Below, in pieces: positions 1 through 64,000 of a stretch of 64,000 nucleotides of DNA; within the stretch, counting starts at the first letter, position 1, and every line of letters begins with the position of its first letter. The translations under genes were made by a program, and so were the position numbers. The stretch spans positions 58,528,001 to 58,592,000 of the forward strand of contig OX638149.1 in NCBI GenBank assembly GCA_951804945.1, written 5' to 3'. The stretch comes from Podarcis cretensis. Its lineage: Eukaryota. A model generated the notes under the pieces. That model ran no database searches. It had not been told where the DNA came from and was given only the letters and a program-made list of their open reading frames with translations.

Positions 1-870
1 GGTCGGGGTTCTTCCGTGAGCTGTCCGTTCCAAGGTCACCTGCACATTTCCTGAGGATTGACTTTGCTGCTCGTCTTCATATACCTGATCGACTGTAATG
101 AGGGAGAGATCCTCAAATGGAGTCTGTTCTTCATCTTCCATGCTAGGGGAGAGGACCTCAAAGCGATTGTGTATTTCTAAACAATCAGAGCGAACCCTGA
201 GCCTCCTACTTCTTTGAGTCACGTTTCTCCATATATCTGGCTCCTGTGTTGGTGAACTAGCCTCCTTCTCAGGGGAGTCCCTGTCTCCTCCTTGGTGGAG
301 ACGGTGTGCTCTGTTGCTTCCAAGAAGAGCTCCAGCTCTCTAATTCTTTGGAGCGTAGCTACATGTTCCTCCAGTTGCTGGACTTGTCTTCTAAGAGGGC
401 AATCAACATGCAATTGCTGCAGGTAAAGCTGCCTGCAACCTTAGGCAAGATGGCAAACATTGCGCAGGAACCACAGGCGACTGCAGCTGTTCCCTCACCC
501 TCCATCTTGAGAACGTGTCGTTGGGGATGGCTACGGCAGTCCTCCATCATAAAAAGCGTGAAGACAGGACAAATAACTCCCCCCCCAAAAAACCTAGGTC
601 TCCCCAACAAATGTTTGAGACTAGCTCCCCTAAATCTAAAAGATGGATCAAACTGTACGCGCCACTAGGCACGCGCCACTGCCCTGCAAGCTCTGATAAG
701 CTCCTCCCACAGCTAATCACCTGCCTCAACCGAAACCCTGCCCCCTCTGACCTTTGCACAGGGAGAGTAGCTAATCAGCCACAAAGAAACACACACACAA
801 GAAAACCCTTTTTGCTCCTTCTTCAGCTGCTGCCCTGAAAGTTCTGATCCCCTGCAAGCTCTGATAAGCT
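1..870 (-). mobile_element. CR1-clade LINE, 5' end (5' UTR plus frameshifted ORF1 start), continuing off the left edge
   Basis: From ATG at 505 on the minus strand: MEGEGTAAVACGSCAMFAILPKVAGSFTCSNCMLIALLEDK/VQQLEEHVATLQRIRELELFLE.../WRNVTQRSRR...LEIHNRFEVL. The CxxC...CxxC finger, leucine zipper and NRFxxL motif are typical of CR1 ORF1. Two frameshifts (~378, ~262). Confidence 0.8.
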
Positions 871-2581
871 GACTAGCAATTCAGCACCACAACAACCGTG
901 CTGGTAGGCTGGCCATCATTGTATCTTCTCCGCCATGTCTGGACCACACAGCCTAGCATTTCATACAGGGATAGCTCCGGGGATGAGAAGGCTGTACGCA
1001 AAGTGGCATCTAGATTCTCCTCAGTCGGTCAGCCCTATCAGGCCTGCTTGGTGGCTGCAGCACTCTGGTCAGTACTGGAAGCAGGGTCAAGTGCCATTGT
1101 AGGAAATTAATATGTCAGTGAAATACAACCATCCATGATGCAAAGAGCGTCAAGCTATTTTTTTTAAAAAAATATATATATATATATGTGGGGCTCAGGG
1201 CAAGTGGCAGCAGTAGGCCCTGCTGGAGCACTGGGGTCTTAGCAGTTTCCCAGTGCTGGGTACCCAGCAAGTATAGATACCCACCCTGAATTCATAGGTC
1301 CTGGCTCACTCCCCACTTGCTATATATCTATGTATTATAAGATCTCTATCCAATCAATCGATCGATCATTAGATAGAAAGTCAATAATATATACCTTGTG
1401 TGCAGATCCCTCTAAAGTCCAGTAGTTTAACCTATGCATGTTTCACTAGACATATATGTCATTTGAAACACAGAAGCTCTCGTGGAGTAAGTGAATGGGC
1501 TAAACAAGTAATCTCAGTATTTATCTTGGCTTTAGTTGAGCTAGCAGAGGGGGGAGCATTTGGATAAGTTTCTATTCTGCAGCTAAGAATCTCCTGGCAG
1601 CATCTATGAGAAGCACAGACAACAGCAGCCAAGGAAAGAACAGTGGAAACATGCTTAAATCCCATGTAATAAAATGCAGATGTATGAGAAGAATCTTGAG
1701 CAGTCGTTACTTCATAGTTCATATTTATTCCAAGTCACTGCAAGGAATGGCTACCCCTGGAAATGAGGCCTTCCTCTTATGTTTTGCTGTCCTTATTAAT
1801 GGATCTGAACTGTTCACACATGGATCTAAGATTCACCAGAATGCTGGAGTGCTAGAAGTCAAGGTCATTTGGGCAAATACAGTACTGTATTTGTCTTTTT
1901 CTTGGTAGGCCAAGGCAGAACTTCAATACTTGAGCCATCTGGTGCTACAGCTCACATACTCAATGCAGTGGACCTCACCAAGTTCCTAATCAAGACTTGA
2001 ACTTGATCAGCATTTTCAACTTTCACATCGCATCACATATTCCACATTGGAGCACATTCTCGTTCCAAAATTGTATAAAATAGCTGCATTGTTTTTGATA
2101 CTGATGATAAAAGGATAGATAAACAATTGTGTTTTTCATGTTGCACAAATAGTTTTAACTCATCTGTCCATGATGGTCAGTCTTAGGGATGAAAAACCTT
2201 TTCTCATTAGTTTATTCATCTTCTCCAAGGCATATGCTCAAAGTCCACTATTTTACCCAAAGTGTATCAGTTTCCTTGTGAAACCTTACCATTTAACTGG
2301 AGACAATTTACAGCAGACAAGTTTCTTCTAACTATGATATAAACATATCTGGCATAGGAGATGTGGTGAAATGAAGAAGGAACAGGCTTAGAGTTCATTT
2401 GCTTTGCAGATTGCAACCCTCGTCTCCAATGTATGTTTTCCCCATCAGTATTAAGATGGGATAATGGCCATTTCTTCTTTTTTGTTGGCAATAGCAATGA
2501 GTGCACTCATAGAAGTTACGCTTTTTATCTTTATTTCCTTCCATGTTGATTTATATTAAAATCAACATAGTGGAGCACAAC

Positions 2582-3120
2582 CTTGCTTTTGTTTCTTGAT
2601 CTCTGTGGCTTCTGTTACCATTGACTATGTTATCCTCCTGACCCCATGGAATGGAAATTGTGGCCCTTGTGTTACAGTAGTTCTGTTCCTATCTAAGGGA
2701 CCAAGTCCAGAGAGTAGCACTAGGGGAGTGCTTTTTGGGCCCCAGGCAGTTACTACCCCCAATTCTGTTTAGTATCTGCATGAAGGTGCTGAGAATTGTC
2801 ATCAGGAGTTTGGAGCAAGGTGCCATCAGTATGGTGATGACACTCCACTCTATTTCATCACAACTTCTGGATCAGGAGAGACAGGGTGCAATGTTGGGAT
2901 GGATGAGGGGAAATTGGCAGGGCTTGAATCCTGGTGAGATGGGTGGGTGAGGGGTCCCATGTTCAAGAAATTGATCAGTTGTGTGCCCTGAACACGGTTG
3001 CAATTGCCCTGAAGGAGCAGATATGCAGTTTGGTAGTGGTTTTGGATTCTTCTCTGTCACTGGAGGCCCAGGTAGCCTCAGTGGCTAGAATTGCCTTATA
3101 GCAACCAGCCATTGACCTAC
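2582..3120 (+). mobile_element. Degenerate L2-clade LINE reverse transcriptase fragment
   Basis: Remnants of the LLDLSxAFDTIDH motif and HQYGDDTPLY (from HQYADDTQLY); many stops and indels. Boundaries approximate. Confidence 0.65.
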
Positions 3121-5597
3121 AATCCACCACATGTAACAAAATGTCCAAAATGTTCATAAACATGCCTGTTGCAGCTGAACTAGAGCTCAATGCTTCATCA
3201 GATTCTGGGTAAATATAGACAACCATTTAGCAACCGATTGGTGTTCCTGAGAAGCAACCATCTAGAAAGGTTATTAAGAAAAAGTCTTCTTTGAAAGAAA
3301 AAGATGCCATTATTTATTGCCCCTGACAAATTTATTAAACCAAATATTGTTTTAATTATGAACACTTCAGGGTTGCTATTCTACCCTGGGTCCCCCCCCC
3401 ACGTATATTGTGCATACTTACTTGAAAGAAGTTTTGGGTTTTTTTAGCCCCGTGGGGCACATTAGTCCAGCTGAAATGCCCAGAAAAGCAGCCACAGTGT
3501 TTCTGTATCTTTTCTGCAATTCATGGACTTAATACAGTTTCTTTGGAGAATTGGACATTGAACCCCTAATAATAATAAAAGGTCACAGTGCAGTTGCAAC
3601 TAATACAAGATTCTGAACGAAAGAATTTTGATACAATGGTTCTAAAATCAAAGAATCCTCTTTCAAAATGCAGGCTGATTAAAACAAGACAGATGTCCAG
3701 GAAAACAATGATGTGTTAATTGTGCAACAGTACATACAAAATGAAGATGGCGCTGACAGAAATGAATCCACATTTTACAAAGCATATGGGGGGGGGCAGC
3801 TTGCTTAGGCTAAATGTTGTCACATATGCATTTGGAAATTGTGAAGAGTGTACTGTGTGACTTTATTTCCATGATGATAAACTTCCCACCAAGCCATGTT
3901 GCTGGACACTCATGGAGAAGTGATTCAGTGCCCCTTGAATTAGAACAGAGATCTGAATATGGATTTTCTGATTCTCAATAAACTTCTGCAGAAAGGGTCA
4001 AGTTGCTAGGCTTTAGGGAGTTGAACATCATAGAAATAAAGTCACAAGATAGTCTTCACATTTTCCAAATGCAAACTTCTTTTGTGTGAAAGCATGTTTT
4101 TCTTCACGTCCAAGCTGTTTCGTGGAGGGCAGACAGTCATCATTATCCTGCTCAAATCCTGGTGATTCTTATCTCATGAGTTGCACAATGGAAAATAACA
4201 ACCTTGACATGAATATACAAACAAAAACTGATTTGTCTTTGATGTCGACTTATGCTTCATCTCCTTCCTTTTATGCAGACATTTCTTGTATTCAAGGTGT
4301 TTTGTTTTCTTATGTATGGTGTGGAGAAGGTGGCTAGAGAAAAGTTGTTCTCTTTCTTTCATAGTTCTAGATCTGGAAGCTGAATGCTGGAAAAGTCAGG
4401 AACCACAATCCTTGTCTTTGTGGGTAGTATGAAGCAGTCTCTTTCCCATCCATGTTCATCCTTGGGAATTGGTATTTAGGCAACACGTTTTCTGTTGAAC
4501 CTCAGTTAATGTGAAGCAGCTCTGACGCAGCAATGTTCAGATGTGTTGGCCGACAGAGACACAGAGATGCAATCTATAATAAGTTAAGCCTGAGCTGTAA
4601 ACAACTCGTGAAATACTTCAGTTATCACATAAAGTAGAATTGTTGGGAGCGCAAGCCTTATGCTTGATTTTGAGGCTCATTAAAAGTTTTTGGTCTCATT
4701 AAAGTACATATTTCAATCTCATTAAAAAGTTAACGTTTGGGGCTGGCAGCTGTGATGAGGCAGATGGCACCATAAAAAGAAAAAAGAGAAGAGAAGGCTA
4801 TACCTCAGATTCTGAAGAACGTGGTTAAAGAGCTACTTTGAATCATGCCAAGCTGGCTCCACATCACTCAAGCAGGAAGTCTTTAGCTTCAATGCAGTAG
4901 CTGAATTGAAAGACTTAGGAATTGGGAGAACTCCGGAAGAGAAGCACTGCTCTCGCCCAACTCTATACATTCTTCTGATTCTTTCTGGCTTTCTGAACAG
5001 TAGTTCCTTTTTCTTTTCTTCAGTGAACATTATCTCTGGTTGTTTGCTGTGGAGATCCGATTTGTTCAGTCCCTCCAATGTTTCCATTTGCTTTTCCAAA
5101 CTGATTTCTGTCAGTGTTTATATAGGCATGTTCATTTCCCCCCTCCAATTTTTCTCATTTTAAGAAATTTCCCCCGATTTCTTGTATTTGATTTTTTTAG
5201 ATCAGTGGCAAGTGGTGTCTGCCACTGTCCTCAGATATCAGTGTCCTCTAAGTCCCTCCAGCCAGAATGGCCAATGATGAGAGTTGTAATCTAAGAACAT
5301 CTTCTGGGCCAGAGGTTCAACACTCCTATTTAGATTTTAAACACATGGAGAAGACCTTAGTTTTCAGTTTCTGTGCAGAATATAGTTGTGTTAGGCATAT
5401 AATAAGTAAGAATATTTTAGCTCCTGTATTTACTATTTTAGCTTCCAAGGAAGGAAACCTACAAATAATTTTGTAACACTAAGAAGTCATGGTGAACAAC
5501 ATGATAGTAAACTGGTTGATTTCTCCTTTGTGACAACATAAAGTCTTGCATACTCCAACCTTACAGTGTCTTAATTTCCCCTGCTTCTTTTATTTAG

Positions 5598-5737
5598 TGC
5601 CAACAACATGCCAAAGCAGGTAGAAGTGCGAATGCATGAAAGCCACCTGAGTCCAGTGGAGGCTCGGAAGAAGAACATATGTGTGCGGCTCTGCCTTTCG
5701 CTCAGAAAAAATCTGCTCCTTTCACTTACTGTATTTG
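5598..5737 (+). CDS. SLC1A2: SLC1A2 exon 2 ([16 protein letters not shown]...LLLSLTVFG)
   Basis: tttag acceptor, GTAAGT donor, 140 bp; peptide matches the EAAT2 N-terminus. Not in the ORF track in this frame. Confidence 0.96.
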
Positions 5738-5809
5738 GTAAGTAAAATTCTCTGGTTCATGAAGGTAATTCTTTTTTGCAGCTGGATTGTTTCCTCTTAT
5801 AATCCTATA

Positions 5810-6023
5810 CAGTGGTACCTCGGGTTACAGATGCTTCAGGTTACAAACAGTTCAGGTTACAGACTCCGCTTACCCAGAAGTAGTATCTCAGATTAAGAAC
5901 TTTGCCCCAGGATGAGAACAGAAATCGTGTGGCGGCAGCAGGAGGCCCCATTAGCTAAAGTGGTACCTCAGGTTAAGAACGGACCTGTGGAATGAATTAA
6001 GTTCGTAACTAGAGGTACCACTG
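5810..6023 (+). mobile_element. Non-autonomous Tc1/mariner-superfamily (Tigger/pogo-like) MITE
   Basis: TIR CAGTGGTACCTC...GAGGTACCACTG with TA target duplication; three more copies in the window. Confidence 0.85.
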
Positions 6024-6045
6024 TACCTCCCTTTCTGTTATCGTT

Positions 6046-6440
6046 ACAGTGGTGCAGCCAGCAGCGGAGCAAGGCGATTGAGTGTCTGGGGCTGCACATG
6101 TATCCTGCACCCAGGGGCATGGCCAGCTGCCTGTGGGGCAGGGCAAGCCGGGGCAGGACGCTCTGCGGGGCCTCTGGAGTCTGCCTGCCTCCTCCCACTC
6201 AGCCGCCCTATAGCTGAGGGGGAGGCAGTGGGTGGACCGTTTGAGCAGCGTTGGAGCCTGCGCATGCCCAAGCCACCATGTCTCTCCCAGGGGAGATGCG
6301 TGGCTCGGGCACGCTGCAGGCCCCACGGTGAGTGCCACCCGGCATTTTGTCACCGCCCTTAGTGGTGACACTTGGGGCAGACCACCTCCACCGCACCCCC
6401 TTCCTCTGCCCCTGGGCGCAGCTAGTTAATTTTGGACCCT
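6046..6440. mobile_element. GC-rich interspersed element, probably a non-autonomous DNA transposon
   Basis: Abrupt GC/CpG-rich block in an AT-rich intron next to a MITE; family not identified. Confidence 0.35.
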
Positions 6441-8980
6441 GGATGTTATGGTCTTTCAGGGTGGGAGCTTTAGATGGCTATGTGTATTACTTCAGTTGTG
6501 AAGCACACCATTAGCATTTCTCTTTTCCTCTCTACTCCCACACCTCTGGTCCATGCTTGTAACAGATGTAGAAGCAGTTACATTAGAGCCAAAAATAATT
6601 GGGGGGAGGGAGCAAAAAAAAGAAAAAGAAAGAAAAAAGAAAAAGTTGGCAAGCCTGGTAAAAAGAAAGAAAGAAAGAAATATTCTGAGTGTGTGCAGTT
6701 TCAGTTTTTTAATTCACATAAATCTTAGCACCATTGTGACTAATGAAATAAAATGAGATTTACTGTACTTCTGATGCATTTATTTGGGAATAAACATCAT
6801 TTTGTGGTAGAAAATCAGGACTATTCCAGTCATAAGGCAGAATAAGACAATTTTCTCCAGTGGTGGGTTTCTCTGGGATGCTTGCTTCCCATATTATTAC
6901 CCGCAACACAAGACAAGGCTCTCCTCCAACACTGTCAATTCCATATTCTCCTTCCTGCCTCACATCACTTTGCGAAAGGACAGAGAATAGGTCCTTCTTC
7001 AGAACTGAGGCATTCTGGGTGAGATGGCTAGGGGAATGTTTGCACTGCTACCATAGTTTGGTAGATTTCCTTAATATATATACATATAAAAACACAAATT
7101 CAGAGGTTACAACGCTACCTGCTGCAGCAGACTAGGATGGCATTAGAAGGCTTTTGCCCAGAAGGCCAGACTCTGAAAAAGAATCCCCACCTGTTATGGT
7201 AGCAGGAGCTGTTGAGTTGCTAGCTCAACAATTTAGTTGAATCCATACCATGGTTTCTAAGTGCCTCATGGACATGGCTGGAAGGGATGTTTGGTGGAGA
7301 GAGAATGAATACTATCGAAACTGAGTGTATATGGGGTATGAAAGAAGGATGTCAATCTTTACCTCCGTTAGTAAGAGATGGAGAGGAGATGCAGATGATT
7401 GCTGGGAGGGTAGCCTGCCACAAGCAAGAGATTTGGTTACCATCCAATGCATTCAAGTTAATTATGGTGGACCTCTGTGGAATGCTTTTTTTTTTAATGG
7501 CAATCTCCCCTACACCCCATTTTATCACTGTGTTAGGTATTATTCTCCCTGCTGTTCAGTTTTAAGCTGTTAAATTAGGGTAGTTTATTTGTATTGTTTA
7601 TGCAAAGACTGATTTATTTATTACTGTTACTTATTATTAGTTCCTGAATCATTGTTTTCTAATTATTTCTGTTTAAAAAAATTGTTACATTTGTTCATCT
7701 GATATCTTGTGAGCCACATTGGGAACAATTTTGTAGGAAAGTGGCATACAGTAAGACCAGTGATGGTGATGATTAAGTGTCCCAGGGCCAAGACAGGATT
7801 GGAGATTGGCTGCCTTCTCACTCTCATAGGCCACCAGCTTAACATCACAGCCTAGATGAGCAGCCCTGGAAATACAGGGTGGAATTCAGCATTGTGCTAA
7901 GGAGATCAACACAAACATTTTTACTTGCCCAATGGAGTTATCTGCCCTCTCCTCCCTCTGCATGTTGATCAAAGCATTCTTCTAACCCTCCTAAGCAGAT
8001 TTGGGGTGGGTACAGGGGAACTCATGGTGCTGGCTTTTGCTAGCCCAACAACTTAGTTGAATTTGGCCCATTGATAGAAATGTAAATCCCTGTCCTTGTT
8101 TCAGAGGAATCCTATAGTGGAACAGGCCATGCTGGGCATCAAAATTCAAATAATTTTACTGTTCTCTAGGAAATTCAATTTAGTTCGTTTCACCAGGGCT
8201 GAATATGGAGGCAAGGGAGAGATCTCTCTCCTGTCAGGAGAAAGGAGGAAGAAAAGAAATTTATCCCTGGTCTTTCCTCCCCTTACAAGCCTCTGATACT
8301 TTTTAGCTCACTCTTTTGCTGTGCACTAGGGACTAGGCCAGTGATACAGTGATCTAGTTTTCTCAATTGCCTTCTGGGTATCGCAGCTTCCAAATATGGA
8401 GCAGTTTGACATTTTAGTGTGGTTCACTGGCTTCATGCCCAGGCTTACTAGATTGTTTTTTCTTTTTTCTTTTAATGTTACAGTACAGTGAGTCTAACAG
8501 CCAAATGCATGGCCTTCACAGAGCCTGCCTTTATTCACTTCAGCTTGAATGGACAGCTGTGCTGTTAGAAGAGAAGGCTATGTAGATAGCCTGAACTAAA
8601 TATATTCCTGTCCTGAAAGATTTTGAAATGGTGTATTTATTTTGACATCAGCTCTTGGCTCAGATTGATAGTTGTGAGATATCTGTGAGCCTTTCCCAGC
8701 AGGATCCCACAACAATTATTTTTGGTTAGATTAAAGCTGCACCCTGGGAAATCTACACACCACTCTAATGATGGATAGCCCTGTTGTGGAGGCTGCTACA
8801 TTTTGAGCCTGTGAAGGAGGGGTATAGAAATAACAGGCACAAAATTCAGTTTTTCAGAAATTGACTGAGGGTGCATGAGTTTGCTACCTTATTGAAGCTA
8901 AGGGTGCTGCCAGGTGGAGTTGTGACTGTATATGTGAGATCAGTGCTCCTCATGCATGCATGAGTTACTGATATCACAAT

Positions 8981-9164
8981 AAAAAATTTAAAAATTGTCC
9001 AATAGCACCTTAGAGACCAAGTAAGTTTGTTCTGGGTATAAGCTTTTGTGTGGGTGCATACACATGAAAGCTCCATACCCAGAACAAACTTAGTTGGTCT
9101 CTAAGGTGCTACTGGACAAAAAAAAATTCTGACTGCATCAGACCAAATGGCTACCTACCTGAAT
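8981..9164. mobile_element. Palindromic Penelope-like element fragment with 13-bp TSD
   Basis: CTGATATCACAAT at 8968-8980 and 9165-9177; near-perfect inverted arms between 8995 and 9119. Family assignment is by recognition only. Confidence 0.65.
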
Positions 9165-9249
9165 CTGATATCACAATGACAGCCCATGTTTTTCCTCATT
9201 TCATTCAGATTTAACCATCTTCTCTATACAAAATCCAATAATATTCGAG

Positions 9250-9755
9250 GGAGCTTGCCTCATACCAAGTCTGACAATTGATCTATATAACTCAGTACTG
9301 TCAACTTGGGGATGCGGGTGGCACTGTGGGTTAAACCACAGAGCCTAGGACTTGCCAATCAGAAGGTCAGTGGTTCGAATCCCCACGACGGGGTGAGCTC
9401 CTGTTGCTCGGTCCCTGCTCCTGCCAACCTAGCAGTTTGAAAGCACGTCAAAGTGCAAGTAGATAAATAGGTACCACTCCGGTGGGAAGGTAAACGGCGT
9501 TTCCGTGCGCTGCTCTGGTTCACCAGAAGCGGCTTAGTCATGCTGGCCACATGACCCGGAAGCTGTACACCGGCTCCCTCGGCCATTAAAGCAAGATGAG
9601 CGCCACAACCCCAGAGTCTGCCATGACTGGACCTAATGGTCAGGGGTCCCTTTACCAACTACTCTGGCTGACAGTGGCTCTCCACCATTCCCAGCCCTAC
9701 CTGGAAATGTTAGGGATTGAACTTGGGACAATGATCTTCCACTGAGCTACAATTC
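9250..9755 (-). mobile_element. Squam3-type tRNA-derived SINE interrupted by a Sauria SINE
   Basis: Segments 9250-9308 and 9657-9755 are reverse-complement similar to the SINE at 61824-62014. Confidence 0.6.
9309..9656 (+). mobile_element. Sauria SINE (Squam1)
   Basis: GGGATGCGGGTGGCACTGTGGGTTAAACC head, B-box GGTTCGAATCC, CCTTTACC tail. Confidence 0.9.
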
Positions 9756-9851
9756 TTTCTCCAACTCAATGTTCTGGTCACTGCTAGACTCTGGGGCCAT
9801 GGCACCCCCACTCATCTCCTCTTCATTTCAATGTCCTCTGAGCAATAACAC

Positions 9852-10032
9852 AGGAGGCTGGGAATGAGCCGGGCCATTGGTCCATCTAGCTCAATATTGT
9901 TTATACTAACAGGCAGCAGCTCTTCAAGATGTCAGGTGGAGTCTCTCCCAGTTCCTATCTGGAGACAGCAGGGACTTAAACTGAGACCTTTTGAATGCAA
10001 AGATACCCTGCCACTGAGCTAAGGCTCTTCCC
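9852..10032 (-). mobile_element. Squam3-type SINE
   Basis: CCATTGGTCCATCTAGCTCAATATTG...GCCACTGAGCT, reverse-similar to 61824-62014. Confidence 0.65.
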
Positions 10033-10482
10033 ATCTGGTATTTTCTCATTCACCCCTATTGGAACCATGGCCTAGGAATGGGTATTGCTTTTATTTATGA
10101 CCGTCATTTTCCCTACTGCTGTGTAAAATCCCTAGAAAATATACATTTTCTGGAAGTCCTCTGTGTATATAGTTAGTTCCTGGGTCAAGGGGAAGTAATT
10201 GAAGAGGGAGCTTCCTGTAGAGGTAAGTGAAAGCAGGAAGCCAGGGTCTCCCTGGCTGGAAAAGAAAAAGCTGTTCATGTGACCTTTCATCTCAGATAGC
10301 TCCCTTTTTCCTCAGCTCATATAAATAGACACTGCTGGTTGCTATACAACCTTCTGGTTTAGCCACATTGGAATGCTTGCCATTATGGTTGGACAGAATA
10401 ATATAAATAGCTATTAGGAGGAAGATGGAATTGGTAATTTTAGGAGGACACTGAAGGCTGAACACCTACCCAGTCACGCAGT

Positions 10483-10550
10483 GCAATCCTATATGTCCAC
10501 CCAGAAATAAGCTCCACTGTGTTCAGTTTTCCAGCTGTATATAGGATTGC
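10483..10550. mobile_element. Short palindromic MITE-like repeat
   Basis: Termini GCAATCCTATAT...ATATAGGATTGC; related copies near 39153-39240 and 42321-42725. Confidence 0.55.
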
Positions 10551-11179
10551 TTTATCCTCAAGTATCTGGAGGTGATTTCTCTGAGGTGGTCAGAAGTGAC
10601 TGGTGTCAGTCCTTGGGACTGTTAGGATGGAAGGCAGGGAGACCAATAGTAGGTGGAGCCAGAACCAATAAAAGACAGTCAACTGATTGTAATTTTATCC
10701 CTATACTCCTCACTGCGAATTTCTGGAGGAGAAAGCAGGGTTAGCCAAAGTTGGACTACAAAACATCAGCCTCAACCAAAATGGCCATTGGAGAGGGATA
10801 GTGAGAGTCCACAACATTCAGGGTTAGCCAGGATTTATTGTTGGTGAGTGAAGCCTGCCTCCCTCAGGTCCGCCCGCCAAGCCATGCCCCCTTGAGGCCA
10901 CTGCGGATTAGCTCATTTGAATCAGTGGGCTTGACGGGGACCCGTGAGCCTCTGCAGAGGCCGAGGGGGACGTGCTGCACACAAAATGGACCGTTGCATC
11001 CGGGCAGCAAGGGAGGGAAGGCTGCAACCACCGCTCACCAAGGAGGATCGGTAAGCGGCCATTATTGGCATAGCTAGCTCTGGTCCAAAACTGTGTTTTG
11101 ACAGGATTATTCTATTATGTGGTGAATTGAAACTCAATTACTCAAATCCTTTCTTCTGTGCCCTCCCTTTCTTATCCAG

Positions 11180-11332
11180 GTGTCATCATGGGCGCATTGT
11201 GTGGGGCACTTCTTCGCATGGCAGCACCTATTAATCCTGATGTCATCATGTTGATAGCCTTCCCAGGAGATATCCTGATGCGGATGCTAAAAATGTTGAT
11301 TCTTCCTTTAATTATCTCAAGCTTAATCACAG
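11180..11332 (+). CDS. SLC1A2: SLC1A2 exon 3 (VIMGALCG...LIISSLITG)
   Basis: ccag acceptor, GTAAGA donor, 153 bp; [25 protein letters not shown] signature. Confidence 0.97.
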
Positions 11333-12000
11333 GTAAGATCTGTTCTAAACAATTAGAAGGTTAATCTTTTGTGAGAGATTAAGACCTATAGAGTCATGTT
11401 CACAGCTTTATACACTCTCATAACAGTGTGTGTGTTCTTCATATTAATGTACCGGCATTAGCCTTGAAAATTGTCTCCAAAGCACCACTAAGTAACTCCT
11501 TGTGCAAGAGGAACAACTTCTGCTTGTGCAACTGGACTTTCTCCTTCCCCTCACTCTGTGCACTTGCTAAATCTTTTCTGATCTCCAGAGTTGGAAAAAA
11601 CTCCAAAGTCCGCAGTTGTGTACTACCTTTATTAAGATCAATTGAAAGGATTGCAAAATTTTGGCAAGCTTTTGAGTTTGCCGGAACACTTCATCAGGCA
11701 AGATGTTACACAAATATGTTACATCTAGACATCAGGGTTATAAGTCGGGATTTATTTTCTCAAGAAGAGTGAAAGCAGCCATTGATTCTTTATCCCAGAA
11801 TCTTCAGTGTGTAACCTTATGGATATAGTACCTGTGCGGGACTTACTCAGCTTGTGATCTCCATCTTAGAACTGTGTGCAAGCTGACCTCATGGTTTTAA
11901 TAGCCAGAGTAATTGTTCTACTTTGTTGTTGTTTTCCTCTTCCCATCGCTCCCTGCCTGATGTTTTCATATGCGTCCAAACTGCAGAACAACATCTTTAA

Positions 12001-12372
<372 letters not shown>

Positions 12373-13070
12373 TAAATTTAGCTTGTTTTATACTTATCAG
12401 TACAAAATAACAAATATCAGTGCTTCTACTGAGTTCCTCATTCTTTGCACTGTTCAGTTTGCATTGTAGTTTATTTTAGTGCTTCATTCTTGATAAAAAC
12501 ATTCTTCAGTTTTTTCTTTACTACTCCATATAGCTTCAGAATTTATTTTTGTTTCCCTGCAGCTTTAAAAGTCTGTCTTTTGTGTGGAAGGAGAGGAGAA
12601 GCACAGAAATACTTTTGATTTCCATGCCATTTGCCGAGCTTTTCAATTAAAGATTTTCCCTCAATGAACATGCGCTCTGAACTAATTTGCCTGGTTTTAA
12701 TTAAAGTCAGTTAAGCTTAATATGATTAGCTTTGATTGGATCCAGACCTGCCCTATCACTAGGCAGAGTGAGGCAGCCAATTCTGAGCATCGTGGAAGGG
12801 CAGCATATTGCTAATGATCTAATTTGTTATTATTGTGTTTGTATTGCCAGACTGGAGGTGAAGTGTTTGTGAGGGTTTTTTTCTGCCTTAGGTAGCTAAA
12901 TAACTTCACAGGTCTGGTGTACTTGGAGGGCAGGCAGGCCCAGTTGCTTCCCAGGAAGCAAAATGTCTTGGGCCATACATATCTGACCAGAGCATGCTTT
13001 ATATCTTACTCCACCCAGACATTTATTTTTCATGTATTTCAGTTAACAGGGCTGGGAATACGGTATATTC

Positions 13071-13652
13071 TTATTTTTTATTTTTATTTTTTTTAAAAAA
13101 TAATAATTTCATTTATAAAGAAATAAAGTGATAAGAGAAAAAGAAAAGAAGGGTTTGGAAAATAAAACTGCAGAAAGTACAGTGTAATACAATTAGTAAA
13201 ATCAATTACATTTCCACATATTGGTATATAGATATAAACAATATTATTATCTTACTACATATGTGGTTATTAATAGCCTACTGCATTCTGTATAAACTCA
13301 TAACAAATGTCAATATGTTCATCCACACAAAGCCTGTGTCTATAAGCAATCCGTTCATAAATTGTGAGTGTTGTCAGGTTGTCAATCCATTGATTAAAAG
13401 GGATCATATCTTTATTCTTCCAATTCATCACTATCAGTCCCTTAGCCAGCATTAGGGCACATGGAATCCATTTTTGTTGTCCCATTCTCTGCTTCCATGT
13501 AATAGGAATATAATTTAAAAGAATGTTCTCTGAATTTTTTTAACTTTTTCCGTACAATCATATTTATATAGTCCAGAAGTTAGTAATTATAGAACACTGT
13601 AAAGACATAAAGAGGCATTATCCTTATTTCATCTCCAGCAAATAACTACTTT
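13071..13652 (-). mobile_element. 5'-truncated L1-clade LINE (ORF2 C-terminus and A-rich tail)
   Basis: ORF 13270-13485 (AKGLIVMNWK...WIDNLTTLTIYERIAY) resembles the L1 ORF2 C-terminus; T-rich tract at ~13071-13095; AGGGCTGGG on both flanks. Confidence 0.65.
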
Positions 13653-14451
13653 AGGGCTGGGGATATATTATAATTATTCATACAGAAATATCTGTAAAAT
13701 CTGATGCATTGAAGGCTGTTTCTATTCTTCAGCACATTGCTTAGAGAATACAATGCCACCGTGGCCACTGTTGCACGGGGGGAAATGGAAGAAAAGTGCC
13801 CAAGCAGTCAAAAGTTCTTGGCACTGAGCAAACCTATGGTGGGTGTATTCACCTACTTAGGGGTGAGGCATGTCACAGGGTGATTGCTGGGGAGGGAAGG
13901 AAGTTTTTCCTGCAGTTGCCTATTCTACTCTTACTAAGTAGATAAACATTTCAGGCTGTAGTCATATTTCATCAGAAAAGTATATTAACATGATTTTTTA
14001 AAGGGTGGTATGAATGTTAGCCATGTTGTTCATGCTTTCAGCTCTACACACATGTATGAGCAGCCTTTTTCCTGAAGCTAAATTATTTGACAGTTACACA
14101 GACTTTTTTTTTTTATGATCCAACAAGATCCACTGCCAAACCTTTGCTAAGTATGCCTGAATGGCACCATTTAAAGGATTTTAAGTGCTATGTTATCTGA
14201 GGTCGTAGCTCTAGGCTGTACCGTGTGGGTGGGGAGCAGAGGAAGGACAGGACCACATAGGGAGACAGATGCAAACTGCTGCAGAACTAAGCTAGCTGCA
14301 TTTTCCCTCTCTCTTTCCTTGCACCCAGGACCACCTAAAAGCCTGGTCCTAAACTATGTTTACCAAGAAGTAAAGTTAACAGATTATAGTGGGGCTACCT
14401 TCCATGTAAACGTGCTTAGAATTGTAATCAAATCTGAGTAGCTTTAAAGGG

Positions 14452-14965
14452 CATGTTTATTCGATATACCATCAAAAGAAGAGTCAAATATGAGGCAGTA
14501 CGTTCCCAAAATTAGAACAGCATGCATTAAACGCTGAAATGAACTCTTCCTTTCCAGCTAATTGTATTTTACTGAAAGTGATAACTGGGCCCCTCAATGG
14601 GTAGAAAGCTGAGGAATAGGATAGTGGGCTGAAAGGGGTGCAAGTAGCTAACTTACATTAGCCCCATCAGTCCTTTTATCACCCTCCCGGTGCTTATAAT
14701 ATTGAAAGACATGTTTATTCACGGTATCATCAAAAGGAGAGTCACATGGGTAGACAGTGTGTTCCAAAAAGTAGAACAATGTGTGTTCTGTTGCACTGGT
14801 CTCTCCCTTTCCAGTTAATTGTGCTTAACAGGATGTGGGAATCGCCCCCTTGACTGGTAGAAAGCTGAAAGACTGGCTAAATGGGCCGACTGGGAAGCAA
14901 GCTACTAACTTCTTATATTGGCACTCTCACTCCTTTTATAAATCTCAGGGTGATTGTAATGTTAA
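14452..14965. repeat. Diverged tandem duplication, unit about 258 bp
   Basis: CATGTTTATTC...ATCAAAAG.AGAGTCA...CCTTTCCAG.TAATTGT...GGTAGAAAGCTGA repeated from 14452 and 14710. Confidence 0.8.
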
Positions 14966-15061
14966 TGTCTTCTGGCAAGCAGCTCCTTTCAATTACTTCA
15001 CTATTTTTTTGAGCTTTCTTTGTTCGTCGACAGTCACTTCGGTCAAGTATTTGTTAAGGTT

Positions 15062-15140
15062 AAGATGGATAGCTCAGCTGGTTAAGCACGACACTCTTAG
15101 TCTCAAGGTCGTGAGCGGGAGCCCCAAGTTGGGCAAAAGA
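15062..15140 (+). mobile_element. Degenerate tRNA-Lys-like SINE head
   Basis: GGATAGCTCAG..GGT...ACTCTTAGTCTCAAGGTCGTG...GCCCCAAGTTGGGCAAAAGA; B-box destroyed. Confidence 0.6.
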
Positions 15141-15330
15141 CCATAGTCATGGACCTAACTTAGACATGTTTATTAATGTCAATGGGTCTACTCAGAGTAA
15201 AAGCTAGCAGAATACTACTCCCTGCCCACACTGTGTGTCAGCCACGATCTACAGAAGTGGGGAAAGACAGGCTTGGCCTCGGATCCAGGTTCTGTCATGT
15301 GGTGTCATTGGTTGTGATTGCTGCAGCAGC

Positions 15331-15581
15331 CAGGGGCATTCTGAGGCGGGGGCAGCATGCCCCGGGTGTCATTCCAAAGGGGGGGAGACAGAATGCCGAC
15401 CTCTGATTGGCAGCACCTCCCAGGGCGTGCGCCGCTCACCGCACGCCCCCCAGGCGTGCACCACGCCCCCCGGGCAGCTCAACACACCCCTGAGACGTGC
15501 ACCATGCCTCCCACGGGTGGTGTGCCATGCCCCCTGGGACGAGCGCCGATCCGGGTACCAGAGCAGGATGCTCCGCCTCTG
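15331..15581. mobile_element. GC-rich MITE-like element
   Basis: Imperfect termini CAGGGGCATTCTG...GGATGCTCCGCCTCTG; internal GC repeats. Confidence 0.4.
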
Positions 15582-16904
15582 TAGACAACTGTAGACAACT
15601 ACCTGTTTCCCCAGCTCCAGCTCCAGCCTGCATGCTTGGCTGGGCTCTGGATATGATGGTTGTCACAACCCCTTCTATTGGGTTGCGTCTGTGGTAAGGG
15701 TTAGAGTTGAGCCGTTAGCTTTCATTGGCATTTACTCACAGGTCAGCGTGTTTGCAGCCCTAAGCAAGTGGCAGCCCAACAAATAAAATTTGCATTTCGA
15801 CCCTTTTTTAACTCCAGAATTTTACTTATTTAAATAAAAGAATCCCTTGCCGTACGTACCATCTTATGAACCTTCTTAAGACAGACATTAGGCCAAATGG
15901 CTAAATTTCTTTCTTCTGGGCCTATGAATTTGCCAATCTATACAACCATGTTTCCTGTTTTATCTGATCATGTATACAATTTTACCTGTATGTAAGGAAA
16001 AGGCTTATTGGATCCTTTCTAGGAAAGATGTTAGATTCAGCTTGGTGGCCAACAGAGGCCCATCATGTGCACTCTTACTGCCTGTCTGCACAATAGCTTT
16101 CATTTCTTACATTAGTTTTCATAGTGGTGGCTGCAGAATCCTGGAGTACTTTCTAGGGTCCCTCAACAAGAAAAACAACTTCCTTGCCTTATCAGTTCAC
16201 CTGCAGGGACAGTGATGTACAACAGGCTCAGTATTCTGTATGAACTGAGTGTCACCCTTGAACTCTTCCAAGAATCCTGTGTCAGCACGAAACCCTCCTT
16301 GAAGCTCAAAAAGTTGAGAATTGTGGTTTTAGAAAAATCCAAGAATAACAGTACTTGCCTCCTGCAGGTAGACATACCTGTCAACAGTGGCAGCCAGTGA
16401 GGTCGTTTGTTAGGGGGGGAAATACTATTGCTGGTGGTTGCAAAGCAGTAGAGGGAGAAAGGGAATTTCCACTTTCACCTTTTGGCACCAGGAACTGGAG
16501 GTAGGGATTGGTCTGGGCCCTAGACATTTGGTTGCCTGAGGGAACTGGAAATGCCCTGGCAAGCTGGGTTACATAATATTCATTATTAAGATATTTTGAC
16601 ATGTGAGACTGAATATTCTACAAGCATCTCTCCCTTTCTGACTGCAGAAATACAATTAAAAAAAATAATGAAATAGCTAACCACTTGTTGCCATTTCATG
16701 AGGGACAGGTGTTTACTCTGTCTAATGTTAGGGCCAGATGGTGCAATTTCTGAATGGATAATCCCTCAGATTTGAGTGCAGGGTGTTGACATCAGCAGGG
16801 GTAACTCCACTCTTCAACTCTGCACTTGCATATGACTGACAGTGGGACTTCCCACCTCCTCTGGTGCCTAATGGTAAGGCTCTAGCACAACTTTTAATTT
16901 TATA

Positions 16905-17130
16905 CACTGGTACCTCTGGTGACGAACTTAATTCGTTCTGGAGGTCCGTTCTTAACCTGAAACTGTTCTTAACCTGAGGTACCATTTTAGCTAATGGGAC
17001 CTCCTGCTGCCACCACACCGCCGCTGCATGATTTCTGTTCTCATCCTGAGGTAAAGTTCTGAACCCGAGGTACTACTTCTGGGATAGCAGAGTCTGTAAC
17101 CTGAGGTGTTTGTAACCCGAGGTACCACTG
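16905..17130 (-). mobile_element. Tigger/pogo-like MITE, copy 2
   Basis: TA|CACTGGTACCTC...GAGGTACCACTG|TA. Confidence 0.85.
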
Positions 17131-19251
17131 TACTGTGCAAGAGTTAAACTTTGCACTCGCCATCTGTTGGATCCCACACATTGTGGTAGTAGTAGTAGTG
17201 ATCATAATCATAACCATAATCATAATATACAGCCTTCTGTTTCAAGAATAAATGTTTTCCAAATAGGCTTACAGGGAACTCAATAGAAGCCCTTGTCTCA
17301 ATGATTTTCATCACCTGCCTAGCATAGGTACTGGGTAAACAGTTAAATGGCAATGCACCTCTAGGGGAAGGGCTGTAGCTGAGTGTTAGAACTTTGCCTT
17401 CAAAGGGTTCCAGGTTCAAGGTCAGGAATTTACCTTTTCCTCTCTTCCCACATGATTTCTGCTAGCAGTTTTACCTAGCAAGCCACTTTATCAGCTGCTT
17501 CTGCCTATCAGCTTTTGAAAATTCAACAGGGTGAGTTTGACTCATTCCTAACAAATCTGCACAGCTTGCAAGAGTTTTCAGAGTGCCTTCATTTGCTTTG
17601 AACTAGCACTTTCTTCCATTTCCTGTGACTTTAACAGGTGCAAGTTAATTAGAAATTCAGGAGATACATTTCCCATCCCCAAATATACAGCAAGAGAAAT
17701 TTGAGGCTGGGCTTTTTTATTCCAGAAAGATCAAAATATCTCCATGTCCTGCTTGTTTGTGGGCTTCCTGTAGGCATCTGGTTGGCTTATGTGAGAACAT
17801 GATATGGGACATGGGACCGAGGACTCTTGTTTTGATCCAGCAGGGCTCTTCGTATGTTACTGAGTCCAATAAGTAATTTAACATTTTGTCTACTTTTGTC
17901 CAGAATATCAAATGGAAGGGACTGGTTGACGAGGAGACGAACTAGAGCGCCCTGTATCTAATACAAATTAATGGAATTTCAAGCTGCGTATCAAAGCCTT
18001 AGTGTTGTTAAGAGAAGTTTAAGACAAGGGCCTGTATTGTAGTTACAGGGGAGGAAAGCCTAACTTGTGTTGACTCCCAGACATTTTTGCACATTCTGGG
18101 ACATTGCACTTGTAGCCACTGAATTTTTATTATGGTTCCTGTCAGTATACCAGGAATTAAAACCAGCCTGCACTGGGCATGCATGACTGACTCAGCGCGT
18201 ACTAGAACAGGTGGAAGTCAGTGTGACTAAAGCTTTTCCCACAGCTGCATACAGTGCCTTAGTGATGAGAATAAATCCTGATGTGACAGTCCCTGATAAC
18301 GACAGGCCTGGTCTCACCAAGGCTGCAAAAACTTCATAATTTTGCTTTGTTTCCAAGAAGGTCTTCCTTCAGTTGCAGGAAATTCTCCTTTTCTCAGAGC
18401 CTTTGTAATGTTTTAAAGATGACAGAATTCTCAAGATAATAATCAGCTCCATGAAAATATGTAGGAATTTTGGCTTGCTTAAGAGCTTCTGCTTTTGCTC
18501 GCTGCATTTCAAAGCCACACATTTCCGCAGGGTGCTCAAGCACATTTTTTTAGATTATTAATAAGATGTGAATGTAGTAAAATGGTTAGCGTAATCTGCA
18601 TTGTTCCCTTAATCATTCATGATGCCGCTATGACTGGCAGCTTAGCAGAAAGAACAAATATAACTGTTGGCTGATTTTGCTAACTTTGCTATCTGACTAA
18701 ATTGTCTGGGGAATTAACTCTTCCCCTTTCATTGAGCAAACTGCATGTGTGATTTCAGCAAGACAAAATCAACTTTGCACAGACGCTTTAGGAAGTACCT
18801 CCTGCAGACTTGAATGCCTTGCATTCCCACTGCATATTAAGAAGGACACACAGCATTTTTAAATGACTGGTAGCCTATTTTTGAATATCCACTAGAATTA
18901 GAAGTTCTGCCTCTGTTCCATTGCCAGCTAGACCTTTTAAGTCATTCTTCGAATGGACTTCGTAGATTATGGCTTGTATACAACAAAGTTGTCCTGTTTG
19001 CACAAAGACTCCTGCTTGCTCAATGAAACTTTCCCTCCCTCTCCTCCTCTCCTCTCCCTATGTGCCCCACTAAATATGCTCTGGAAGCTTGGGGGGGCCT
19101 CAGAAGAGATTTTGGGGAGCACAGAGGGATGACAGGCATGGGAGATACCATCGTACATGTGCTCATCCTTGTGTGAATGGGATTACTTTCTTTGATACAA
19201 CCCAAACTATTTATCTACTTCTCACAGAAACGATAGATAAAAATATTAGTA

Positions 19252-19493
19252 CAGTGGTACCTTGGGTTGCATACGCTTCAGGTTACATACGCTTCAGGTT
19301 ACAGACTCTGCTAACCCAGAAATAGTGCTTCAGGTTAAGAACTTTGCTTCAGGTTGAGAACAGAAATCGTGCTCCGGCGGCGCAGCAGCATCAGGAGACC
19401 CCATTAGCTAAAGTGGTGCTTCAGGTTAAGAACAGTTTCAGGTTAAGAACGGACCTCCAGAACAAATTAAGTACTTAACCTGAGGTACCACTG
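19252..19493 (+). mobile_element. Tigger/pogo-like MITE, copy 3
   Basis: TA|CAGTGGTACCT...GAGGTACCACTG|TA. Confidence 0.85.
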
Positions 19494-20461
19494 TACATCC
19501 AAAGATGAAAGTAAACATTGTGGGAGTCTTTGTACCTGCATTTGGATTTGCTCCCATATAATTCCCTCCTGATTTGGGTAGAGTTATTGCTTTATTATAG
19601 TGATGTTTCCCCAAGGGTGGTTTTTAGGAAGGATCAGAGATGTCTTGTGTTGTTGTGCTTTCTAATGGCAGAGTTGGATTTGTGTCTCAGTCCACAGACC
19701 TTAGCACAGAGCAGCAAGGTGCATACACAAAACTGGCAATGTCCAGGGCTCCCCAAACCACAATAGCCCTGACTGACCACCCAGAGAGCAGCAGGTGATG
19801 GAGGCAGTAGCAGACAGGCCTTGCATCAGCATCTCGGCCAACAAGGGCATGCTGGGACTCTCACTCGCCACCACCACGGCATCCTTTCCTTCTTTAATTT
19901 AACATCCTTTTATAGTTAGGCAGCAGCCAAGCATGTCCATGGTTACAGATGCTCATGTTATTTTTACTTTAAATATATATTATTCTTTGTCTACAACAAA
20001 ATCGTGCTGAATCTCGAGTTTATCATCAGGGCAGCTGAAGCACAGTACATTTTCCTTCTGTAGTCATGACGATGCTAATTAAATGAGTTCTTTAAAATGG
20101 GAAACGGCACATGTTCAAAGTACTTCTTTTTTTATTAGGGCTGACAAACTGCTTTTTGTTTAATTTTTGCTCTAACATAACAAGGATACAAAAGCTCTTG
20201 TAAAGCATGGAATGGAGATGGGGGAAGAAGCAAATGGTGTAATTGTGTACTGCAGTAACATAGAGCTATGTAAATGTGTTTGTGCAAGGTTGCTGAAGAC
20301 AATAAAGTCCAGGGTCTAAATTTACCTAGTTGCACTGGTGATTTGCAAGGGCAGGTGCCAGAAGAAATTTAGAAGGGAGATTTCAAGCTCAGACTTTGCA
20401 CTGCTTATGTAGCAGGCAACTTTACACCTGAATTTGAAGCCCTGTATTTTGATTCTTTCAG

Positions 20462-20624
20462 ATTCAAACGGTAACCAAGAAAGTGCTTGTCCCTCAAGAG
20501 ATCGATGAACCAGCCAATGCAACAGACTCCATCTTTGACATGTTGAATGAAACAGAAGTGACGCCTGAACCTCAGCTAATCATTAAGAAAGGCCTCGAAT
20601 TTAAGGATGGCATGAATGTCTTAG
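20462..20624 (+). CDS. SLC1A2: SLC1A2 exon 5 ([10 protein letters not shown]...DGMNVLG), extracellular loop with NAT and NET sequons
   Basis: ttcag acceptor, GTATGG donor, 163 bp (two codons shorter than the human exon as recalled). Confidence 0.96.
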
Positions 20625-21529
20625 GTATGGAAACACTTTTAGTGTATGTGTGCTTCACAGTTATTCTTGTAGCAATATTGTGCATTGTTTTGAATATATT
20701 GCTATCTTGTCATAACCCACCCTGGGACATTAAGGTAAGAACGCTAACTAAATGATTAAATGTTTTATTTCATTCATATTATATATGCTGTAAAATGCCT
20801 TCAGACTTTTAAATTTAAAATATATGTAAAGCAATATTCAAGTCCAATAAATCATATCACATATCCTTTACATATACTCACATTTACATATTCATTTTTG
20901 CGTATCCTCCTCTGTTTATCTGTATGGTGGCAGGAGAATCCAAATCTGTTCAGGAAAATAGAACTGCCAATCATTGAGCATTTACACACATATACAGATG
21001 AATGGTTATCCATCTACAAGCGGCATATGTTTATATCATTTGGTCATCGTGGCAATCTTTTATATTATGATAGATTTGTTAGGAGATAAAATAAGAACAG
21101 TGCATGCTTGAGTTTTCCTAGGAACACTGTTCTTCCTAGCATGGGGCAGGACTGATGGGACTTATGGGCCAAAACACCTGAAGAGCACCAAGTCATCATA
21201 TAACAGGTTACAGCAAGATATTAATAGCAGTGGGTTGTATCACATGCATCACTTGTGCAAGGGAAATTTGCCATTATCTTTTCCCCACTCTGTTCCTTGT
21301 GCCCCCCCCCCAAAGCTTCTCCTGAGAGTAGAGGAACACTTAGGGCCCTTCCAGACCAGTGTTTTACTGGGGGTGTATTCTGCAACATGTTCATGACACA
21401 AAAATAGTCTGAGCTGACTTGAAGCCTGATTTAGCAAGGTTTATTTATTTATTTATATTTTGATTAATTAATTAATAGGATTGCAGGAGTGTGGGTGCTT
21501 CGTTTTGACAGAGCCTCAGTAGCGTTTAA

Positions 21530-21679
<150 letters not shown>

Positions 21680-23816
21680 TGAGTCAAAGTCATCATCTGC
21701 CAAGACACACTAAATCCAGTTGTATTCTGGACATCATTTTGTAGCTTTTCTGTAATTTCTGCATGACCTACCTCACTATATTGGTCTGAAGCTACAGCAA
21801 TTATTTCAATTGTTTGCTTTTCACAGTTGTATCCTGCCCTTAGCCCACAAAGCTCAGAATGGCATAAACAAGAGTCCCCCCCCCCCAACAGCTAGGCAGC
21901 CAGAACAGAATGTGTGAGGTTGGACCAAACTCAACCTGGGGAGTTAATGGGATGCTTGAGCTGAGGTCTCATCAGTTCAAGTTCAGAAGTGCCACACCAC
22001 ACCACATTTGGTCAGAGAATCAAATGAGGCTGTTGCTATGTTTTTGCATATTTAATTTACTGCAGATGCTCAGGGCTTTCTTCTATCAGAACACATGGGA
22101 TTGGCCCCAGAAGAACTTCATCTTCACACAGCCACTGTCCCTGCATCACTGCTGGGACCGATTCCTAATATGATGCATCAACAGAAGGCTTACCTTCAAC
22201 CCATGACTCTTGTTCATTTGCATAGAAGAGAACATTTAGTCTATGGAGACACATTCCTTTATTTCATATCCAAAGGGACATTCTTTCCTATTATTTATGG
22301 CTACTCTCTTAGGAAAAGATCCACCCCCTCCAGCAGCTTTGGTGATTTATGAAACTCTTGTGCACACCATAATGACATAAAACAAAATTGGGCATCTGCT
22401 AAGGATGTTTCATAACCCTTATTTAAGGATTATCCTCAGTGACCATTTCAGGAAGCAGACTGCCTGGCACCTGAGAAAACTGTGCAAAATGGGGATTGTG
22501 TGAAGCTCATAGAAGCTTCTGATTGATTTGCTGCTTCTGGGCAATGCTTGGATGGTTCATGAGAAGGTCAGATGGAGAGCAGACATTCCTTTTTTTAAAA
22601 AGCCCAGTTCCAGTTTTGCTTCCTAAATCTATCTCTCTATTAAAAAGTAAGTTTCAGTAAGTTAATATAGAGCATAAGAGTGGAGATTGCTTTAAGCCAC
22701 CTGCTGCTCAGCAAAATTAATCACCATCAACAATAAATAAAGCTCTCTGACACAGTAACCCTGGTTGGTGGGTAGGCACCAGAAATTGCTTGGGAGCCTG
22801 GATATAGCCCACAGGACATGGGGTAGCCACTCCTGCTTCAAGGCCATTGTTGAAACCTTCACCTCTATTCCTGTCTGCATGGAATCCCAGCTGGAAGCTT
22901 CTCAGTAGCTTGAGTCCTGGGTATGGGCAGGGCCAGTGAGTCTCTTTGTGGGAGGTCTGGCAAGCACCCATTCATTAAGTGGTGTCATTATGAACTGCTG
23001 GAGGGGATGGATCATAGGAAAGAAAACAATCAAACAAAAGGCTTGCTTCTACGATATTATCAGCATGTATTAGGTTTCTCAGCAAGCAAGCTTTCGGCTG
23101 GTCTGCAAAACATTTTAATGTCTGGGCACAAGCCGTGTACTGGCACAAGCAATGAAAAGCTCAGCTGAGTCAGTTAACCATCCTAACTGTCTGGCAAAAG
23201 CCACCACTAGACTTTTAGGAACTGTAAGGGAATGGCTTTCTCTGGTCCAAGAAATTATCAGGGCTCTAATAATTCAGTACTGCTTCTGTTGTAGCCACTC
23301 TCACAGTGCTTATCTATTAGGCGTGGATAATTTTTTCTTCTTCTATCAAGAGCCCTTGACACACAGAATAAATCAAGTACTGCTACCAGCACCCCCTGCA
23401 CACAAAGGGGAAAATGCATCAGTCCTGTCTCAAAAGGGCTTTAAAATTTGGCAGTTTGTGCTGACGGAAAGCCAGCCTATTTGCACTTTCACCTCTGAAG
23501 GCACAGATCAGTTTTCAAACGTGCCAATCCTCAGGCAGAAGAGCTCTGAAGATGCTCCGGTGGCTGATAGCCACCCCCATCTGCTTCTTAAAAGGTAAAA
23601 GTGGATCTGGTCCCCTATCAGTCAGCCACTTTCAAAGCTGTCCTCAAGATTGTGGACTGAATCCAGCCAACAGGATAGTGTCAGTTTCTGCAGCATAGGG
23701 CCATGCAGCCCCTGGTCCCATCATTCAATAGTGGGGGTGTTTGGGGCTGAAAGGTTTTCCATCAAAAGGTGGTAATTTCAAGCTGCATGGTATAGCTTTA
23801 TCAACTGCCTTTATGA

Positions 23817-24128
<312 letters not shown>

Positions 24129-25673
24129 TGAAATGCAGAGTTAGCAACACGTTCAGGGCCATTATAAATACTTTGCTAACAAGACTTACTCAGCTGAATG
24201 TGTGAACACTTATTGTGTGGATTAGCAATACCTGTGAGCTGATCAATTAACCTAAAAATGAAGAAAAGGTGTAAACTGGATTTCATGTGCCCACAAACTC
24301 AAACCTGGTTCATAGCATTAACTGCTGTGATTCCAGCTACTTGGTTCAGGTGACATCTGTTCCCTCAGGGATTGCCTGCAGGAACTGGGGGCTGGGTGAA
24401 AGTCTTCTCCAGGGCTGTCCTAGACCATAAAATACTGCATTGGAAGTATCATTTTCAGGGCTTTTTCCCCAGTCCTGAACTGAGTTCTGGAACCCCTCAG
24501 GTGGTGCCATTGCCACTCTAAGAGAACGAGGGAGGTATTCATGGTGAGTTCTGGCACCTCTTTTTCTAGAAAAATAGCACTGGTCATTTTACTATATAAC
24601 ATCTAAATGCCTTGTTAGTCCATTCACAACTTGGATGGACAATTCGTATGATGAGGGATTCATCTCATATACGATTACAAAGGTGAATGGAGATCATTCA
24701 TGACAGAAATCCTTCCATAAGCCCAGCACCCCAGGCCTAGATCACCTGCCCTAAATCCAGTCCTAGACTTGTCTTTAGCACCAATAACTGCTGGGGCTTT
24801 TCTAGTTTTCCTCTTTAGAAGTCTGAGATCTCTCTCCAATCAGGCAAGGCTTTCCACTTTGACTTTTAGTCATGATCTTCTCTGCTTTTCCAACAGAACC
24901 TTCTCAGGTTTCAGACATATGCCCCCACTCCCCACTATAGCTAACAGGAAGCTGTCATCTCCCTCTCTTCCCAAGGCACTTCTGCCAACTGACCTTTTCT
25001 TCGCTGAGTTCTTTAGTCCCTATGACAACCAGGAGTAGTTATGTTATTAGAAATCATATCAGAGTTTTTTAAAATATTGTACAATATCATGCATTGGGGG
25101 AGGGATTTTCTTCTGAACATGGGGGAGTGAGGTTTAATTTTTTCTTCCCCAGCTGCATTCCCAACAAAAAATTGTCCTGCAACTAAAGATTGTCATTCCC
25201 AACAAAAAATCGTCCTGCAACTTAAAAACTAAAGACCTTATTGGAGCCAAAGTGAGATTTTACTTTGTGGCTCATTGCCATATGCGAGGGGTATGGTTTT
25301 TGTTGGAATTGTAACTAAGGAGGTAAGGGTTCCTGTGCTTCAGATGAAATATTCCATCATGCCTGCTATCAATTTTGGGTTGTTTAAATAAATTATCTGC
25401 CTTGGTTTCTAATGGCACATGTTGTCACATCTGGTTTTACCCTCATTCAACAACTGTCAAAATATATACATCTTCAGGGGCATGCACAAGCTTTGATCAA
25501 AACACTGTGCATAAGCAGTTTTACAACCATAGAATTTACATGCTTACATCAGTTCCAGGACGGAAGAGGCAGACGTTGAACTGTGGACAGACAGAGACCT
25601 GATGAATGTGTGTGTAAGATGCCTGGTTGCTCGCCCAGAGTGTCAATAGAGCTATCTGTCCCTGGAAGTCTGA

Positions 25674-25943
<270 letters not shown>

Positions 25944-26513
25944 TGAACATTACAGACCTTGCCTATTGCAAAGCAGTTTAAAGTTGTGAGCCTCCATTGT
26001 AATAAACAGTGAAAAGCCTTGGCTGCTTTTGCCAGTTCCCAAGTAGAGCATCACGTATTGCAGCCTACATGGGAATTACACAGTTTTCTACATGAAGTAA
26101 TTTCTGTGTAGGGATTTGTAAGACATGAAAGCAGACCTTGATTTCTGTCTATAACCTGGTTTCAGAGGCAGTGTTAATGTGTTGTGTAGAGATTTTCATT
26201 GTACTTGATTATAAATAATGGAAAATAAATATACTCAAGTTAGCATGAGTTAAATGAATCACATATTGCTTTAATCAAAAATCATTATGGAAAACAAATG
26301 ATTATTATTATTATTATTATTTTGCAAAATCAAAAGACTGGTGTGTTAATAAAACTAAACTCAGTCAAAATCTTCTAAATTATGATATTAGAGGCTGCAC
26401 TGAAATAACAGGGAATGTGTTCCTACAGAACTTGGAGTGATCAAGCAGTTCCCATATTTGTAAGAGAAACACTAACTAAAAGAAGGCCCAGCTAAACAAG
26501 TGGATGTGTTTAA

Positions 26514-26657
<144 letters not shown>

Positions 26658-27590
26658 TAAGTAACATTAAAGAAACTTGTTACCTTTCTCCAGACAGTGA
26701 TGTTGTGGCTTAACTACCCACTCAGGTGTCAACTCCTTCATGATCAATAATGCTTGCTGCAAGAAGCACTCCTGCATGTGCAGCAGCTGACTAATGTTTA
26801 TGCAACAAAGCATTTAAAGGAAATGCACTCAGATTGTTTCTGATACCCAACTGTAGCGAAATTGGAGCGGAGCAGAAATCGGCAAGCATTGTTTGCAGAC
26901 AGTAGGAGGATGTTAACTTAAAGCATGTGGTTGTTTGCTGTTTCAAGGAAATGTCATTGAAGTAAAAACATTTCACTTGATGGAGACGTCCTGCCTCCTG
27001 AATGGACAAAGCCATAATTCAGCTGCAGAGGCAAGGTGTTAACGAGGGGGTAGGGCTAAGGGCTTACCATTGTGTTTCTGATCATTCTCATGTGGTAAAA
27101 AATCCCTGTCCCCTGAAGTAAGCCCTGTGGCGAATTGTGCTGCTGACATTTGCTTCTTTAGAAAAGGTCAGATTGAGCAAGACAATATCATGGCAGCGCA
27201 AAGGAAAAGGAGCTCAAACCTTCCATAGTGGAATTAATGCCATAGAGGAATTGATGGGAGTATCTGGGCTTTTCACAGCACAGTCCTAGGCATCTCCTGA
27301 GAAATAATTGAGAGATTTCACACTGATTCACACAATCTTCCCTAGGCCTTCTTTCAAATTAGTTTCACTTTACTATGTGTTTGTGTGTGTTAAGAGTGCA
27401 CTGTACAAAATACTCAATAAAATACTGTTAGAAATAATTGCAGCTTTATAGTATGGTCATGTAATATACAGACCTTCCTCTCTTCTTTTTCTTGTAAAGG
27501 CTATTTCACCCTAAAAATAATTCTTCTGAGACAGGTCTTCTGTGCACCGGTTTTAAACGTGAAGTGGCCCATGATTAGTCTACTTAGATC

Positions 27591-27875
27591 AGGGGTGCCC
27601 AAACTTTTTTCAAAGAGGACCAGATTTGATGTGAAGGCCGACCAAGTGTGAGGGCCGACCAAAGTTGTTGAGCTTTTTTGTGAAATGAAATTGAAATTGA
27701 AATTGAAATGAAATTGAATTGAAATTGAATTTTTTTTGTGAAATGTTCTTAAGCTTTTTTGAGGATTGAAGTTTACCCCAAAGTTGTTGAGCTTTTTATT
27801 GGATTTTATCCCAGGGCATTTACTGCCATGGGGGCTGAATTAAATCGACTGGCAGGCTGGATTAGGCCACCGAAA
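27591..27875. mobile_element. hAT-like MITE remnant containing a (GAAATT)n microsatellite
   Basis: CAGGGGTGCCCAAAC terminus; GAAATT repeats at ~27682-27730. Confidence 0.45.
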
Positions 27876-29288
27876 CAGAAAAAAGAGAGAAGAAATAGTA
27901 AGAACATGTCCCCAGTAAGAGTATTGCTGTTATGCATGTTATGTCTAGATTGCTGGATTTTATTTTATTTCTTTTGCTCTGTTTAGTGTAGGGAAGATAT
28001 ATATACAGACTTCACAAGGAAATCTTTTTTTAAGTGTTCTGATCTCCTGCTGTTCCTCCACTCCAAAGTGAACAAAAATGGCATTTTAAAGAACATTGTT
28101 ATTTGTCCACAGCTGGAATTAATCCAGAGTCATTAGTGGTAGCCAAGAACTGCAAGTTTCCAAAGGGGAAATTGACAAGCTTAGCAAATGTCACAGAAAG
28201 GTCTCCAGCACAGAGATGCTATGCCCAAAGAAATGGAGAATTAGAAAGGGCCTTCTTGTGTAAATGGTTCATGTTCAGCTTCTAAAATGCTTGCTGAAAT
28301 GTAGAGCTACCACTGCAAATTTAGCACGAACACCTGATTTTTCTTCCCTTTTAGAGTTCTGTGAAACCAAGCCAAAAAAACCATGATTTATGTCTGAAAA
28401 ACGCCTGGGGGAATCACATTTTAATTTTTAGTACTTAGGCCTGGTGCTAAATAATAAATTGAGAAACAATGAGGGCCTATGTAAATGAAATGGACATACC
28501 ATGAAGGTTGTCTGAAATTACTTTCTATGGTAGCTTTCTCCACATAGGAAGGTTTCAGTATGCAGTGCAGCACCTCACAGAAGGGGGATGTTTCTCCATC
28601 TCACTGCAAACTTACAAAATGATTGTTGTGGATTGAAGAAAACCACCTGATTGGCACAATGACTGGCTGCCATGATACACAGATACAGTCGTCATGGGAA
28701 GCAGTTGAATTAAAGGTTCTCTGACCCCTATTAAAACTGGGCTGGTAGTAAGTGAACCGCCACACCTACAGATGCCAGGCTTGTTTGGGGCAAGTGTTTC
28801 ACAATGTATACTTCATATCCACACATCAAGGATTGGGTGCTGCAAGTGGATTGTTTCATGCAATCTAACTGAAATTTATAACTGACCTGCTGCTGAACGC
28901 TATTTTGGCACCTGTTTATAGAAGGTTCGGCATTGGTCATCTACCTATTTTTTTTCAGTAGGACAAAATCTACAGTCATGTCACTATTTGATTACATAGA
29001 CGAACCTTTAAAAGAAAAAGAGTTGCCACATTGTTTTCACTTCATGATTGGATTTCTCTGTACAAAATGAGCATGTGCAGCTTCTCAAAAATCCCAAGAG
29101 ACTGTGGGAACTACCCAGTTTTTCCTTTGCAGCATCAGGGTGATGCAAATTACGAGATCTCTTGACTATAATTCTTTTTCAAATGTTCAAAAGAACATAA
29201 AGCTAGTAAAGGTTAAAGGAACCACTTTAGGTGTAAGATATGACACTCAGGTCTACTTTAACATCCTGCTGGTGTTTTGCTATTGCAG

Positions 29289-29520
29289 AGATCGAATGAG
29301 AACCTCTGTCAATGTTGTGGGCGATTCCTTTGGAGCTGGCATTGTCTATCACCTCTCCAAGGCAGAGTTGGAAAACATTGATGCCCATCACAAAGGACAC
29401 GAAGATATTGAAATGACCAAGACACAGTCCATTTATGATGACATGAAAAACCACAGGGAAAACAACTCAAATCAGTGTGTTTATACAGCCCACAACTCTG
29501 TCATAATAGATGAGTGCAAG
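29289..29520 (+). CDS. SLC1A2: SLC1A2 exon 10 ([12 protein letters not shown]...IIDECK)
   Basis: gcag acceptor, GTACCT donor, 232 bp. Confidence 0.97.
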
Positions 29521-29559
29521 GTACCTTTCACATTTATGGATATTGAGACTTGCATCTAG
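29521..29559 (+). CDS. SLC1A2: SLC1A2 GLT-1b/EAAT2b C-terminus by read-through of exon 10 ([12 protein letters not shown])
   Basis: In-frame extension matching the mammalian GLT-1b tail VPFPFLDIETCI. Confidence 0.92.
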
Positions 29560-31779
29560 TCAATCATACCTCATCTTCCTTTGTTTTTTAACCTGCATGT
29601 ATTTTTTTAAAAAATGTATCACTAATAATGGGACAATGCTGCATGCTATGTTGATCAGTTTAAAGACGTGGGTACATATATTGTTTGCTTTCTTTGAGTA
29701 TTTAAATTGCTAATGCATGCCATGTTTACAAATAACATTGCGTTCTACAGGGTGTTTTGGAAGGCAGTGCAATGCAATGGGGGAATATTGTCCAGTTAAG
29801 CATTCTTACAGCTTTCCATTACAAGAAAGGTTGCAAATCCAGTTAATAAGGCCTATAGATAAATAGGAGAATTGATGCTGTGGCAATGAGAACGGTTAAA
29901 ACTGCCTAAAAACAAAAAAAGTCTCCACCATTTTCTCCTCCAGATCAGAGCAATTCTGTTGCCTTTGTGTGTTTGGAGAATCCATGATGGACCAGCTACC
30001 ACATTTAAAGCCCTGCTGAGTAGCTATAGCCTGAACAGGAGGCTTTTCCTCTCTGTTGGCATCTTCTGTTTCTTTCCTTCCCCTCTCATGGACCGCAGGT
30101 GGGGAAGGGGGTCAACAACACCAATTCCAGGGGTGACATAGTTTGGGGGCTTTTGGGGAAGTGTGTCAGGGGAACGAGGGGACTTGAAATCCTGTAGGTC
30201 CATGACCTCCCCCAACATGCCTCCTGAACTCCATGATTCAGACCACACCACCGATGGAACACAACTGACAGGCCATACCAGAGGATCTCCAGCATCGTAA
30301 GTGTGACTCTGCTGGAGGCCTTCTCTTTCCACTGGTGGAATGGCACTTCCTCCACTTCTTCTCATCCCTCGGCCAACCAAATGTGATTTTGGCCTTTTAA
30401 ATGATATTTAAAAGTGACAGTTCAGAGCGCAAGATAGTTAACTGTTTGGAAACAGAAGTTCAGTCAAATCCAGAGATTTTTCTTGTGCATCCCACAGGGA
30501 GGAGCAGAAGCAACACAAAAGTCATTTGTTTCAGTGGGTTATGTTCCAGGAGCCTGCCATTTTCCCAAGTAGAAAAAGGCAGAAATTGGAAGCACACTTC
30601 CTTGCTTCTTTTGAAATCAACGGCAGATACTTCCAAGTGAACGTAATTAAGATCAGGCTGTAAGGAACCTGGAGGAGAAAATATGAAGCTGTTTCTATTT
30701 ATATACAGTTAGGGGAAGCAAAGATAAGCACAAGAAAGAAGCACATTCTCATGCTTCCCCTGACACCCAAATAAATGCAAAGCCTGTCCTTTTGTGGATC
30801 GATGCTTTCCATGACACACTGTAGAGACACATGCACTGTACCTCGTCCTCAGCAACTGAGAGCTCTTGTGCTCGCCGTAATATTTATGCTTTATTTTCAT
30901 TTTCATTGTGGGCCATTCCAATGCCATTTTTGTGATTTCTGTCTATTGCTGTTTGTAAATTACTTGGTATAAGAAGAGATTATAACAAGAATTGTCCTGA
31001 CCAAGAGTTACATGAACTTGAGAAAACTCCATGGCTGAATGAGAAACTAATTTGGATGCATTGCATCTTGCTTCCAAACTCATCCTTGTGGATACATCAC
31101 TGTTGTTTAGCATGTTGTCTGAATGCAGCCATTGACGAGACTGGGCCTGGCTGGAGAATTGAACTGAACAAACGTTTTTCTTTAGGTAGATCTACAGTTT
31201 TCCCTAATGTGCTGTCATTAAAGGATTTCCATAGCCATTTCAGATTTTGATTAATGTTTCAGCTGGATAGTCATCAAGCTCACTTACTTGATACTGATAT
31301 TTCTAAGTCCCAGTAGGGAGAACAGGGGAGAGAAACCATTGATGGCTGCGTACAACATCAGGTTTCTAAAATCACACAAGTAATTTAAAAATAACAAAGC
31401 TTTGCCTGTAACTAAAAACAATCTGACAGAAAGGCTTTATAAATATGCCAGTTCTAAAGAAAGGCACCATTGCTCTGACATTATGCCTAGGACCTGAGTT
31501 TATTTCTCTGAAGTAGGCATCTACTGTTTTAAACATTTCTCAGATCACATAGTTATGTATAATAATAAAGTGTAGAAGAATCCCATGGTTAAAAAATTGA
31601 GCCCCTTTGAGTTAAGCACATAGTTCAGTCATGCTCATTTAAATACTGCATATTGAAAATCTGGACAGAAAAGTTGTTGAGCCTTTTTAAAATTATTATT
31701 TTAAGTTTTGACCAAACTTTTTGAGTCTTTTTGCATGCAAAGTCTCATCAAACATCACTGAAAACGACAATGCCAACAG

Positions 31780-31893
31780 GGGTTGCCATATGTCCGGATT
31801 TCCCCAGACATTTCAGCGATTCCTGCTCAGACTCAGTTTCCAATTGCTGATTGCCAGCTATGTACAGGAAATTCCAGATGTGTGGCAACCCTA
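31780..31893. mobile_element. Small MITE
   Basis: TIR GGGTTGCCA...TGGCAACCC. Confidence 0.5.
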
Positions 31894-32364
31894 TTAAATT
31901 TGTCTGGATTATTCTTGATAAGTTTAAAAAATTACAAGCAGCGCAGAAAAGTAAGTGAATGAAATTGTAGAAAATGCCCTGCAAGAGAAAAGTTTGCTGC
32001 AACTCTGGTCAGTGGTTGTTGTTGTTGTTTCTTTGTCTCAAGTATTAATATAATGACATGTCATTTCTACTTAATATTCTAAACAGCTTCCTAGTTTGAT
32101 TGCTTTGCACAGCTAATATATGCTTTATTAGCAAGCTATGTCGATTGTTGTTGCATGGGCTGTTTTTCTGTATTATTTTTTAAAATCACAATTCACATTA
32201 CTTCCTTTGCAAACTAACCTATAATTTCAGTTCCAAATATGTGGTGTATTCTGTTCTTTATAATGCATGTGTTTCCCTTTTAATTATCTAAGAAAGAGGC
32301 TGGCTTTGTTTCAAACATGGGTACATTGTCATGATTTCATGTCCCAATGCTCCCATGCGTCCAG

Positions 32365-32400
32365 TTTGTCCATCATGTGGAATATCAGTCCTGTCTTTAA
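32365..32400 (+). CDS. SLC1A2: SLC1A2 GLT-1c-like alternative terminal exon (FVHHVEYQSCL*)
   Basis: ccag acceptor in phase 0, compatible with the exon 10 donor; peptide aligns with the recalled mammalian GLT-1c tail SLHYVEYQSWV. Confidence 0.75.
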   Translation, partial: FVHHVEYQSCL

Positions 32401-33240
32401 GTTTTCATGCGAAGCTGAGGACAGTAACATGAAAGGTAAGCTAGGAAATAATGGGGTTCTGTTTAGAATTAGATGAAAGACTCCCTTACTATGTAAAGGT
32501 CCAGTTCATTTCTGCCCAGTCAAACAAGCACATTGGCCATTTTGGCTTATCTAGCCATGCATAGCACATCTCCACTGGGGAAAAAAGATGGCGCTTGGCT
32601 GGCTGTGGGGTTGTTGTTTTTTTCCTTTAGAAAAAATATTGACTGCTGAGATGTTGCTTACAAGCCAGTATTTCCCATGGAATGATTTACCATTCTTGGT
32701 CTTCCACAATTGTTATCAAGTTAACATTGAAGTGTGAACCTTTAGCTGAGACTCTGATATGGTTGTTTGTGGTTTTGTATGTAAAATGCAGCCTTGTTAA
32801 GTATGGTTTGACTCAGTTGTAACTGCACCTTCAACATTACACGATCGGACACAGTAGTGAACAGTGATGTTTCCCAGCAGGTCCTTGTGGAGGATCAATT
32901 CTGCCGTTTACTGTTTAGCTTTTTGTAACATATGTGCATATGTATGTGTGTATGATTCACATATGTATGTGTATCTCTGTGCACATCAGGCCTATAGACC
33001 TGATTTCTCAACATTCTGCTTTGCGGACAGAGCACTGTTGTAATTTTGAGTTCTTCCTGCAGATTGAGAAACATTGAAAGGGCAGAACTGATTCAGTACA
33101 AAATAAAAACACGTATGTATATTTTCACACATAGATTTAATGTAAATCTTGTAAATATTCAGTTTTGCTGTTTAATTCTTGACATTTCTCGCAAAAGTGC
33201 CTTGAACTTTAAGTTAGGTGTTGATGACAATTATTTACAG

Positions 33241-33315
33241 GTCACCCTGGCAACAAACGGCAAATCTGCAGACTTCAATGCTGTTGAAGAAGAACCTTGG
33301 AAACATGAGAAATAA
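33241..33315 (+). CDS. SLC1A2: SLC1A2 exon 11, GLT-1a C-terminus (VTLATNGKSADFNAVEEEPWKHEK*)
   Basis: ttacag acceptor; matches the EAAT2 tail [23 protein letters not shown]. Confidence 0.96.
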   Translation, partial: VTLATNGKSADFNAVEEEPWKHEK

Positions 33316-34763
33316 GGAAGGAACAATCCAGGTCCACCTCTAATAAGCCCCAGAAGTTGTCTTGTGGTAAAAGCTGGTATCAAGATTCAAGAAGATTTTT
33401 CACTGTCTTCATTTAGTATAAAAACTATTCACTTATTTAATGCTCTTAACGGAAACTTAGAAACAGTCTCATAAAGTCATTGCTCCTTTAGCATCTTTGC
33501 CAAATAATTCATAACCATCTCTCTCAATTGTGTCACCATTTGAATGGATGTGGCTGAAGGACACCCTGTCAGTTCAAGAGATGTATTTTTGCTGGGCTTC
33601 CTCTGTTCAACTCAAGACGTAGAGAATGTAGATGCTGCAAAAGAGGAAAGATCAGAAAGCCCCAATGGCTGGTGAGACTGGCTAATAAGCATTAAGTATA
33701 ATGTAAAGGGTGCAGTCTTTTGCAATGCCTCTTCTCCTGCTGTAGATGTCAACCAGCACCTTGGTGCATATCAAATACAGTTAGCACTGTGGACTGTAAT
33801 ATAGGATCACTGTAAATGTTTTATATGTGCTTTATTAATACGTGGCATATGATATTCTCAGTTCCCTATTATTCATGCCATCCTCACATCGATGGTCATA
33901 TCCCAGTTCTTTTAACCATCCAGAGCCCCATGCATGCCAGATCCCAGGGGATATCGTCATTTTGGTCACCCAAAACTTGAAGGTATAGGAAAAATGATTT
34001 GCAGTTTATAGTGGTGGATGGGTGTGAATGCCTGTGTGCATGGTCCCCAAAAATGAATTAATCCCTGGGCAGCATGTATACATGGCTTGACCATGATTTT
34101 TTCTCCAATTGAGTTCAATGGACTGTATTGCCAGTATATAAATTTAGGTGTGAAATATGTAGTATTCAGAGCTAATAAACCATCCCAGATTGTATGCTAT
34201 TCATACTAGCAACTAGCACAATTCTGATTATCCATACAAGGAGAAACATAGACTGCAATATGTGACTGTCTCAATCCAGCAACGTCAAAGTACCATATAG
34301 ATGCATATCACTGGTATTTCAGCAGGAAAATCTGCAGCAAGTAATATCTTGTCACCCTTTCGCTGAGACCTGGGATGGAACAAGGTGCTATTCTTTAGGG
34401 ATAAAATGTCTGCTAATAAATCACATCTTTTGCATTCATTTTGCTAAAAACAAACTTAGCAAGTTTAATATTGTTTAACAGCTGGAAGCTGTTTATACAC
34501 TGGCGAAAATGTTTTATATGTTTGGTCCTTGTGAACAGAGAACTGAAACGTAAGATATGGTAATAATCTTGTCAGTTATATCTTGGTTTGTACAAATGGG
34601 TTTGGGTAAAGAATATCCATTCAGAATTGTAACAGAATTATATTTAGTAATTGTTGTGATGCCCAAACTGCAATAATTCCTTGACAACCCATCATAACAG
34701 GACACACTGCCACAGCAAATATCTGTAAGTTGGAGCAGGAAAGATTTAATCTCTTGTTGACAG

Positions 34764-34897
34764 ATCATAGAATTGCAGAGTTGGAAGGGTCAATGAGGGT
34801 CATTTAGTCCAACCATCTACAATGCAGGAATCTTTGCCCAACATGGTTCTAGAGCCAAAAATATTGAGATAAAGTGTCTCATGCTCTACTAACTGAG
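34764..34897 (-). mobile_element. tRNA-head/CR1-tail SINE
   Basis: ATCATAGAATTG...GTTGGAAGGG...AGTCCAACC CR1-like tail plus tRNA-like head on the minus strand. Confidence 0.6.
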
Positions 34898-37800
34898 CCA
34901 CTCTGAACATGTTTGCCTTCCTGCAGACTTATACAGAGTATTATCCTTCGCCAAACAGGCATGAAGGATTTCCCATAGGTTTCAACAGAATCATGTTTCT
35001 CCCTTTTGCTCTGTTCATACATGAACATAACTTCGCAGGCTGGGTCATAGGAGGACTGGCTTTGTCTCCCATTAAACCAGCCTGCGCACCCATTCTTCTT
35101 GATCACCTTGAATTCTGGAGGTCATATAATTTAACTAAGTGGCCAGAGATGGGGTGGGGTAGGCTGTGTGGGAGAGCTGTGCTCATATCTTTCAATTCCC
35201 AACTAATTTGACACACTGAAGGGAGAGAGGAGAAACAGCTCTGCTGATTCCTTGACATAAAGGCAGTGTGCTCTTGTAGGGAAGGAATCTACCCGTGGAT
35301 TTTTATATTCTGATATTATACTTTTCATGGAATACATACATTTTGTAGAATTGAAGGCCCTACCCCATCTTTTGTGCACATGTTCATGTTAACATCAATG
35401 AGGTACCATGGGGATTGCTTACATACGTATTTCTATTCTTCCCCACATCACTTTATACTTGGCAGCTGTTCAGTGCACAATTAGAATGAGCAAACAAGGT
35501 ACTGAGCAAGCAATGTGATTTCCAGACCCCTGTCTAGGGTAATGGTTTGAGCAACACTAATAAAAAAATACCCCATTGCTTTTATTTTATTTTATAAACT
35601 AGGAAGACGTTCTCAAATTGAAATGGGGATAAATTCCGCATGTGTGCAGAGTTAAAATTTTTTGAATGGATATCAACAGAAAGAATACCTTTTACAAAAC
35701 TGGGCGGGGGGGAGGGATTTTTGTATGTTTTATAACTCAGGGAATTTCAATCTTACGATACTCCTTTCCCAACAATATAAAACAGGGAGAAGGAAGCAAC
35801 TATTATATTGGAGGCCTGCATATTTTATCTTCTAGATGCTATTACATAATTCTGTTGTTCTAACTGGTCAACTGACTGTCCACAAGTATTTCTATTTAAT
35901 TATGAAGTCTAAATATCCTTAGCTGCCATTTCATAGTTTGCTTAGCCAATATGAATCTAGGTTGCTAAACTAGGGGGGGGGGGGAATGAACCTTGTAAGT
36001 GGTCACAACACTAACGCACATTCCTTTTTTTAATAGACACTTCTTTCAACTTGCAAATGTTCTATATTTTCAACATGAATTTGCACACTATGCTTTTTCC
36101 TACTAGCCTGAGGCATGCCATCTTTCAATACTATGTTCCATTCCTCTCTTATTAGGAAGCAGCTTCTACCAAGGGGCATGTAAAATCAACTGTAATCATC
36201 TGTGCAACCTAATCTCCCATCTCCAACTGTCCCTTCTGCCCAGACTTGTGATAGTAATCTAGACAGAATCAGTGACAGGAAACAATTAAAAGTATAATTT
36301 GTAGGAAGTTATACGGAAGACCCTGACATTTCACCAACACTTCAAGCTCTTTCCAGCATGAGTGTGTGTAGTAAGAGCATGTGTGTGTTTTAGTGCTTTC
36401 CCTGCTTAGGCTCAAAACCTTTCCCTTTTTGTTTCAGTCATTCTTGGGCAGGTGAATGCTTAAGTAAGTAGCAGGTGAGAAACAATTTCCACTTCATTTG
36501 CTTCTCTCGACTAATTTTGCACCAGCACTTTGGATGAAATGATTTCTTTGCTCAGGTCTCGCTTGCTAGTCTGCATAATTAAGAGGACCTTGCTTTTACC
36601 TCTTTGTAGATTCTTTATAAAAGGGATCTAAGATTTCAGAATGCTGATAATCTGCCTCACATTGTCATCAAGGGAAATGAAGGATGTTGAGCACTTTGCA
36701 TTAGACCTTCTGTAGCATCCCATTCGCTTGAAAAAAGGTGACCAGCTTGTAATTTTGTATTGCTCTTGGGTGGCTTGGCTTTGTTCTTTGGCTAGTACCA
36801 TTTAAGGACTTCAAAAAATAATTAATGGCATAAGGTGACATCCAACATGAGTCATACTCAGAGCAGACCTGAGTACATTGATTTGCATGGGTCTGCTCGG
36901 ACTATAACTAATGGGTGGGTACACAGGTGTACTTAGGCTCCCTTGCACCCTTGGCAAGGAGACACATCCTCCTCTTATCTTGCACCCTTGCAAGAGGATC
37001 CTGCACATGTCGCCTGGTCTCCCTGACCAGGGAAGAAGCAGCCTGGGGAGTGTGTGGACAGGCAGGTGGGCTCCTACTTAACTTGACCAACCCCTAGATA
37101 CACCCCTGGGTGGGTATCTTCCTTAGATTTCAAGGACAGCAGGCTGAGGTTTGGTCTTTGCTGGTGGCAATTCCATTGATGTTCTGCTTTCAGTGGATTT
37201 CCATAGGACACAATCAGTAATTCATACTTGTATAAGTAAATCTATTGAGTGTGGGGAAGGATCCAAACTCTTGTGCCCTATTCCTATTTACTTTAACCCT
37301 CCTCTTCCCAAGAAACTGGAGTTTCTCCTCTTCTTCCCATAGCTCCTTGGCTCTCCTCCCCTCTCGTTTGTATCTCCTCTAATCTTTTCTTCTACCAAAT
37401 GTCTTACCTGTACTTCTCTAGTTTCTCAAAACAAAACAAACAAACAAACAAAAAGCCCCCCCCCCTCTCTTCCTGCCCAGACATGACCCTGGGCCTGGAG
37501 CTCCTTCTATCTTTCTCTTGCTCATCATTGTGATACCTGTTATCTTGCAGCTACTAACATTTTTTCAAGCAGCCACTCTAGCCATGTAACTCCATCTCTA
37601 ATGCTCTTATTTTCTCTACATGGAGAGAGAACTTTATGATGCCTGAAAATCAGTGGGCTGGGCAGAGGTTCATTGAGATATGTAATGTAATGGAGGTATG
37701 AAATATGTAATGATATGTAATATGTAATGGAGGTATGAAGCAATGAAACGGAATGATGACAGTCCTCCAGTGTTACTGGTCAACATTTGTCACAATTAAT

Positions 37801-40800
37801 CGTATTGTTTTCCATTTATTGTCCACACAACTTCAGTGGGGTAGCATTTTATGTCACTAATTTGGGTTAAAATGGCTTGAGTTCGGCATAATACATGTGT
37901 AGTTATCTAGTCACCAGTATTACATTCATTCTGATTATGTGACTAAGCCAAGCTCTTAGCCAGACCAAGCTTTGTGTTGCTGCAAGTTTGCCTAATATGC
38001 ACTGAATGGCATCACACACTTGCTTGGATGTTGGGTTATAACACAAGTCAACCTACCTACATTTCAGCTGACTGGAAGCAGCCTCTAAGCCACCCAACAC
38101 TCTCTCAGTTGTCTTGGAACAGCCTTAACCAGCAGGTAAAGAGAATTCATTATCCAACCCAGTCTTTGCTGGGTTTATTACAGTATTTCCTAAAAGGCAA
38201 AAAGCAAATATGTGCACATAGGACCTCTACATATTCAGGGATCCCCATTCCATTAACTGGAGGGATCTGATTTATTCCTTCAAAACTTATCTATTGCTGG
38301 AACAAGAAGATTATTTGAAATTAAGTTCCTTTTCAGTCAGTGGCACACAGATCCCTCAACTATTGTCTTTAAAACCAGGGTTTGTGCACATTTATTCAAG
38401 ACATGGGCACAATTTAATACCGTGAGTCTTTCACATTAACAGTATTTTGTACATAACACATAATGCTTCACAGGGATTTTTTCATTGATTTTCTACAGCT
38501 TTGAAAGCTTATTTGCAAATCTTGATTACCAGTTGATATTTTTCAGTCAGTGCTGTAGATTCCAACATTCCATTTTTTAACTTCTTCCAAGCTTCTTCTT
38601 CAAGCTTCCTTTTGAATACTGCAACAACAAAAATCCCCTTCTTTCCTGTCCTTCCTAGTGTGAACTGTAATTTATGGAATGCATGAGGAAAATATGTATT
38701 TCTACTGCTAAATACATCTTCAATTCTAATGTAGGCATTTATTCATACCTTTTGTCCAGCAGCCACAAACTACAGTGTAGACTGAATTAACAAATTTAGT
38801 ATCTGTAATTTGCAGACATACTGATATTTTCTTATACTGTTTACAGACATACCAATATTTTGTTATACAACCTTATAAGACAGAGAGAGAAAGCTACAAT
38901 ATTTACAGGGAATCCATATTAAAGGGGAAATGGAAAATTTTCTTATAACATATATAGATTAGTAAAAATTATCTGTGTTATATTAAATTAACGTAAGCCT
39001 GTAAACTTTATTTATAACCTCTAAGCAAAGCACAAATAGGAAATAAAGGTGTCTTTAAATGCTGCAGTTCATTATGGAACACTATGTTGTTATAATAATC
39101 TTAAGATTGATCAGATGAACAAATGATTGATCTGTTATTTTTGATACTTACAGTGTAATCCTATGCATGTTTACTCAGACAAAAGACCCACTGTGTTAAA
39201 CAGTGCTTACTCCCTAGTAAGTGTGTTTAGAATCACAGCCTTAACCTGGTGTCTTTACCAGGAGAATTAGGAAGGGTCTCCACCCTGCAATATACAAAGA
39301 GTCTGATCCAAAATAATTTATTCACCAGTATATTTTGTCCCCCAACCCTTCTCCTGCCTGCATTTTCCTGTTGTCCCCAATGTTTCCAATGGAATCAATT
39401 ACAAAGTCTGTGTACTTTAGGATTGCAGCTTCTGAATAAGGCCCTGATCCAGCTGTAGTCATGGGCCATCAGGCATAAGAACTGGTGTCCCGTAATTGGC
39501 ATCAAGTGATGCATCCAGCTAGTTCAAAGTGGCTTGGGTGAGAATCAGAACGTGGAAGGAGATGAGCATCTGTATTTATTTATGTGCACAGACGTTGTTT
39601 GCTGGATTGGCCAGAAGCCTTCAGAGACCAGGCCTGCAGTTCCTCCACAGTCTTTTCTAGACTGGCTAAAGTAACAGGCTTTGCCAGTTCACTTCAAAGC
39701 CAGATCACAAGTTTTGCTGCTCGACAAATACTATACAAGAAAGGAGGCGGCAGCAAAGCCAATAAGGGGTCATAGTTATTTAATGAATAACAGCCCAAAC
39801 TTAGCCATGTGTACTCAGAAGTGAGTCCTGTTGAATTCAAGGGGGGTTATTCCCGGGTATGTGGGTTCTTATGCAGGGGGAAGGGAACAGAAGACAGGCA
39901 AATGGCCACATTCAATGGCCTGTTGGTGTAGTCAGAAGTGAGGTTGGAATGGATCTTTTGTTTTTCCTTGTCTTCTTCCTGACCAAGAATTTATTTTAGG
40001 CTAGGACACAAAGGTTTCCACAGGGAGAGTATCAACGAAGTTGGATCTTCCTCTGGAGGGCAGAGCTTTGCCCTTATAGTGTGAAATTGAATCGGTTTTA
40101 TGGCCATGGAACACCTCAGTGATCATAGGGTTGCAGGGTCTGTCACGTAAAATGATATTTATACAAGTTCAGACAATGTAAGGAACTGCAGAACTGTGTT
40201 TCATGTCTTTGCCTTTGTACAAAAGGACCAAACAACATTCTTATGGGACCATGTCAATCGACTTGCACATATAGAAATACCTCCTGATTTTTAAGACATT
40301 TATAAGAAAGCAAGCGGTATATTTTTCACCAGGATGAATGAGATCTGTTTTTCTTTTATTTCCTTAGCAGTTAATTATAAAGTATCTCTAGTCCTATGGC
40401 CTTGCTATTACCCAAGCACATTGAATGAGCAAATAAGAGTTATTAAAACCTGAGGAACAGCTTAAATACAATGTAGATGTTGTCTCTTGGCACACCAACT
40501 GCATAGCACACAGAGCAGAGGATATGTACTGAAACCATCAACGATCCATGAAACAGGTATATTTAACTAGAGAAACCTGTTGTACATGCCTTGCGTTTGG
40601 GTGAGCAAACTGTACAGTAGATCTAGAATGTTGTCAATGTAAACTTATTTTGTAATCCTCTTCTATTTTAAAAGCAGAGTTTTCAAATACTCTCGTAATT
40701 AGAGCCAAATGTGTTCTAGTGGTAAGATAAAAGTACTAATGATAGCTGTCAAAGCATGACACTCTTATGAATACCAGTCTTGGTGCGTTGTTTTCCGCAT

Positions 40801-42340
40801 GAAGAACAGTGCCTCTCCGCACTTTGTGTAGATAATGTAGCTTATCTTCGTGTAATTTCAGTGAAATTGTGTATACAGTATTAATAGTTGCCATTTGGTT
40901 TTTAATTTAACATCAGTTATGCTGGAGTAGAAACTTTATAATATGTTCCGAAAAGAATTTGGGTTGGGTTGGCTGCTTGTCAGTATTTCCATCCCCAGGT
41001 ATTTATCAGAATAATCTCCATAGGCAGATAACTGGTTTTATATGTTGATAATATAAACATGTTGGTGCATGTCAAAGTCTGAATAATTGTTGGAACCTTT
41101 TATTGCAGCCGACTCATTGTACATATGTTAGTCTTTGTTTTTATATATCTAACCAGCAGCATGCGAGTGTGTGTGTATGTTTGTAAATCCCTGGCACTTA
41201 GTGAATGTGACTGGCCGTCTCATTTTGCTGCACTGTGAATGCAATATCACTGCTACATTAAAGAATTAATGTAGGCATATTATTCTGAGTTTATAATATT
41301 AATATATTTTCGTCTGTATACCTGATATGTTGGAAATGTAGAGACATGATTATTAGTAAGTCGCTGCATCAGTTAGCTCATTGGTCAGAAGTAAAAACAA
41401 ACCTTGCTGTACTCTTTACTTTGGATGCCATGCTTATCGTTTGCAATTGCAATGTCTGTTTCTGCTTTGCAACATGGACTCCTGCTGTCATCCAACAACA
41501 TTTCAAGATTCCTCTGATGTTCATTTGCTTTCACTTGTTCACTGACAACAGTATCCACTGAAGAATCTGCATAACCTGAGCCTGTCATTTTGCTTTAAAT
41601 CAAGGCACAGACATGCCTGTTAACTATAGACACTGGACTGTTTCCAGCTAAGTTTACTCAGAATATACACACTGAAATTAATGGACCCAAATTGGCCAAA
41701 TCCATTAATTTCAATGGATCTACTCTGGGTTTATCTAATGCTGGATGCAAGCCTATCATTATCATTCTTAAGATTTGTGTTACACCAGCTAGCCAGAAGA
41801 ACAGAGGCAAATACTGCTTCCATTTTTCAAAAGTAAGCATATGAAAAATTATAACAAATCCCATTCATGCCAGTTTTGGAAACAGACAAACAACTGTGTT
41901 TTTGAGGTGTGCTTTACCTGTTGTGTTGTATCTCAGAATTTCCATGCACCAGTAATCATACTTTTTATATATTAAGAATTTGAATGTCTCTGATAATAAA
42001 GAAGCTCTCTGAAAAAGAGCTACTAGTGGAAAGGCTGGCAGGATTCACTGTTGCTTTCACTCAATAAATGTAGCACCTTTAATGTGGCATATTCCATGGG
42101 ATAAAATATCCCATACGGAAGCTAGTTGTCATCTGCCTTAAAAGTACTCTATAACTATTCCTTTTTTCGATTCCGGCTTACCTATTGTGAATTGCCTTTA
42201 GCAATTGCTGAAGTGGCAAATCACTCTGAACCTGATGACCGCAAGTGTGTGAGACAACAAAAGGGGAAAGCCACAAAATTTCAAGATCTGTGCATGTGTT
42301 CTTTTTCATATGCAACTATGGGCGAAATCCTATACACATT

Positions 42341-42646
42341 CATAGAATCATAGAATCATAGAGTTGGAAGAGACCACAAGGGCCATCGAGTCCAACCCCC
42401 TGCCAAGCAGAAAACACCATCAGAGCACTCCTGACATATGGTTGTCAAGCCTCTGCTTAAAGACCTCCAAAGAAGGAGACTCCACCACACTCCTTGGCAG
42501 CAAATTCCACTGTCGAACAGCTCTTACTGTCAGGAAGTTCTTCCTAATGTTTAGGTGGAATCTTCTTTCTTGTAGTTTGGATCCATTGCTCCGTGTCCGC
42601 TTCTCTGGAGCAGCAGAAAACAACCTTTCTCCCTCCTCTATGTGAC
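42341..42646 (-). mobile_element. Young 5'-truncated CR1 LINE 3' end
   Basis: (CATAGAAT)n tail on +; ORF 42420-42623 (RFHLNIRKNFLTVRAVRQWNLLPRSVVESPSLEVFKQRLD) is an intact CR1 ORF2 C-terminus; inserted inside a palindromic MITE. Confidence 0.9.
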
Positions 42647-43232
42647 ATCAAAGCATTCATGTGGGAGTAAGTTACATTAAACTCAATGGAACTTACTTCC
42701 AAGTAGAAATGTATAGGACTGTGCTGTTTAGGGAAATTATTGTGCTCAGGGCCTTTGAGATCATGGCCATTGTGTATATGATCAATTTGCAGTTCTTCCC
42801 TTGAAATGTGATGTGATCCATTTAGAATACATCCAAAAGAAACCATAAGCCTGGTCTTTGACATTGATTGGAAGTGTTCATCTGGGAATCGAAATGATGT
42901 ACTTGTACAGTTCCTGTACCACATTTTGTGTAAAGACTAATGAATGCAGATGCGAAAACTTTCTATTAACTCTGGTTACTTTCTTGTATATTGTAATGGG
43001 AATGCCTCATTTACTGAGTATATATTTTTTTTGTAGTTTATAGTTCTAATTCTTCTAATCTTTATCTATACCTCCTTTAGTAACTACAGTATTTGCTTTT
43101 AATACTTTCTTACTGTGTGAACTGATTTCCGTAACTTATGTATAAAACAAAACTGGACATTCTTTATATACTGGAAATAATCAGCAAAGACAATATTTCA
43201 CTAAGTGTTGTACTTTTTATGTACATATCATC

Positions 43233-43238
43233 AATAAA
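43233..43238 (+). terminator. SLC1A2: Candidate distal poly(A) signal of SLC1A2
   Basis: AATAAA with two upstream TGTA elements and a GT/T-rich downstream region. Confidence 0.55.
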
Positions 43239-44795
43239 TGTGGATTCATAATTTTAACGGTTAGAGCGAGTGTCAATTATTACTTTTCAACTCTGAAAAG
43301 AATATGTGATGTGTTTGTGCAAAGTATTTTATTCCCCAACACTATTTCTACTTAGTATATGTAAATCTCTATTTTAAATTACTTATACATGGGGAGTTTT
43401 TTGAGTATGAATCAGCTTAGGAAGTCTGTCCTTTTCTGGCAAAGAGGTCTGAAACCATACGTCTGACACAACCAAGCTTGCCATGTTACTTAAATTTTGT
43501 GGTTTCGATATGCCATAGTTGATCAGAGAATAAATAATCTAAAATCAAAGGTTTCCAGTTGTCCCAGTGCAACGTGCTTTCTGGGCCAATGCTGTCCATG
43601 CACCACAGACTGTTACATCAAAGCAGGTGAACCAATGGCAGCTGAAGGACATTGCACTTGGGTAGCAGACTTGTCTCTTAAGCAGCTAATTATGTCCAGC
43701 ACAGAAGCGGAAAACCAATTTTTAAACTCCTAAGCAGTGATGCTTCAGTTAGGGAGTTGGTGAACAAAAAAGGGCTGGAAAACTACTTCTATTATTTTAT
43801 TCATGTCAGGACCAGGGATATTGGGTGTTTTTGTTTAAAGGATATATCATCTGGCTTCAACTTAGAAAACAATGGAGATTATTTTCTGTAGAAGAAAACT
43901 GCCAAGCTTCAGTAAGTGTTTATAACTTTTGGAGACCACCAGTGTCCCTGATACAAATGGGGGGGGGGGGAGAGCAATGAAATAAATAAGCCACAGCTGT
44001 TTGAATATGCTGGCTAGAAGAAAATCCTCTGCCAGTGACTCAAGGACATCTAAAAGACGTCTGCTGACACCACTGTGCCTTGGAAAGGGAGTGAATGAAT
44101 GACATTCTAATTGTTCCCACATGACACTAAAACAGTAAAAATGGTTCTCTCCACTTGGAAAGAATCCACAGGAGGGGGGGCTTTTAAAAGGTGGGTTCAA
44201 AAAGAGGGTATGCTGCTAGGAATCCATAGCATTTCTGACTGTAAAGAAAACTAGGATTTTGCAGTGGCAATGGTGAATAAAATAAGAAACAATTCATAGT
44301 GTTATTACCTGACAAGGTGCAAACATGTTTAAACAGCCAGAGCAGGGTGGAGGGCTGATGTTCGTCTACACAGTGTAGTATGATCCAGATTAACAATGTG
44401 GTACAGATGTCAATGCTTACCCCAAGCTGTAGCATTGATGCATGGAACACTCCTTCCACAAACAGGCCTACATTTCTGCATTGGTATGATAATGTGCATG
44501 GTGTTAATTAGGAAGTAATTAGGAGTTTTTAGGTTTTTTAAAAAATATGTCTTTTAAGAAAATTGGACATAAGAAGAACAAGGAACTGTGGTGATATATT
44601 TGCAACTATTTACTGTTATTCAGCTTCATAATATTTGTGTTTGATTTTCTCAGAGATTTTTATGTTAGTTTCTTCTTAGTCCTACAGGTGAGTTGTATTT
44701 CTCATAGCATTTGACATGTGTAACCAACAGGCCATTTATAGCTTTCTACTGGAAAGGAAGCGATCATTTGCTATTCATCTCTGTGGCATATGGAG

Positions 44796-44946
44796 ACTGC
44801 TGTGGTTATTTTTATGTGCCCGGTGCAATCAAATGAAGTGTCTGAAGGAAAGGTTAAAACCCCTCTCGATGTTGGAGACGGGTTTTAACCTTTCCTTCAG
44901 ACACTTCATTTGATTGCACCGGGCACATAAAAATAACCACAGCAGT
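44796..44946. repeat. Perfect inverted repeat, 67-bp arms, 17-nt spacer
   Basis: 44796-44862 is the exact reverse complement of 44880-44946. Confidence 0.95.
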
Positions 44947-44948
44947 TG

Positions 44949-44998
44949 GTTGCAAATATGATTCAGGTAATATGTTGCAAATATGATTCAGGTAATAT
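44949..44998. repeat. Perfect 25-bp tandem duplication
   Basis: GTTGCAAATATGATTCAGGTAATAT twice. Confidence 0.95.
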
Positions 44999-45729
44999 GA
45001 GACGAATGGACTGTGTACATGCTAGTTTCCTAAGAAGGAACATATTCTCAGCAGAGTGCAACCACCACCATAGTGCTGCTATGCACAAAAGCAACTTATT
45101 GCCCACACATGGCCTGCTAGGATGGGAAATGTGTATGCAAAGGAATGCTGCACATGTGTGGTTCTTGGACCTCTGAATGGTTCTTGGAGCTACCAGTAGC
45201 AGACAGTGTGTTGCAGCAATGGCACTCACCTGACCTCTGATCAGCCACATTGCTGCTGCTTTCAGGAAAGGAGAGTTAAGTGTGGTGCAAATGTACCAGC
45301 AGAGCCAATCTGGCACCTCTGCTAGTGTGTCGGCACTGCACCAGCCTCCCCTTCTTCCTAGTAAGCAGCTGTGATACAACTTATGAGTGCCATCACCCCA
45401 CCCAACCATCTAACTAGGAGTTACATGTGCTGTTTCTGACATTAGGCTGGCAACCATGCATGGAACTCCAAAATGGAAAGAGTTATTTGAAGTAGACACA
45501 ACACCCAGACATATAGGGTTTCGATTCAGACCCCCAATTCATTGGAAACATACAAAGGATCCCATAGAAAATCTACTGTTGTACATCCATTATATCTAAA
45601 TGTGGTGTAGTCAAATGGAGCTGAATTAATACTTTTAACAAATATTCCAACTATGAACCATGCAACAGATATGCAACTTTGAAATGCAAAAACAACATCA
45701 CAGATTATTTAGATTATAGAGAATAAAAA

Positions 45730-45756
45730 TTTATTTGCTATAAAATCAATTTTATT
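45730..45756 (-). terminator. CD44: Candidate proximal CD44 poly(A) signals
   Basis: Two minus-strand AATAAA (45751-45756, 45730-45735), about 0.6 kb after the stop codon. Confidence 0.45.
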
Positions 45757-46362
45757 CTTACTCGCCTTTCCACCCTATTAAAAATTGTTATTGGACATTC
45801 CTGGAATTTTTGGACAAATTTGTCTTTCTGTATTCAATTACTTCAGCACACAATTCCAAATATCAAGAAGTGAGTGAGATTCAAAAAGATGACAAATCCT
45901 TCAGGGCTAAGTGACAAATAAGAATTCTGTTCTGAAGTCTCCCATTGCAATTAATATTGACGTTCTAGGCCTCAAGGTTATGCTCAGTACCTTAATGCCT
46001 TAAAGGCACTAGCTAGAGAGCCTGGTGACTCCATTACAATATAATGAGGGGAAAGCTGCACAAGTTAGGGAAAATAAGTTGAAGTTGGTATTCTGCCTTA
46101 TCAAACAGTAGACCACAATTGGGAGACGGGTGATGTTGGTGGTCGCCCATCTGAACCGGGCAAAATTAAGCAATCTTGAGCAGAGGAAACACGACATTTT
46201 TATCTTGTACCTGACCATTAAAAATAGAGAAAGAAGAAAATGTATGCTTAATTATGCTTCAAAGACATCAGTAGCTCATTGCATTTGTGAGTTCTAGTCC
46301 CAGTTCCGTGCATTGTTTTTTTGCTTCTTCACCTCTGATGAAATTGGATTGGCGCAGCTCTC

Positions 46363-46570
46363 TTACACGCCACTCTTCAAGGCCACTTCTTGTTGGTTCT
46401 GTGTTTCATCAATTGCCTGGAATTCATCTGTTTGGTTTTCTGGCTTCTCATCATGCACCAAATGAACCATTTCCCGAGATCTACTGGCTTCTCCATTCAA
46501 ACCACCCTTGTTTTTCTCATTTATGCCTCCTTTGCCATTGTTGATAATAAGTTTTTGCTTCTGCCCACAT
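46363..46570 (-). CDS. CD44: CD44 last coding exon, cytoplasmic tail (CGQKQKLIIN...GEASRSREMVHLV...LKSGV*)
   Basis: ttag acceptor, phase 2; aligns with the human tail CGQKKKLVIN...GEASKSQEMVHLV...MKIGV. Confidence 0.95.
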
Positions 46571-47887
46571 CTAATGGAAAGGGAAAAACATGGGATGTCA
46601 AAGCATACAATCACATTAAAAAGTGAAGTAAAACTCACTGATTCTATCTGGGTTAATCAAAGCTTTAAAACATAAGAAAAGTCCAGCATCCTGTCCTCAC
46701 TTTGGCCAACAAGATGCCCATGGGAAACCTGCAAGTATGCATGTAGTATTTTATCTCACGATATTCAAAGAAAAACTATGTTTTCAGTTAGGATGCCATT
46801 TTGATTTATAGCTTCCAGACTGAACCATTTTAAAGGAAATGTTATCTGCATTTGATCATGGTTGGTCTGTGCTTGTCTGCTTCTTTCAAGACAAAGGAAG
46901 AAAACAGCAGCTATGAAAGGTCAGAGACTATCATTAATTAGTAAATGTTTATGTCCACACTTAGATCCATGCATCAACTTACAAACTAGCAGGAAATACT
47001 TCTGAAAAGTACCTTCTGTGTGGTAGATAAGATAAAAACAACAACAATGAAGTAACATGACTTTGATAGGACTGGAATGCAGATTGCAGCCAAGGTAGTA
47101 ATTCTCAGTCCACAGTCAGTGGAGAGCTGTCCGCTCATGACTTAAAATGGGTTAACAGTATAGGATCATCTACAGTTACAGGCAGGTGGGTGCTTTGCTG
47201 CGTGGCAAAGAAGCCCACGAAAGTTACAAGCCTGCAATTTTTACTATCGTGCTGAGAGCTGGAAGGAGGATGACAAGGAGCTCCATCTCTCCTCTAACCT
47301 ACTGCATTTCTATACAGGGCTTCCTTGCTTTGGCAGCCTACTTGGTTTCTATGCTGGTTGCATAGGACGAAAGGAGAGCTCCATCCCTCCTGTGCCTGCC
47401 TGCTCTCACAGTGGCCACCTAGATGCCTATGGGATGCCCACATGCAGGACTGAGCATCCTTTAGGAAAATACTTGTATAGTGCAATTTCATGTCAAAGGG
47501 AAAAAAACACATTAAAAATACATAGTTGACAACCTCTCTCTCCCTCTCATCTATCTATCTATCCATCCACACACCCACTATAAAAACAAGAAAAAATTAA
47601 ACTTACTGATTACCAGCTAACTATTACAGTTGCAAGGTTAAAAGATATTCAGAAGCATAAAGAAGTTCCTTCATTGCTTACTTATTTAAATATTTACCAG
47701 CCACACTTTTGTATAAATGCACTATTGTGTGCCTTGACGTGTGCTTTTCAATGGACATCTCTTGAAAGAAGGAGCTGCTTTCTCCTTTGTATTATTTAAA
47801 GATGTCAGATCTTGGAATTTCCCAGCAACAAGACTAAAAGAAAGTTCTGGCACTAACCAGTGGAAATTTACAAAAGCCATTCCTTAC

Positions 47888-47966
47888 CTCCTTCGACTGT
47901 TCACAGCAATGCAAACACCAAGTATCAATGCCAGTGCCAAGAGAGAAGCAACTACAATAAGCCAAT
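47888..47966 (-). CDS. CD44: CD44 transmembrane exon ([27 protein letters not shown])
   Basis: acag acceptor, GTAAGG donor, 79 bp; near-identical to the CD44 TM segment. Confidence 0.97.
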
Positions 47967-48873
47967 CTGTGGGTGGAAGTTCAAGGGAGGGAAAAAAACA
48001 TGGAAACTTTTACTGGCTAGTCATCTGGATAGAGAGTTGACACAGTAGTTGACATAGTATCATTAATAACCCCACTTTATTTCCTTAAAGGACCCATGCT
48101 TATTGTTCTCTTTCAATGTATGAAGCAACAGAGTGAGGTTTCCTCTCAGGTCTGGCTCACAAATATTCTTTCCTCCCCTGCATGCCCATATAAATGGCAA
48201 AAATAACTGTATGGAGACTCTTTTGTGAGAAGTGGGAAGCATACAGAAACCTGATCATAACAGCTGGTACACAGCACTGCTGTGACTAAGAAAATGGCTG
48301 CTGGTTGTTTCCAGGTTCTTCCTTTGTTGTGCTAATATTTCTCCACAAGGCTGTGTATCCACATACAAGGCTGCATGAAGTAAATACGTGCAAGGAACTA
48401 GCATGGTGCTGCAATATTATTTATAAAGATGGGTTCAGCCAGGTGCCTGCCCCCGCCCCTGGACTCCCCATCTCTGACCCAGATAGGATAAGCTAGCAAA
48501 CAACGATGGTGCTGAAAAGAAACAGTAATAGCTGCTGCCTCCTGCTTCCTCACAGGCTCTGTCTGGCAGTGGCAACTAGCAACAATGACACTGAGGGAGA
48601 CCAGTGAGAGCGACTTGCCCCCGGGCTCCCCAAGAACTGATAACTAAGTTCCTGAGACTTTCCCTCCTGTTTCCTGCTACACGGACCTTGCAAATACATG
48701 ACAAAAATGAAGCCACTTTATAATGAATCTGGTGGCCAATGTAACCAAGTGTTTTCCTTGTCTGCCTGGCAGAAGATCCTGAAATGTAAGGTGACGGTCT
48801 TGCCTAGACTGAACCTTTAACTTAATTTCTCAGTATTTAACCTAAGAAGTTCTACACGCAAAGCATCTGGAGC

Positions 48874-49075
48874 TGTGGTTCCCAAAGTGGGGCACATGCC
48901 CCACACGGGGGCAATTTGAGAACGAGTTATTAACAGTGAATGGCCTTTTAAACTTCCTCCACGTGAATAGGAGTTCACTTCTTAAATAATAAGAATTATA
49001 TGTCACCGGGGTGGGGAATTAGGATTTTAGAGATGCTGAGGTGGGGCATCACCATAAAAAGATTGGGAACCACTG
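48874..49075. mobile_element. hAT-like MITE
   Basis: Termini CTGTGGTTCCCAA...TTGGGAACCACTG. Confidence 0.6.
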
Positions 49076-49175
49076 ACCTAGAGGCTCACCACTTCCAGTG
49101 GTGGCAGTGAGAGGAGCAATCACAAACCACTAGGACTTTATAATAAACATAAATGGTAAAAGTAAAGACACCAAC

Positions 49176-49274
49176 CTGGTATGATAGCCATTCGTGGCTC
49201 GCTTTTTGGCGATTCCCCTGTCTGGTCAATGTGTGTCCCTCTTCCGGACCCCTTCGGGTCATTTGGGTTATCAC
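49176..49274 (-). CDS. CD44: CD44 membrane-proximal stem exon (DNPNDPKGSG...EPRMAIIP)
   Basis: Strong T-rich acceptor, GTTGGT donor, 99 bp, phase 1-1; ends in RxxxIP like the CD44 pre-TM exon. Confidence 0.88.
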
Positions 49275-50176
49275 CTAGATAAAAAACAAACAAACATGCA
49301 TTGCTCACAAAACATTAGAGCTGTGTTATATAAATCTGGAGCCCTTGAGTTTTCACAGACAAAAAAAATACATGATATTGTCAAAGGAAACACAGGTGCG
49401 TTGAGTTTCATAGCAAGGCCCTATTCCTTGACACGGGAATGGTAAAGTACAAGGATACAGCAGTGCTTAAGCTCCATATAAACCATAGTTTCCTCAGAGC
49501 TTTCATTTGGGTTTCTCCCTATCACACCTTGTTTGCCAACCATTTCAAAAAGCCTTCTTTTGTAAAATACTGGCAGGCTATGCTAAGGAAAGGGAAAAGG
49601 GGGATCCATTACTCTATGAAAATTAAAATCAGTTTTCCAAACCATGATAAAATGCTTTCTTCTTTTAAATTTCCAGCTAGTTTATATTTATTGTATTCTT
49701 TAGCCCTGTATTTTGAGTTCTTCTGTGAAGTGTATCCCTGTAGCAATCAGGGTGAAACTGTCTTTCCATAACACCACATACACTTATCAAATGCATGCAA
49801 ACACCGCATACATTAGCTAATATTGCTATGTGTAATTGTTTGTAGTGATACTTATAGAAATATGTATTAATCTGTTACTAATTTGAAAATAGTTCCCATA
49901 AGTGAGAAAAGAGAGAAAAATCAACTAATCTCCAAAACTGAAGAGACAGAAAGATTGTTGAGAAACGATCACACACCTTCCTTCGACTAGTGCAAACGCA
50001 TTCATTAAAATCAGAGTTTGATCATGCATCTTTGCAAGAAGCCATGAAATAAACAGAATGTAATCACAGTAGGATTTCCATCTAATAGCTATTTGTTTCC
50101 ACACCACATTTCCCCAGGATTTTGATGTATGGAAAAGTAAAGGTTAGCTGAAGTTCCTGGAAATTATAACTCTTAC

Positions 50177-50362
50177 TGGCAGTAGGCGATGATGGATGTC
50201 TGTCAGAACCACTGTCAATTTCAGGAAAAACTCCAGGTAATACATAATCTTGAGTGCCATTTACAACAGGCTCATCTTCAGTGCTCCATTCAGGATGCAA
50301 TCCATGTAACTGTGGATCTTGTGTTGATTCTTCAGTTTTGGTTCCATCCTTTGAGACTACTG
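50177..50362 (-). CDS. CD44: CD44 repeat stem exon R10 (VVSKDGTKTEESTQDPQLHGLHPEWSTEDE...SPTA)
   Basis: ccatcattacaacag acceptor, GTAAGA donor, 186 bp, open, phase 1-1. Confidence 0.85.
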
Positions 50363-51840
50363 CTGTTGTAATGATGGTTGAATTAACTATTAACTATCAA
50401 TTAACCTTGAAATTTGCAGAATTAAAACCTGTTTGTTTGTTTTTTGTTTTACAAAATTCCTACTATACTGAAAGTTTAAAAAGAACAAAATAGGGAAGGT
50501 TGCAATGTTTCTGATCTGCTCATGAAACCTTCCAGTAGTAATGGACAGAGACTCAAGTGATCAACAGCCAGAAGCAGCTCCGATCAAAGTAACATTGGAT
50601 CCAAGGACCATTTGGCAAAAGATGCCACATTAGAGTGTGCATACACATGGAAATATTGTCTAATAATAAAATTCATGCATGGCTCCTGCTAACAAGCCCA
50701 TTAACCCGCACCACGCTTGGGAAGTAAGGTGTTGTCATTTCCTTCCCTTTTTCAAAACTTAAACAAACCCACTGGCTCAAATTCAGTCCGATTTTTATCT
50801 CTACAGAGATAAATATTCAAGAAATGTAAAACACACCAGCAGTTTGGAAAGCCCAAGAATATGCCAGGAACAACAAAGTGAAATGAATAATCAATATATC
50901 AGTTCTTACTACAGATATTAAGAGATGCTCTAATTGTCTACCTAAAAAGAAACACTAGCCACTGAAACTAGGAAGGAAACGAGTCTCTAAAGTACACAAA
51001 AAACTTCAACACACTGCCATGTTTAAGCAAGGATCCTGCAAAACCTTACATCTTGGCATTAATACTGACATAAAGACAGTATTTAAAGACATCACTAGGC
51101 TCTCAAGTAGGAGATGTAACAGCAGACAGCATAATAGATACATTTTGTGAAGGATCATTAGCTTCACATGATAGCAAAATGACATAATTGAAACAATAAA
51201 TGCAAATATTTGCAGAACGGAATAGAGAAATCATGACCTAAATTGTTTTAGAAAATTATTCCCCTGTACATATCATACTCTCCCGCCCCCCCCCGCCCCC
51301 GCAAAAAAAATAACATATGTTTGGGAAACAGTCAATTTGATCACAACTCAAAATGCAATACTCCTTCAACAAATTTACGTTGTGTAAACCTGCAGTGCCT
51401 GGCAAACAGACAAGTACTACTCACAATCTTGGTGGCTATCAAAATGGTCATGGCTATCACAATCACATGTGCTCCCTTAGCCACAATTAAAGAATATTAA
51501 GCAAGGAATTTTGACAGGGAAATTTCAAAACTGAAGTTCAAAGATATGGAAATGTCATTAGACTGCAACTGCTTACAAATGATTTTATGACATTATTTTA
51601 TGAGGTGATCTCCACATGGTACAGTCCCCAAGTAGCAACTTCAACACATTCATTTTACCAATAAGGTCCTGGCCAAGGTAACAATTTAGTTTCTGTTCCT
51701 CGACCTTATATAAGTTCAGGTTACATGCAATTTAATTTTCGGTGTCTGTTTTAAAATAGACATGAAAATTAACAACATGAGATTATCTCACCTAAGATAG
51801 ACAGGGTTAAAAGGAATCCCACCACCATTCTACTGAATAC

Positions 51841-51987
51841 CTGTATGATCAGTATTATTTTTTTGACTTATTCCTCTTCGAGGAACAATTCCAGGAACTA
51901 AGACATCTGCTGTTGATTTCGTCGTGTATTTGTCTTCATGACCCCATTGCCTCACTGGTTCTGGGGTTGAATCTTCTTTGGCCACAT
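51841..51987 (-). CDS. CD44: CD44 repeat stem exon R9 (VAKEDSTPEPVRQWGHEDKYTT...VPGIVP...DHT)
   Basis: ccattgccatag acceptor, GTATTC donor, 147 bp, open, phase 1-1. Not in the ORF track. Confidence 0.8.
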
Positions 51988-53136
51988 CTATGGCAATGGT
52001 AAATGAATTGAGATTGTAAAAATAGCAAAACTATTAGCTGCTTTTCACTCTGATCCACTGACTTCTTACTCTACCAGCAGAATATTTCTATCCGAACAAT
52101 ATGCTGGGATGCCAGATTTGCTACAATTCAGAAATTCCAAAAGACTGACAGTGATCTGGCTTCCCCCTTGGTTTTATTTTCTGACCCAACATCTGACATC
52201 ACCAGCTGACACTGACAGTTGATTAGGCATGCAGAAAATTTCATCAACTTGACAATGACATTTGTGTTATATACTTTTGATGGAAGAGAAAATTATTCAT
52301 GAGCTACAGCCAAGTACTTGTCAGTTGTGGATGAGAGCCCACGTTCTTCAACCTGCTCTCTACTCACCACTCCCTTTCTCACACACTCATTTCAACTCTT
52401 CTACAGGTTTTAACTTGGGCTAATTTTATTATAAATCATGTCATAATTAAATGATCATCACAGCAAACATCATTAATTGACTCTGGGTGATTGGCATATG
52501 CAAATAATAATCATAATGAATGAGATATAAAGAATTAAAATGTAAGACTTAGTTTCAGAACCATATTTGTATATCTTGTTTGTTTATGTTCTACAAGCTC
52601 TACACATGATCAGACATTTAAACCAAAGGACATTATGCCCTACAGACTAGCTTGAGAACAAAACAAAACATCAGCATAGAAATATCTGGTCAGGTACTAT
52701 CAAGTTCTTGTGTCATGGAATGAATGCTATTGTCTATATTGCCAGGCCTGTTTTTTCTGGAGCCTGCTATATAAACTTGATGGGAGGAACATCTCCTTTA
52801 AATGGGGTTTGCATAAAATCAACTCTTAGAACAGGAGTTGTTCCTTATTATTATTAAGGAATACAAAAGTTAAAATCAGAGGATTTCCTAGAGCATGAGA
52901 CATCGATCCCAAAGAATCAGTCCCTCTCAAATTGCCCGAAAACAGAAACCTTATGTTAAAAGGAACAAATAATATTCTTAGGTTAGAATTCCAACCTTAA
53001 AATCTAGACATTAATCAACATTTCCATTTGGTGGAAAGGCGGGGTACAGATTTAAAGAACGACAAATTCTTTGTTTCAAAAGCAGTGCTTCATTTCATAC
53101 ATTGTGATGAAATGAATAGATTATTCAGCGCAATAC

Positions 53137-53289
53137 CTGTTTGTTTGCTTTCACTATCTGAATCAACTCCCATCGGTATACCATCTCTAGAAGTATTTGT
53201 GGGATATATTTCTTCAGCATCCCAGCCTGGCTGATGAATGGGAGGTAATGGTTGTTGAGTTGAGTCTTCATGATCGTTGTGTATGACAG
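53137..53289 (-). CDS. CD44: CD44 repeat stem exon R8 (VIHNDHEDSTQQP...PGWDAEEIYPTNTS...KQT)
   Basis: caccaaacag acceptor, GTATTG donor, 153 bp. Confidence 0.8.
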
Positions 53290-53549
53290 CTGTTTGGTGA
53301 ATCAATGATGAACTTAGGTTTGGACATGTTAAAATACAAAATGATGGCTTTTGCAAGCCACTCCCCTCCCAATAACTCACTGTGCAATATTCTCAGCTTT
53401 ACTCATATTTACATGCAATTACATTTCTTGTGCACCTTACATGTTCAACTATATTTACTGACTGAAAATAAGAATCCAGTTGTGAGCAATGTGATTCCCC
53501 ACACCATCACCAGTCACCACATAATTAAGAATGGATCTGCCACAACTAC

Positions 53550-53729
53550 CTGTATGATAGAAATTATCTATGTTATTGTTTCCAGCTGGAGGAATAACTT
53601 CTATGGGTACTTCATCCTTAGTGCTGTTTGTAGAATAATCATCTTCTCTACCCGATTCATGATGTATATCATGTACCGTTGGATCACGAGTAGCAACTTC
53701 ATGTTTGATATCATCACTGGAACCCACAA
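53550..53729 (-). CDS. CD44: CD44 repeat stem exon R7 (VGSSDDIKHEVATRDP...NFYHT)
   Basis: ccatcattatcatag acceptor, GTAGTT donor, 180 bp. Confidence 0.78.
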
Positions 53730-53992
53730 CTATGATAATGATGGTTGGGTTGGGTTAATGTTAAGTGTTCTGTAACATTTGCAGAACTACATCCCACATG
53801 ATTTGCTTAGCATCGCATTTAATTTTTTAAAATTAGTATTGCTAATGGATATCCATTACCACATTTTAGTGGATCTCAATGCAAATTTAGTTTCCTTACA
53901 AACCAGGACACAAAAGGAATATAATTCATTTGGAATATATCAACAGAATGAAAAAACAAAAACAAAACAAAAATGCACACTTCCTCTTTATA

Positions 53993-54514
53993 GTTACATG
54001 AAATGTTTTCTTTTTATTCTAACTTTCTGATAGAGGAATACTACTAAGTAGCAAGTTATCTCTAGATATTTGCAGTGTATTTTATTGTTACTTAAAAGTT
54101 TTACTGTGTGCATGAATGAAAAATGGATGTTCAAGGCTTATACCATAACTATAGGTAAAGGTAAAGTTAGGTCTAGTTGTGGCCGACTCTGGGGTTGTGG
54201 CGCTCATCTCGCTTTATCGGCCGAGGGAGCCGGCGTACAGCTTCTGGGTCATGTGGCCAGCATGACTAAGCCACTTCTGGCGAACCAGAGCAGCGCACGG
54301 AAACGCCATTTACCTTCCCGCCAGAGTGGTACCAATTTATCTACTTGCACTTTGATGTGCTTTTGAACTGCTAGGTTGGCAGGAGCAGGGACCAAGCAAC
54401 GGGAGCTCACCCCATCGCGGGGATTCAAACTACCAACCTTCTGATCGGCAAGCCCTAGGCTCTGTGGTTTAACCCACAGCGCCACCCGCGTCCCACCTTA
54501 ACTATAGACCACTG
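53993..54514 (-). pseudogene. Decayed CD44 repeat exon disrupted by a Sauria SINE
   Basis: Family-type acceptor gcatcattggaatag|CAGTGGTC (AVVYS); after removing the SINE it reads YGISLEHP...NKYTAN...DNLLLSSIPLSES*NKKKTFH, with stops and frameshifts. Confidence 0.6.
54155..54498 (-). mobile_element. Sauria SINE with 9-bp TSD
   Basis: TAACTATAG at 54146-54154 and 54499-54507; reverse complement of the 9309 copy. Confidence 0.9.
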
Positions 54515-54648
54515 CTATTCCAATGATGCTGGAATCAAGTTTAAATATTATGATTGCATGGCCAGTTCTCATATCAATTACAGACCATTGTGCCCTATCA
54601 TGACACGAGCATCTTCCTTGTTTTGTTTAATGTCAATGAATTTCTATA

Positions 54649-54849
54649 CAGTGGTACTTCAGGTTGCAGACTCTGCTAACCTGGAAGTAGTACCTCGGGT
54701 TAAGAACTTTGCCCCAGGTTGAGAACAGAAATTGTGCAGAAGCAGTGCAGCAGGCTCCATTAGCTAAGGTGGTACCTCAGGTTAAGAAAGGTTTCAAGTT
54801 AAGAACAGACCTCCGGAACGAATTAAGTTCGTAACCCGAGGTACCACTG
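54649..54849 (+). mobile_element. Tigger/pogo-like MITE, copy 4
   Basis: TA|CAGTGGTACTTC...GAGGTACCACTG|TA. Confidence 0.85.
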
Positions 54850-54963
54850 TAATTGATTTCAGTAAGATTAAAATTGCAACCTGTTATCTAGCTCAATACA
54901 GCAGCCTAATTCATCTAGAACGTAACAAAGAGAATATCTGAATTTTCTTCTTCTTGCTTGTAC

Positions 54964-55128
54964 CTATATGTGAAGTTTCATTTCCATGCACGTATTCAAC
55001 TGAAGAAATAATTCCAGGTACAAAATAATCTGTTGACGTGTTTGAAGAATGCCTGTGTTCATTGTTCTGGCCAGGATGTGCTTCTTGAGTAGAATCTTCA
55101 TGGTCACTACCACCACCAGAGACCACAG
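54964..55128 (-). CDS. CD44: CD44 repeat stem exon R6 (VVSGGGSDHEDSTQEAHPG...VPGIISS...NETSHI)
   Basis: gtgacag acceptor, GTACAA donor, 165 bp. Confidence 0.8.
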   Translation of the reverse strand: MWSLVVVVTMKILLKKHILARTMNTGILQTRQQIILYLELFLQLNTCMEMKLHI

Positions 55129-55235
55129 CTGTCACAATATAGTTAGATCATTCATTCATTCATTTATTACAATGCTTATGTAATCTATTACAAAATTGTT
55201 TACTGAGAGGCACATTACCTGGCCTTCTACTGCAC

Positions 55236-55875
55236 ATAGATTCAAGTTACAAGAAAGGAGATTCCAGCTAAACATTAGGAAGAACCTTCTGACAATAGGA
55301 GTAGCCTAACAGTGGAACGGACTCCCTTAGTAGGTGAGGGACTCTCCTTCACTGGAGGTTTTTAAGCAATTATTTTATTTTTTAAAATAATATTTATTAA
55401 GTTTTTTAACAAACAGAAGAAAAAGCATAAACAATTAACAAAAATCACATAAAGAAAATCTAAATTCAATACAAAAAACAAGATTTAACATAAAAAGAAA
55501 AAAGAAAAAAGAAAAAATCCCTCTTTCTGATGTCTTCCAATCATTTACTTATTTTCCTGACTTCCTCACACCTCCCTTTTTTGTATTCCATTTAAAAATT
55601 TATTCAGCAAATTCATACCCTCTTAATTTAACCTTAATTATTATCTTCACATATTCAAATTTCAAATTTTCATCTTATATCAATCCCTTCATACATATTC
55701 TTATTTTTCCTTATTGCTAGAACTTCATTTCATTCCAACGTCATTAGCATTCAAGTTTTTAAGCAGAGATTAGATGGTCAACTGTTGTGGAAACTTTTGT
55801 TGAGATTCCTGCATTGCAGGGGCTTGGACCAGATGGCCTTTGGAGGTCCCCTCCAACTCTATAGTTCTATGGTTA
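55236..55875 (+). mobile_element. CR1 3' fragment split by a nested antisense L1-like insertion (55369-55754)
   Basis: CR1 ORF2-end and 3' UTR sequence on both sides; 11-bp TSD GTTTTTAAGCA at 55358-55368 and 55755-55765. Confidence 0.8.
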
Positions 55876-56490
55876 TGTATTGGGAGGCTTCTGACTCTTT
55901 CTAAATAATGCATATGTTAGCCCATCAGCATCCCTAAAGGGCATGTTGATGGCAGAATTTCCTTCAAAAGATTTCAATGAAACAGATTGGTTTAACAAAA
56001 AAAAATTGTATCTCTACAAGACTATTCATGTACAGTTTTGTTTTGTTTTTGTAACTTGGAGGCATAATGCCAAGTAGCCCTTCAGCCCTAGATTTATTTG
56101 TATTTTACCTGTCCTTACTACTCCACCACTAAATTACTCCATTCATAAGTCAGTGGTCACTGTCATCCCTGAAAGTCGTAGTTATGGCAATTTATTTCTG
56201 TACTTTCTGCATTTATACACCCACCTTCTAACAGTGACTCATAAAAAACACACACCTGGGTTTGAAGGCTAAGTATGGAGAGTCGTCTCCTGTAATTACT
56301 GACTCTGCTTTTAAGTGGGTTATGAATACCATTATTTTGTTGCAAATGAATGGAACTTTATTATCAACTGGCAGAGAGAATGAGAGTAGTTGGGATAGCT
56401 CTTCAAATGGAGTACGGTGACAATGCAGTACATTTGAAAAATAATACAAAGAACTGCAAATTTATTAAAGTTCTATTTCCTGGGAGGTAC

Positions 56491-56664
56491 CTGTATGATG
56501 CGTCTCCTTTTCATGCTTTCCTTCACTTGAAAGAATAATTATAGGTGGGATATTATCCATAGTTGTGTTTGTGGTATCTTCATCTTCACTTTCCCACCCA
56601 GGATGCATTGCATGTGGTTTTTGTGTGGTGTCTTCCTGCTTGCCATTATCACTGGAGGCAACAG
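56491..56664 (-). CDS. CD44: CD44 repeat stem exon R5 (VASSDNGKQEDTTQKPHAMHPGWESEDE...KETHHT)
   Basis: ccatcattacaacag acceptor, GTACCT donor, 174 bp. Confidence 0.82.
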
Positions 56665-56884
56665 CTGTTGTAATGATGGTTTGAATATTTTTCAAATGTT
56701 ACATAGGTATCGTTCTTTTCATCAGTTCTTACTAAGTGCTATGTTTTGTTGAATTGAATCAATATCGTATCAGGTTTTTAAGTATAATTACGTTTAGCCT
56801 GATGGCATTTACCTACTATGATTTACAGTTCAAGTACCTTTCATCCAACACCAGAAGAATTAAAAGCCATTAGAATTCCTGTAC

Positions 56885-57008
56885 TTGGAAGACACCCAAG
56901 GAGGTGTTTCCATTTCAAGACTGCTTCAACTTGGAAGAGTTATTTCAGGCAGAAGATAATCTCAAGCAGCAAACAAATTTTGCATACTTTTTCATCACAC
57001 CATGCTTC
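56885..57008 (-). pseudogene. Decayed CD44 repeat exon fragment
   Basis: Pieces read EAWCDEK and DYLLPEITLPS*SSLEMETP, paralleling EWSNEE and DYVLPGV/TLPEIIHPSENE; family-like donor GTACAG. Confidence 0.45.
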
Positions 57009-57144
57009 CTGTGTTTAGTGAAAGTCCATTTATTTAAATGGAGTCAGGATTAGATCTTTACATAGTTTGAGATAGCTTCTAATTTATCTAGAGAGATTAC
57101 TGAAAAAAGAAGTAAAATGTTTTTACTATTTTTCCAGTCAATAC

Positions 57145-57324
57145 CTGTGTCTGAACGTTCATTTTCATGCTCACTTTCAGCTGCATGAAGAATTCCAGGC
57201 AGCAAATGATTTCCAGATGTGTTTGTGAGATGTTTTTCTTCATTATCCTGTCCAGAATGCTCACTGTGCAACATTGTATCCCGACCGGAATCTTCATAGT
57301 CAGTGCTATCACTGGAGACTACTG
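57145..57324 (-). CDS. CD44: CD44 repeat stem exon R4 (VVSSDSTDYEDSGRD...LLPGIL...HENERSDT)
   Basis: ccatctttgtaacag acceptor, GTATTG donor, 180 bp. Confidence 0.8.
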
Positions 57325-57506
57325 CTGTTACAAAGATGGCTGGGTCAGTTTTGAATTCTCTGCTTTCACATGCGCTTCACTAAGTGCAATTCTACTTAAC
57401 CCTAACATGGAAAGTGGAAATCAGTAACCACAATAGCCGTTTTAGATGAGACAGAACTATAGCTCTATCCAAAACGTATTCTATGGCTATAAAATCTACA
57501 CAGAAA

Positions 57507-57840
57507 ACAGGGCCAGTATACCTGAACGAGCGTCTCCCCCCCCCCCCCATCATTCTGCCCGGACACTGAGGTCCAGCGCCGAGGGCCTTCTGGCAGTTCC
57601 CTCACTGCGAGAAGCAAAGTTACAGGGAACCAGGCAGAGGGCCTTCTCAGTAGTGGCATGCGCCCTGTGGAATGCCCTCCCACCAGATGTCAAAGAATAA
57701 ACAACTATCTGACGTTTAGAAGGCATCAGAAGGCAGCCCTGTTTAGGGACGTTTTTAATGACTGATGTTTTAATGTATTTTTAATCTTTTGTTGGAAGCT
57801 GCCCAGAGTGGCTGGGGAAACACAACCAGATGGGGGGTTA

Positions 57841-57882
<42 letters not shown>
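57507..57882 (+). mobile_element. L2-clade LINE 3' end with (ATT)n tail
   Basis: Peptide ARTLRSS...RAFSVVACALWNALP; ATT microsatellite at 57841-57882. Confidence 0.8.
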
Positions 57883-57928
57883 TCTAATTTAGCTAAAAGA
57901 TTTAATGATAATGAATCACTGCCTGTAC

Positions 57929-58086
57929 CTGTATGTGGCATTTCCTTTTTACTCGCTTTTTATTCTGAGGAATGATTCTAGGTGGCTAATTAAATTTAGA
58001 TGCATTTGCAAGGTATTTATTATCACTGTCCCAGACAAGATCATATACAACCATCTCTGCTTCATGAATCTTTTGAAGCCTCTTGT
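57929..58086 (-). pseudogene. Decayed or stop-containing CD44 repeat exon
   Basis: tttcccag acceptor, CATACAG|GTACAG donor; reads ...WDSDNKYLANASKFN*PPRIIP... then shifts frame to KEMPHT; 158 bp. Confidence 0.6.
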
Positions 58087-58261
58087 CTGGGAAAGCAAAT
58101 CTTTCTGCCATAGCACTCATTTTGCCGGACTCTGGAGTATTTATAAATACTTGTCCAGATCAAGTCAACATAGGCCTTTGGTCATCAACCTCAATGGAAG
58201 ACTAAAGTAACCCAGTCTAAAAAAGGAAAAGGCAAGAATAGGTGGGTTTTTTAAAAAAAAA

Positions 58262-58376
58262 CCTTTTCATGTTTTTTTTCTCTAGCTGCAATAAATTTGC
58301 CTTCACTGCCCAAGAGGATATAAACTAGCCTACATGTGTGAATCATGAGAGGAATCTTTGTAGTTCATTCCAACAG
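58262..58376 (-). pseudogene. Decayed CD44 repeat exon
   Basis: Family acceptor cattattatagcag|CTGTTG; reads VGMNYKDSSHDSHM*, later KHEK. Confidence 0.5.
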
Positions 58377-58929
58377 CTGCTATAATAATGTCTGAATCTG
58401 TTTTAAAGACAACAAATGGTAGCGAATGGTAGCCTGATAAAGAATAGACCCATTAAAATCAGTGGACTGGAATAACATGACTCCATTCATTTCAGTGGAT
58501 CAGCTCTTGATTTAGTTAGACAATACCCTATGTTAGCAGTTTCCTCCTCATAATTATTTGATGCCCATCTTATCTAGCTTTACGGGCACTATCAGAATTT
58601 TAGGTGAAGTCAATTAAAATATTAGGTTAAGGCTTAAGCAGTATTAATTATTAGGTTAAGACTGAACTCCATATGCATTGTCAAAGTAATAAATTCCATC
58701 TGGGGAAACAATAACCTCCAATCTAACATGCCACATTTCTCAAATTCTTTTCCCAAAGAAGTATGCATGGCTTCATCTTTAAGAGGACTTCAACCCAAGA
58801 AGACTTCAAAAACATTTCTGTTTTGCTTAGAAATTTACTGATGTGCTATGCAAGCTTGCTACTATTTTCTTGTGGATTTGGGGTTTTCTAAAAAAATTTT
58901 TTGTTGTTTTTTGTTGGTTTTTTTTGGGA

Positions 58930-59293
58930 GGGACGCGGGTGGCGCTGTGGGTAAAACCTCAGCGCCTAGGACTTGCCGATCGTATGGTCGGCGGTTCGAA
59001 TCCCCGCGGCGGGGTGAGCTCCCGTCGTTCGGTCCCAGCTCCTGCCCACCTAGCAGTTCGAAAGCACTCTTAAGTGCAAGTAGATAAATAGGGACCGCTT
59101 TATAGCGGGAAGGTAAACGGCGTTTCCGTGTGCTGCGCTGGTGCTGGCTCACCAGCTGCAGCTTCGTCACGCTGGCCACGTGACCCGGAAGTGTCTCCGG
59201 ACAGCGTTGGCCCCCGGCCTCTTAAGCGAGATGGGCGCGCAACCCCAGAGTCGGTCACGACTGGCCCGTACGGGCAGGGGTACCTTTACCTTT
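58930..59293 (+). mobile_element. Sauria SINE, CpG-rich young subfamily
   Basis: GGGACGCGGGTGGCGCTGTGGG head, intact B-box, ACCTTTACCTTT tail. Confidence 0.9.
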
Positions 59294-59458
59294 AAATTGT
59301 TTTTTAATTTATTGTTTGATCTTGAGTTTACATATTTGTCAGTCATCTTGTGGAAGTTTTGTCGTTGTTGTTTTGAAAGGTGACTATACATTTATTAAAT
59401 GAATTTTAAAAGTGTAGAAAAGTTTAACAATGCTGAATTTTCTTTTTCTTCCTAGTAC

Positions 59459-59642
59459 TTGAATGAGATATTTCCAAATCCTCTTCATGCTTGTTTACAC
59501 TTGAAATGAGACCAGGCATAATTCCATTTTTAGATGTTTTTGTAGGATATCAATTTTCATTGTTCCCACCAAGATGGATCTCATTAATCTATATACCATG
59601 ATTATCAGTCTTCGCGGTTAATCTTACCTGTGGAGACCACAA
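59459..59642 (-). pseudogene. Decayed CD44 repeat exon containing a possible 15-nt microexon (59628-59642)
   Basis: gtcatcattgtagcag acceptor; VVSTGKINRED* ... HLGGNNEN*YPTKTS...MPGLISS...HEE; internal consensus donor CAG|GTAAGA. Confidence 0.65.
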
Positions 59643-59841
59643 CTGCTACAATGATGACTGAATCAATACCACATTTTCACTATCAGGCCCATGTTATGTA
59701 GATTAAATAATTTTCTTAGGATGTATCAGTAGTTAAGGCTGCAATCCTGATTCATGCTGACTTCATAGGAGTCAGGATTACACCCTTCGTAGGAAATAAT
59801 AATTAATGATTGGGGCTGAATAGAACTTTTCTGAGATATAC

Positions 59842-60009
59842 CTGTATAAATGGATTCATTTTTTTGCTCATTTTCACTTGGATGAATAATTTCAGGTAGT
59901 GTCTCTTTGCTCGATGAGTTTGTAGGGTATCTTTCTTCATTGGACCATTCAGGATATATGCCATGAGATGGTGGGCCTTGAGTGGATTCTTCAACTTTCA
60001 TCCCATTAT
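59842..60009 (-). CDS. CD44: CD44 repeat stem exon R3 (NGMKVEESTQGPPSHGIYPEWSNEERYPTNSS...NESIYT)
   Basis: aagcag NAGNAG acceptor (alternative start 60012), GTATAT donor, 168 bp. Confidence 0.82.
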
Positions 60010-61372
60010 CTGCTTTTGTGGTGAAGTATTTGTTAATTTAATATATGCAGAACCACTGTCTATTGTACATGCATCTTGCAGTTCAATATGAATCCAACTA
60101 CACTGGTGGCACTCAAGGAAAAAGGGTGCCTTTTAGGGGTCTGTTTATCTGTCACTAAGTCAAGATTCTCTATTACCACTTTTTGTATAAGCACTTTTCA
60201 ATAAAAAAAAACCCAGTTCATATTTCAGTTAATTCATTTTAGTTAAATCCTTTGAAACAATATCTTATCGAGCCATTATTATGTACATGTGAAGCAAGCA
60301 TTTTGTATTTCACAGCTATAAAATGATTTTGGTTTGAAGACAACATATTTTGTTCATTTCTTATTTGCAGACAGCTAGGTTTCTAAAAAAAGAAAGAAAT
60401 AAGCTTGCACATGAGGTATTTTGACTTCCTCATAGACACATGCTGTTTATGGCACAACTACCAAGTATTTGTAAAAACAAATTTGTTCTTTCAATGTTGT
60501 GATGGTAAAGCAGGCAACAGAAATACAAATTAGTAAATACTGTAGATAATTTTAGTGATGTGGAGTATTTTCTACTTGAAGAAACGCTAAAACAACCATA
60601 ATGGGCTGCATCTACTCAACAGAGGCCCAAGCAAAATAACTGTGTGTAAAGCACTATGACACTAATATTCTTGGTGTCAGAGATTGAATTATATTGGGGT
60701 GGTGGTGTCAAGATGAAATAAAACTAATATGATATAAAGCCCTACTCAGATGATGAAATGTGACTTATCTGTTTGAATGGAATAGTGGCTCTTCTCAAAG
60801 CTACCTCTTTTTAAAACTTAGGTGCCTCTGAGGCAAAAGAACATAGGTCCACCATTCTTAACACTGACTGAGGTAGCAAGACAGAGAAATGTGCGTAGGA
60901 GCCTACAGAAGGGATGGCACCGTTTGGAGGCTGGGCCTCCATGGACTGGCGGTAATGCCATCCATTATTGGGAATGCTAACAATCCATTATTAATGGAAG
61001 GTTTTGTCAGACTGCCATGATTATCTTAGTGCCCTAATACTGGAATACTAGGAATTTACTTTAAAGGGTAGTAAGAAGGCCAAAATATATGTGAGATGCA
61101 GGTCTGTGAATGTAGCTGTCATGTAAGGGGCACGTGAACTGGATCGGAACCGTGACATAGGAGGGGCTGCTGCTTTCCTCCTGTGCAATTACCACAATAA
61201 AAATGGCTTCCGTTTTTGAAGCCATGTTTCACCCCAAATGGAGAAGCATCAGACTCCAGTTCTAATAAAGGCTGGACTTCTCGCTGAGACATAAAAGCCT
61301 TCCTATTCGCTGACATAAAAGAGAAATAGAACTGAACATAGGAAGATTACATTAACATCCTGCAGGCAGTAC

Positions 61373-61546
61373 CTGTCTGAGAAGATTCATTGTCATGAAC
61401 CTTCTCACTTTGAGGAATAAGTGTTTCTAGGACACCAAGGATCGTTCTGTTTGTGGCAGAATCACTTCTCCGCCCAGGTTTGCCCACTGCTGATAACTGA
61501 TCTTGATGTGATTCTTCATGTTCAGCACTTTCATTGAAGGCTAGAA
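61373..61546 (-). CDS. CD44: CD44 repeat stem exon R2 (LAFNESAEHEESHQD...HDNESSQT)
   Basis: atcattgctacaatag acceptor, GTACTG donor, 174 bp. Confidence 0.75.
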
Positions 61547-61823
61547 CTATTGTAGCAATGATAAATAATGCAGGAATCAGTAACTCAATATTTTGGATTT
61601 CCATGTGTTAGTGAGAGACTTAGAAAGTTCTGTGTGTGAACTCCAATGGAAGCAGGCTTCCCCAATTGTTTCACCAAAGGATGGAGACCTTATTTATGCA
61701 GTAGAATCACCACCTCAACAGAAGTTAATAGGGAAGCCCATTCTGCCTGTCAGAACTCTCACCTCAACAAGGAGTCACTGTACTGAGGTGGTTATTTGAA
61801 TCAGTATAGTTCAAACCTTCCAT

Positions 61824-62014
61824 GGGGAAGAAGCTTGACTCAGTGGCAGAGAATCTGCTTTGCATGCAGAAGGGTTCAGTCTCTAGGATCTCCACATAGG
61901 ACTGGGAAAGACTCTGTCTGAAACCTGGCAGAGCTGCTGCTAGTCAGTGTAGACTGTCCATCTTGAGCTAGATGGACCAGTGGCGTGACTCAGTATAAGG
62001 CAGCTTCCTATGTT
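61824..62014 (+). mobile_element. Squam3-type SINE
   Basis: CTCAGTGGCAGAG head...GAGCTGCTGC.AGTCAGTGTAGAC...GAGCTAGATGGACC...TATAAGGCAGCTTCCTATGTT. Confidence 0.75.
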
Positions 62015-62778
62015 TAAGATGGCATGCTAATCACTAGTTAGTGCAAGAAGAGGTATAATTTTATCATTTTATATAATTTTTCTTTCTGTGTGGACATGGA
62101 TAGAATGACTAATGCACAAACCAATTCGGCCAAAATGCTTGGATGAAAATTCAGTCTTCTTACAGAATCAGCTACTTCCACTGAGTTCAGTAGGCTTACA
62201 TCAGCTTAAACCCAGATTCTTCAATTTGCATACTGTAGCAATAAGTCTGGCAACCAATACAACTCAAGCTGCTGCATTGCCACAACAGGGATAACACACA
62301 GATAACTTCAGAATAACCAAACAGCAAAGTGGTCTTGATTTATACCTCTGTATTCTCACACACGGCACATCCTTAATATTCAGTCAAACCACTGGCCCAT
62401 CAAGCCCAGTACAGTCTACTTTTAGATATTTATATAGGTTTACTAGCAAATGGTATAAACATAAATTTTATCGGTATGACATATCTGGGGTACGTTTGAC
62501 ACTGATAATAGATTGTACCTATCTATTTAAAATGTAACTAAAAATAATGGGAGAAGAATGGCTGCGAAAAGCAAAACTCTCAACAGTTTGGAACTCACAT
62601 CTCCAACATATGGAAGAATAACTAAAGGAAACTCACAACGCCCCCCCCTCCCCCAGTGACTAAAAGTTCTATTTTTAAGTATGGTTAAACATCATTTCTC
62701 CAGAAACCCGGATCAGGAAATGAAAGCAAACAATCCAAATGAAAATCTAATTCTACAGTTCACTATTGGTTCTGATAC

Positions 62779-62967
62779 CTGTATGGTGGGAAGATTCTTC
62801 CTCCAGAGTTCTTTCTCTTTCACTTGATGAAACAAGCACAGGATGCAATACATCTGAATCTGTGGTTGTAGGTAATGTGTCTTCAGTTTCTAATCCAGAG
62901 AGAGCGCCATCTAGTGGATTCTGAGTTGAGTCTTCCTGCTTGAAGAAATCATCACTGGAGGACCCAG
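62779..62967 (-). CDS. CD44: CD44 repeat stem exon R1 (GSSSDDFFKQEDSTQNP...EEESSHHT)
   Basis: catcatcataacag acceptor, GTATCA donor, 189 bp. Confidence 0.82.
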
Positions 62968-64000
62968 CTGTTATGATGATGTTTTGAATCAGTTGCAGTG
63001 TTATGCTTGCTGAACAACCATCCAGATTGTTCACTTTATCTTGTTAAACTAGACATGGCTTGCTTTTTCAATTATGTGCATAAGCAAGAGGAGGAGGAAA
63101 GTAGATAATTTTTTTGGAAAGTATTGTTGAATTCACAGCCACCCAGTGTCATCACCTCGATTATCAGAAGTTGCTGATTTTCCAGACAGTGCCCCAGAGA
63201 CTAGTAGGAATAGCGGAAAGGCGTGTAACAGTATTATAGGCAGAAAAGATGTGACAACAGCTTGCACCTTTAACTGATCTATCAAACATCTTTGATAGAT
63301 GCCAAGGCTTTGTATAACTGAAATCACAGCACCGACGTAAGTCCATAAACTTTCTCTTTCTTGCCTTCTTTATCTTCTTCCTTTTTCTTTGAAATTGTAC
63401 TTTTTGGAATATGTTTAGACATTTGTTCCAGGCACTAAGGCCAAATGCTGCAGATAGATAATGTTGGTTCACACATTCAACTTGGGGAAAAATATTTTGG
63501 CTGGCATTCTGAGTGAGATGTAGTTGAACCATTTCAGCATAGCCTTATACAGTTCTAAAGGTGCTGCTGTTTAAATCCAAGGAAACTGTCAGAAGCGTCT
63601 TGAGGTACCACCACCACACCACCAGATTTTTCCTTCAGAGTCAAACCTTTTCCCAGCATTCAGCAGGAAGCATAATGTGTTGAACATTATGATGACTGCC
63701 TGAGATGAGCCCAAGAGAACATGCTTTAGATTTTGAGAAATAACACCAAGCCCACAGAAAGCCTTATGGAATAGGAAAGCAAGGTAGACCCCATCTGCAA
63801 GAGAAAATGCTAATACATTTCCATAATAAACCAAACCAAAATTGCAATGCAAGTTGCATATGTGTTTGTATAAATGCCATTTATTCATCTTTCATTCCCT
63901 AATATTGCAATCATCCTCTAATGTTGGCGAATCTATGCCCTTTGGTTCAAAAGAACTCTGTTTTCATGTGTTTGAATAGCAGTTTATATAGTTCTTTCTT

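What the first reader, a model, noticed from the sequence alone, without database searches (positions are those of the whole stretch)
32365..32400. Hidden GLT-1c-like terminal exon: all three GLT-1 C-termini appear to predate the mammal-reptile split
A phase-0 acceptor in intron 10 is followed by FVHHVEYQSCL*. It has the same length as, and shares H-x-VEYQS with, the GLT-1c tail I recall from mammalian retina (SLHYVEYQSWV). It ends in a class I PDZ ligand (S-C-L). The ORF track misses it, and I know GLT-1c only from mammals. Inference: this isoform has been conserved since the amniote ancestor and is functional.
Basis: partly seen in the sequence, partly recalled or inferred. Interest (0 to 1): 0.7.

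Follow-up and report, generated by a model that had tools for sequence, protein, structure and literature searches.

The report
Ancient alternative tail of glutamate transporter
This lizard's glutamate-transporter gene carries a small extra exon that matches a rare protein tail known from mammals and also annotated in birds, frogs and lungfish, so it is likely far older than reptiles and mammals, though its use in lizards is still untested.

Summary
In intron 10 of a lacertid-like SLC1A2 (GLT-1/EAAT2), an AG at 32363-32364 opens FVHHVEYQSCL-stop. It is the best match to the mammalian third tail among 8,622 AG sites in the window. It is probably not a terminal exon. The only perfect splice donor of the intron lies 35 nt after the stop, giving a 71-nt cassette, and a mouse table lists a 71-nt Slc1a2 cassette at the matching place. 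Inclusion in a lizard was not shown: eight contig sets from related lizards show junctions that skip it. All eight instead splice in a second, 50-nt cassette that gives an IEKH-stop tail, already annotated in lacertids. In mouse retina the 71-nt exon had 0 inclusion against 116 skipping reads, which speaks against photoreceptor enrichment. Verdict: a reptile orthologue of a known minor isoform, with a corrected anatomy and a deeper age.

The parts
29289..29520 (+). SLC1A2 exon 10, common to all tails; ends in phase 0 after ECK
   Evidence: tblastn; spliced contigs end exactly here
29521..29559 (+). GLT-1b tail by read-through into intron 10 ([12 protein letters not shown])
   Evidence: identical tail in reptile, bird and frog proteins
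32320..32364 (+). Conserved intron flank and T-poor acceptor of the c exon
   Evidence: 11 of 15 residues identical to a stork model that starts 45 nt upstream; T fraction 0.25 against 0.45-0.5 at three other acceptors
32329..32376 (+). Five YCAY motifs across the acceptor, a candidate NOVA repression site
   Evidence: densest 50-nt YCAY window of intron 10; 16 of 6,395 sampled windows reach 5 or more; function inferred
32365..32400 (+). Coding part of the c exon: FVHHVEYQSCL*, ending in S-C-L
32365..32435 (+). Predicted full 71-nt cassette exon; donor AAG|gtaagc 35 nt after the stop
   Evidence: only perfect-consensus donor in intron 10, one of 5 on the + strand of the window; Anolis and rattlesnake models end an inserted exon at its homologue; 71-nt mouse cassette
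32442..32472 (+). Three UAG motifs just after the donor (weak Musashi candidate)
   Evidence: only such cluster in intron 10; mouse data do not support a role
33063..33112 (+). Second cassette exon (50 nt) giving the tail IEKH*, stop 35 nt before its donor; holds an AATAAA at 33102
   Evidence: both junctions in 8 of 8 laid runs; tail in 5 lacertid proteins
33241..33315 (+). Exon 11 coding part, GLT-1a tail
   Evidence: junction 29520 to 33241 in 8 of 8 runs

Best explanation
This is the lizard copy of the GLT-1c exon of SLC1A2, an 11-codon alternative tail also annotated in mammals, birds, frogs and lungfish, and it likely works as a rarely included 71-nt cassette exon that would give the transporter a PDZ-binding end. 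Shown: the open 11-codon frame, phase, position, conservation and downstream donor. Inferred: exon 10 is spliced to 32365, translation stops at 32400, and the donor after 32435 joins exon 11 as 3' UTR. The stop lies 35 nt before the last junction, so the mRNA would escape nonsense-mediated decay (50-55 nt rule, textbook knowledge). Inferred and weaker: the T-poor acceptor and its YCAY cluster keep the exon skipped in most neurons through NOVA, so it is a minor isoform that would anchor GLT-1 trimers to PDZ scaffolds.
For: Best of 8,622 AG sites; 2 of 2,000 null introns. c tails in 33 of 376 proteins: 29 are 11 residues long, 4 are a stork form with 15 extra residues, and 24 have S/T at -2. A mouse table lists a 71-nt cassette between a 229-nt exon 10 and exon 11, with flanks of 3,061 and 675 nt against 2,844 and 805 here (PMC4991804 supplement 3). 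An Anolis model read in another frame matches 26 of 33 residues through the donor. 0 substitutions in the 71 nt against 31 in 693 flanking nt in two related lizards (p=0.046; up to 2 differences of run X7 were not listed); 1 in 159 against 30 in 605 for a wider window chosen after seeing the data (p=0.006). A review places EAAT2c in intron 10 with a PDZ-binding end (PMC6033743), at about 1% of hippocampal GLT-1. NOVA at YCAY in or upstream of an exon causes skipping (PMC10987577).
Against: What the lizard contigs do join are forms that skip this exon (8 of 8 runs). No lepidosaur (0 of 53) or turtle/crocodile (0 of 66) protein fetched has the tail, though only part of each cluster was listed. 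The 36 coding bases alone show no significant constraint (0 of 36 against 31 of 728, p=0.22). The review describes EAAT2c as losing exon 11, that is as terminal. The mouse 71-nt exon was matched by length and position, not by sequence. All 9 bird tails lack S/T at -2. The YCAY count was made after the site was known, and no NOVA data for this exon were found.
Confidence: 0.78

Rival explanations
1. Same exon, but used as a terminal exon: the transcript runs past the donor to a polyA site such as the AATAAA at 33102, as the first reader and a review describe.
For: Review wording. AATAAA at 33102. Contigs of runs X5 and X7 run unbroken through 32184-33090 and 32299-33090.
Against: Perfect donor 35 nt after the stop; homologous donor used in Anolis and rattlesnake models; 71-nt cassette listed in mouse. 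Those two contigs begin upstream of the acceptor, so they are unspliced there. Both forms can coexist.
Confidence: 0.3
2. A photoreceptor switch: the exon is repressed by NOVA/RBFOX in brain neurons and included in photoreceptors, which lack them and express Musashi.
For: GLT-1c is reported in rat and human photoreceptors (PMC3872404). Mouse photoreceptors lack NOVA and RBFOX, and UAG clusters are enriched after their exons (PMC4991804). YCAY cluster, an upstream UGCAUG at 32264 and three UAGs after the donor.
Against: Mouse wild-type retina: inclusion reads 0,0,0,0 against skipping 36,27,27,26; photoreceptor-less Aipl1 retina: 2,0,0,1 against 14,15,11,58. Slc1a2 does not occur in the Msi1/2 knockout splicing lists that could be read, nor as an exon row in the retina-exon supplements of PMC9303857. 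UAG spacing is not the reported 10-15 nt.
Confidence: 0.2
3. In squamates the element is kept for a splicing or other regulatory role and the c peptide is no longer made in useful amounts; the IEKH cassette has taken over as the alternative.
For: Constraint extends beyond the coding bases; the intron flank is conserved with stork; 0 of 53 lepidosaur proteins carry the tail; Anolis and rattlesnake models use other acceptors with the same donor.
Against: The lizard peptide is 8-9 of 11 identical to frogs and 8 of 11 to lungfish, with length and S-x-L end kept. The two Anolis differences in the coding part are, by the fewest changes, one V-to-I and one silent change in the c frame (my reading). 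A roughly 1% isoform is easily missed by annotation.
Confidence: 0.13
4. Chance short ORF after an intronic AG.
For: 15 of 228 AG sites in the intron are followed by exactly 11 codons and a stop.
Against: Score rank and null; frog and lungfish identity; matching mouse exon length and place.
Confidence: 0.01

Closest known systems
GLT-1c / EAAT2c (Rauen et al. 2004; seen only as a cited title and through reviews PMC6033743, PMC3872404)
   Same: Exon in intron 10 joined after ECK; 11 residues; 6 of 11 identical to the mammalian third tail; S-x-hydrophobic end.
   Different: Described as replacing exon 11; here likely a 71-nt cassette. Ends S-C-L as in frogs and lungfish, not S-W-V. Expression in lizard not shown.
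Unnamed EAAT2 isoforms in public annotation of frogs, lungfish and birds (e.g. P0121, P0130, P0319, P0054)
   Same: Same place, same length, 6-9 of 11 identical.
   Different: Bird tails end L-C-L or H-C-L and so lose the class I S/T. None of these records is named GLT-1c.
GLT-1b / EAAT2b
   Same: Short alternative tail with a class I-type end; reported to bind PSD-95, PICK1 and DLG1.
   Different: Made by read-through of the exon 10 donor, not by a separate exon; unrelated sequence.
Lacertid EAAT2 isoform ending IEKH (P0160, P0161, P0162, P0164, P0167)
   Same: Cassette in the same intron whose stop also lies 35 nt before its donor.
   Different: No PDZ-type end; seen only in lacertids here; directly supported by junction contigs.

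Membership tests
SLC1A2 / EAAT2 | Protein identity and 11-exon layout | tested here: met
   Exon 10 is 87-99% identical to named EAAT2 proteins; exons 2-11 map in order; exon 1 was not located in the window
GLT-1c / EAAT2c | Unique exon spliced from intron 10 after exon 10, phase 0 | tested here: met
   Position and phase; mouse exon of equal length and similar place
GLT-1c / EAAT2c | Sequence orthology with the mammalian third tail | tested here: met
   6 of 11 with five mammalian proteins, bridged by frog and lungfish; the name for that peptide is recalled, no paper read prints it
GLT-1c / EAAT2c | Replaces exon 11 (terminal exon) | tested here: inconclusive
   Donor and mouse cassette suggest exon 11 stays as UTR; a terminal form is not excluded
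GLT-1c / EAAT2c | Spliced mRNA exists in this lineage | tested here: inconclusive
   Not seen in 8 contig sets of unknown tissue; contigs drop rare forms
GLT-1c / EAAT2c | Photoreceptor expression and glutamate transport | not testable with these tools
   No lizard tissue labels; the mouse table shows no retinal inclusion
Class I PDZ ligand | C-terminal X-S/T-X-V/I/L | tested here: met
   S-C-L-stop; consensus from the abstract of PMC4381219 in a search listing
Class I PDZ ligand | Binds a PDZ domain | not tested
   No binding prediction or assay was run

The most novel reading that the evidence does not exclude
Intron 10 of lacertid GLT-1 is a four-way tail switch. The c exon is a cassette dating at least to the lungfish-tetrapod ancestor, with its stop placed to escape decay, and birds rewired its PDZ end. 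Lacertids added a second cassette of the same design (IEKH-stop) that rivals or exceeds GLT-1a, so much of their transporter lacks both the a tail and any PDZ ligand: a natural test of what the GLT-1 tail does.
Probability: 0.45. Interest if true: 0.5.

Novelty: new member of a known kind. Interest (0 to 1): 0.33.

Why it matters
GLT-1c is treated as a rare mammalian variant of unclear role. Conservation to lungfish argues that it is selected, not splicing noise, and points to frogs, where it is often annotated, as a model. The cassette anatomy changes how it should be assayed: probes in exon 11 or its UTR would count c (and IEKH) transcripts as GLT-1a. The effect on the field is modest because the tails already sit in public gene models.

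Tried and rejected
RNA search: no holder on record as RNA was listed. I laid 8 of the 23 listed runs (five studies, five coded organisms, tissue unknown, all contigs). They hold exon-exon joins, and a loose end equal to the end of exon 9, so they contain spliced RNA. No joint 29520 to 32365 or 32435 to 33241 was listed; contigs drop rare forms, so this is no evidence of absence. Uncovered parts of the intron in X4, X5, X6, X7 and X16 were not interpreted. Search for a c tail in ray-finned fish: 0 of 17 named proteins, 4 of them without the ECK anchor; the lungfish-tail search added no new fish, so the age beyond lungfish is open. Paper search for the peptide motif gave 3 irrelevant hits. Rauen 2004, Bassan 2008 and Sogaard 2013 were not held. 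EAAT2c in PMC2873418 is a teleost paralogue, not this isoform. NOVA2 knockout supplements held no Slc1a2 row, but only 6,916 characters were available. Other odd annotated tails gave no convincing match to intron 10 apart from the Anolis model and, weakly, the rattlesnake model. The IEKH exon region has one match in the genome, giving no sign of a repeat origin. No earlier scan findings were returned. No fold or complex job was run: an 11-residue tail and no vertebrate PDZ partner at hand.

Full report
Observation. The window holds exons 2-11 of SLC1A2 on the + strand. Its exons are closest to lacertid proteins among eight squamates compared (579 of 607 aligned residues for Podarcis raffonei, 568-570 for Lacerta and Zootoca, 525-557 for the others, some over shorter alignments). 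Exon 10 (29289-29520) ends in phase 0. Read-through gives the b tail, exon 11 at 33241 the a tail. At 32365 an AG is followed by FVHHVEYQSCL-stop. Against the placental tail it is first of 228 AG sites in the intron and of 8,622 in the window; 2 of 2,000 Markov-simulated introns reach its score. It is not chance.

Age. Three protein searches and three cluster look-ups fetched 376 proteins. By the tail after ECK, 224 are a-type, 47 b-type, 33 c-type, 5 IEKH, 32 other and 35 lack the anchor. The c-type set is 5 mammals (SLHYVEYQSWV; opossum SLHLVEYQSWV), 9 birds, 18 frogs and 1 lungfish (SPRHVEYQSCL). The lizard peptide is closer to frogs (8-9 of 11) and lungfish (8) than to mammals (6), so S-C-L is likely ancestral. 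All 9 bird tails lack S/T at -2. The a and b tails occur in ray-finned fish; c was not found in 17 fish proteins. So c dates at least to the lungfish-tetrapod ancestor (over 400 million years, date recalled). These are mostly predicted gene models, and only 120 of 575 hits and at most 15 members per cluster were listed. None of 53 lepidosaur and 66 turtle or crocodile entries has the tail.

Anatomy. An Anolis Ensembl model (P0361) inserts an exon that reads this element in another frame: 26 of 33 residues match the window up to 32435. A rattlesnake model (P0079) ends a 12-codon insert at the same point, with 6 of 12 matching. Position 32435 is followed by the only perfect-consensus donor in intron 10, one of five on the + strand of the window. 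Acceptor to donor is 71 nt. After deriving this I found in supplement 3 of PMC4991804 a mouse Slc1a2 cassette of exactly 71 nt between exon 10 and exon 11, at 0.80 of the intron against 0.76 here; I matched it by length and place, not sequence. The stop lies 35 nt before the last junction, inside the 50-55 nt zone that escapes nonsense-mediated decay (textbook knowledge). In two related lizards the 71 nt carry 0 listed substitutions against 31 in 693 flanking bases (p=0.046); the coding 36 nt alone are not significant (p=0.22). The 45 intronic bases before the acceptor translate 11 of 15 like a stork model that starts there.

RNA. No run on record as RNA was listed. Eight of 23 listed runs were laid. 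All eight join exon 10 to exon 11, and all eight join exon 10 to an unexpected 50-nt cassette (33063-33112) and on to exon 11. That cassette gives IEKH-stop, again 35 nt before its donor. Its junction contig holds 0.32-0.78 of the summed depth of the two exon 10 junctions, a rough figure because contig depth measures expression poorly. The tail is in five lacertid proteins. The c junction was not listed, which contigs cannot turn into absence; in rat hippocampus c is about 1% of GLT-1.

Mechanism. Best reading: a weak, usually skipped cassette that swaps in an 11-residue PDZ-type tail. The acceptor is T-poor and carries the densest YCAY cluster of the intron, where NOVA binding causes skipping (PMC10987577); this step is inferred. 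I tested a photoreceptor version of the idea and the data went against it: 0 inclusion against 116 skipping reads in wild-type mouse retina, 3 against 98 in photoreceptor-less retina, and no Slc1a2 row in the readable Musashi knockout lists or as an exon in the retina-exon supplements. This sits uneasily with antibody reports of GLT-1c in rat and human photoreceptors, which may reflect species difference or low level. Binding to scaffolds is by analogy with GLT-1b and untested.

Literature seen. Passages: PMC3872404, PMC10867268, PMC8076567, PMC2873418, PMC6033743, PMC3735546, PMC4991804 (plus supplement rows), PMC10987577, PMC4490284; reference lines only: PMC5608761; supplement rows or searches only: PMC9509328, PMC9303857, PMC4930328; search listing only: PMC4381219. 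Rauen 2004 and Reye 2002 were seen as titles, Holmseth 2009 as an in-text citation; the Reye title shows that two GLT1 variants were already studied in chicken retina. Searches for GLT-1c outside mammals (40 of 56 hits listed, 20 of 7,130) showed no title or abstract start describing it; subscription papers are largely missing. I did not search the literature for the IEKH isoform.

Verdict. A real orthologue of a known minor isoform, older than proposed, probably a cassette and not a terminal exon, with lizard expression unproven. New member of a known kind; interest 0.33.

Noticed in passing
window 33063-33112: 50-nt cassette giving an IEKH-stop tail; both junctions in 8 of 8 runs, rough share 0.32-0.78; annotated only in lacertids among 53 lepidosaur proteins; 0 differences in the contig pieces listed for X1, X2, X5, X6 and X16.
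   Followed up: partly
window 32184-33090: Runs X5 and X7 hold long unspliced contigs over the distal 0.8-0.9 kb of intron 10, including the c exon, at depth 17.8 and 9.7; they start upstream of the c acceptor. Unexplained.
   Followed up: no
window 29594-29719: Three UGCAUG (RBFOX-type) motifs within 200 nt after the exon 10 donor, 0.17 expected per 240 nt; may steer the choice between b read-through and splicing.
   Followed up: no
window 32291-32293: An upstream AG whose homologue starts the inserted exon of an Anolis Ensembl model; in this window that longer exon is out of frame and holds a stop.
   Followed up: partly
proteins P0052, P0054, P0055, P0058, P0085, P0257, P0258, P0334, P0335: Bird c tails end L-C-L or H-C-L, losing the class I S/T; stork models also use an acceptor 45 nt upstream that the lizard lacks.
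   Followed up: partly
window about 47890-47990, - strand: An exon-like hydrophobic stretch ending NSRRR resembles the CD44 transmembrane exon (recalled, not tested); it would match the tail-to-tail SLC1A2-CD44 order recalled from human.
   Followed up: no
window 31650-31900: Many unrelated contigs match here with loose ends, so this is likely a dispersed repeat fragment in intron 10.
   Followed up: no

Follow-up and report, generated by a model that had tools for sequence, protein, structure and literature searches.

The array of ten similar exons described here, in a 64,000-nucleotide stretch of Podarcis cretensis DNA (the window), raises the question of how the variable region of CD44 arose, and whether it was assembled recently in one lizard lineage or long before. 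In mammals, CD44 variant isoforms are the subject of much work on cancer, inflammation and stem cells; to our knowledge, the origin of the variable exons behind them is obscure. Our literature search found no paper describing a CD44 variable-exon array in reptiles or birds, and no description of the repeat architecture, orthology or turnover of such an array; the sauropsid models are automatic only. A 2008 paper stated that birds, reptiles and fish are without CD44 variable exons (PMC2531186), and a paper on the mammoth mentions, as regards CD44 variable exons, merely a v1 deletion.

Our collective results make it very probable that the locus is an expressed CD44 cassette array of old sauropsid stem units, with dead copies among them, encoding a stalk tuned by splicing. 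The data show that sauropsids have a larger CD44 variable region, consisting of copies in which a single exon can still be recognised; these are expressed, alternatively spliced and conserved in position across squamates. This provides a concrete model for the origin of the CD44 variable region, in which an exon is duplicated in tandem and its copies then undergo birth and death. The observation is solid but only moderately new, because the array is ancient and public gene models already include it; nor is this a system of a new kind.

The Array Belongs to CD44

The gene is CD44 of the lacertid (Podarcis-like) type, and the window carries the 3' half of its variable region, with all exons, live and dead, on the minus strand. 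The transmembrane (TM) exon (47888-47966) and the cytoplasmic tail exon to the stop codon (46366-46584, the 5' boundary being approximate) supply the CD44 TM segment, the basic juxtamembrane motif and the cytoplasmic tail. The TM and tail segments are identical to those of the RefSeq 'CD44 antigen' of P. raffonei, so that the CD44 identity proposed in the first-pass annotation holds; the tail ends in ...CGQKQKLIINNGKGG...ALKSGV and a stop, exactly as the C-terminus of P. raffonei CD44. Upstream of the TM exon lies a constant membrane-proximal stem exon of 99 nt in phase 1-1 (49176-49274), which matches S(V)NPNDPKGSGRG...RMAIIP of P. raffonei. All ten exons of the array are found, collinear and at 93-100% identity, in the RefSeq CD44 models P. 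raffonei X2 and P. muralis X4. The Link-domain exons of this gene lie outside the window, and the domain was read from the congener CD44 model holding all ten exons (Pfam Xlink at residues 32-120, E 1e-20). Homology searches used the window exons one at a time or aligned with one another, and public gene models supplied the joined protein.

On the plus strand, exons at about 11-27 kb give Pfam SDF matches (E down to 3e-25) and converge on the 3' end of CD44. The neighbour is an SDF/SLC1A-type gene, and the tail-to-tail neighbourhood is conserved at the level of the SLC1A family with human 11p13, where CD44 stands tail to tail with SLC1A2.

Anatomy of the Array

Recomputing coordinates and sizes, we found between 50177 and 62967 ten exons of 147-189 nt each, summing to 1716 nt: A (62779-62967, 189 nt), B (61373-61546, 174 nt), C (59842-60009, 168 nt), D (57145-57324, 180 nt), E (56491-56664, 174 nt), F (54964-55128, 165 nt), G (53550-53729, 180 nt), H (53137-53289, 153 nt), I (51841-51987, 147 nt) and J (50177-50362, 186 nt). 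The order from A to J, then the constant exon, then the TM exon is seen both in the window and in the congener model. All ten have AG before and GT after them; all are multiples of three and open in phase 1-1, so that the reading frame is kept with any subset of them. The 3' terminal nucleotide is G in exons A-I and A in exon J, and T in none; therefore the junction codons can only be Ala, Val, Asp or Ser, never stop.

The ten peptides share the consensus xxSxDxxKxEDSTQxPxxHxxHPGWxxEDxxxTNTTxDxxxPGIIxxSExxxxNExxHT, at a pairwise identity of 15-44%, and comparison of exon with exon by blastn in a 15-kb region gives E-values as low as 4e-10, a likeness far above chance. Exon E is the copy nearest to the consensus; exon J, the last unit, has a distinct C-terminal end; exon D has a tandem aacagCAG acceptor, and at its junction a single Ala distinguishes isoforms of the congeners. 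The first-pass annotation had described ten tandem paralogous, frame-symmetric cassettes built on a shared template, and its positions, sizes and phase were exactly reproduced, our consensus fitting its template. Its further claim of homologous splice-site flanks stands for about 15-20 nt on the acceptor side (consensus ccatcattacaacag) and for gta on the donor side, and fails for the remaining intron sequence, which is not alignable between copies. The introns between neighbouring live exons measure 0.26-1.6 kb, except that between C and D, which is 2.5 kb long and contains two dead copies. The array does run beyond the window, as had been suspected, by one further live unit upstream in congener gene models, giving a lacertid total of 11 live long units, plus shorter exons upstream. 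No sign of a recent multi-exon block duplication was seen in this species, because self-blastn of 49-64 kb gives only exon-sized matches and one unrelated inverted repeat.

Expression and Alternative Splicing

Three stranded RNA-seq runs, from a lizard whose copies of these exons are about 1% divergent from those in the window, were mapped to a stretch comprising exons F-J and the constant exon, the TM and tail exons being left outside it. The RNA joints F-G, G-H, H-I, I-constant and J-constant fall exactly at the predicted splice sites, with 30-44 reads per run for G-F (53729-54964), 58-83 reads for H-G (53289-53550) and 51-72 reads for I-H (51987-53137). RNA depth was 20-100 over exons against 0-3 over introns, and highest over the constant exon. 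The neighbouring units F, G, H and I are included together in transcripts, and gene models contain up to 11 array copies per transcript. Exon J was used or skipped in all three runs, 13-39 reads joining J to the constant exon and 28-38 reads joining I to it with J skipped; no J-I joint is among the RNA joints listed. Moreover, loose read ends 3' of the constant exon spell the TM exon (140 and 185 reads in two runs). The reads thus connect the constant exon with J and I on one side and with the TM exon on the other, which confirms that the array is spliced to the CD44 TM exon by way of the constant exon.

Because the reads cover only F-J and the constant exon, expression of exons A-E rests on congener gene models, in which all ten exons are represented and from which B is left out in P. 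raffonei X14 and X19. A putative 15-nt micro-exon is missing from every lacertid isoform compared. The 2^10 in-frame combinations proposed earlier are arithmetically possible, since a stop is excluded at every junction codon; the skipping observed comprises that of J, in reads, and that of other exons as contiguous blocks, seen only in the congeners' gene models.

Age and Turnover of the Units

A profile of the ten unit peptides, run against 1.84 billion proteins, matched sauropsid CD44 proteins in up to 11 stretches each (E down to 5e-166), and its matches were limited to sauropsid CD44. The unit also fills the CD44 stem in turtles, crocodilians and birds, and is present in all sauropsid orders. 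Models with the unit include XP_053243970.1 (P. raffonei X13), P. muralis X4, Alligator X13 and, in Chrysemys picta, models up to X49, so that the earlier caution about automated reptile and bird gene models was well placed. Sequence comparison indicates that the array is ancient and common to reptiles and birds.

The tree of squamate units resolves 13 single-copy orthogroups. Nine of the ten window exons fall into single-copy groups spanning several squamate families, geckos or snakes included, with SH-aLRT values of 88-100 (A, in a 12-species group, and B, 100; I, 98; D, 94; H, 92; F, 90; G, 88) except for exon C, whose 11-species group has a node support of 0; the ortholog group of exon E comprises Zootoca and Rhineura only (support 92). 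Exon J belongs to a clade extending across Sauropsida (SH-aLRT 91), together with the terminal units of alligator, turtle, falcon and ostrich. Identity between orthologs is 41-90%, as against 27-38% between paralogs; exon C is 58-78% identical to its orthologs in Rhineura, Anolis and a gecko, and exon I is 90% identical to its Rhineura ortholog. On this evidence, at least 13 distinct units had arisen by tandem exon duplication before the squamate crown group, and these have since been retained one to one, with occasional exon death.

At least two dead exon copies, overlooked in the first-pass annotation, lie inside the window between live exons. One of them, psi1 (59454-59661), was found by nhmmer over the full model (E 4.9e-19) and has stops in all three minus-strand frames; its best blastx matches belong to orthogroup X2, of which Rhineura, Varanus, Hemicordylus, Sceloporus and Pogona retain live copies. 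The other, psi2, spans 57922-58395, with a 5' part at 58293-58395 and a 3' part at 57922-58067 (nhmmer E 4e-6 and 9e-11); it likewise has stops in all three minus-strand frames, and its blastx matches are weak. A remnant of a further dead copy lies at 56047-56126 (nhmmer E 0.008; blastx 1e-7 to a Hemicordylus unit). Exon G is missing from all five Zootoca models examined. The lacertids have lost at least two units, and their trend is loss rather than gain. Recent re-amplification, with extra copies, is seen in turtles, crocodilians and ratites.

These results contradict the proposal that the stem was built in this lineage, since nine of the ten exons (E being less clear) are one-to-one across Squamata, the unit is Sauropsida-wide and the lacertid trend is loss. 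A recent, lineage-specific serial duplication yielding interchangeable spacer units would be in keeping with the plain paralogy of the units, and recent identical copies in ostrich, emu and Chrysemys indicate that the locus is able to amplify. However, nine of the ten exons have their nearest relatives in single units, one in each squamate family, and not in paralogs (E grouping with Zootoca and Rhineura only), introns of different copies can no longer be aligned, and the lacertid balance is a net loss, psi1 being dead here while its ortholog is live in Rhineura and Varanus. Hence, we regard recent duplication as highly improbable.

Relation to the Mammalian Variable Exons

Mammalian v1-v10 resemble the old sauropsid array in lying in the same gene, in the membrane-proximal stem between constant exons, and in being frame-preserving cassettes; block inclusion of neighbouring exons, and acidic, Ser/Thr-rich, presumably glycosylated peptides, are further likenesses to mammalian CD44v. 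The lizard array, too, is located in the stem, where reads connect J and I with the constant membrane-proximal exon. Mammalian v-exons are in phase 1-1 and have loose common W..P / H.TT motifs, and most of them encode about 30-45 residues. Unlike them, the lizard units are longer (48-62 residues), are plain copies of one template and are more numerous, lacertids having 11 live long units and the squamate ancestor at least 13.

If the ten exons were one-to-one orthologs of v1-v10, nothing would be added with respect to mammals. The count of ten would agree with this, as would position and phase symmetry (the mammalian side as generally known), and an acidic, v3-like exon with a GEGSG motif is present upstream in the congener model. 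However, this v3-like exon precedes the array, so that the whole array, with its 11 live lacertid and at least 13 ancestral units, is confined to the position of v4-v10, and its units exceed the usual mammalian length. Moreover, the unit profile gave no mammalian or amphibian match at E <= 0.001 among the 1.84 billion proteins, and because this library-wide search gave no mammalian match, a clean one-to-one correspondence with v1-v10 is not supported; we give it very little credence. In the homology search, the best 120 of 1215 matches were all from squamates and turtles.

A deeper homology, in which all amniote CD44 variable exons descend from one unit, retained in its long form in sauropsids and as shortened, diverged and partly orthologous copies in mammals, is a possibility that we take seriously without favouring it. 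The iterated profile weakly detects the shorter variable exons upstream (P. raffonei 286-338, E 5e-5) and several units of 30-40 residues in Chrysemys, ostrich and falcon, and the loose motifs and the phase of the mammalian exons would fit; the failure of the unit profile to match any mammalian or amphibian protein argues against it. More tentatively still, the sauropsid array may preserve the state in which the entire CD44 variable region began, every amniote v-exon, including mammalian v1-v10, deriving from one exon of about 55 residues, and the 13 squamate units having been kept one to one for about 200 million years because individual exons, like mammalian v3 and v6, have partners of their own and do not serve merely as spacers. 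If true, this would overturn the published view of CD44 variable exons as a mammalian trait.

Peptide Properties, Constraint and Splicing Control

Each live exon encodes one unit copy of 48-62 residues with the conserved core EDSTQ.P...HPGW..ED..TN(T/S)S..PGII..SE..HT. The array as a whole consists of about 20% Asp+Glu, 22% Ser+Thr and 7% His, and nine of the ten copies contain at least one N-x-S/T sequon. AlphaFold2 predicts the units to be without secondary structure (pTM 0.14); no Pfam family was found in the units, the full congener model giving Xlink only, and a PDB profile search with the units returned no match at E <= 10. By analogy with mammalian CD44v, we infer that the units make up an acidic stalk, disordered and heavily glycosylated; alternative splicing would set its length, its glycan load and possibly its docking sites. 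The array would thereby offer a natural stalk-length series for testing stalk function.

Conservation among paralogs is nearly equal at the three codon positions (identity 0.54, 0.59 and 0.50 at positions 1, 2 and 3). Since paralog dN/dS is about 0.7-1, and since the RNA-source lizard shows eight differences in the exons, of which seven are nonsynonymous, constraint on the protein sequence is weak, and RNA may bear part of the conservation. Taken to its end, this would mean that the exons are retained chiefly as RNA-level splicing or regulatory elements and that their peptides are nearly neutral filler, a reading with which the almost equal conservation of codon positions, the dN/dS, the excess of nonsynonymous differences from a close relative and the faster change of the array than of the Link and TM/tail parts are all consistent. 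Nevertheless, the ten exons are still open, multiples of three and in frame, unit identity is maintained across Squamata (41-90%), stops accumulate fast in copies that die, and most units have kept the N-glycosylation sequon; we therefore judge it unlikely, and prefer a splicing-tuned stalk.

The 3' splice sites of the array have a pyrimidine content of 0.45-0.65, as compared with 0.75-0.80 at the constant and TM exons; the acceptor tracts are A/C-rich, and the purine-rich motif GAAGA shows conservation at every codon position. Because the tracts are pyrimidine-poor and the GAAGA motifs conserved, these features suggest that exon inclusion depends on splicing enhancers, and the array could serve as a clean system for enhancer-dependent cassette splicing.

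Comparable Systems

Two other arrangements of repeats were considered. Mutually exclusive tandem exons of the Dscam type, with one copy per transcript, are ruled out by the consecutive joints F-G, G-H and H-I, and mucin-type PTS repeats, which stand head to tail in one large exon, by the fact that every unit is a separate exon. The titin PEVK region, an intracellular spring, is likewise encoded by tandemly duplicated, differentially spliced, frame-symmetric exons, and the length of its disordered segment is tuned by splicing; its sequence is unrelated, and the CD44 array would instead encode a glycosylated stalk at the cell surface. In CD45 (PTPRC), a leukocyte surface glycoprotein, the alternative cassettes A, B and C add O-glycosylated disordered segments to the extracellular part, but these are three exons that are not obvious copies of one unit.

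Anatomy and gene context of the CD44 variable exon array

A search by boundary strings reproduced exactly the minus-strand array proposed in the first-pass annotation, with its ten exons (147-189 nt each, 1716 nt in sum) at the coordinates and sizes claimed. All exons, from the most 5' one, A (minus strand, 62779-62967), to the last one, J (minus strand, 50177-50362), have lengths divisible by three, are flanked by AG and GT, and are open in phase 1-1; they were searched individually. The proposed common peptide template also held, as all ten peptides align to a single consensus (..S.D..K.EDSTQ.P..H..HPGW..ED...TNTT.D...PGII..SE....NE..HT), with pairwise identities of 15-44%. DNA similarity between the copies is confined to the exon and ~15-20 nt of intron on the acceptor side (consensus ccatcattacaacag), and no alignment could be obtained for the remaining intron sequence; hence, the flanks described as homologous are so over this short stretch only. 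Exons end in G, except J, which ends in A, and start with CT, TT, AT or CA, and therefore the junction codons encode Ala, Val, Asp or Ser and are never a stop. NAGNAG-type tandem acceptors (aacagCAG) are present at exon D (57322-57327) and exon J (50360-50365). Among congener isoforms the C-D junction varies by exactly one Ala (IYTAVVSS vs IYTVVSS), thus both AGs of the exon D acceptor appear to be used.

Downstream of the array, on the minus strand, lie a constant membrane-proximal stem exon of 99 nt in phase 1-1 (49176-49274) and the CD44 transmembrane (TM) exon (47888-47966); the minus-strand cytoplasmic tail exon, which ends at 46366, encodes CGQKQKLIINNGKGG...ALKSGV*. All three match the C-terminal portion of 'CD44 antigen isoform X13 [Podarcis raffonei]' (RefSeq XP_053243970.1) without a single difference. 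In the congener model, Pfam identified Xlink at the N-terminus and no family over the repeats. An SLC1A-type glutamate transporter gene of the sodium:dicarboxylate symporter family (plus strand, ~11131-26657; Pfam SDF, E down to 3e-25) converges with the CD44 3' end, which fits the human CD44-SLC1A2 arrangement at 11p13.

P. raffonei isoform X2 (1173 aa) and P. muralis isoform X4 each carry the full set of ten exons in unchanged order, at 93-100% identity, and Zootoca X4 carries nine of them, which marks the source of the window as closely related to these wall lizards. As the first-pass annotation had suspected, the exons already stand in automatic public gene models of dozens of species, and therefore the sequence data are not new. 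Our literature search found no paper on the repeat architecture, orthology or turnover of the sauropsid CD44 array. The array contradicts, for sauropsids, the published statement that the genomes of birds, reptiles and fish have no variable exons (PMC2531186).

Age and turnover of the units

A profile of the ten peptides gave 45 matches at E <= 0.001 among 1.84 billion representative proteins, none of them from a mammal or amphibian. All multi-unit matches (>= 345 aa) were sauropsid CD44, from lizards (Podarcis, with 10 matched stretches, Salvator and Gekko), a snake (Vipera), turtles (Pangshura and Pelusios), a crocodilian (Alligator, 11 matched stretches) and birds (emu and ostrich, with 10 matched stretches each, falcon, goose and ground tit). 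When the Podarcis model was used as the query of a homology search, the matches listed (best 120 of 1215) included more than 100 squamate and turtle clusters of CD44 isoforms from RefSeq and UniProt.

In a tree of 158 units cut from 15 species and the window, the units fell into thirteen groups to which each squamate species contributes one unit, with collinear positions and SH-aLRT values of 85-100 for all but the exon C group. Ten of the groups correspond to exons A to J. Another, U0, represents one additional live unit immediately upstream of the window, so that the array does continue past it, as had been proposed. The group X1 comprises units of geckos, a cordylid and python, and left no trace within the window, while X2 comprises those of Rhineura, Varanus, Anolis, Pogona, Sceloporus and Hemicordylus. 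Against orthologs from Rhineura, Anolis, python and geckos, identity of the window exons is 41-90%; against their own paralogs it is no more than 27-38%. The terminal alligator, turtle, falcon and ostrich units also joined the J type (SH-aLRT 91), whereas non-squamate units other than the J type clustered by lineage. Given the collinear squamate groups, the sauropsid spread and the J type shared across sauropsids, we conclude that the array is older than crown Squamata and the unit older than crown Sauropsida. Thus, the first-pass view that this lineage built its variable stem by serial duplication is not supported; the lineage-specific part is the birth and death of copies. Identical unit copies were found in the ostrich, emu and Chrysemys picta models, where blocks of 1-2 units are repeated 3-5 times without sequence differences; these reflect either a recent multi-exon amplification or a collapse/expansion artefact of assembly or gene model.

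Relation to mammalian variable exons

Upstream of the array and outside the window, residues ~340-395 of the congener model correspond to an extremely acidic exon, with an Asp/Gly run followed by GEGSG. It resembles mammalian v3, which bears heparan sulfate. By position, the array downstream of this v3-like exon would then correspond to v4-v10. Lacertids have 11 live units in that position, and the ancestral number was at least 13, so clean one-to-one correspondence with v1-v10 is not supported. The resemblance of the acidic exon to v3 would also run counter to the claim that v3 is an exclusively mammalian trait (PMC2531186). An iterated profile of the unit weakly matches the shorter variable exons located further upstream in sauropsid proteins, which hints that the entire sauropsid variable region derives from one unit.

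Expression and splicing

Three bulk stranded RNA-seq runs from an organism ~1% divergent from the window in these exons, and one DNA-like run, were aligned to 49160-55150 (5991 nt), a stretch that holds the constant exon plus exons F to J, with the TM and tail exons left out. Read depth was 20-100 over these six exons and 0-3 in the introns, and in almost all reads the first mate had plus-strand orientation, which is what a dUTP-type library should give for a transcript of the minus strand. All read joints had CT..AC ends exactly at the predicted exon boundaries, and connected the constant exon with J (49274/50177, 13-39 reads per run) or, with J skipped, with I (49274/51841, 28-38), I with H (51987/53137, 51-72), H with G (53289/53550, 58-83) and G with F (53729/54964, 30-44). 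None of the five was found in the DNA-like run over the same stretch, and a J-I joint was not among the joints listed for 49160-55150. Reads that ran past the constant exon at its 3' side continued, in reverse complement, with the first letters of the TM exon (140 and 185 reads in two runs), and hence the variable exons are linked to the TM exon via the constant one. The refuting outcome named in the first-pass annotation, an absence of reads connecting the array with the TM exon, therefore did not occur. Exon J was thus both included and skipped in reads, and among fifteen lacertid models contiguous blocks are skipped (F-G, B-C, C-E, B-E, B-F, B-G, and F-G along with J). The 2^10 in-frame combinations suggested previously are arithmetically possible but were not observed, the reads and models showing skipping of J and of contiguous blocks instead.

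The acceptor tracts of A-J are A/C-rich, with a pyrimidine content of 0.45-0.65, whereas those of the constant and TM exons reach 0.75-0.80. In mammalian CD44, inclusion of the variable exons is enhancer-dependent; by analogy, inclusion of the units may depend on exonic and intronic enhancers.

The units are rich in Ser (12.5%), Glu (11.2%), Thr (9.6%), Asp (8.5%), Pro (6.9%) and His (6.8%), and nine of the ten carry at least one N-x-S/T sequon, which in eight lies inside the TN(T/S)S core. AlphaFold2 run on the ten-row alignment predicted no secondary structure (pLDDT 63, pTM 0.14), and no solved structure matched the units. We postulate that each unit forms a stalk module that is disordered, acidic and glycosylated. 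Podarcis and Anolis share 57% identity in the array, 75% in the Link domain and 86% in the TM/tail; the array evolves faster than either of the other two parts. Paralog identity is nearly equal across codon positions 1/2/3 (0.54/0.59/0.50), and paralog dN/dS is ~0.7-1. Eight fixed exon differences separate the RNA-seq organism from the window (50267, 50296, 53620, 53661, 53729, 55048, 55082 and 55116); seven of them are nonsynonymous, pointing to a stalk whose evolution among close relatives is relaxed or diversifying.

Dead copies and repeats within the array

A DNA profile of the exons recovered several decayed copies that are absent from the first-pass exon list. One of these, psi1 (minus strand, 59454-59661), matched the full model and contains stops in every frame; its best protein matches are X2 units, and therefore psi1 represents an exon lost along the lacertid lineage. 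A second copy, psi2, is split (minus strand, 58293-58395 and 57922-58067), and weaker remnants lie near 56047-56126, 56901-56969, 53997-54080 and 54494-54533. At the 5' end of psi1, a 15-nt AG...GT segment (59628-59642) would encode VVVST, a peptide not found at the C-D junction in any lacertid isoform examined.

An interspersed repeat, whose loose-end consensus includes GGGATTCGAACCGC, occupies 54160-54960 and 58927-59262 and is probably a tRNA-derived SINE. RNA and DNA depth over it is very high on both strands, and an inverted copy in another array intron shows 79% identity over 339 nt. A trinucleotide microsatellite (~57808-57941), which reads as a poly-Ile ORF on both strands, lies in the intron that separates psi2 from exon D.

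Follow-up and report, generated by a model that had tools for sequence, protein, structure and literature searches.

The window, a stretch of 64,000 nucleotides from Podarcis cretensis (contig OX638149.1, positions 58,528,001 to 58,592,000), carries on its minus strand the variable-exon (stem) region of CD44, laid out as an array of repeated exons. A protein search with a profile of 11 intact units returned 71 matches, 65 of them named CD44 by their source and six unnamed, hypothetical or uncharacterized; CD44 homologues contain PF00193, the N-terminal link module. The exons of P0086 (Podarcis raffonei CD44) were placed in order by tblastn, two exons being missing from the filtered table. Link-module exons lie in the 80 kb upstream of the window, where exons 2-3 are 100% identical to the P0086 link region, and the tblastn placement puts the variable cassettes between CD44 exon 5 and the membrane-proximal exons. 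The stem is followed at 46-48 kb, on the minus strand, by the CD44 transmembrane exon and the conserved cytoplasmic tail. In the lizard gene 15 variable exons are live, 10 of them in the window and 5 upstream, and in 11 of the 15 a common repeat unit of about 58 residues can be recognised. On the plus strand, at 11-33 kb, glutamate-transporter-like exons were identified by reading the sequence; we take this neighbour to be SLC1A2, presumably tail to tail with CD44. The features of the array and of the exons that follow it are listed below, with the evidence for each in brackets.

62779-62967, minus strand: U1, live exon, 189 nt (profile; RNA junction 61546/62779)
61373-61546, minus strand: U2, live exon, 174 nt (profile; RNA)
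59842-60012, minus strand: U3, live exon, 171 nt (profile; RNA junction 60012/61373)
59459-59642, minus strand: D1, dead copy, 184 nt, acceptor intact, one frameshift and two stops (profile; genomes of relatives)
58262-58376, minus strand: D2, dead copy, 115 nt, acceptor intact, internal deletion, without donor (profile)
57929-58086, minus strand: D3, dead copy, 158 nt, family donor intact, 5' end decayed (profile)
57145-57324, minus strand: U4, live exon, 180 nt (profile; RNA)
56885-57008, minus strand: D4, dead copy, marginal, 124 nt (profile; spliced over in RNA)
56491-56664, minus strand: U5, live exon, 174 nt (profile; RNA)
56030-56190, minus strand: D4b, dead copy, limits approximate (profile; protein level; spliced over in RNA)
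54964-55128, minus strand: U6, live exon, 165 nt (profile; RNA)
53993-54514, minus strand: D5, dead copy, split by a SINE, 169 nt without the SINE (profile; spliced over in RNA)
54155-54498, unstranded: SINE-like repeat inside D5, with 9-bp target-site duplications and very high depth (sequence; reads)
53550-53729, minus strand: U7, live exon, 180 nt (profile; RNA)
53137-53289, minus strand: U8, live exon, 153 nt (profile; RNA)
51841-51987, minus strand: U9, live exon, 147 nt (profile; RNA)
50177-50362, minus strand: U10, live exon, 186 nt, left out of some reads (profile; RNA)
49176-49274, minus strand: CD44 membrane-proximal stem exon (RNA junctions; tblastn)
47888-47966, minus strand: CD44 transmembrane exon (sequence reading; RNA)
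46360-46570, minus strand: CD44 cytoplasmic-tail exon, coding part (sequence reading; RNA; tblastn)

The live units U1 to U10 measure 147-189 nt, and all ten are symmetric in phase (1-1). No run recorded as RNA contained the stretch itself; RNA evidence came from two raw-read runs made on a related organism, in each of which about 12% was read, and the best 15 of 269 joints were examined; among these, 11 exon-exon junctions at predicted sites were common to both runs. Reads joining U4 to U5 (60 and 57 in the two runs) span D4, those joining U5 to U6 (29 and 51) span D4b, and those joining U6 to U7 (39 and 30) span D5. An earlier note on this DNA, made from its letters alone, had described the neighbours of the dead copies as open and a multiple of three (3n) in length, and the data agree: 10 of 10 units are 3n and spliced in RNA. 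U10 was skipped in 28 and 33 reads of the two runs, and a junction skipping U7 was present in one contig run. The U3-U4 junction, over D1-D3, was absent among the best 15 of 269 joints; for splicing over these three copies the support comes from 45 lacertid proteins with U3, which is followed by U4 in 43 of them, by U5 in one and by U6 in one. The CD44 units are cassettes included in runs of several and are not mutually exclusive.

An nhmmer DNA profile built from the 11 intact units was run on both strands of 144 kb (the window plus 80 kb upstream). Beyond the training units it gave nine matches of at least 9.5 bits, all on the minus strand in the CD44 stem region, the next best score being 4.4. 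The five dead copies listed in the earlier note were all recovered: D1 (59666-59454, 61.8 bits), D3 (58067-57921, 31.8 bits) and D2 (58406-58287, 26.9 bits) strongly, D5 in two pieces on either side of its SINE (54546-54495, 15.8 bits; 54080-53990, 10.9 bits), and D4 marginally (56969-56901, 9.5 bits). A sixth copy, D4b (56125-56051, 9.5 bits), was missing from that list, and the remaining two matches are live exons upstream, outside the window. For comparison, live units left out of the profile scored 49.5-130.9, and the best score on the reversed 144 kb was 3.0. In controls of the 16-kb array, 9.5 bits was reached by 0/100 local shuffles and 1/100 Markov sequences, and all 200 null sequences scored below D1, D2, D3 and the 5' part of D5; D4 is marginal because one of the 200 reaches its score. 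At the protein level, D4 has a z of about 3.5 and D4b a mean of 68.5 versus a plus-strand maximum of 30 for the same group.

All six dead copies have stops in all three frames, as do the flanks of D5 when the SINE is left out, and the five copies first reported, none of which has a 3n length, are broken as had been claimed. D1, D2 and D5 still have an intact AG acceptor. The SINE, which makes up about two thirds of 53993-54514, is presumably a Sauria SINE. D1 was compared with four other genomes (contigs from four runs, each under its own organism label), in each of which it lies on one contig piece with 0 gaps over 458 nt and with 1, 9, 11 and 9 substitutions, respectively. Since its 3n+1 length is common to all four, one of which (X3) shares its study of origin with the best holder, so that its independence from the assembly is uncertain, the frameshift is not the assembly error that the earlier note had asked to be considered. 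No change at the stops of D1 occurs among the 40 of 117 differences listed for the four genomes, and three of the four carry a stronger, family-like donor base at 59459. Indels of D2-D3 in the other genomes are listed in part; one genome (X7) has a changed family-frame stop in D3, and no listed indel mends the D3 frameshift.

The live exons supported by RNA contain 0 lesions in 1,719 nt versus 28 expected at the lesion density of D1, which upholds the earlier proposal that live copies are held in frame. Their differences to relatives, counted from the rows displayed, are 12 non-synonymous and 5 synonymous (n = 17), over 1,249 non-synonymous and 366 synonymous sites, a ratio of about 0.7; this mostly non-synonymous pattern fits weak sequence constraint, in a comparison underpowered at 17 differences. 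A conserved number of live units was also considered, the variance lying below that of column shuffles with P 0.06 for 8 genera and P 0.01 for 18 taxa. The 18-taxon subset had dropped 10 rows, the two lowest counts among them, and all 28 rows give P 0.15, so we make no claim for a conserved number.

To place the copies among relatives, units were cut from 33 proteins by iterated profile, the units of 23 proteins were scored on the window with a frameshift-aware aligner, and one profile was made per orthology group, the group labels being partly set by hand from order. Colinearity over 15 groups is kept by 170 of the 171 isoforms, which come from 28 squamate taxa; the one departure is a partial repeat of U8 in Heteronotia. 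Eublepharis has one unit beyond the 15 groups. On a tree of 154 units, built by a quick method from 59 columns and leaving 83 of its 151 forks open, position labels need 22 changes versus 117.5 when shuffled. The squamate units are old positional orthologues, clustering by position and not by species, and all live Podarcis units have orthologues outside the lacertids.

Among the dead copies, D1 has the one firm open orthologue, group G1. Its top eight scoring units all belong to G1, which has a mean score of 82 (14 units), the next groups reaching 68 and 52, and D1 and G1 occupy the same position between U3 and U4. The G1 exon is open in Rhineura, Hemicordylus, iguanians, Varanus and geckos, so that relatives with a dead copy still open, which the earlier note had proposed to look for, do exist. 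In annotated isoforms, G1 occurs in 0/52 of Podarcis and Zootoca, 10/10 of Rhineura, 7/7 of Hemicordylus, 17/20 of Pogona and 19/19 of A. carolinensis; this distribution suggests that D1 died on the lacertid branch, where the species tree places the event. The identity of D1 to Rhineura G1 is 27/60 (0.45), versus 0.68-0.93 for the live units in 10 of 10 compared. For D4b, the best squamate match is GC (open in Hemicordylus and in P0019), with a score of 79 for Hemicordylus GC and also 79 for a turtle unit, and D4b is tentatively assigned to GC. D3 scores 72 with an open Eublepharis unit, its tentative orthologue, and 65 with a U4 unit. D2, D4 and D5, which lack an assignable orthologue, could have arisen within squamates or within lacertids and died there. 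In the U2-U3 intron, no relic of GA or GB rises above the plus-strand control.

Units are missing from other lineages too, as read from annotated or predicted proteins and not from genomes, with 9 of the 28 taxa having one isoform: U2 is absent from 10/10 Rhineura isoforms and U7 from 20/20 Zootoca isoforms, Pogona is without U5 and U6, and Python is without U3, G1 and U7. There are 18 distinct presence patterns among the 28 taxa, and Dollo reconstruction among 8 genera, on an assumed species tree, gives 13 losses.

In all 22 squamate proteins the most similar pair of paralogues within a protein shares an identity of 0.36-0.48, and no whole-unit gain was found in squamates among 171 isoforms and the 22 proteins compared for paralogue identity. 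Near-identical unit pairs (0.90-1.00) are present in four of the eight turtles and in all three ratites, repeats that could partly be assembly artefacts. Reptiles and birds as a whole show real turnover both ways, and only loss is evident in the lineage of this lizard. The earlier note, which did not name the gene, had read the array as undergoing birth and death like a gene family. Its claim of death holds, since the orthologue of D1 is open in other squamates; its claim of current birth is not supported, given the lack of squamate gain and the low paralogue identities.

Taken together, these data are best explained by an ancient tandem expansion of CD44 variable exons followed by pruning that differed in each lizard and snake lineage, a reading that we hold with considerable confidence. 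As D1 is broken here and open in other lizards, the array is likely older than the diversification of lizards and snakes. Each unit is a symmetric phase 1-1 cassette with its own splice sites, encoding a low-complexity acidic, Ser/Thr-rich spacer, so that duplicating or dropping one should leave the frame of the rest undisturbed. A unit left out of most transcripts would be free to collect stops, frameshifts and SINEs, and units still included in mRNA would be kept open. Births in squamates would be old, with at least 15-16 positions in place before the squamate radiation, and those in turtles and ratites recent. D1 keeps its acceptor, with a family-like donor base in three of the four genomes, so a lesion may have come first and transcript decay afterwards.

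We consider it improbable that birth and death are ongoing, with the lacertid array still gaining units and D2-D5 representing failed lacertid-born duplicates. The orthologue-less D2, D4 and D5 would suit such duplicates, the best group for D4 is its neighbour U4 (mean 27, z 3.5), and the turtles and ratites show that unit births occur; however, no unit pair exceeds 0.48 identity in the squamate proteins, every live Podarcis unit has a non-lacertid orthologue, and decay has gone further in D2, D4 and D5 than in D1, as older deaths would have it. It is more improbable still that some of the broken copies, rarely included, act as poison exons tuning CD44 via nonsense-mediated decay, or donate a five-residue micro-exon. 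The three intact AG acceptors, the stronger donor base at 59459 and a donor-like site 15 nt after the acceptor of D1 would suit such roles, and decay would hide the transcripts from ordinary RNA data. Yet RNA depth in the D2 bin is intron-like (0.15 and 1.68), depth in the D1 bin is explained by the 51 nt of U3 that it contains, and D1 has diverged faster than the live units. A micro-exon made up of the opening 15 nt of D1 was rejected on annotation, its peptide occurring in 0/45 lacertid proteins with U3.

Scarcely any probability attaches to the lesions being assembly errors, or to the weak copies being chance matches in AT-rich intron. D4 does sit at the edge of the null scores, equalled by a Markov sequence, and the comparison of genomes covers part of the substitutions and of the D2-D3 indels; against this stand the shared 3n+1 length of D1, the scores of D1, D2, D3 and the 5' part of D5 above every null, and several independent lesions per copy, and for D1-D3 such an explanation is already refuted.

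The unit extends beyond squamates to alligator (11 matches), goose and other birds. Echidna matches the unit profile weakly (12.6 bits, with 0/200 shuffles as high), and no match was found in rat (95/200 shuffles as high), in sugar glider (66/200) or, by profile, in the two amphibians examined. Sugar glider gives 8.8 bits with an upstream-exon profile; homology of the upstream acidic exon to mammalian v3 was without support in the profile comparison. A passage of PMC5703972 treats CD44 variable exons as mammalian gains. The variable region might instead descend from one amniote-ancestral unit and not be a mammalian novelty, squamates having since done nothing but lose units from some 20 positions, and turtles and ratites having newly duplicated blocks of them; we regard this as a possibility, and lean somewhat against it. 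If true, it would provide an exon array in vertebrates whose fossil record can be dated, each position alive or dead by lineage.

The reptile array is larger than the mammalian one, with recognisable repeats of which each lineage apparently keeps a different subset. Its readable relics form a natural series on how a cassette exon dies, whether splice signal first or frame first, and the array lets one ask whether it is the length of the stem or certain of its units that selection keeps. Neither the gene nor the principle is new, and the reptile-wide staggered loss appears to be undescribed in the literature searched: no account of reptile CD44 exon evolution or turnover was found among the open-access matches listed.

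The closest known system is CD44 v1-v10 of mammals, the same gene with cassettes at the same place in the stem, included together in runs. It also has one dead variable exon: according to PMC2136215, a stop codon renders human v1 non-functional, and PMC12563948 reports v1 in mouse CD44. The lizard differs in having 15 live variable exons and 5-6 relics, and in a unit profile that lacks a match in rat or sugar glider and has a weak one in echidna. The Dscam arrays of insects and crustaceans are likewise tandem exon paralogues that diversified early, before recent speciations according to a portion of PMC3236188, where their evolution is described as birth-and-death. Dscam exons, however, are mutually exclusive and encode parts of Ig domains, whereas the lizard units encode a low-complexity spacer and do not follow a rule of one unit per transcript, adjacent units being joined in reads. 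In a multigene family that evolves under the birth-and-death model, a model cited in PMC3236188, orthologues of different species cluster together, pseudogenised members remain, and content varies from lineage to lineage. The CD44 array shares with it positional orthologues, persisting dead copies and differing contents; it departs from it in that the evolving copies are exons of one gene, with nothing but losses evident in squamates and recent gains confined, among the sampled taxa, to turtles and ratites.

Close to the dead CD44 exon copy D1 (window 59459-59642, minus strand), the intron carries a SINE-like insertion at window 58877-59292 that is missing from all four other genomes compared, the contigs of which pass from 58876 directly to 59293. 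Its absence from every one of them marks the element as an insertion that is either recent or still polymorphic here. Two near-perfect inverted repeats elsewhere in the window are possibly miniature transposons:

44796-44946: 72-nt arms, 7 nt between
8995-9119: 45-nt arms, 35 nt between

D1 itself contains a strong donor-like site 15 nt past its acceptor (window 59627-59642, minus strand). Together, acceptor and donor-like site would be predicted to define an in-frame micro-exon; none was seen among 45 annotated lacertid proteins containing the live variable exon U3. The acceptors of the family members U0-U10 have in common an A-rich form with a poor pyrimidine tract, and tandem NAGNAG sites are frequent at them. 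One-residue differences between isoforms occur at these acceptors.

About 3.2 kb outside the window, a variable exon (locus L003, contig OX638149.1, 58595.1-58595.3 kb) encodes a long Asp/Gly tract adjoined by a Gly-Ser-Gly motif; the length of the tract is not equal in Podarcis and Zootoca proteins.

SLC1A2-like exons occupy window 11131-33312 on the plus strand, with two alternative ends, which we take to be GLT1b/GLT1a by name:

29.5 kb, plus strand: read-through type end
33.2 kb, plus strand: last exon

In turtles and ratites, CD44 proteins (P0140, P0189, P0206, P0224, P0231 and P0242) carry near-identical copies of one unit or of a two-unit block, 3-6 each. Among the three mammals tested (echidna, rat and sugar glider), only echidna P0259 matches, weakly, the reptile profile built from 11 intact variable-exon units.
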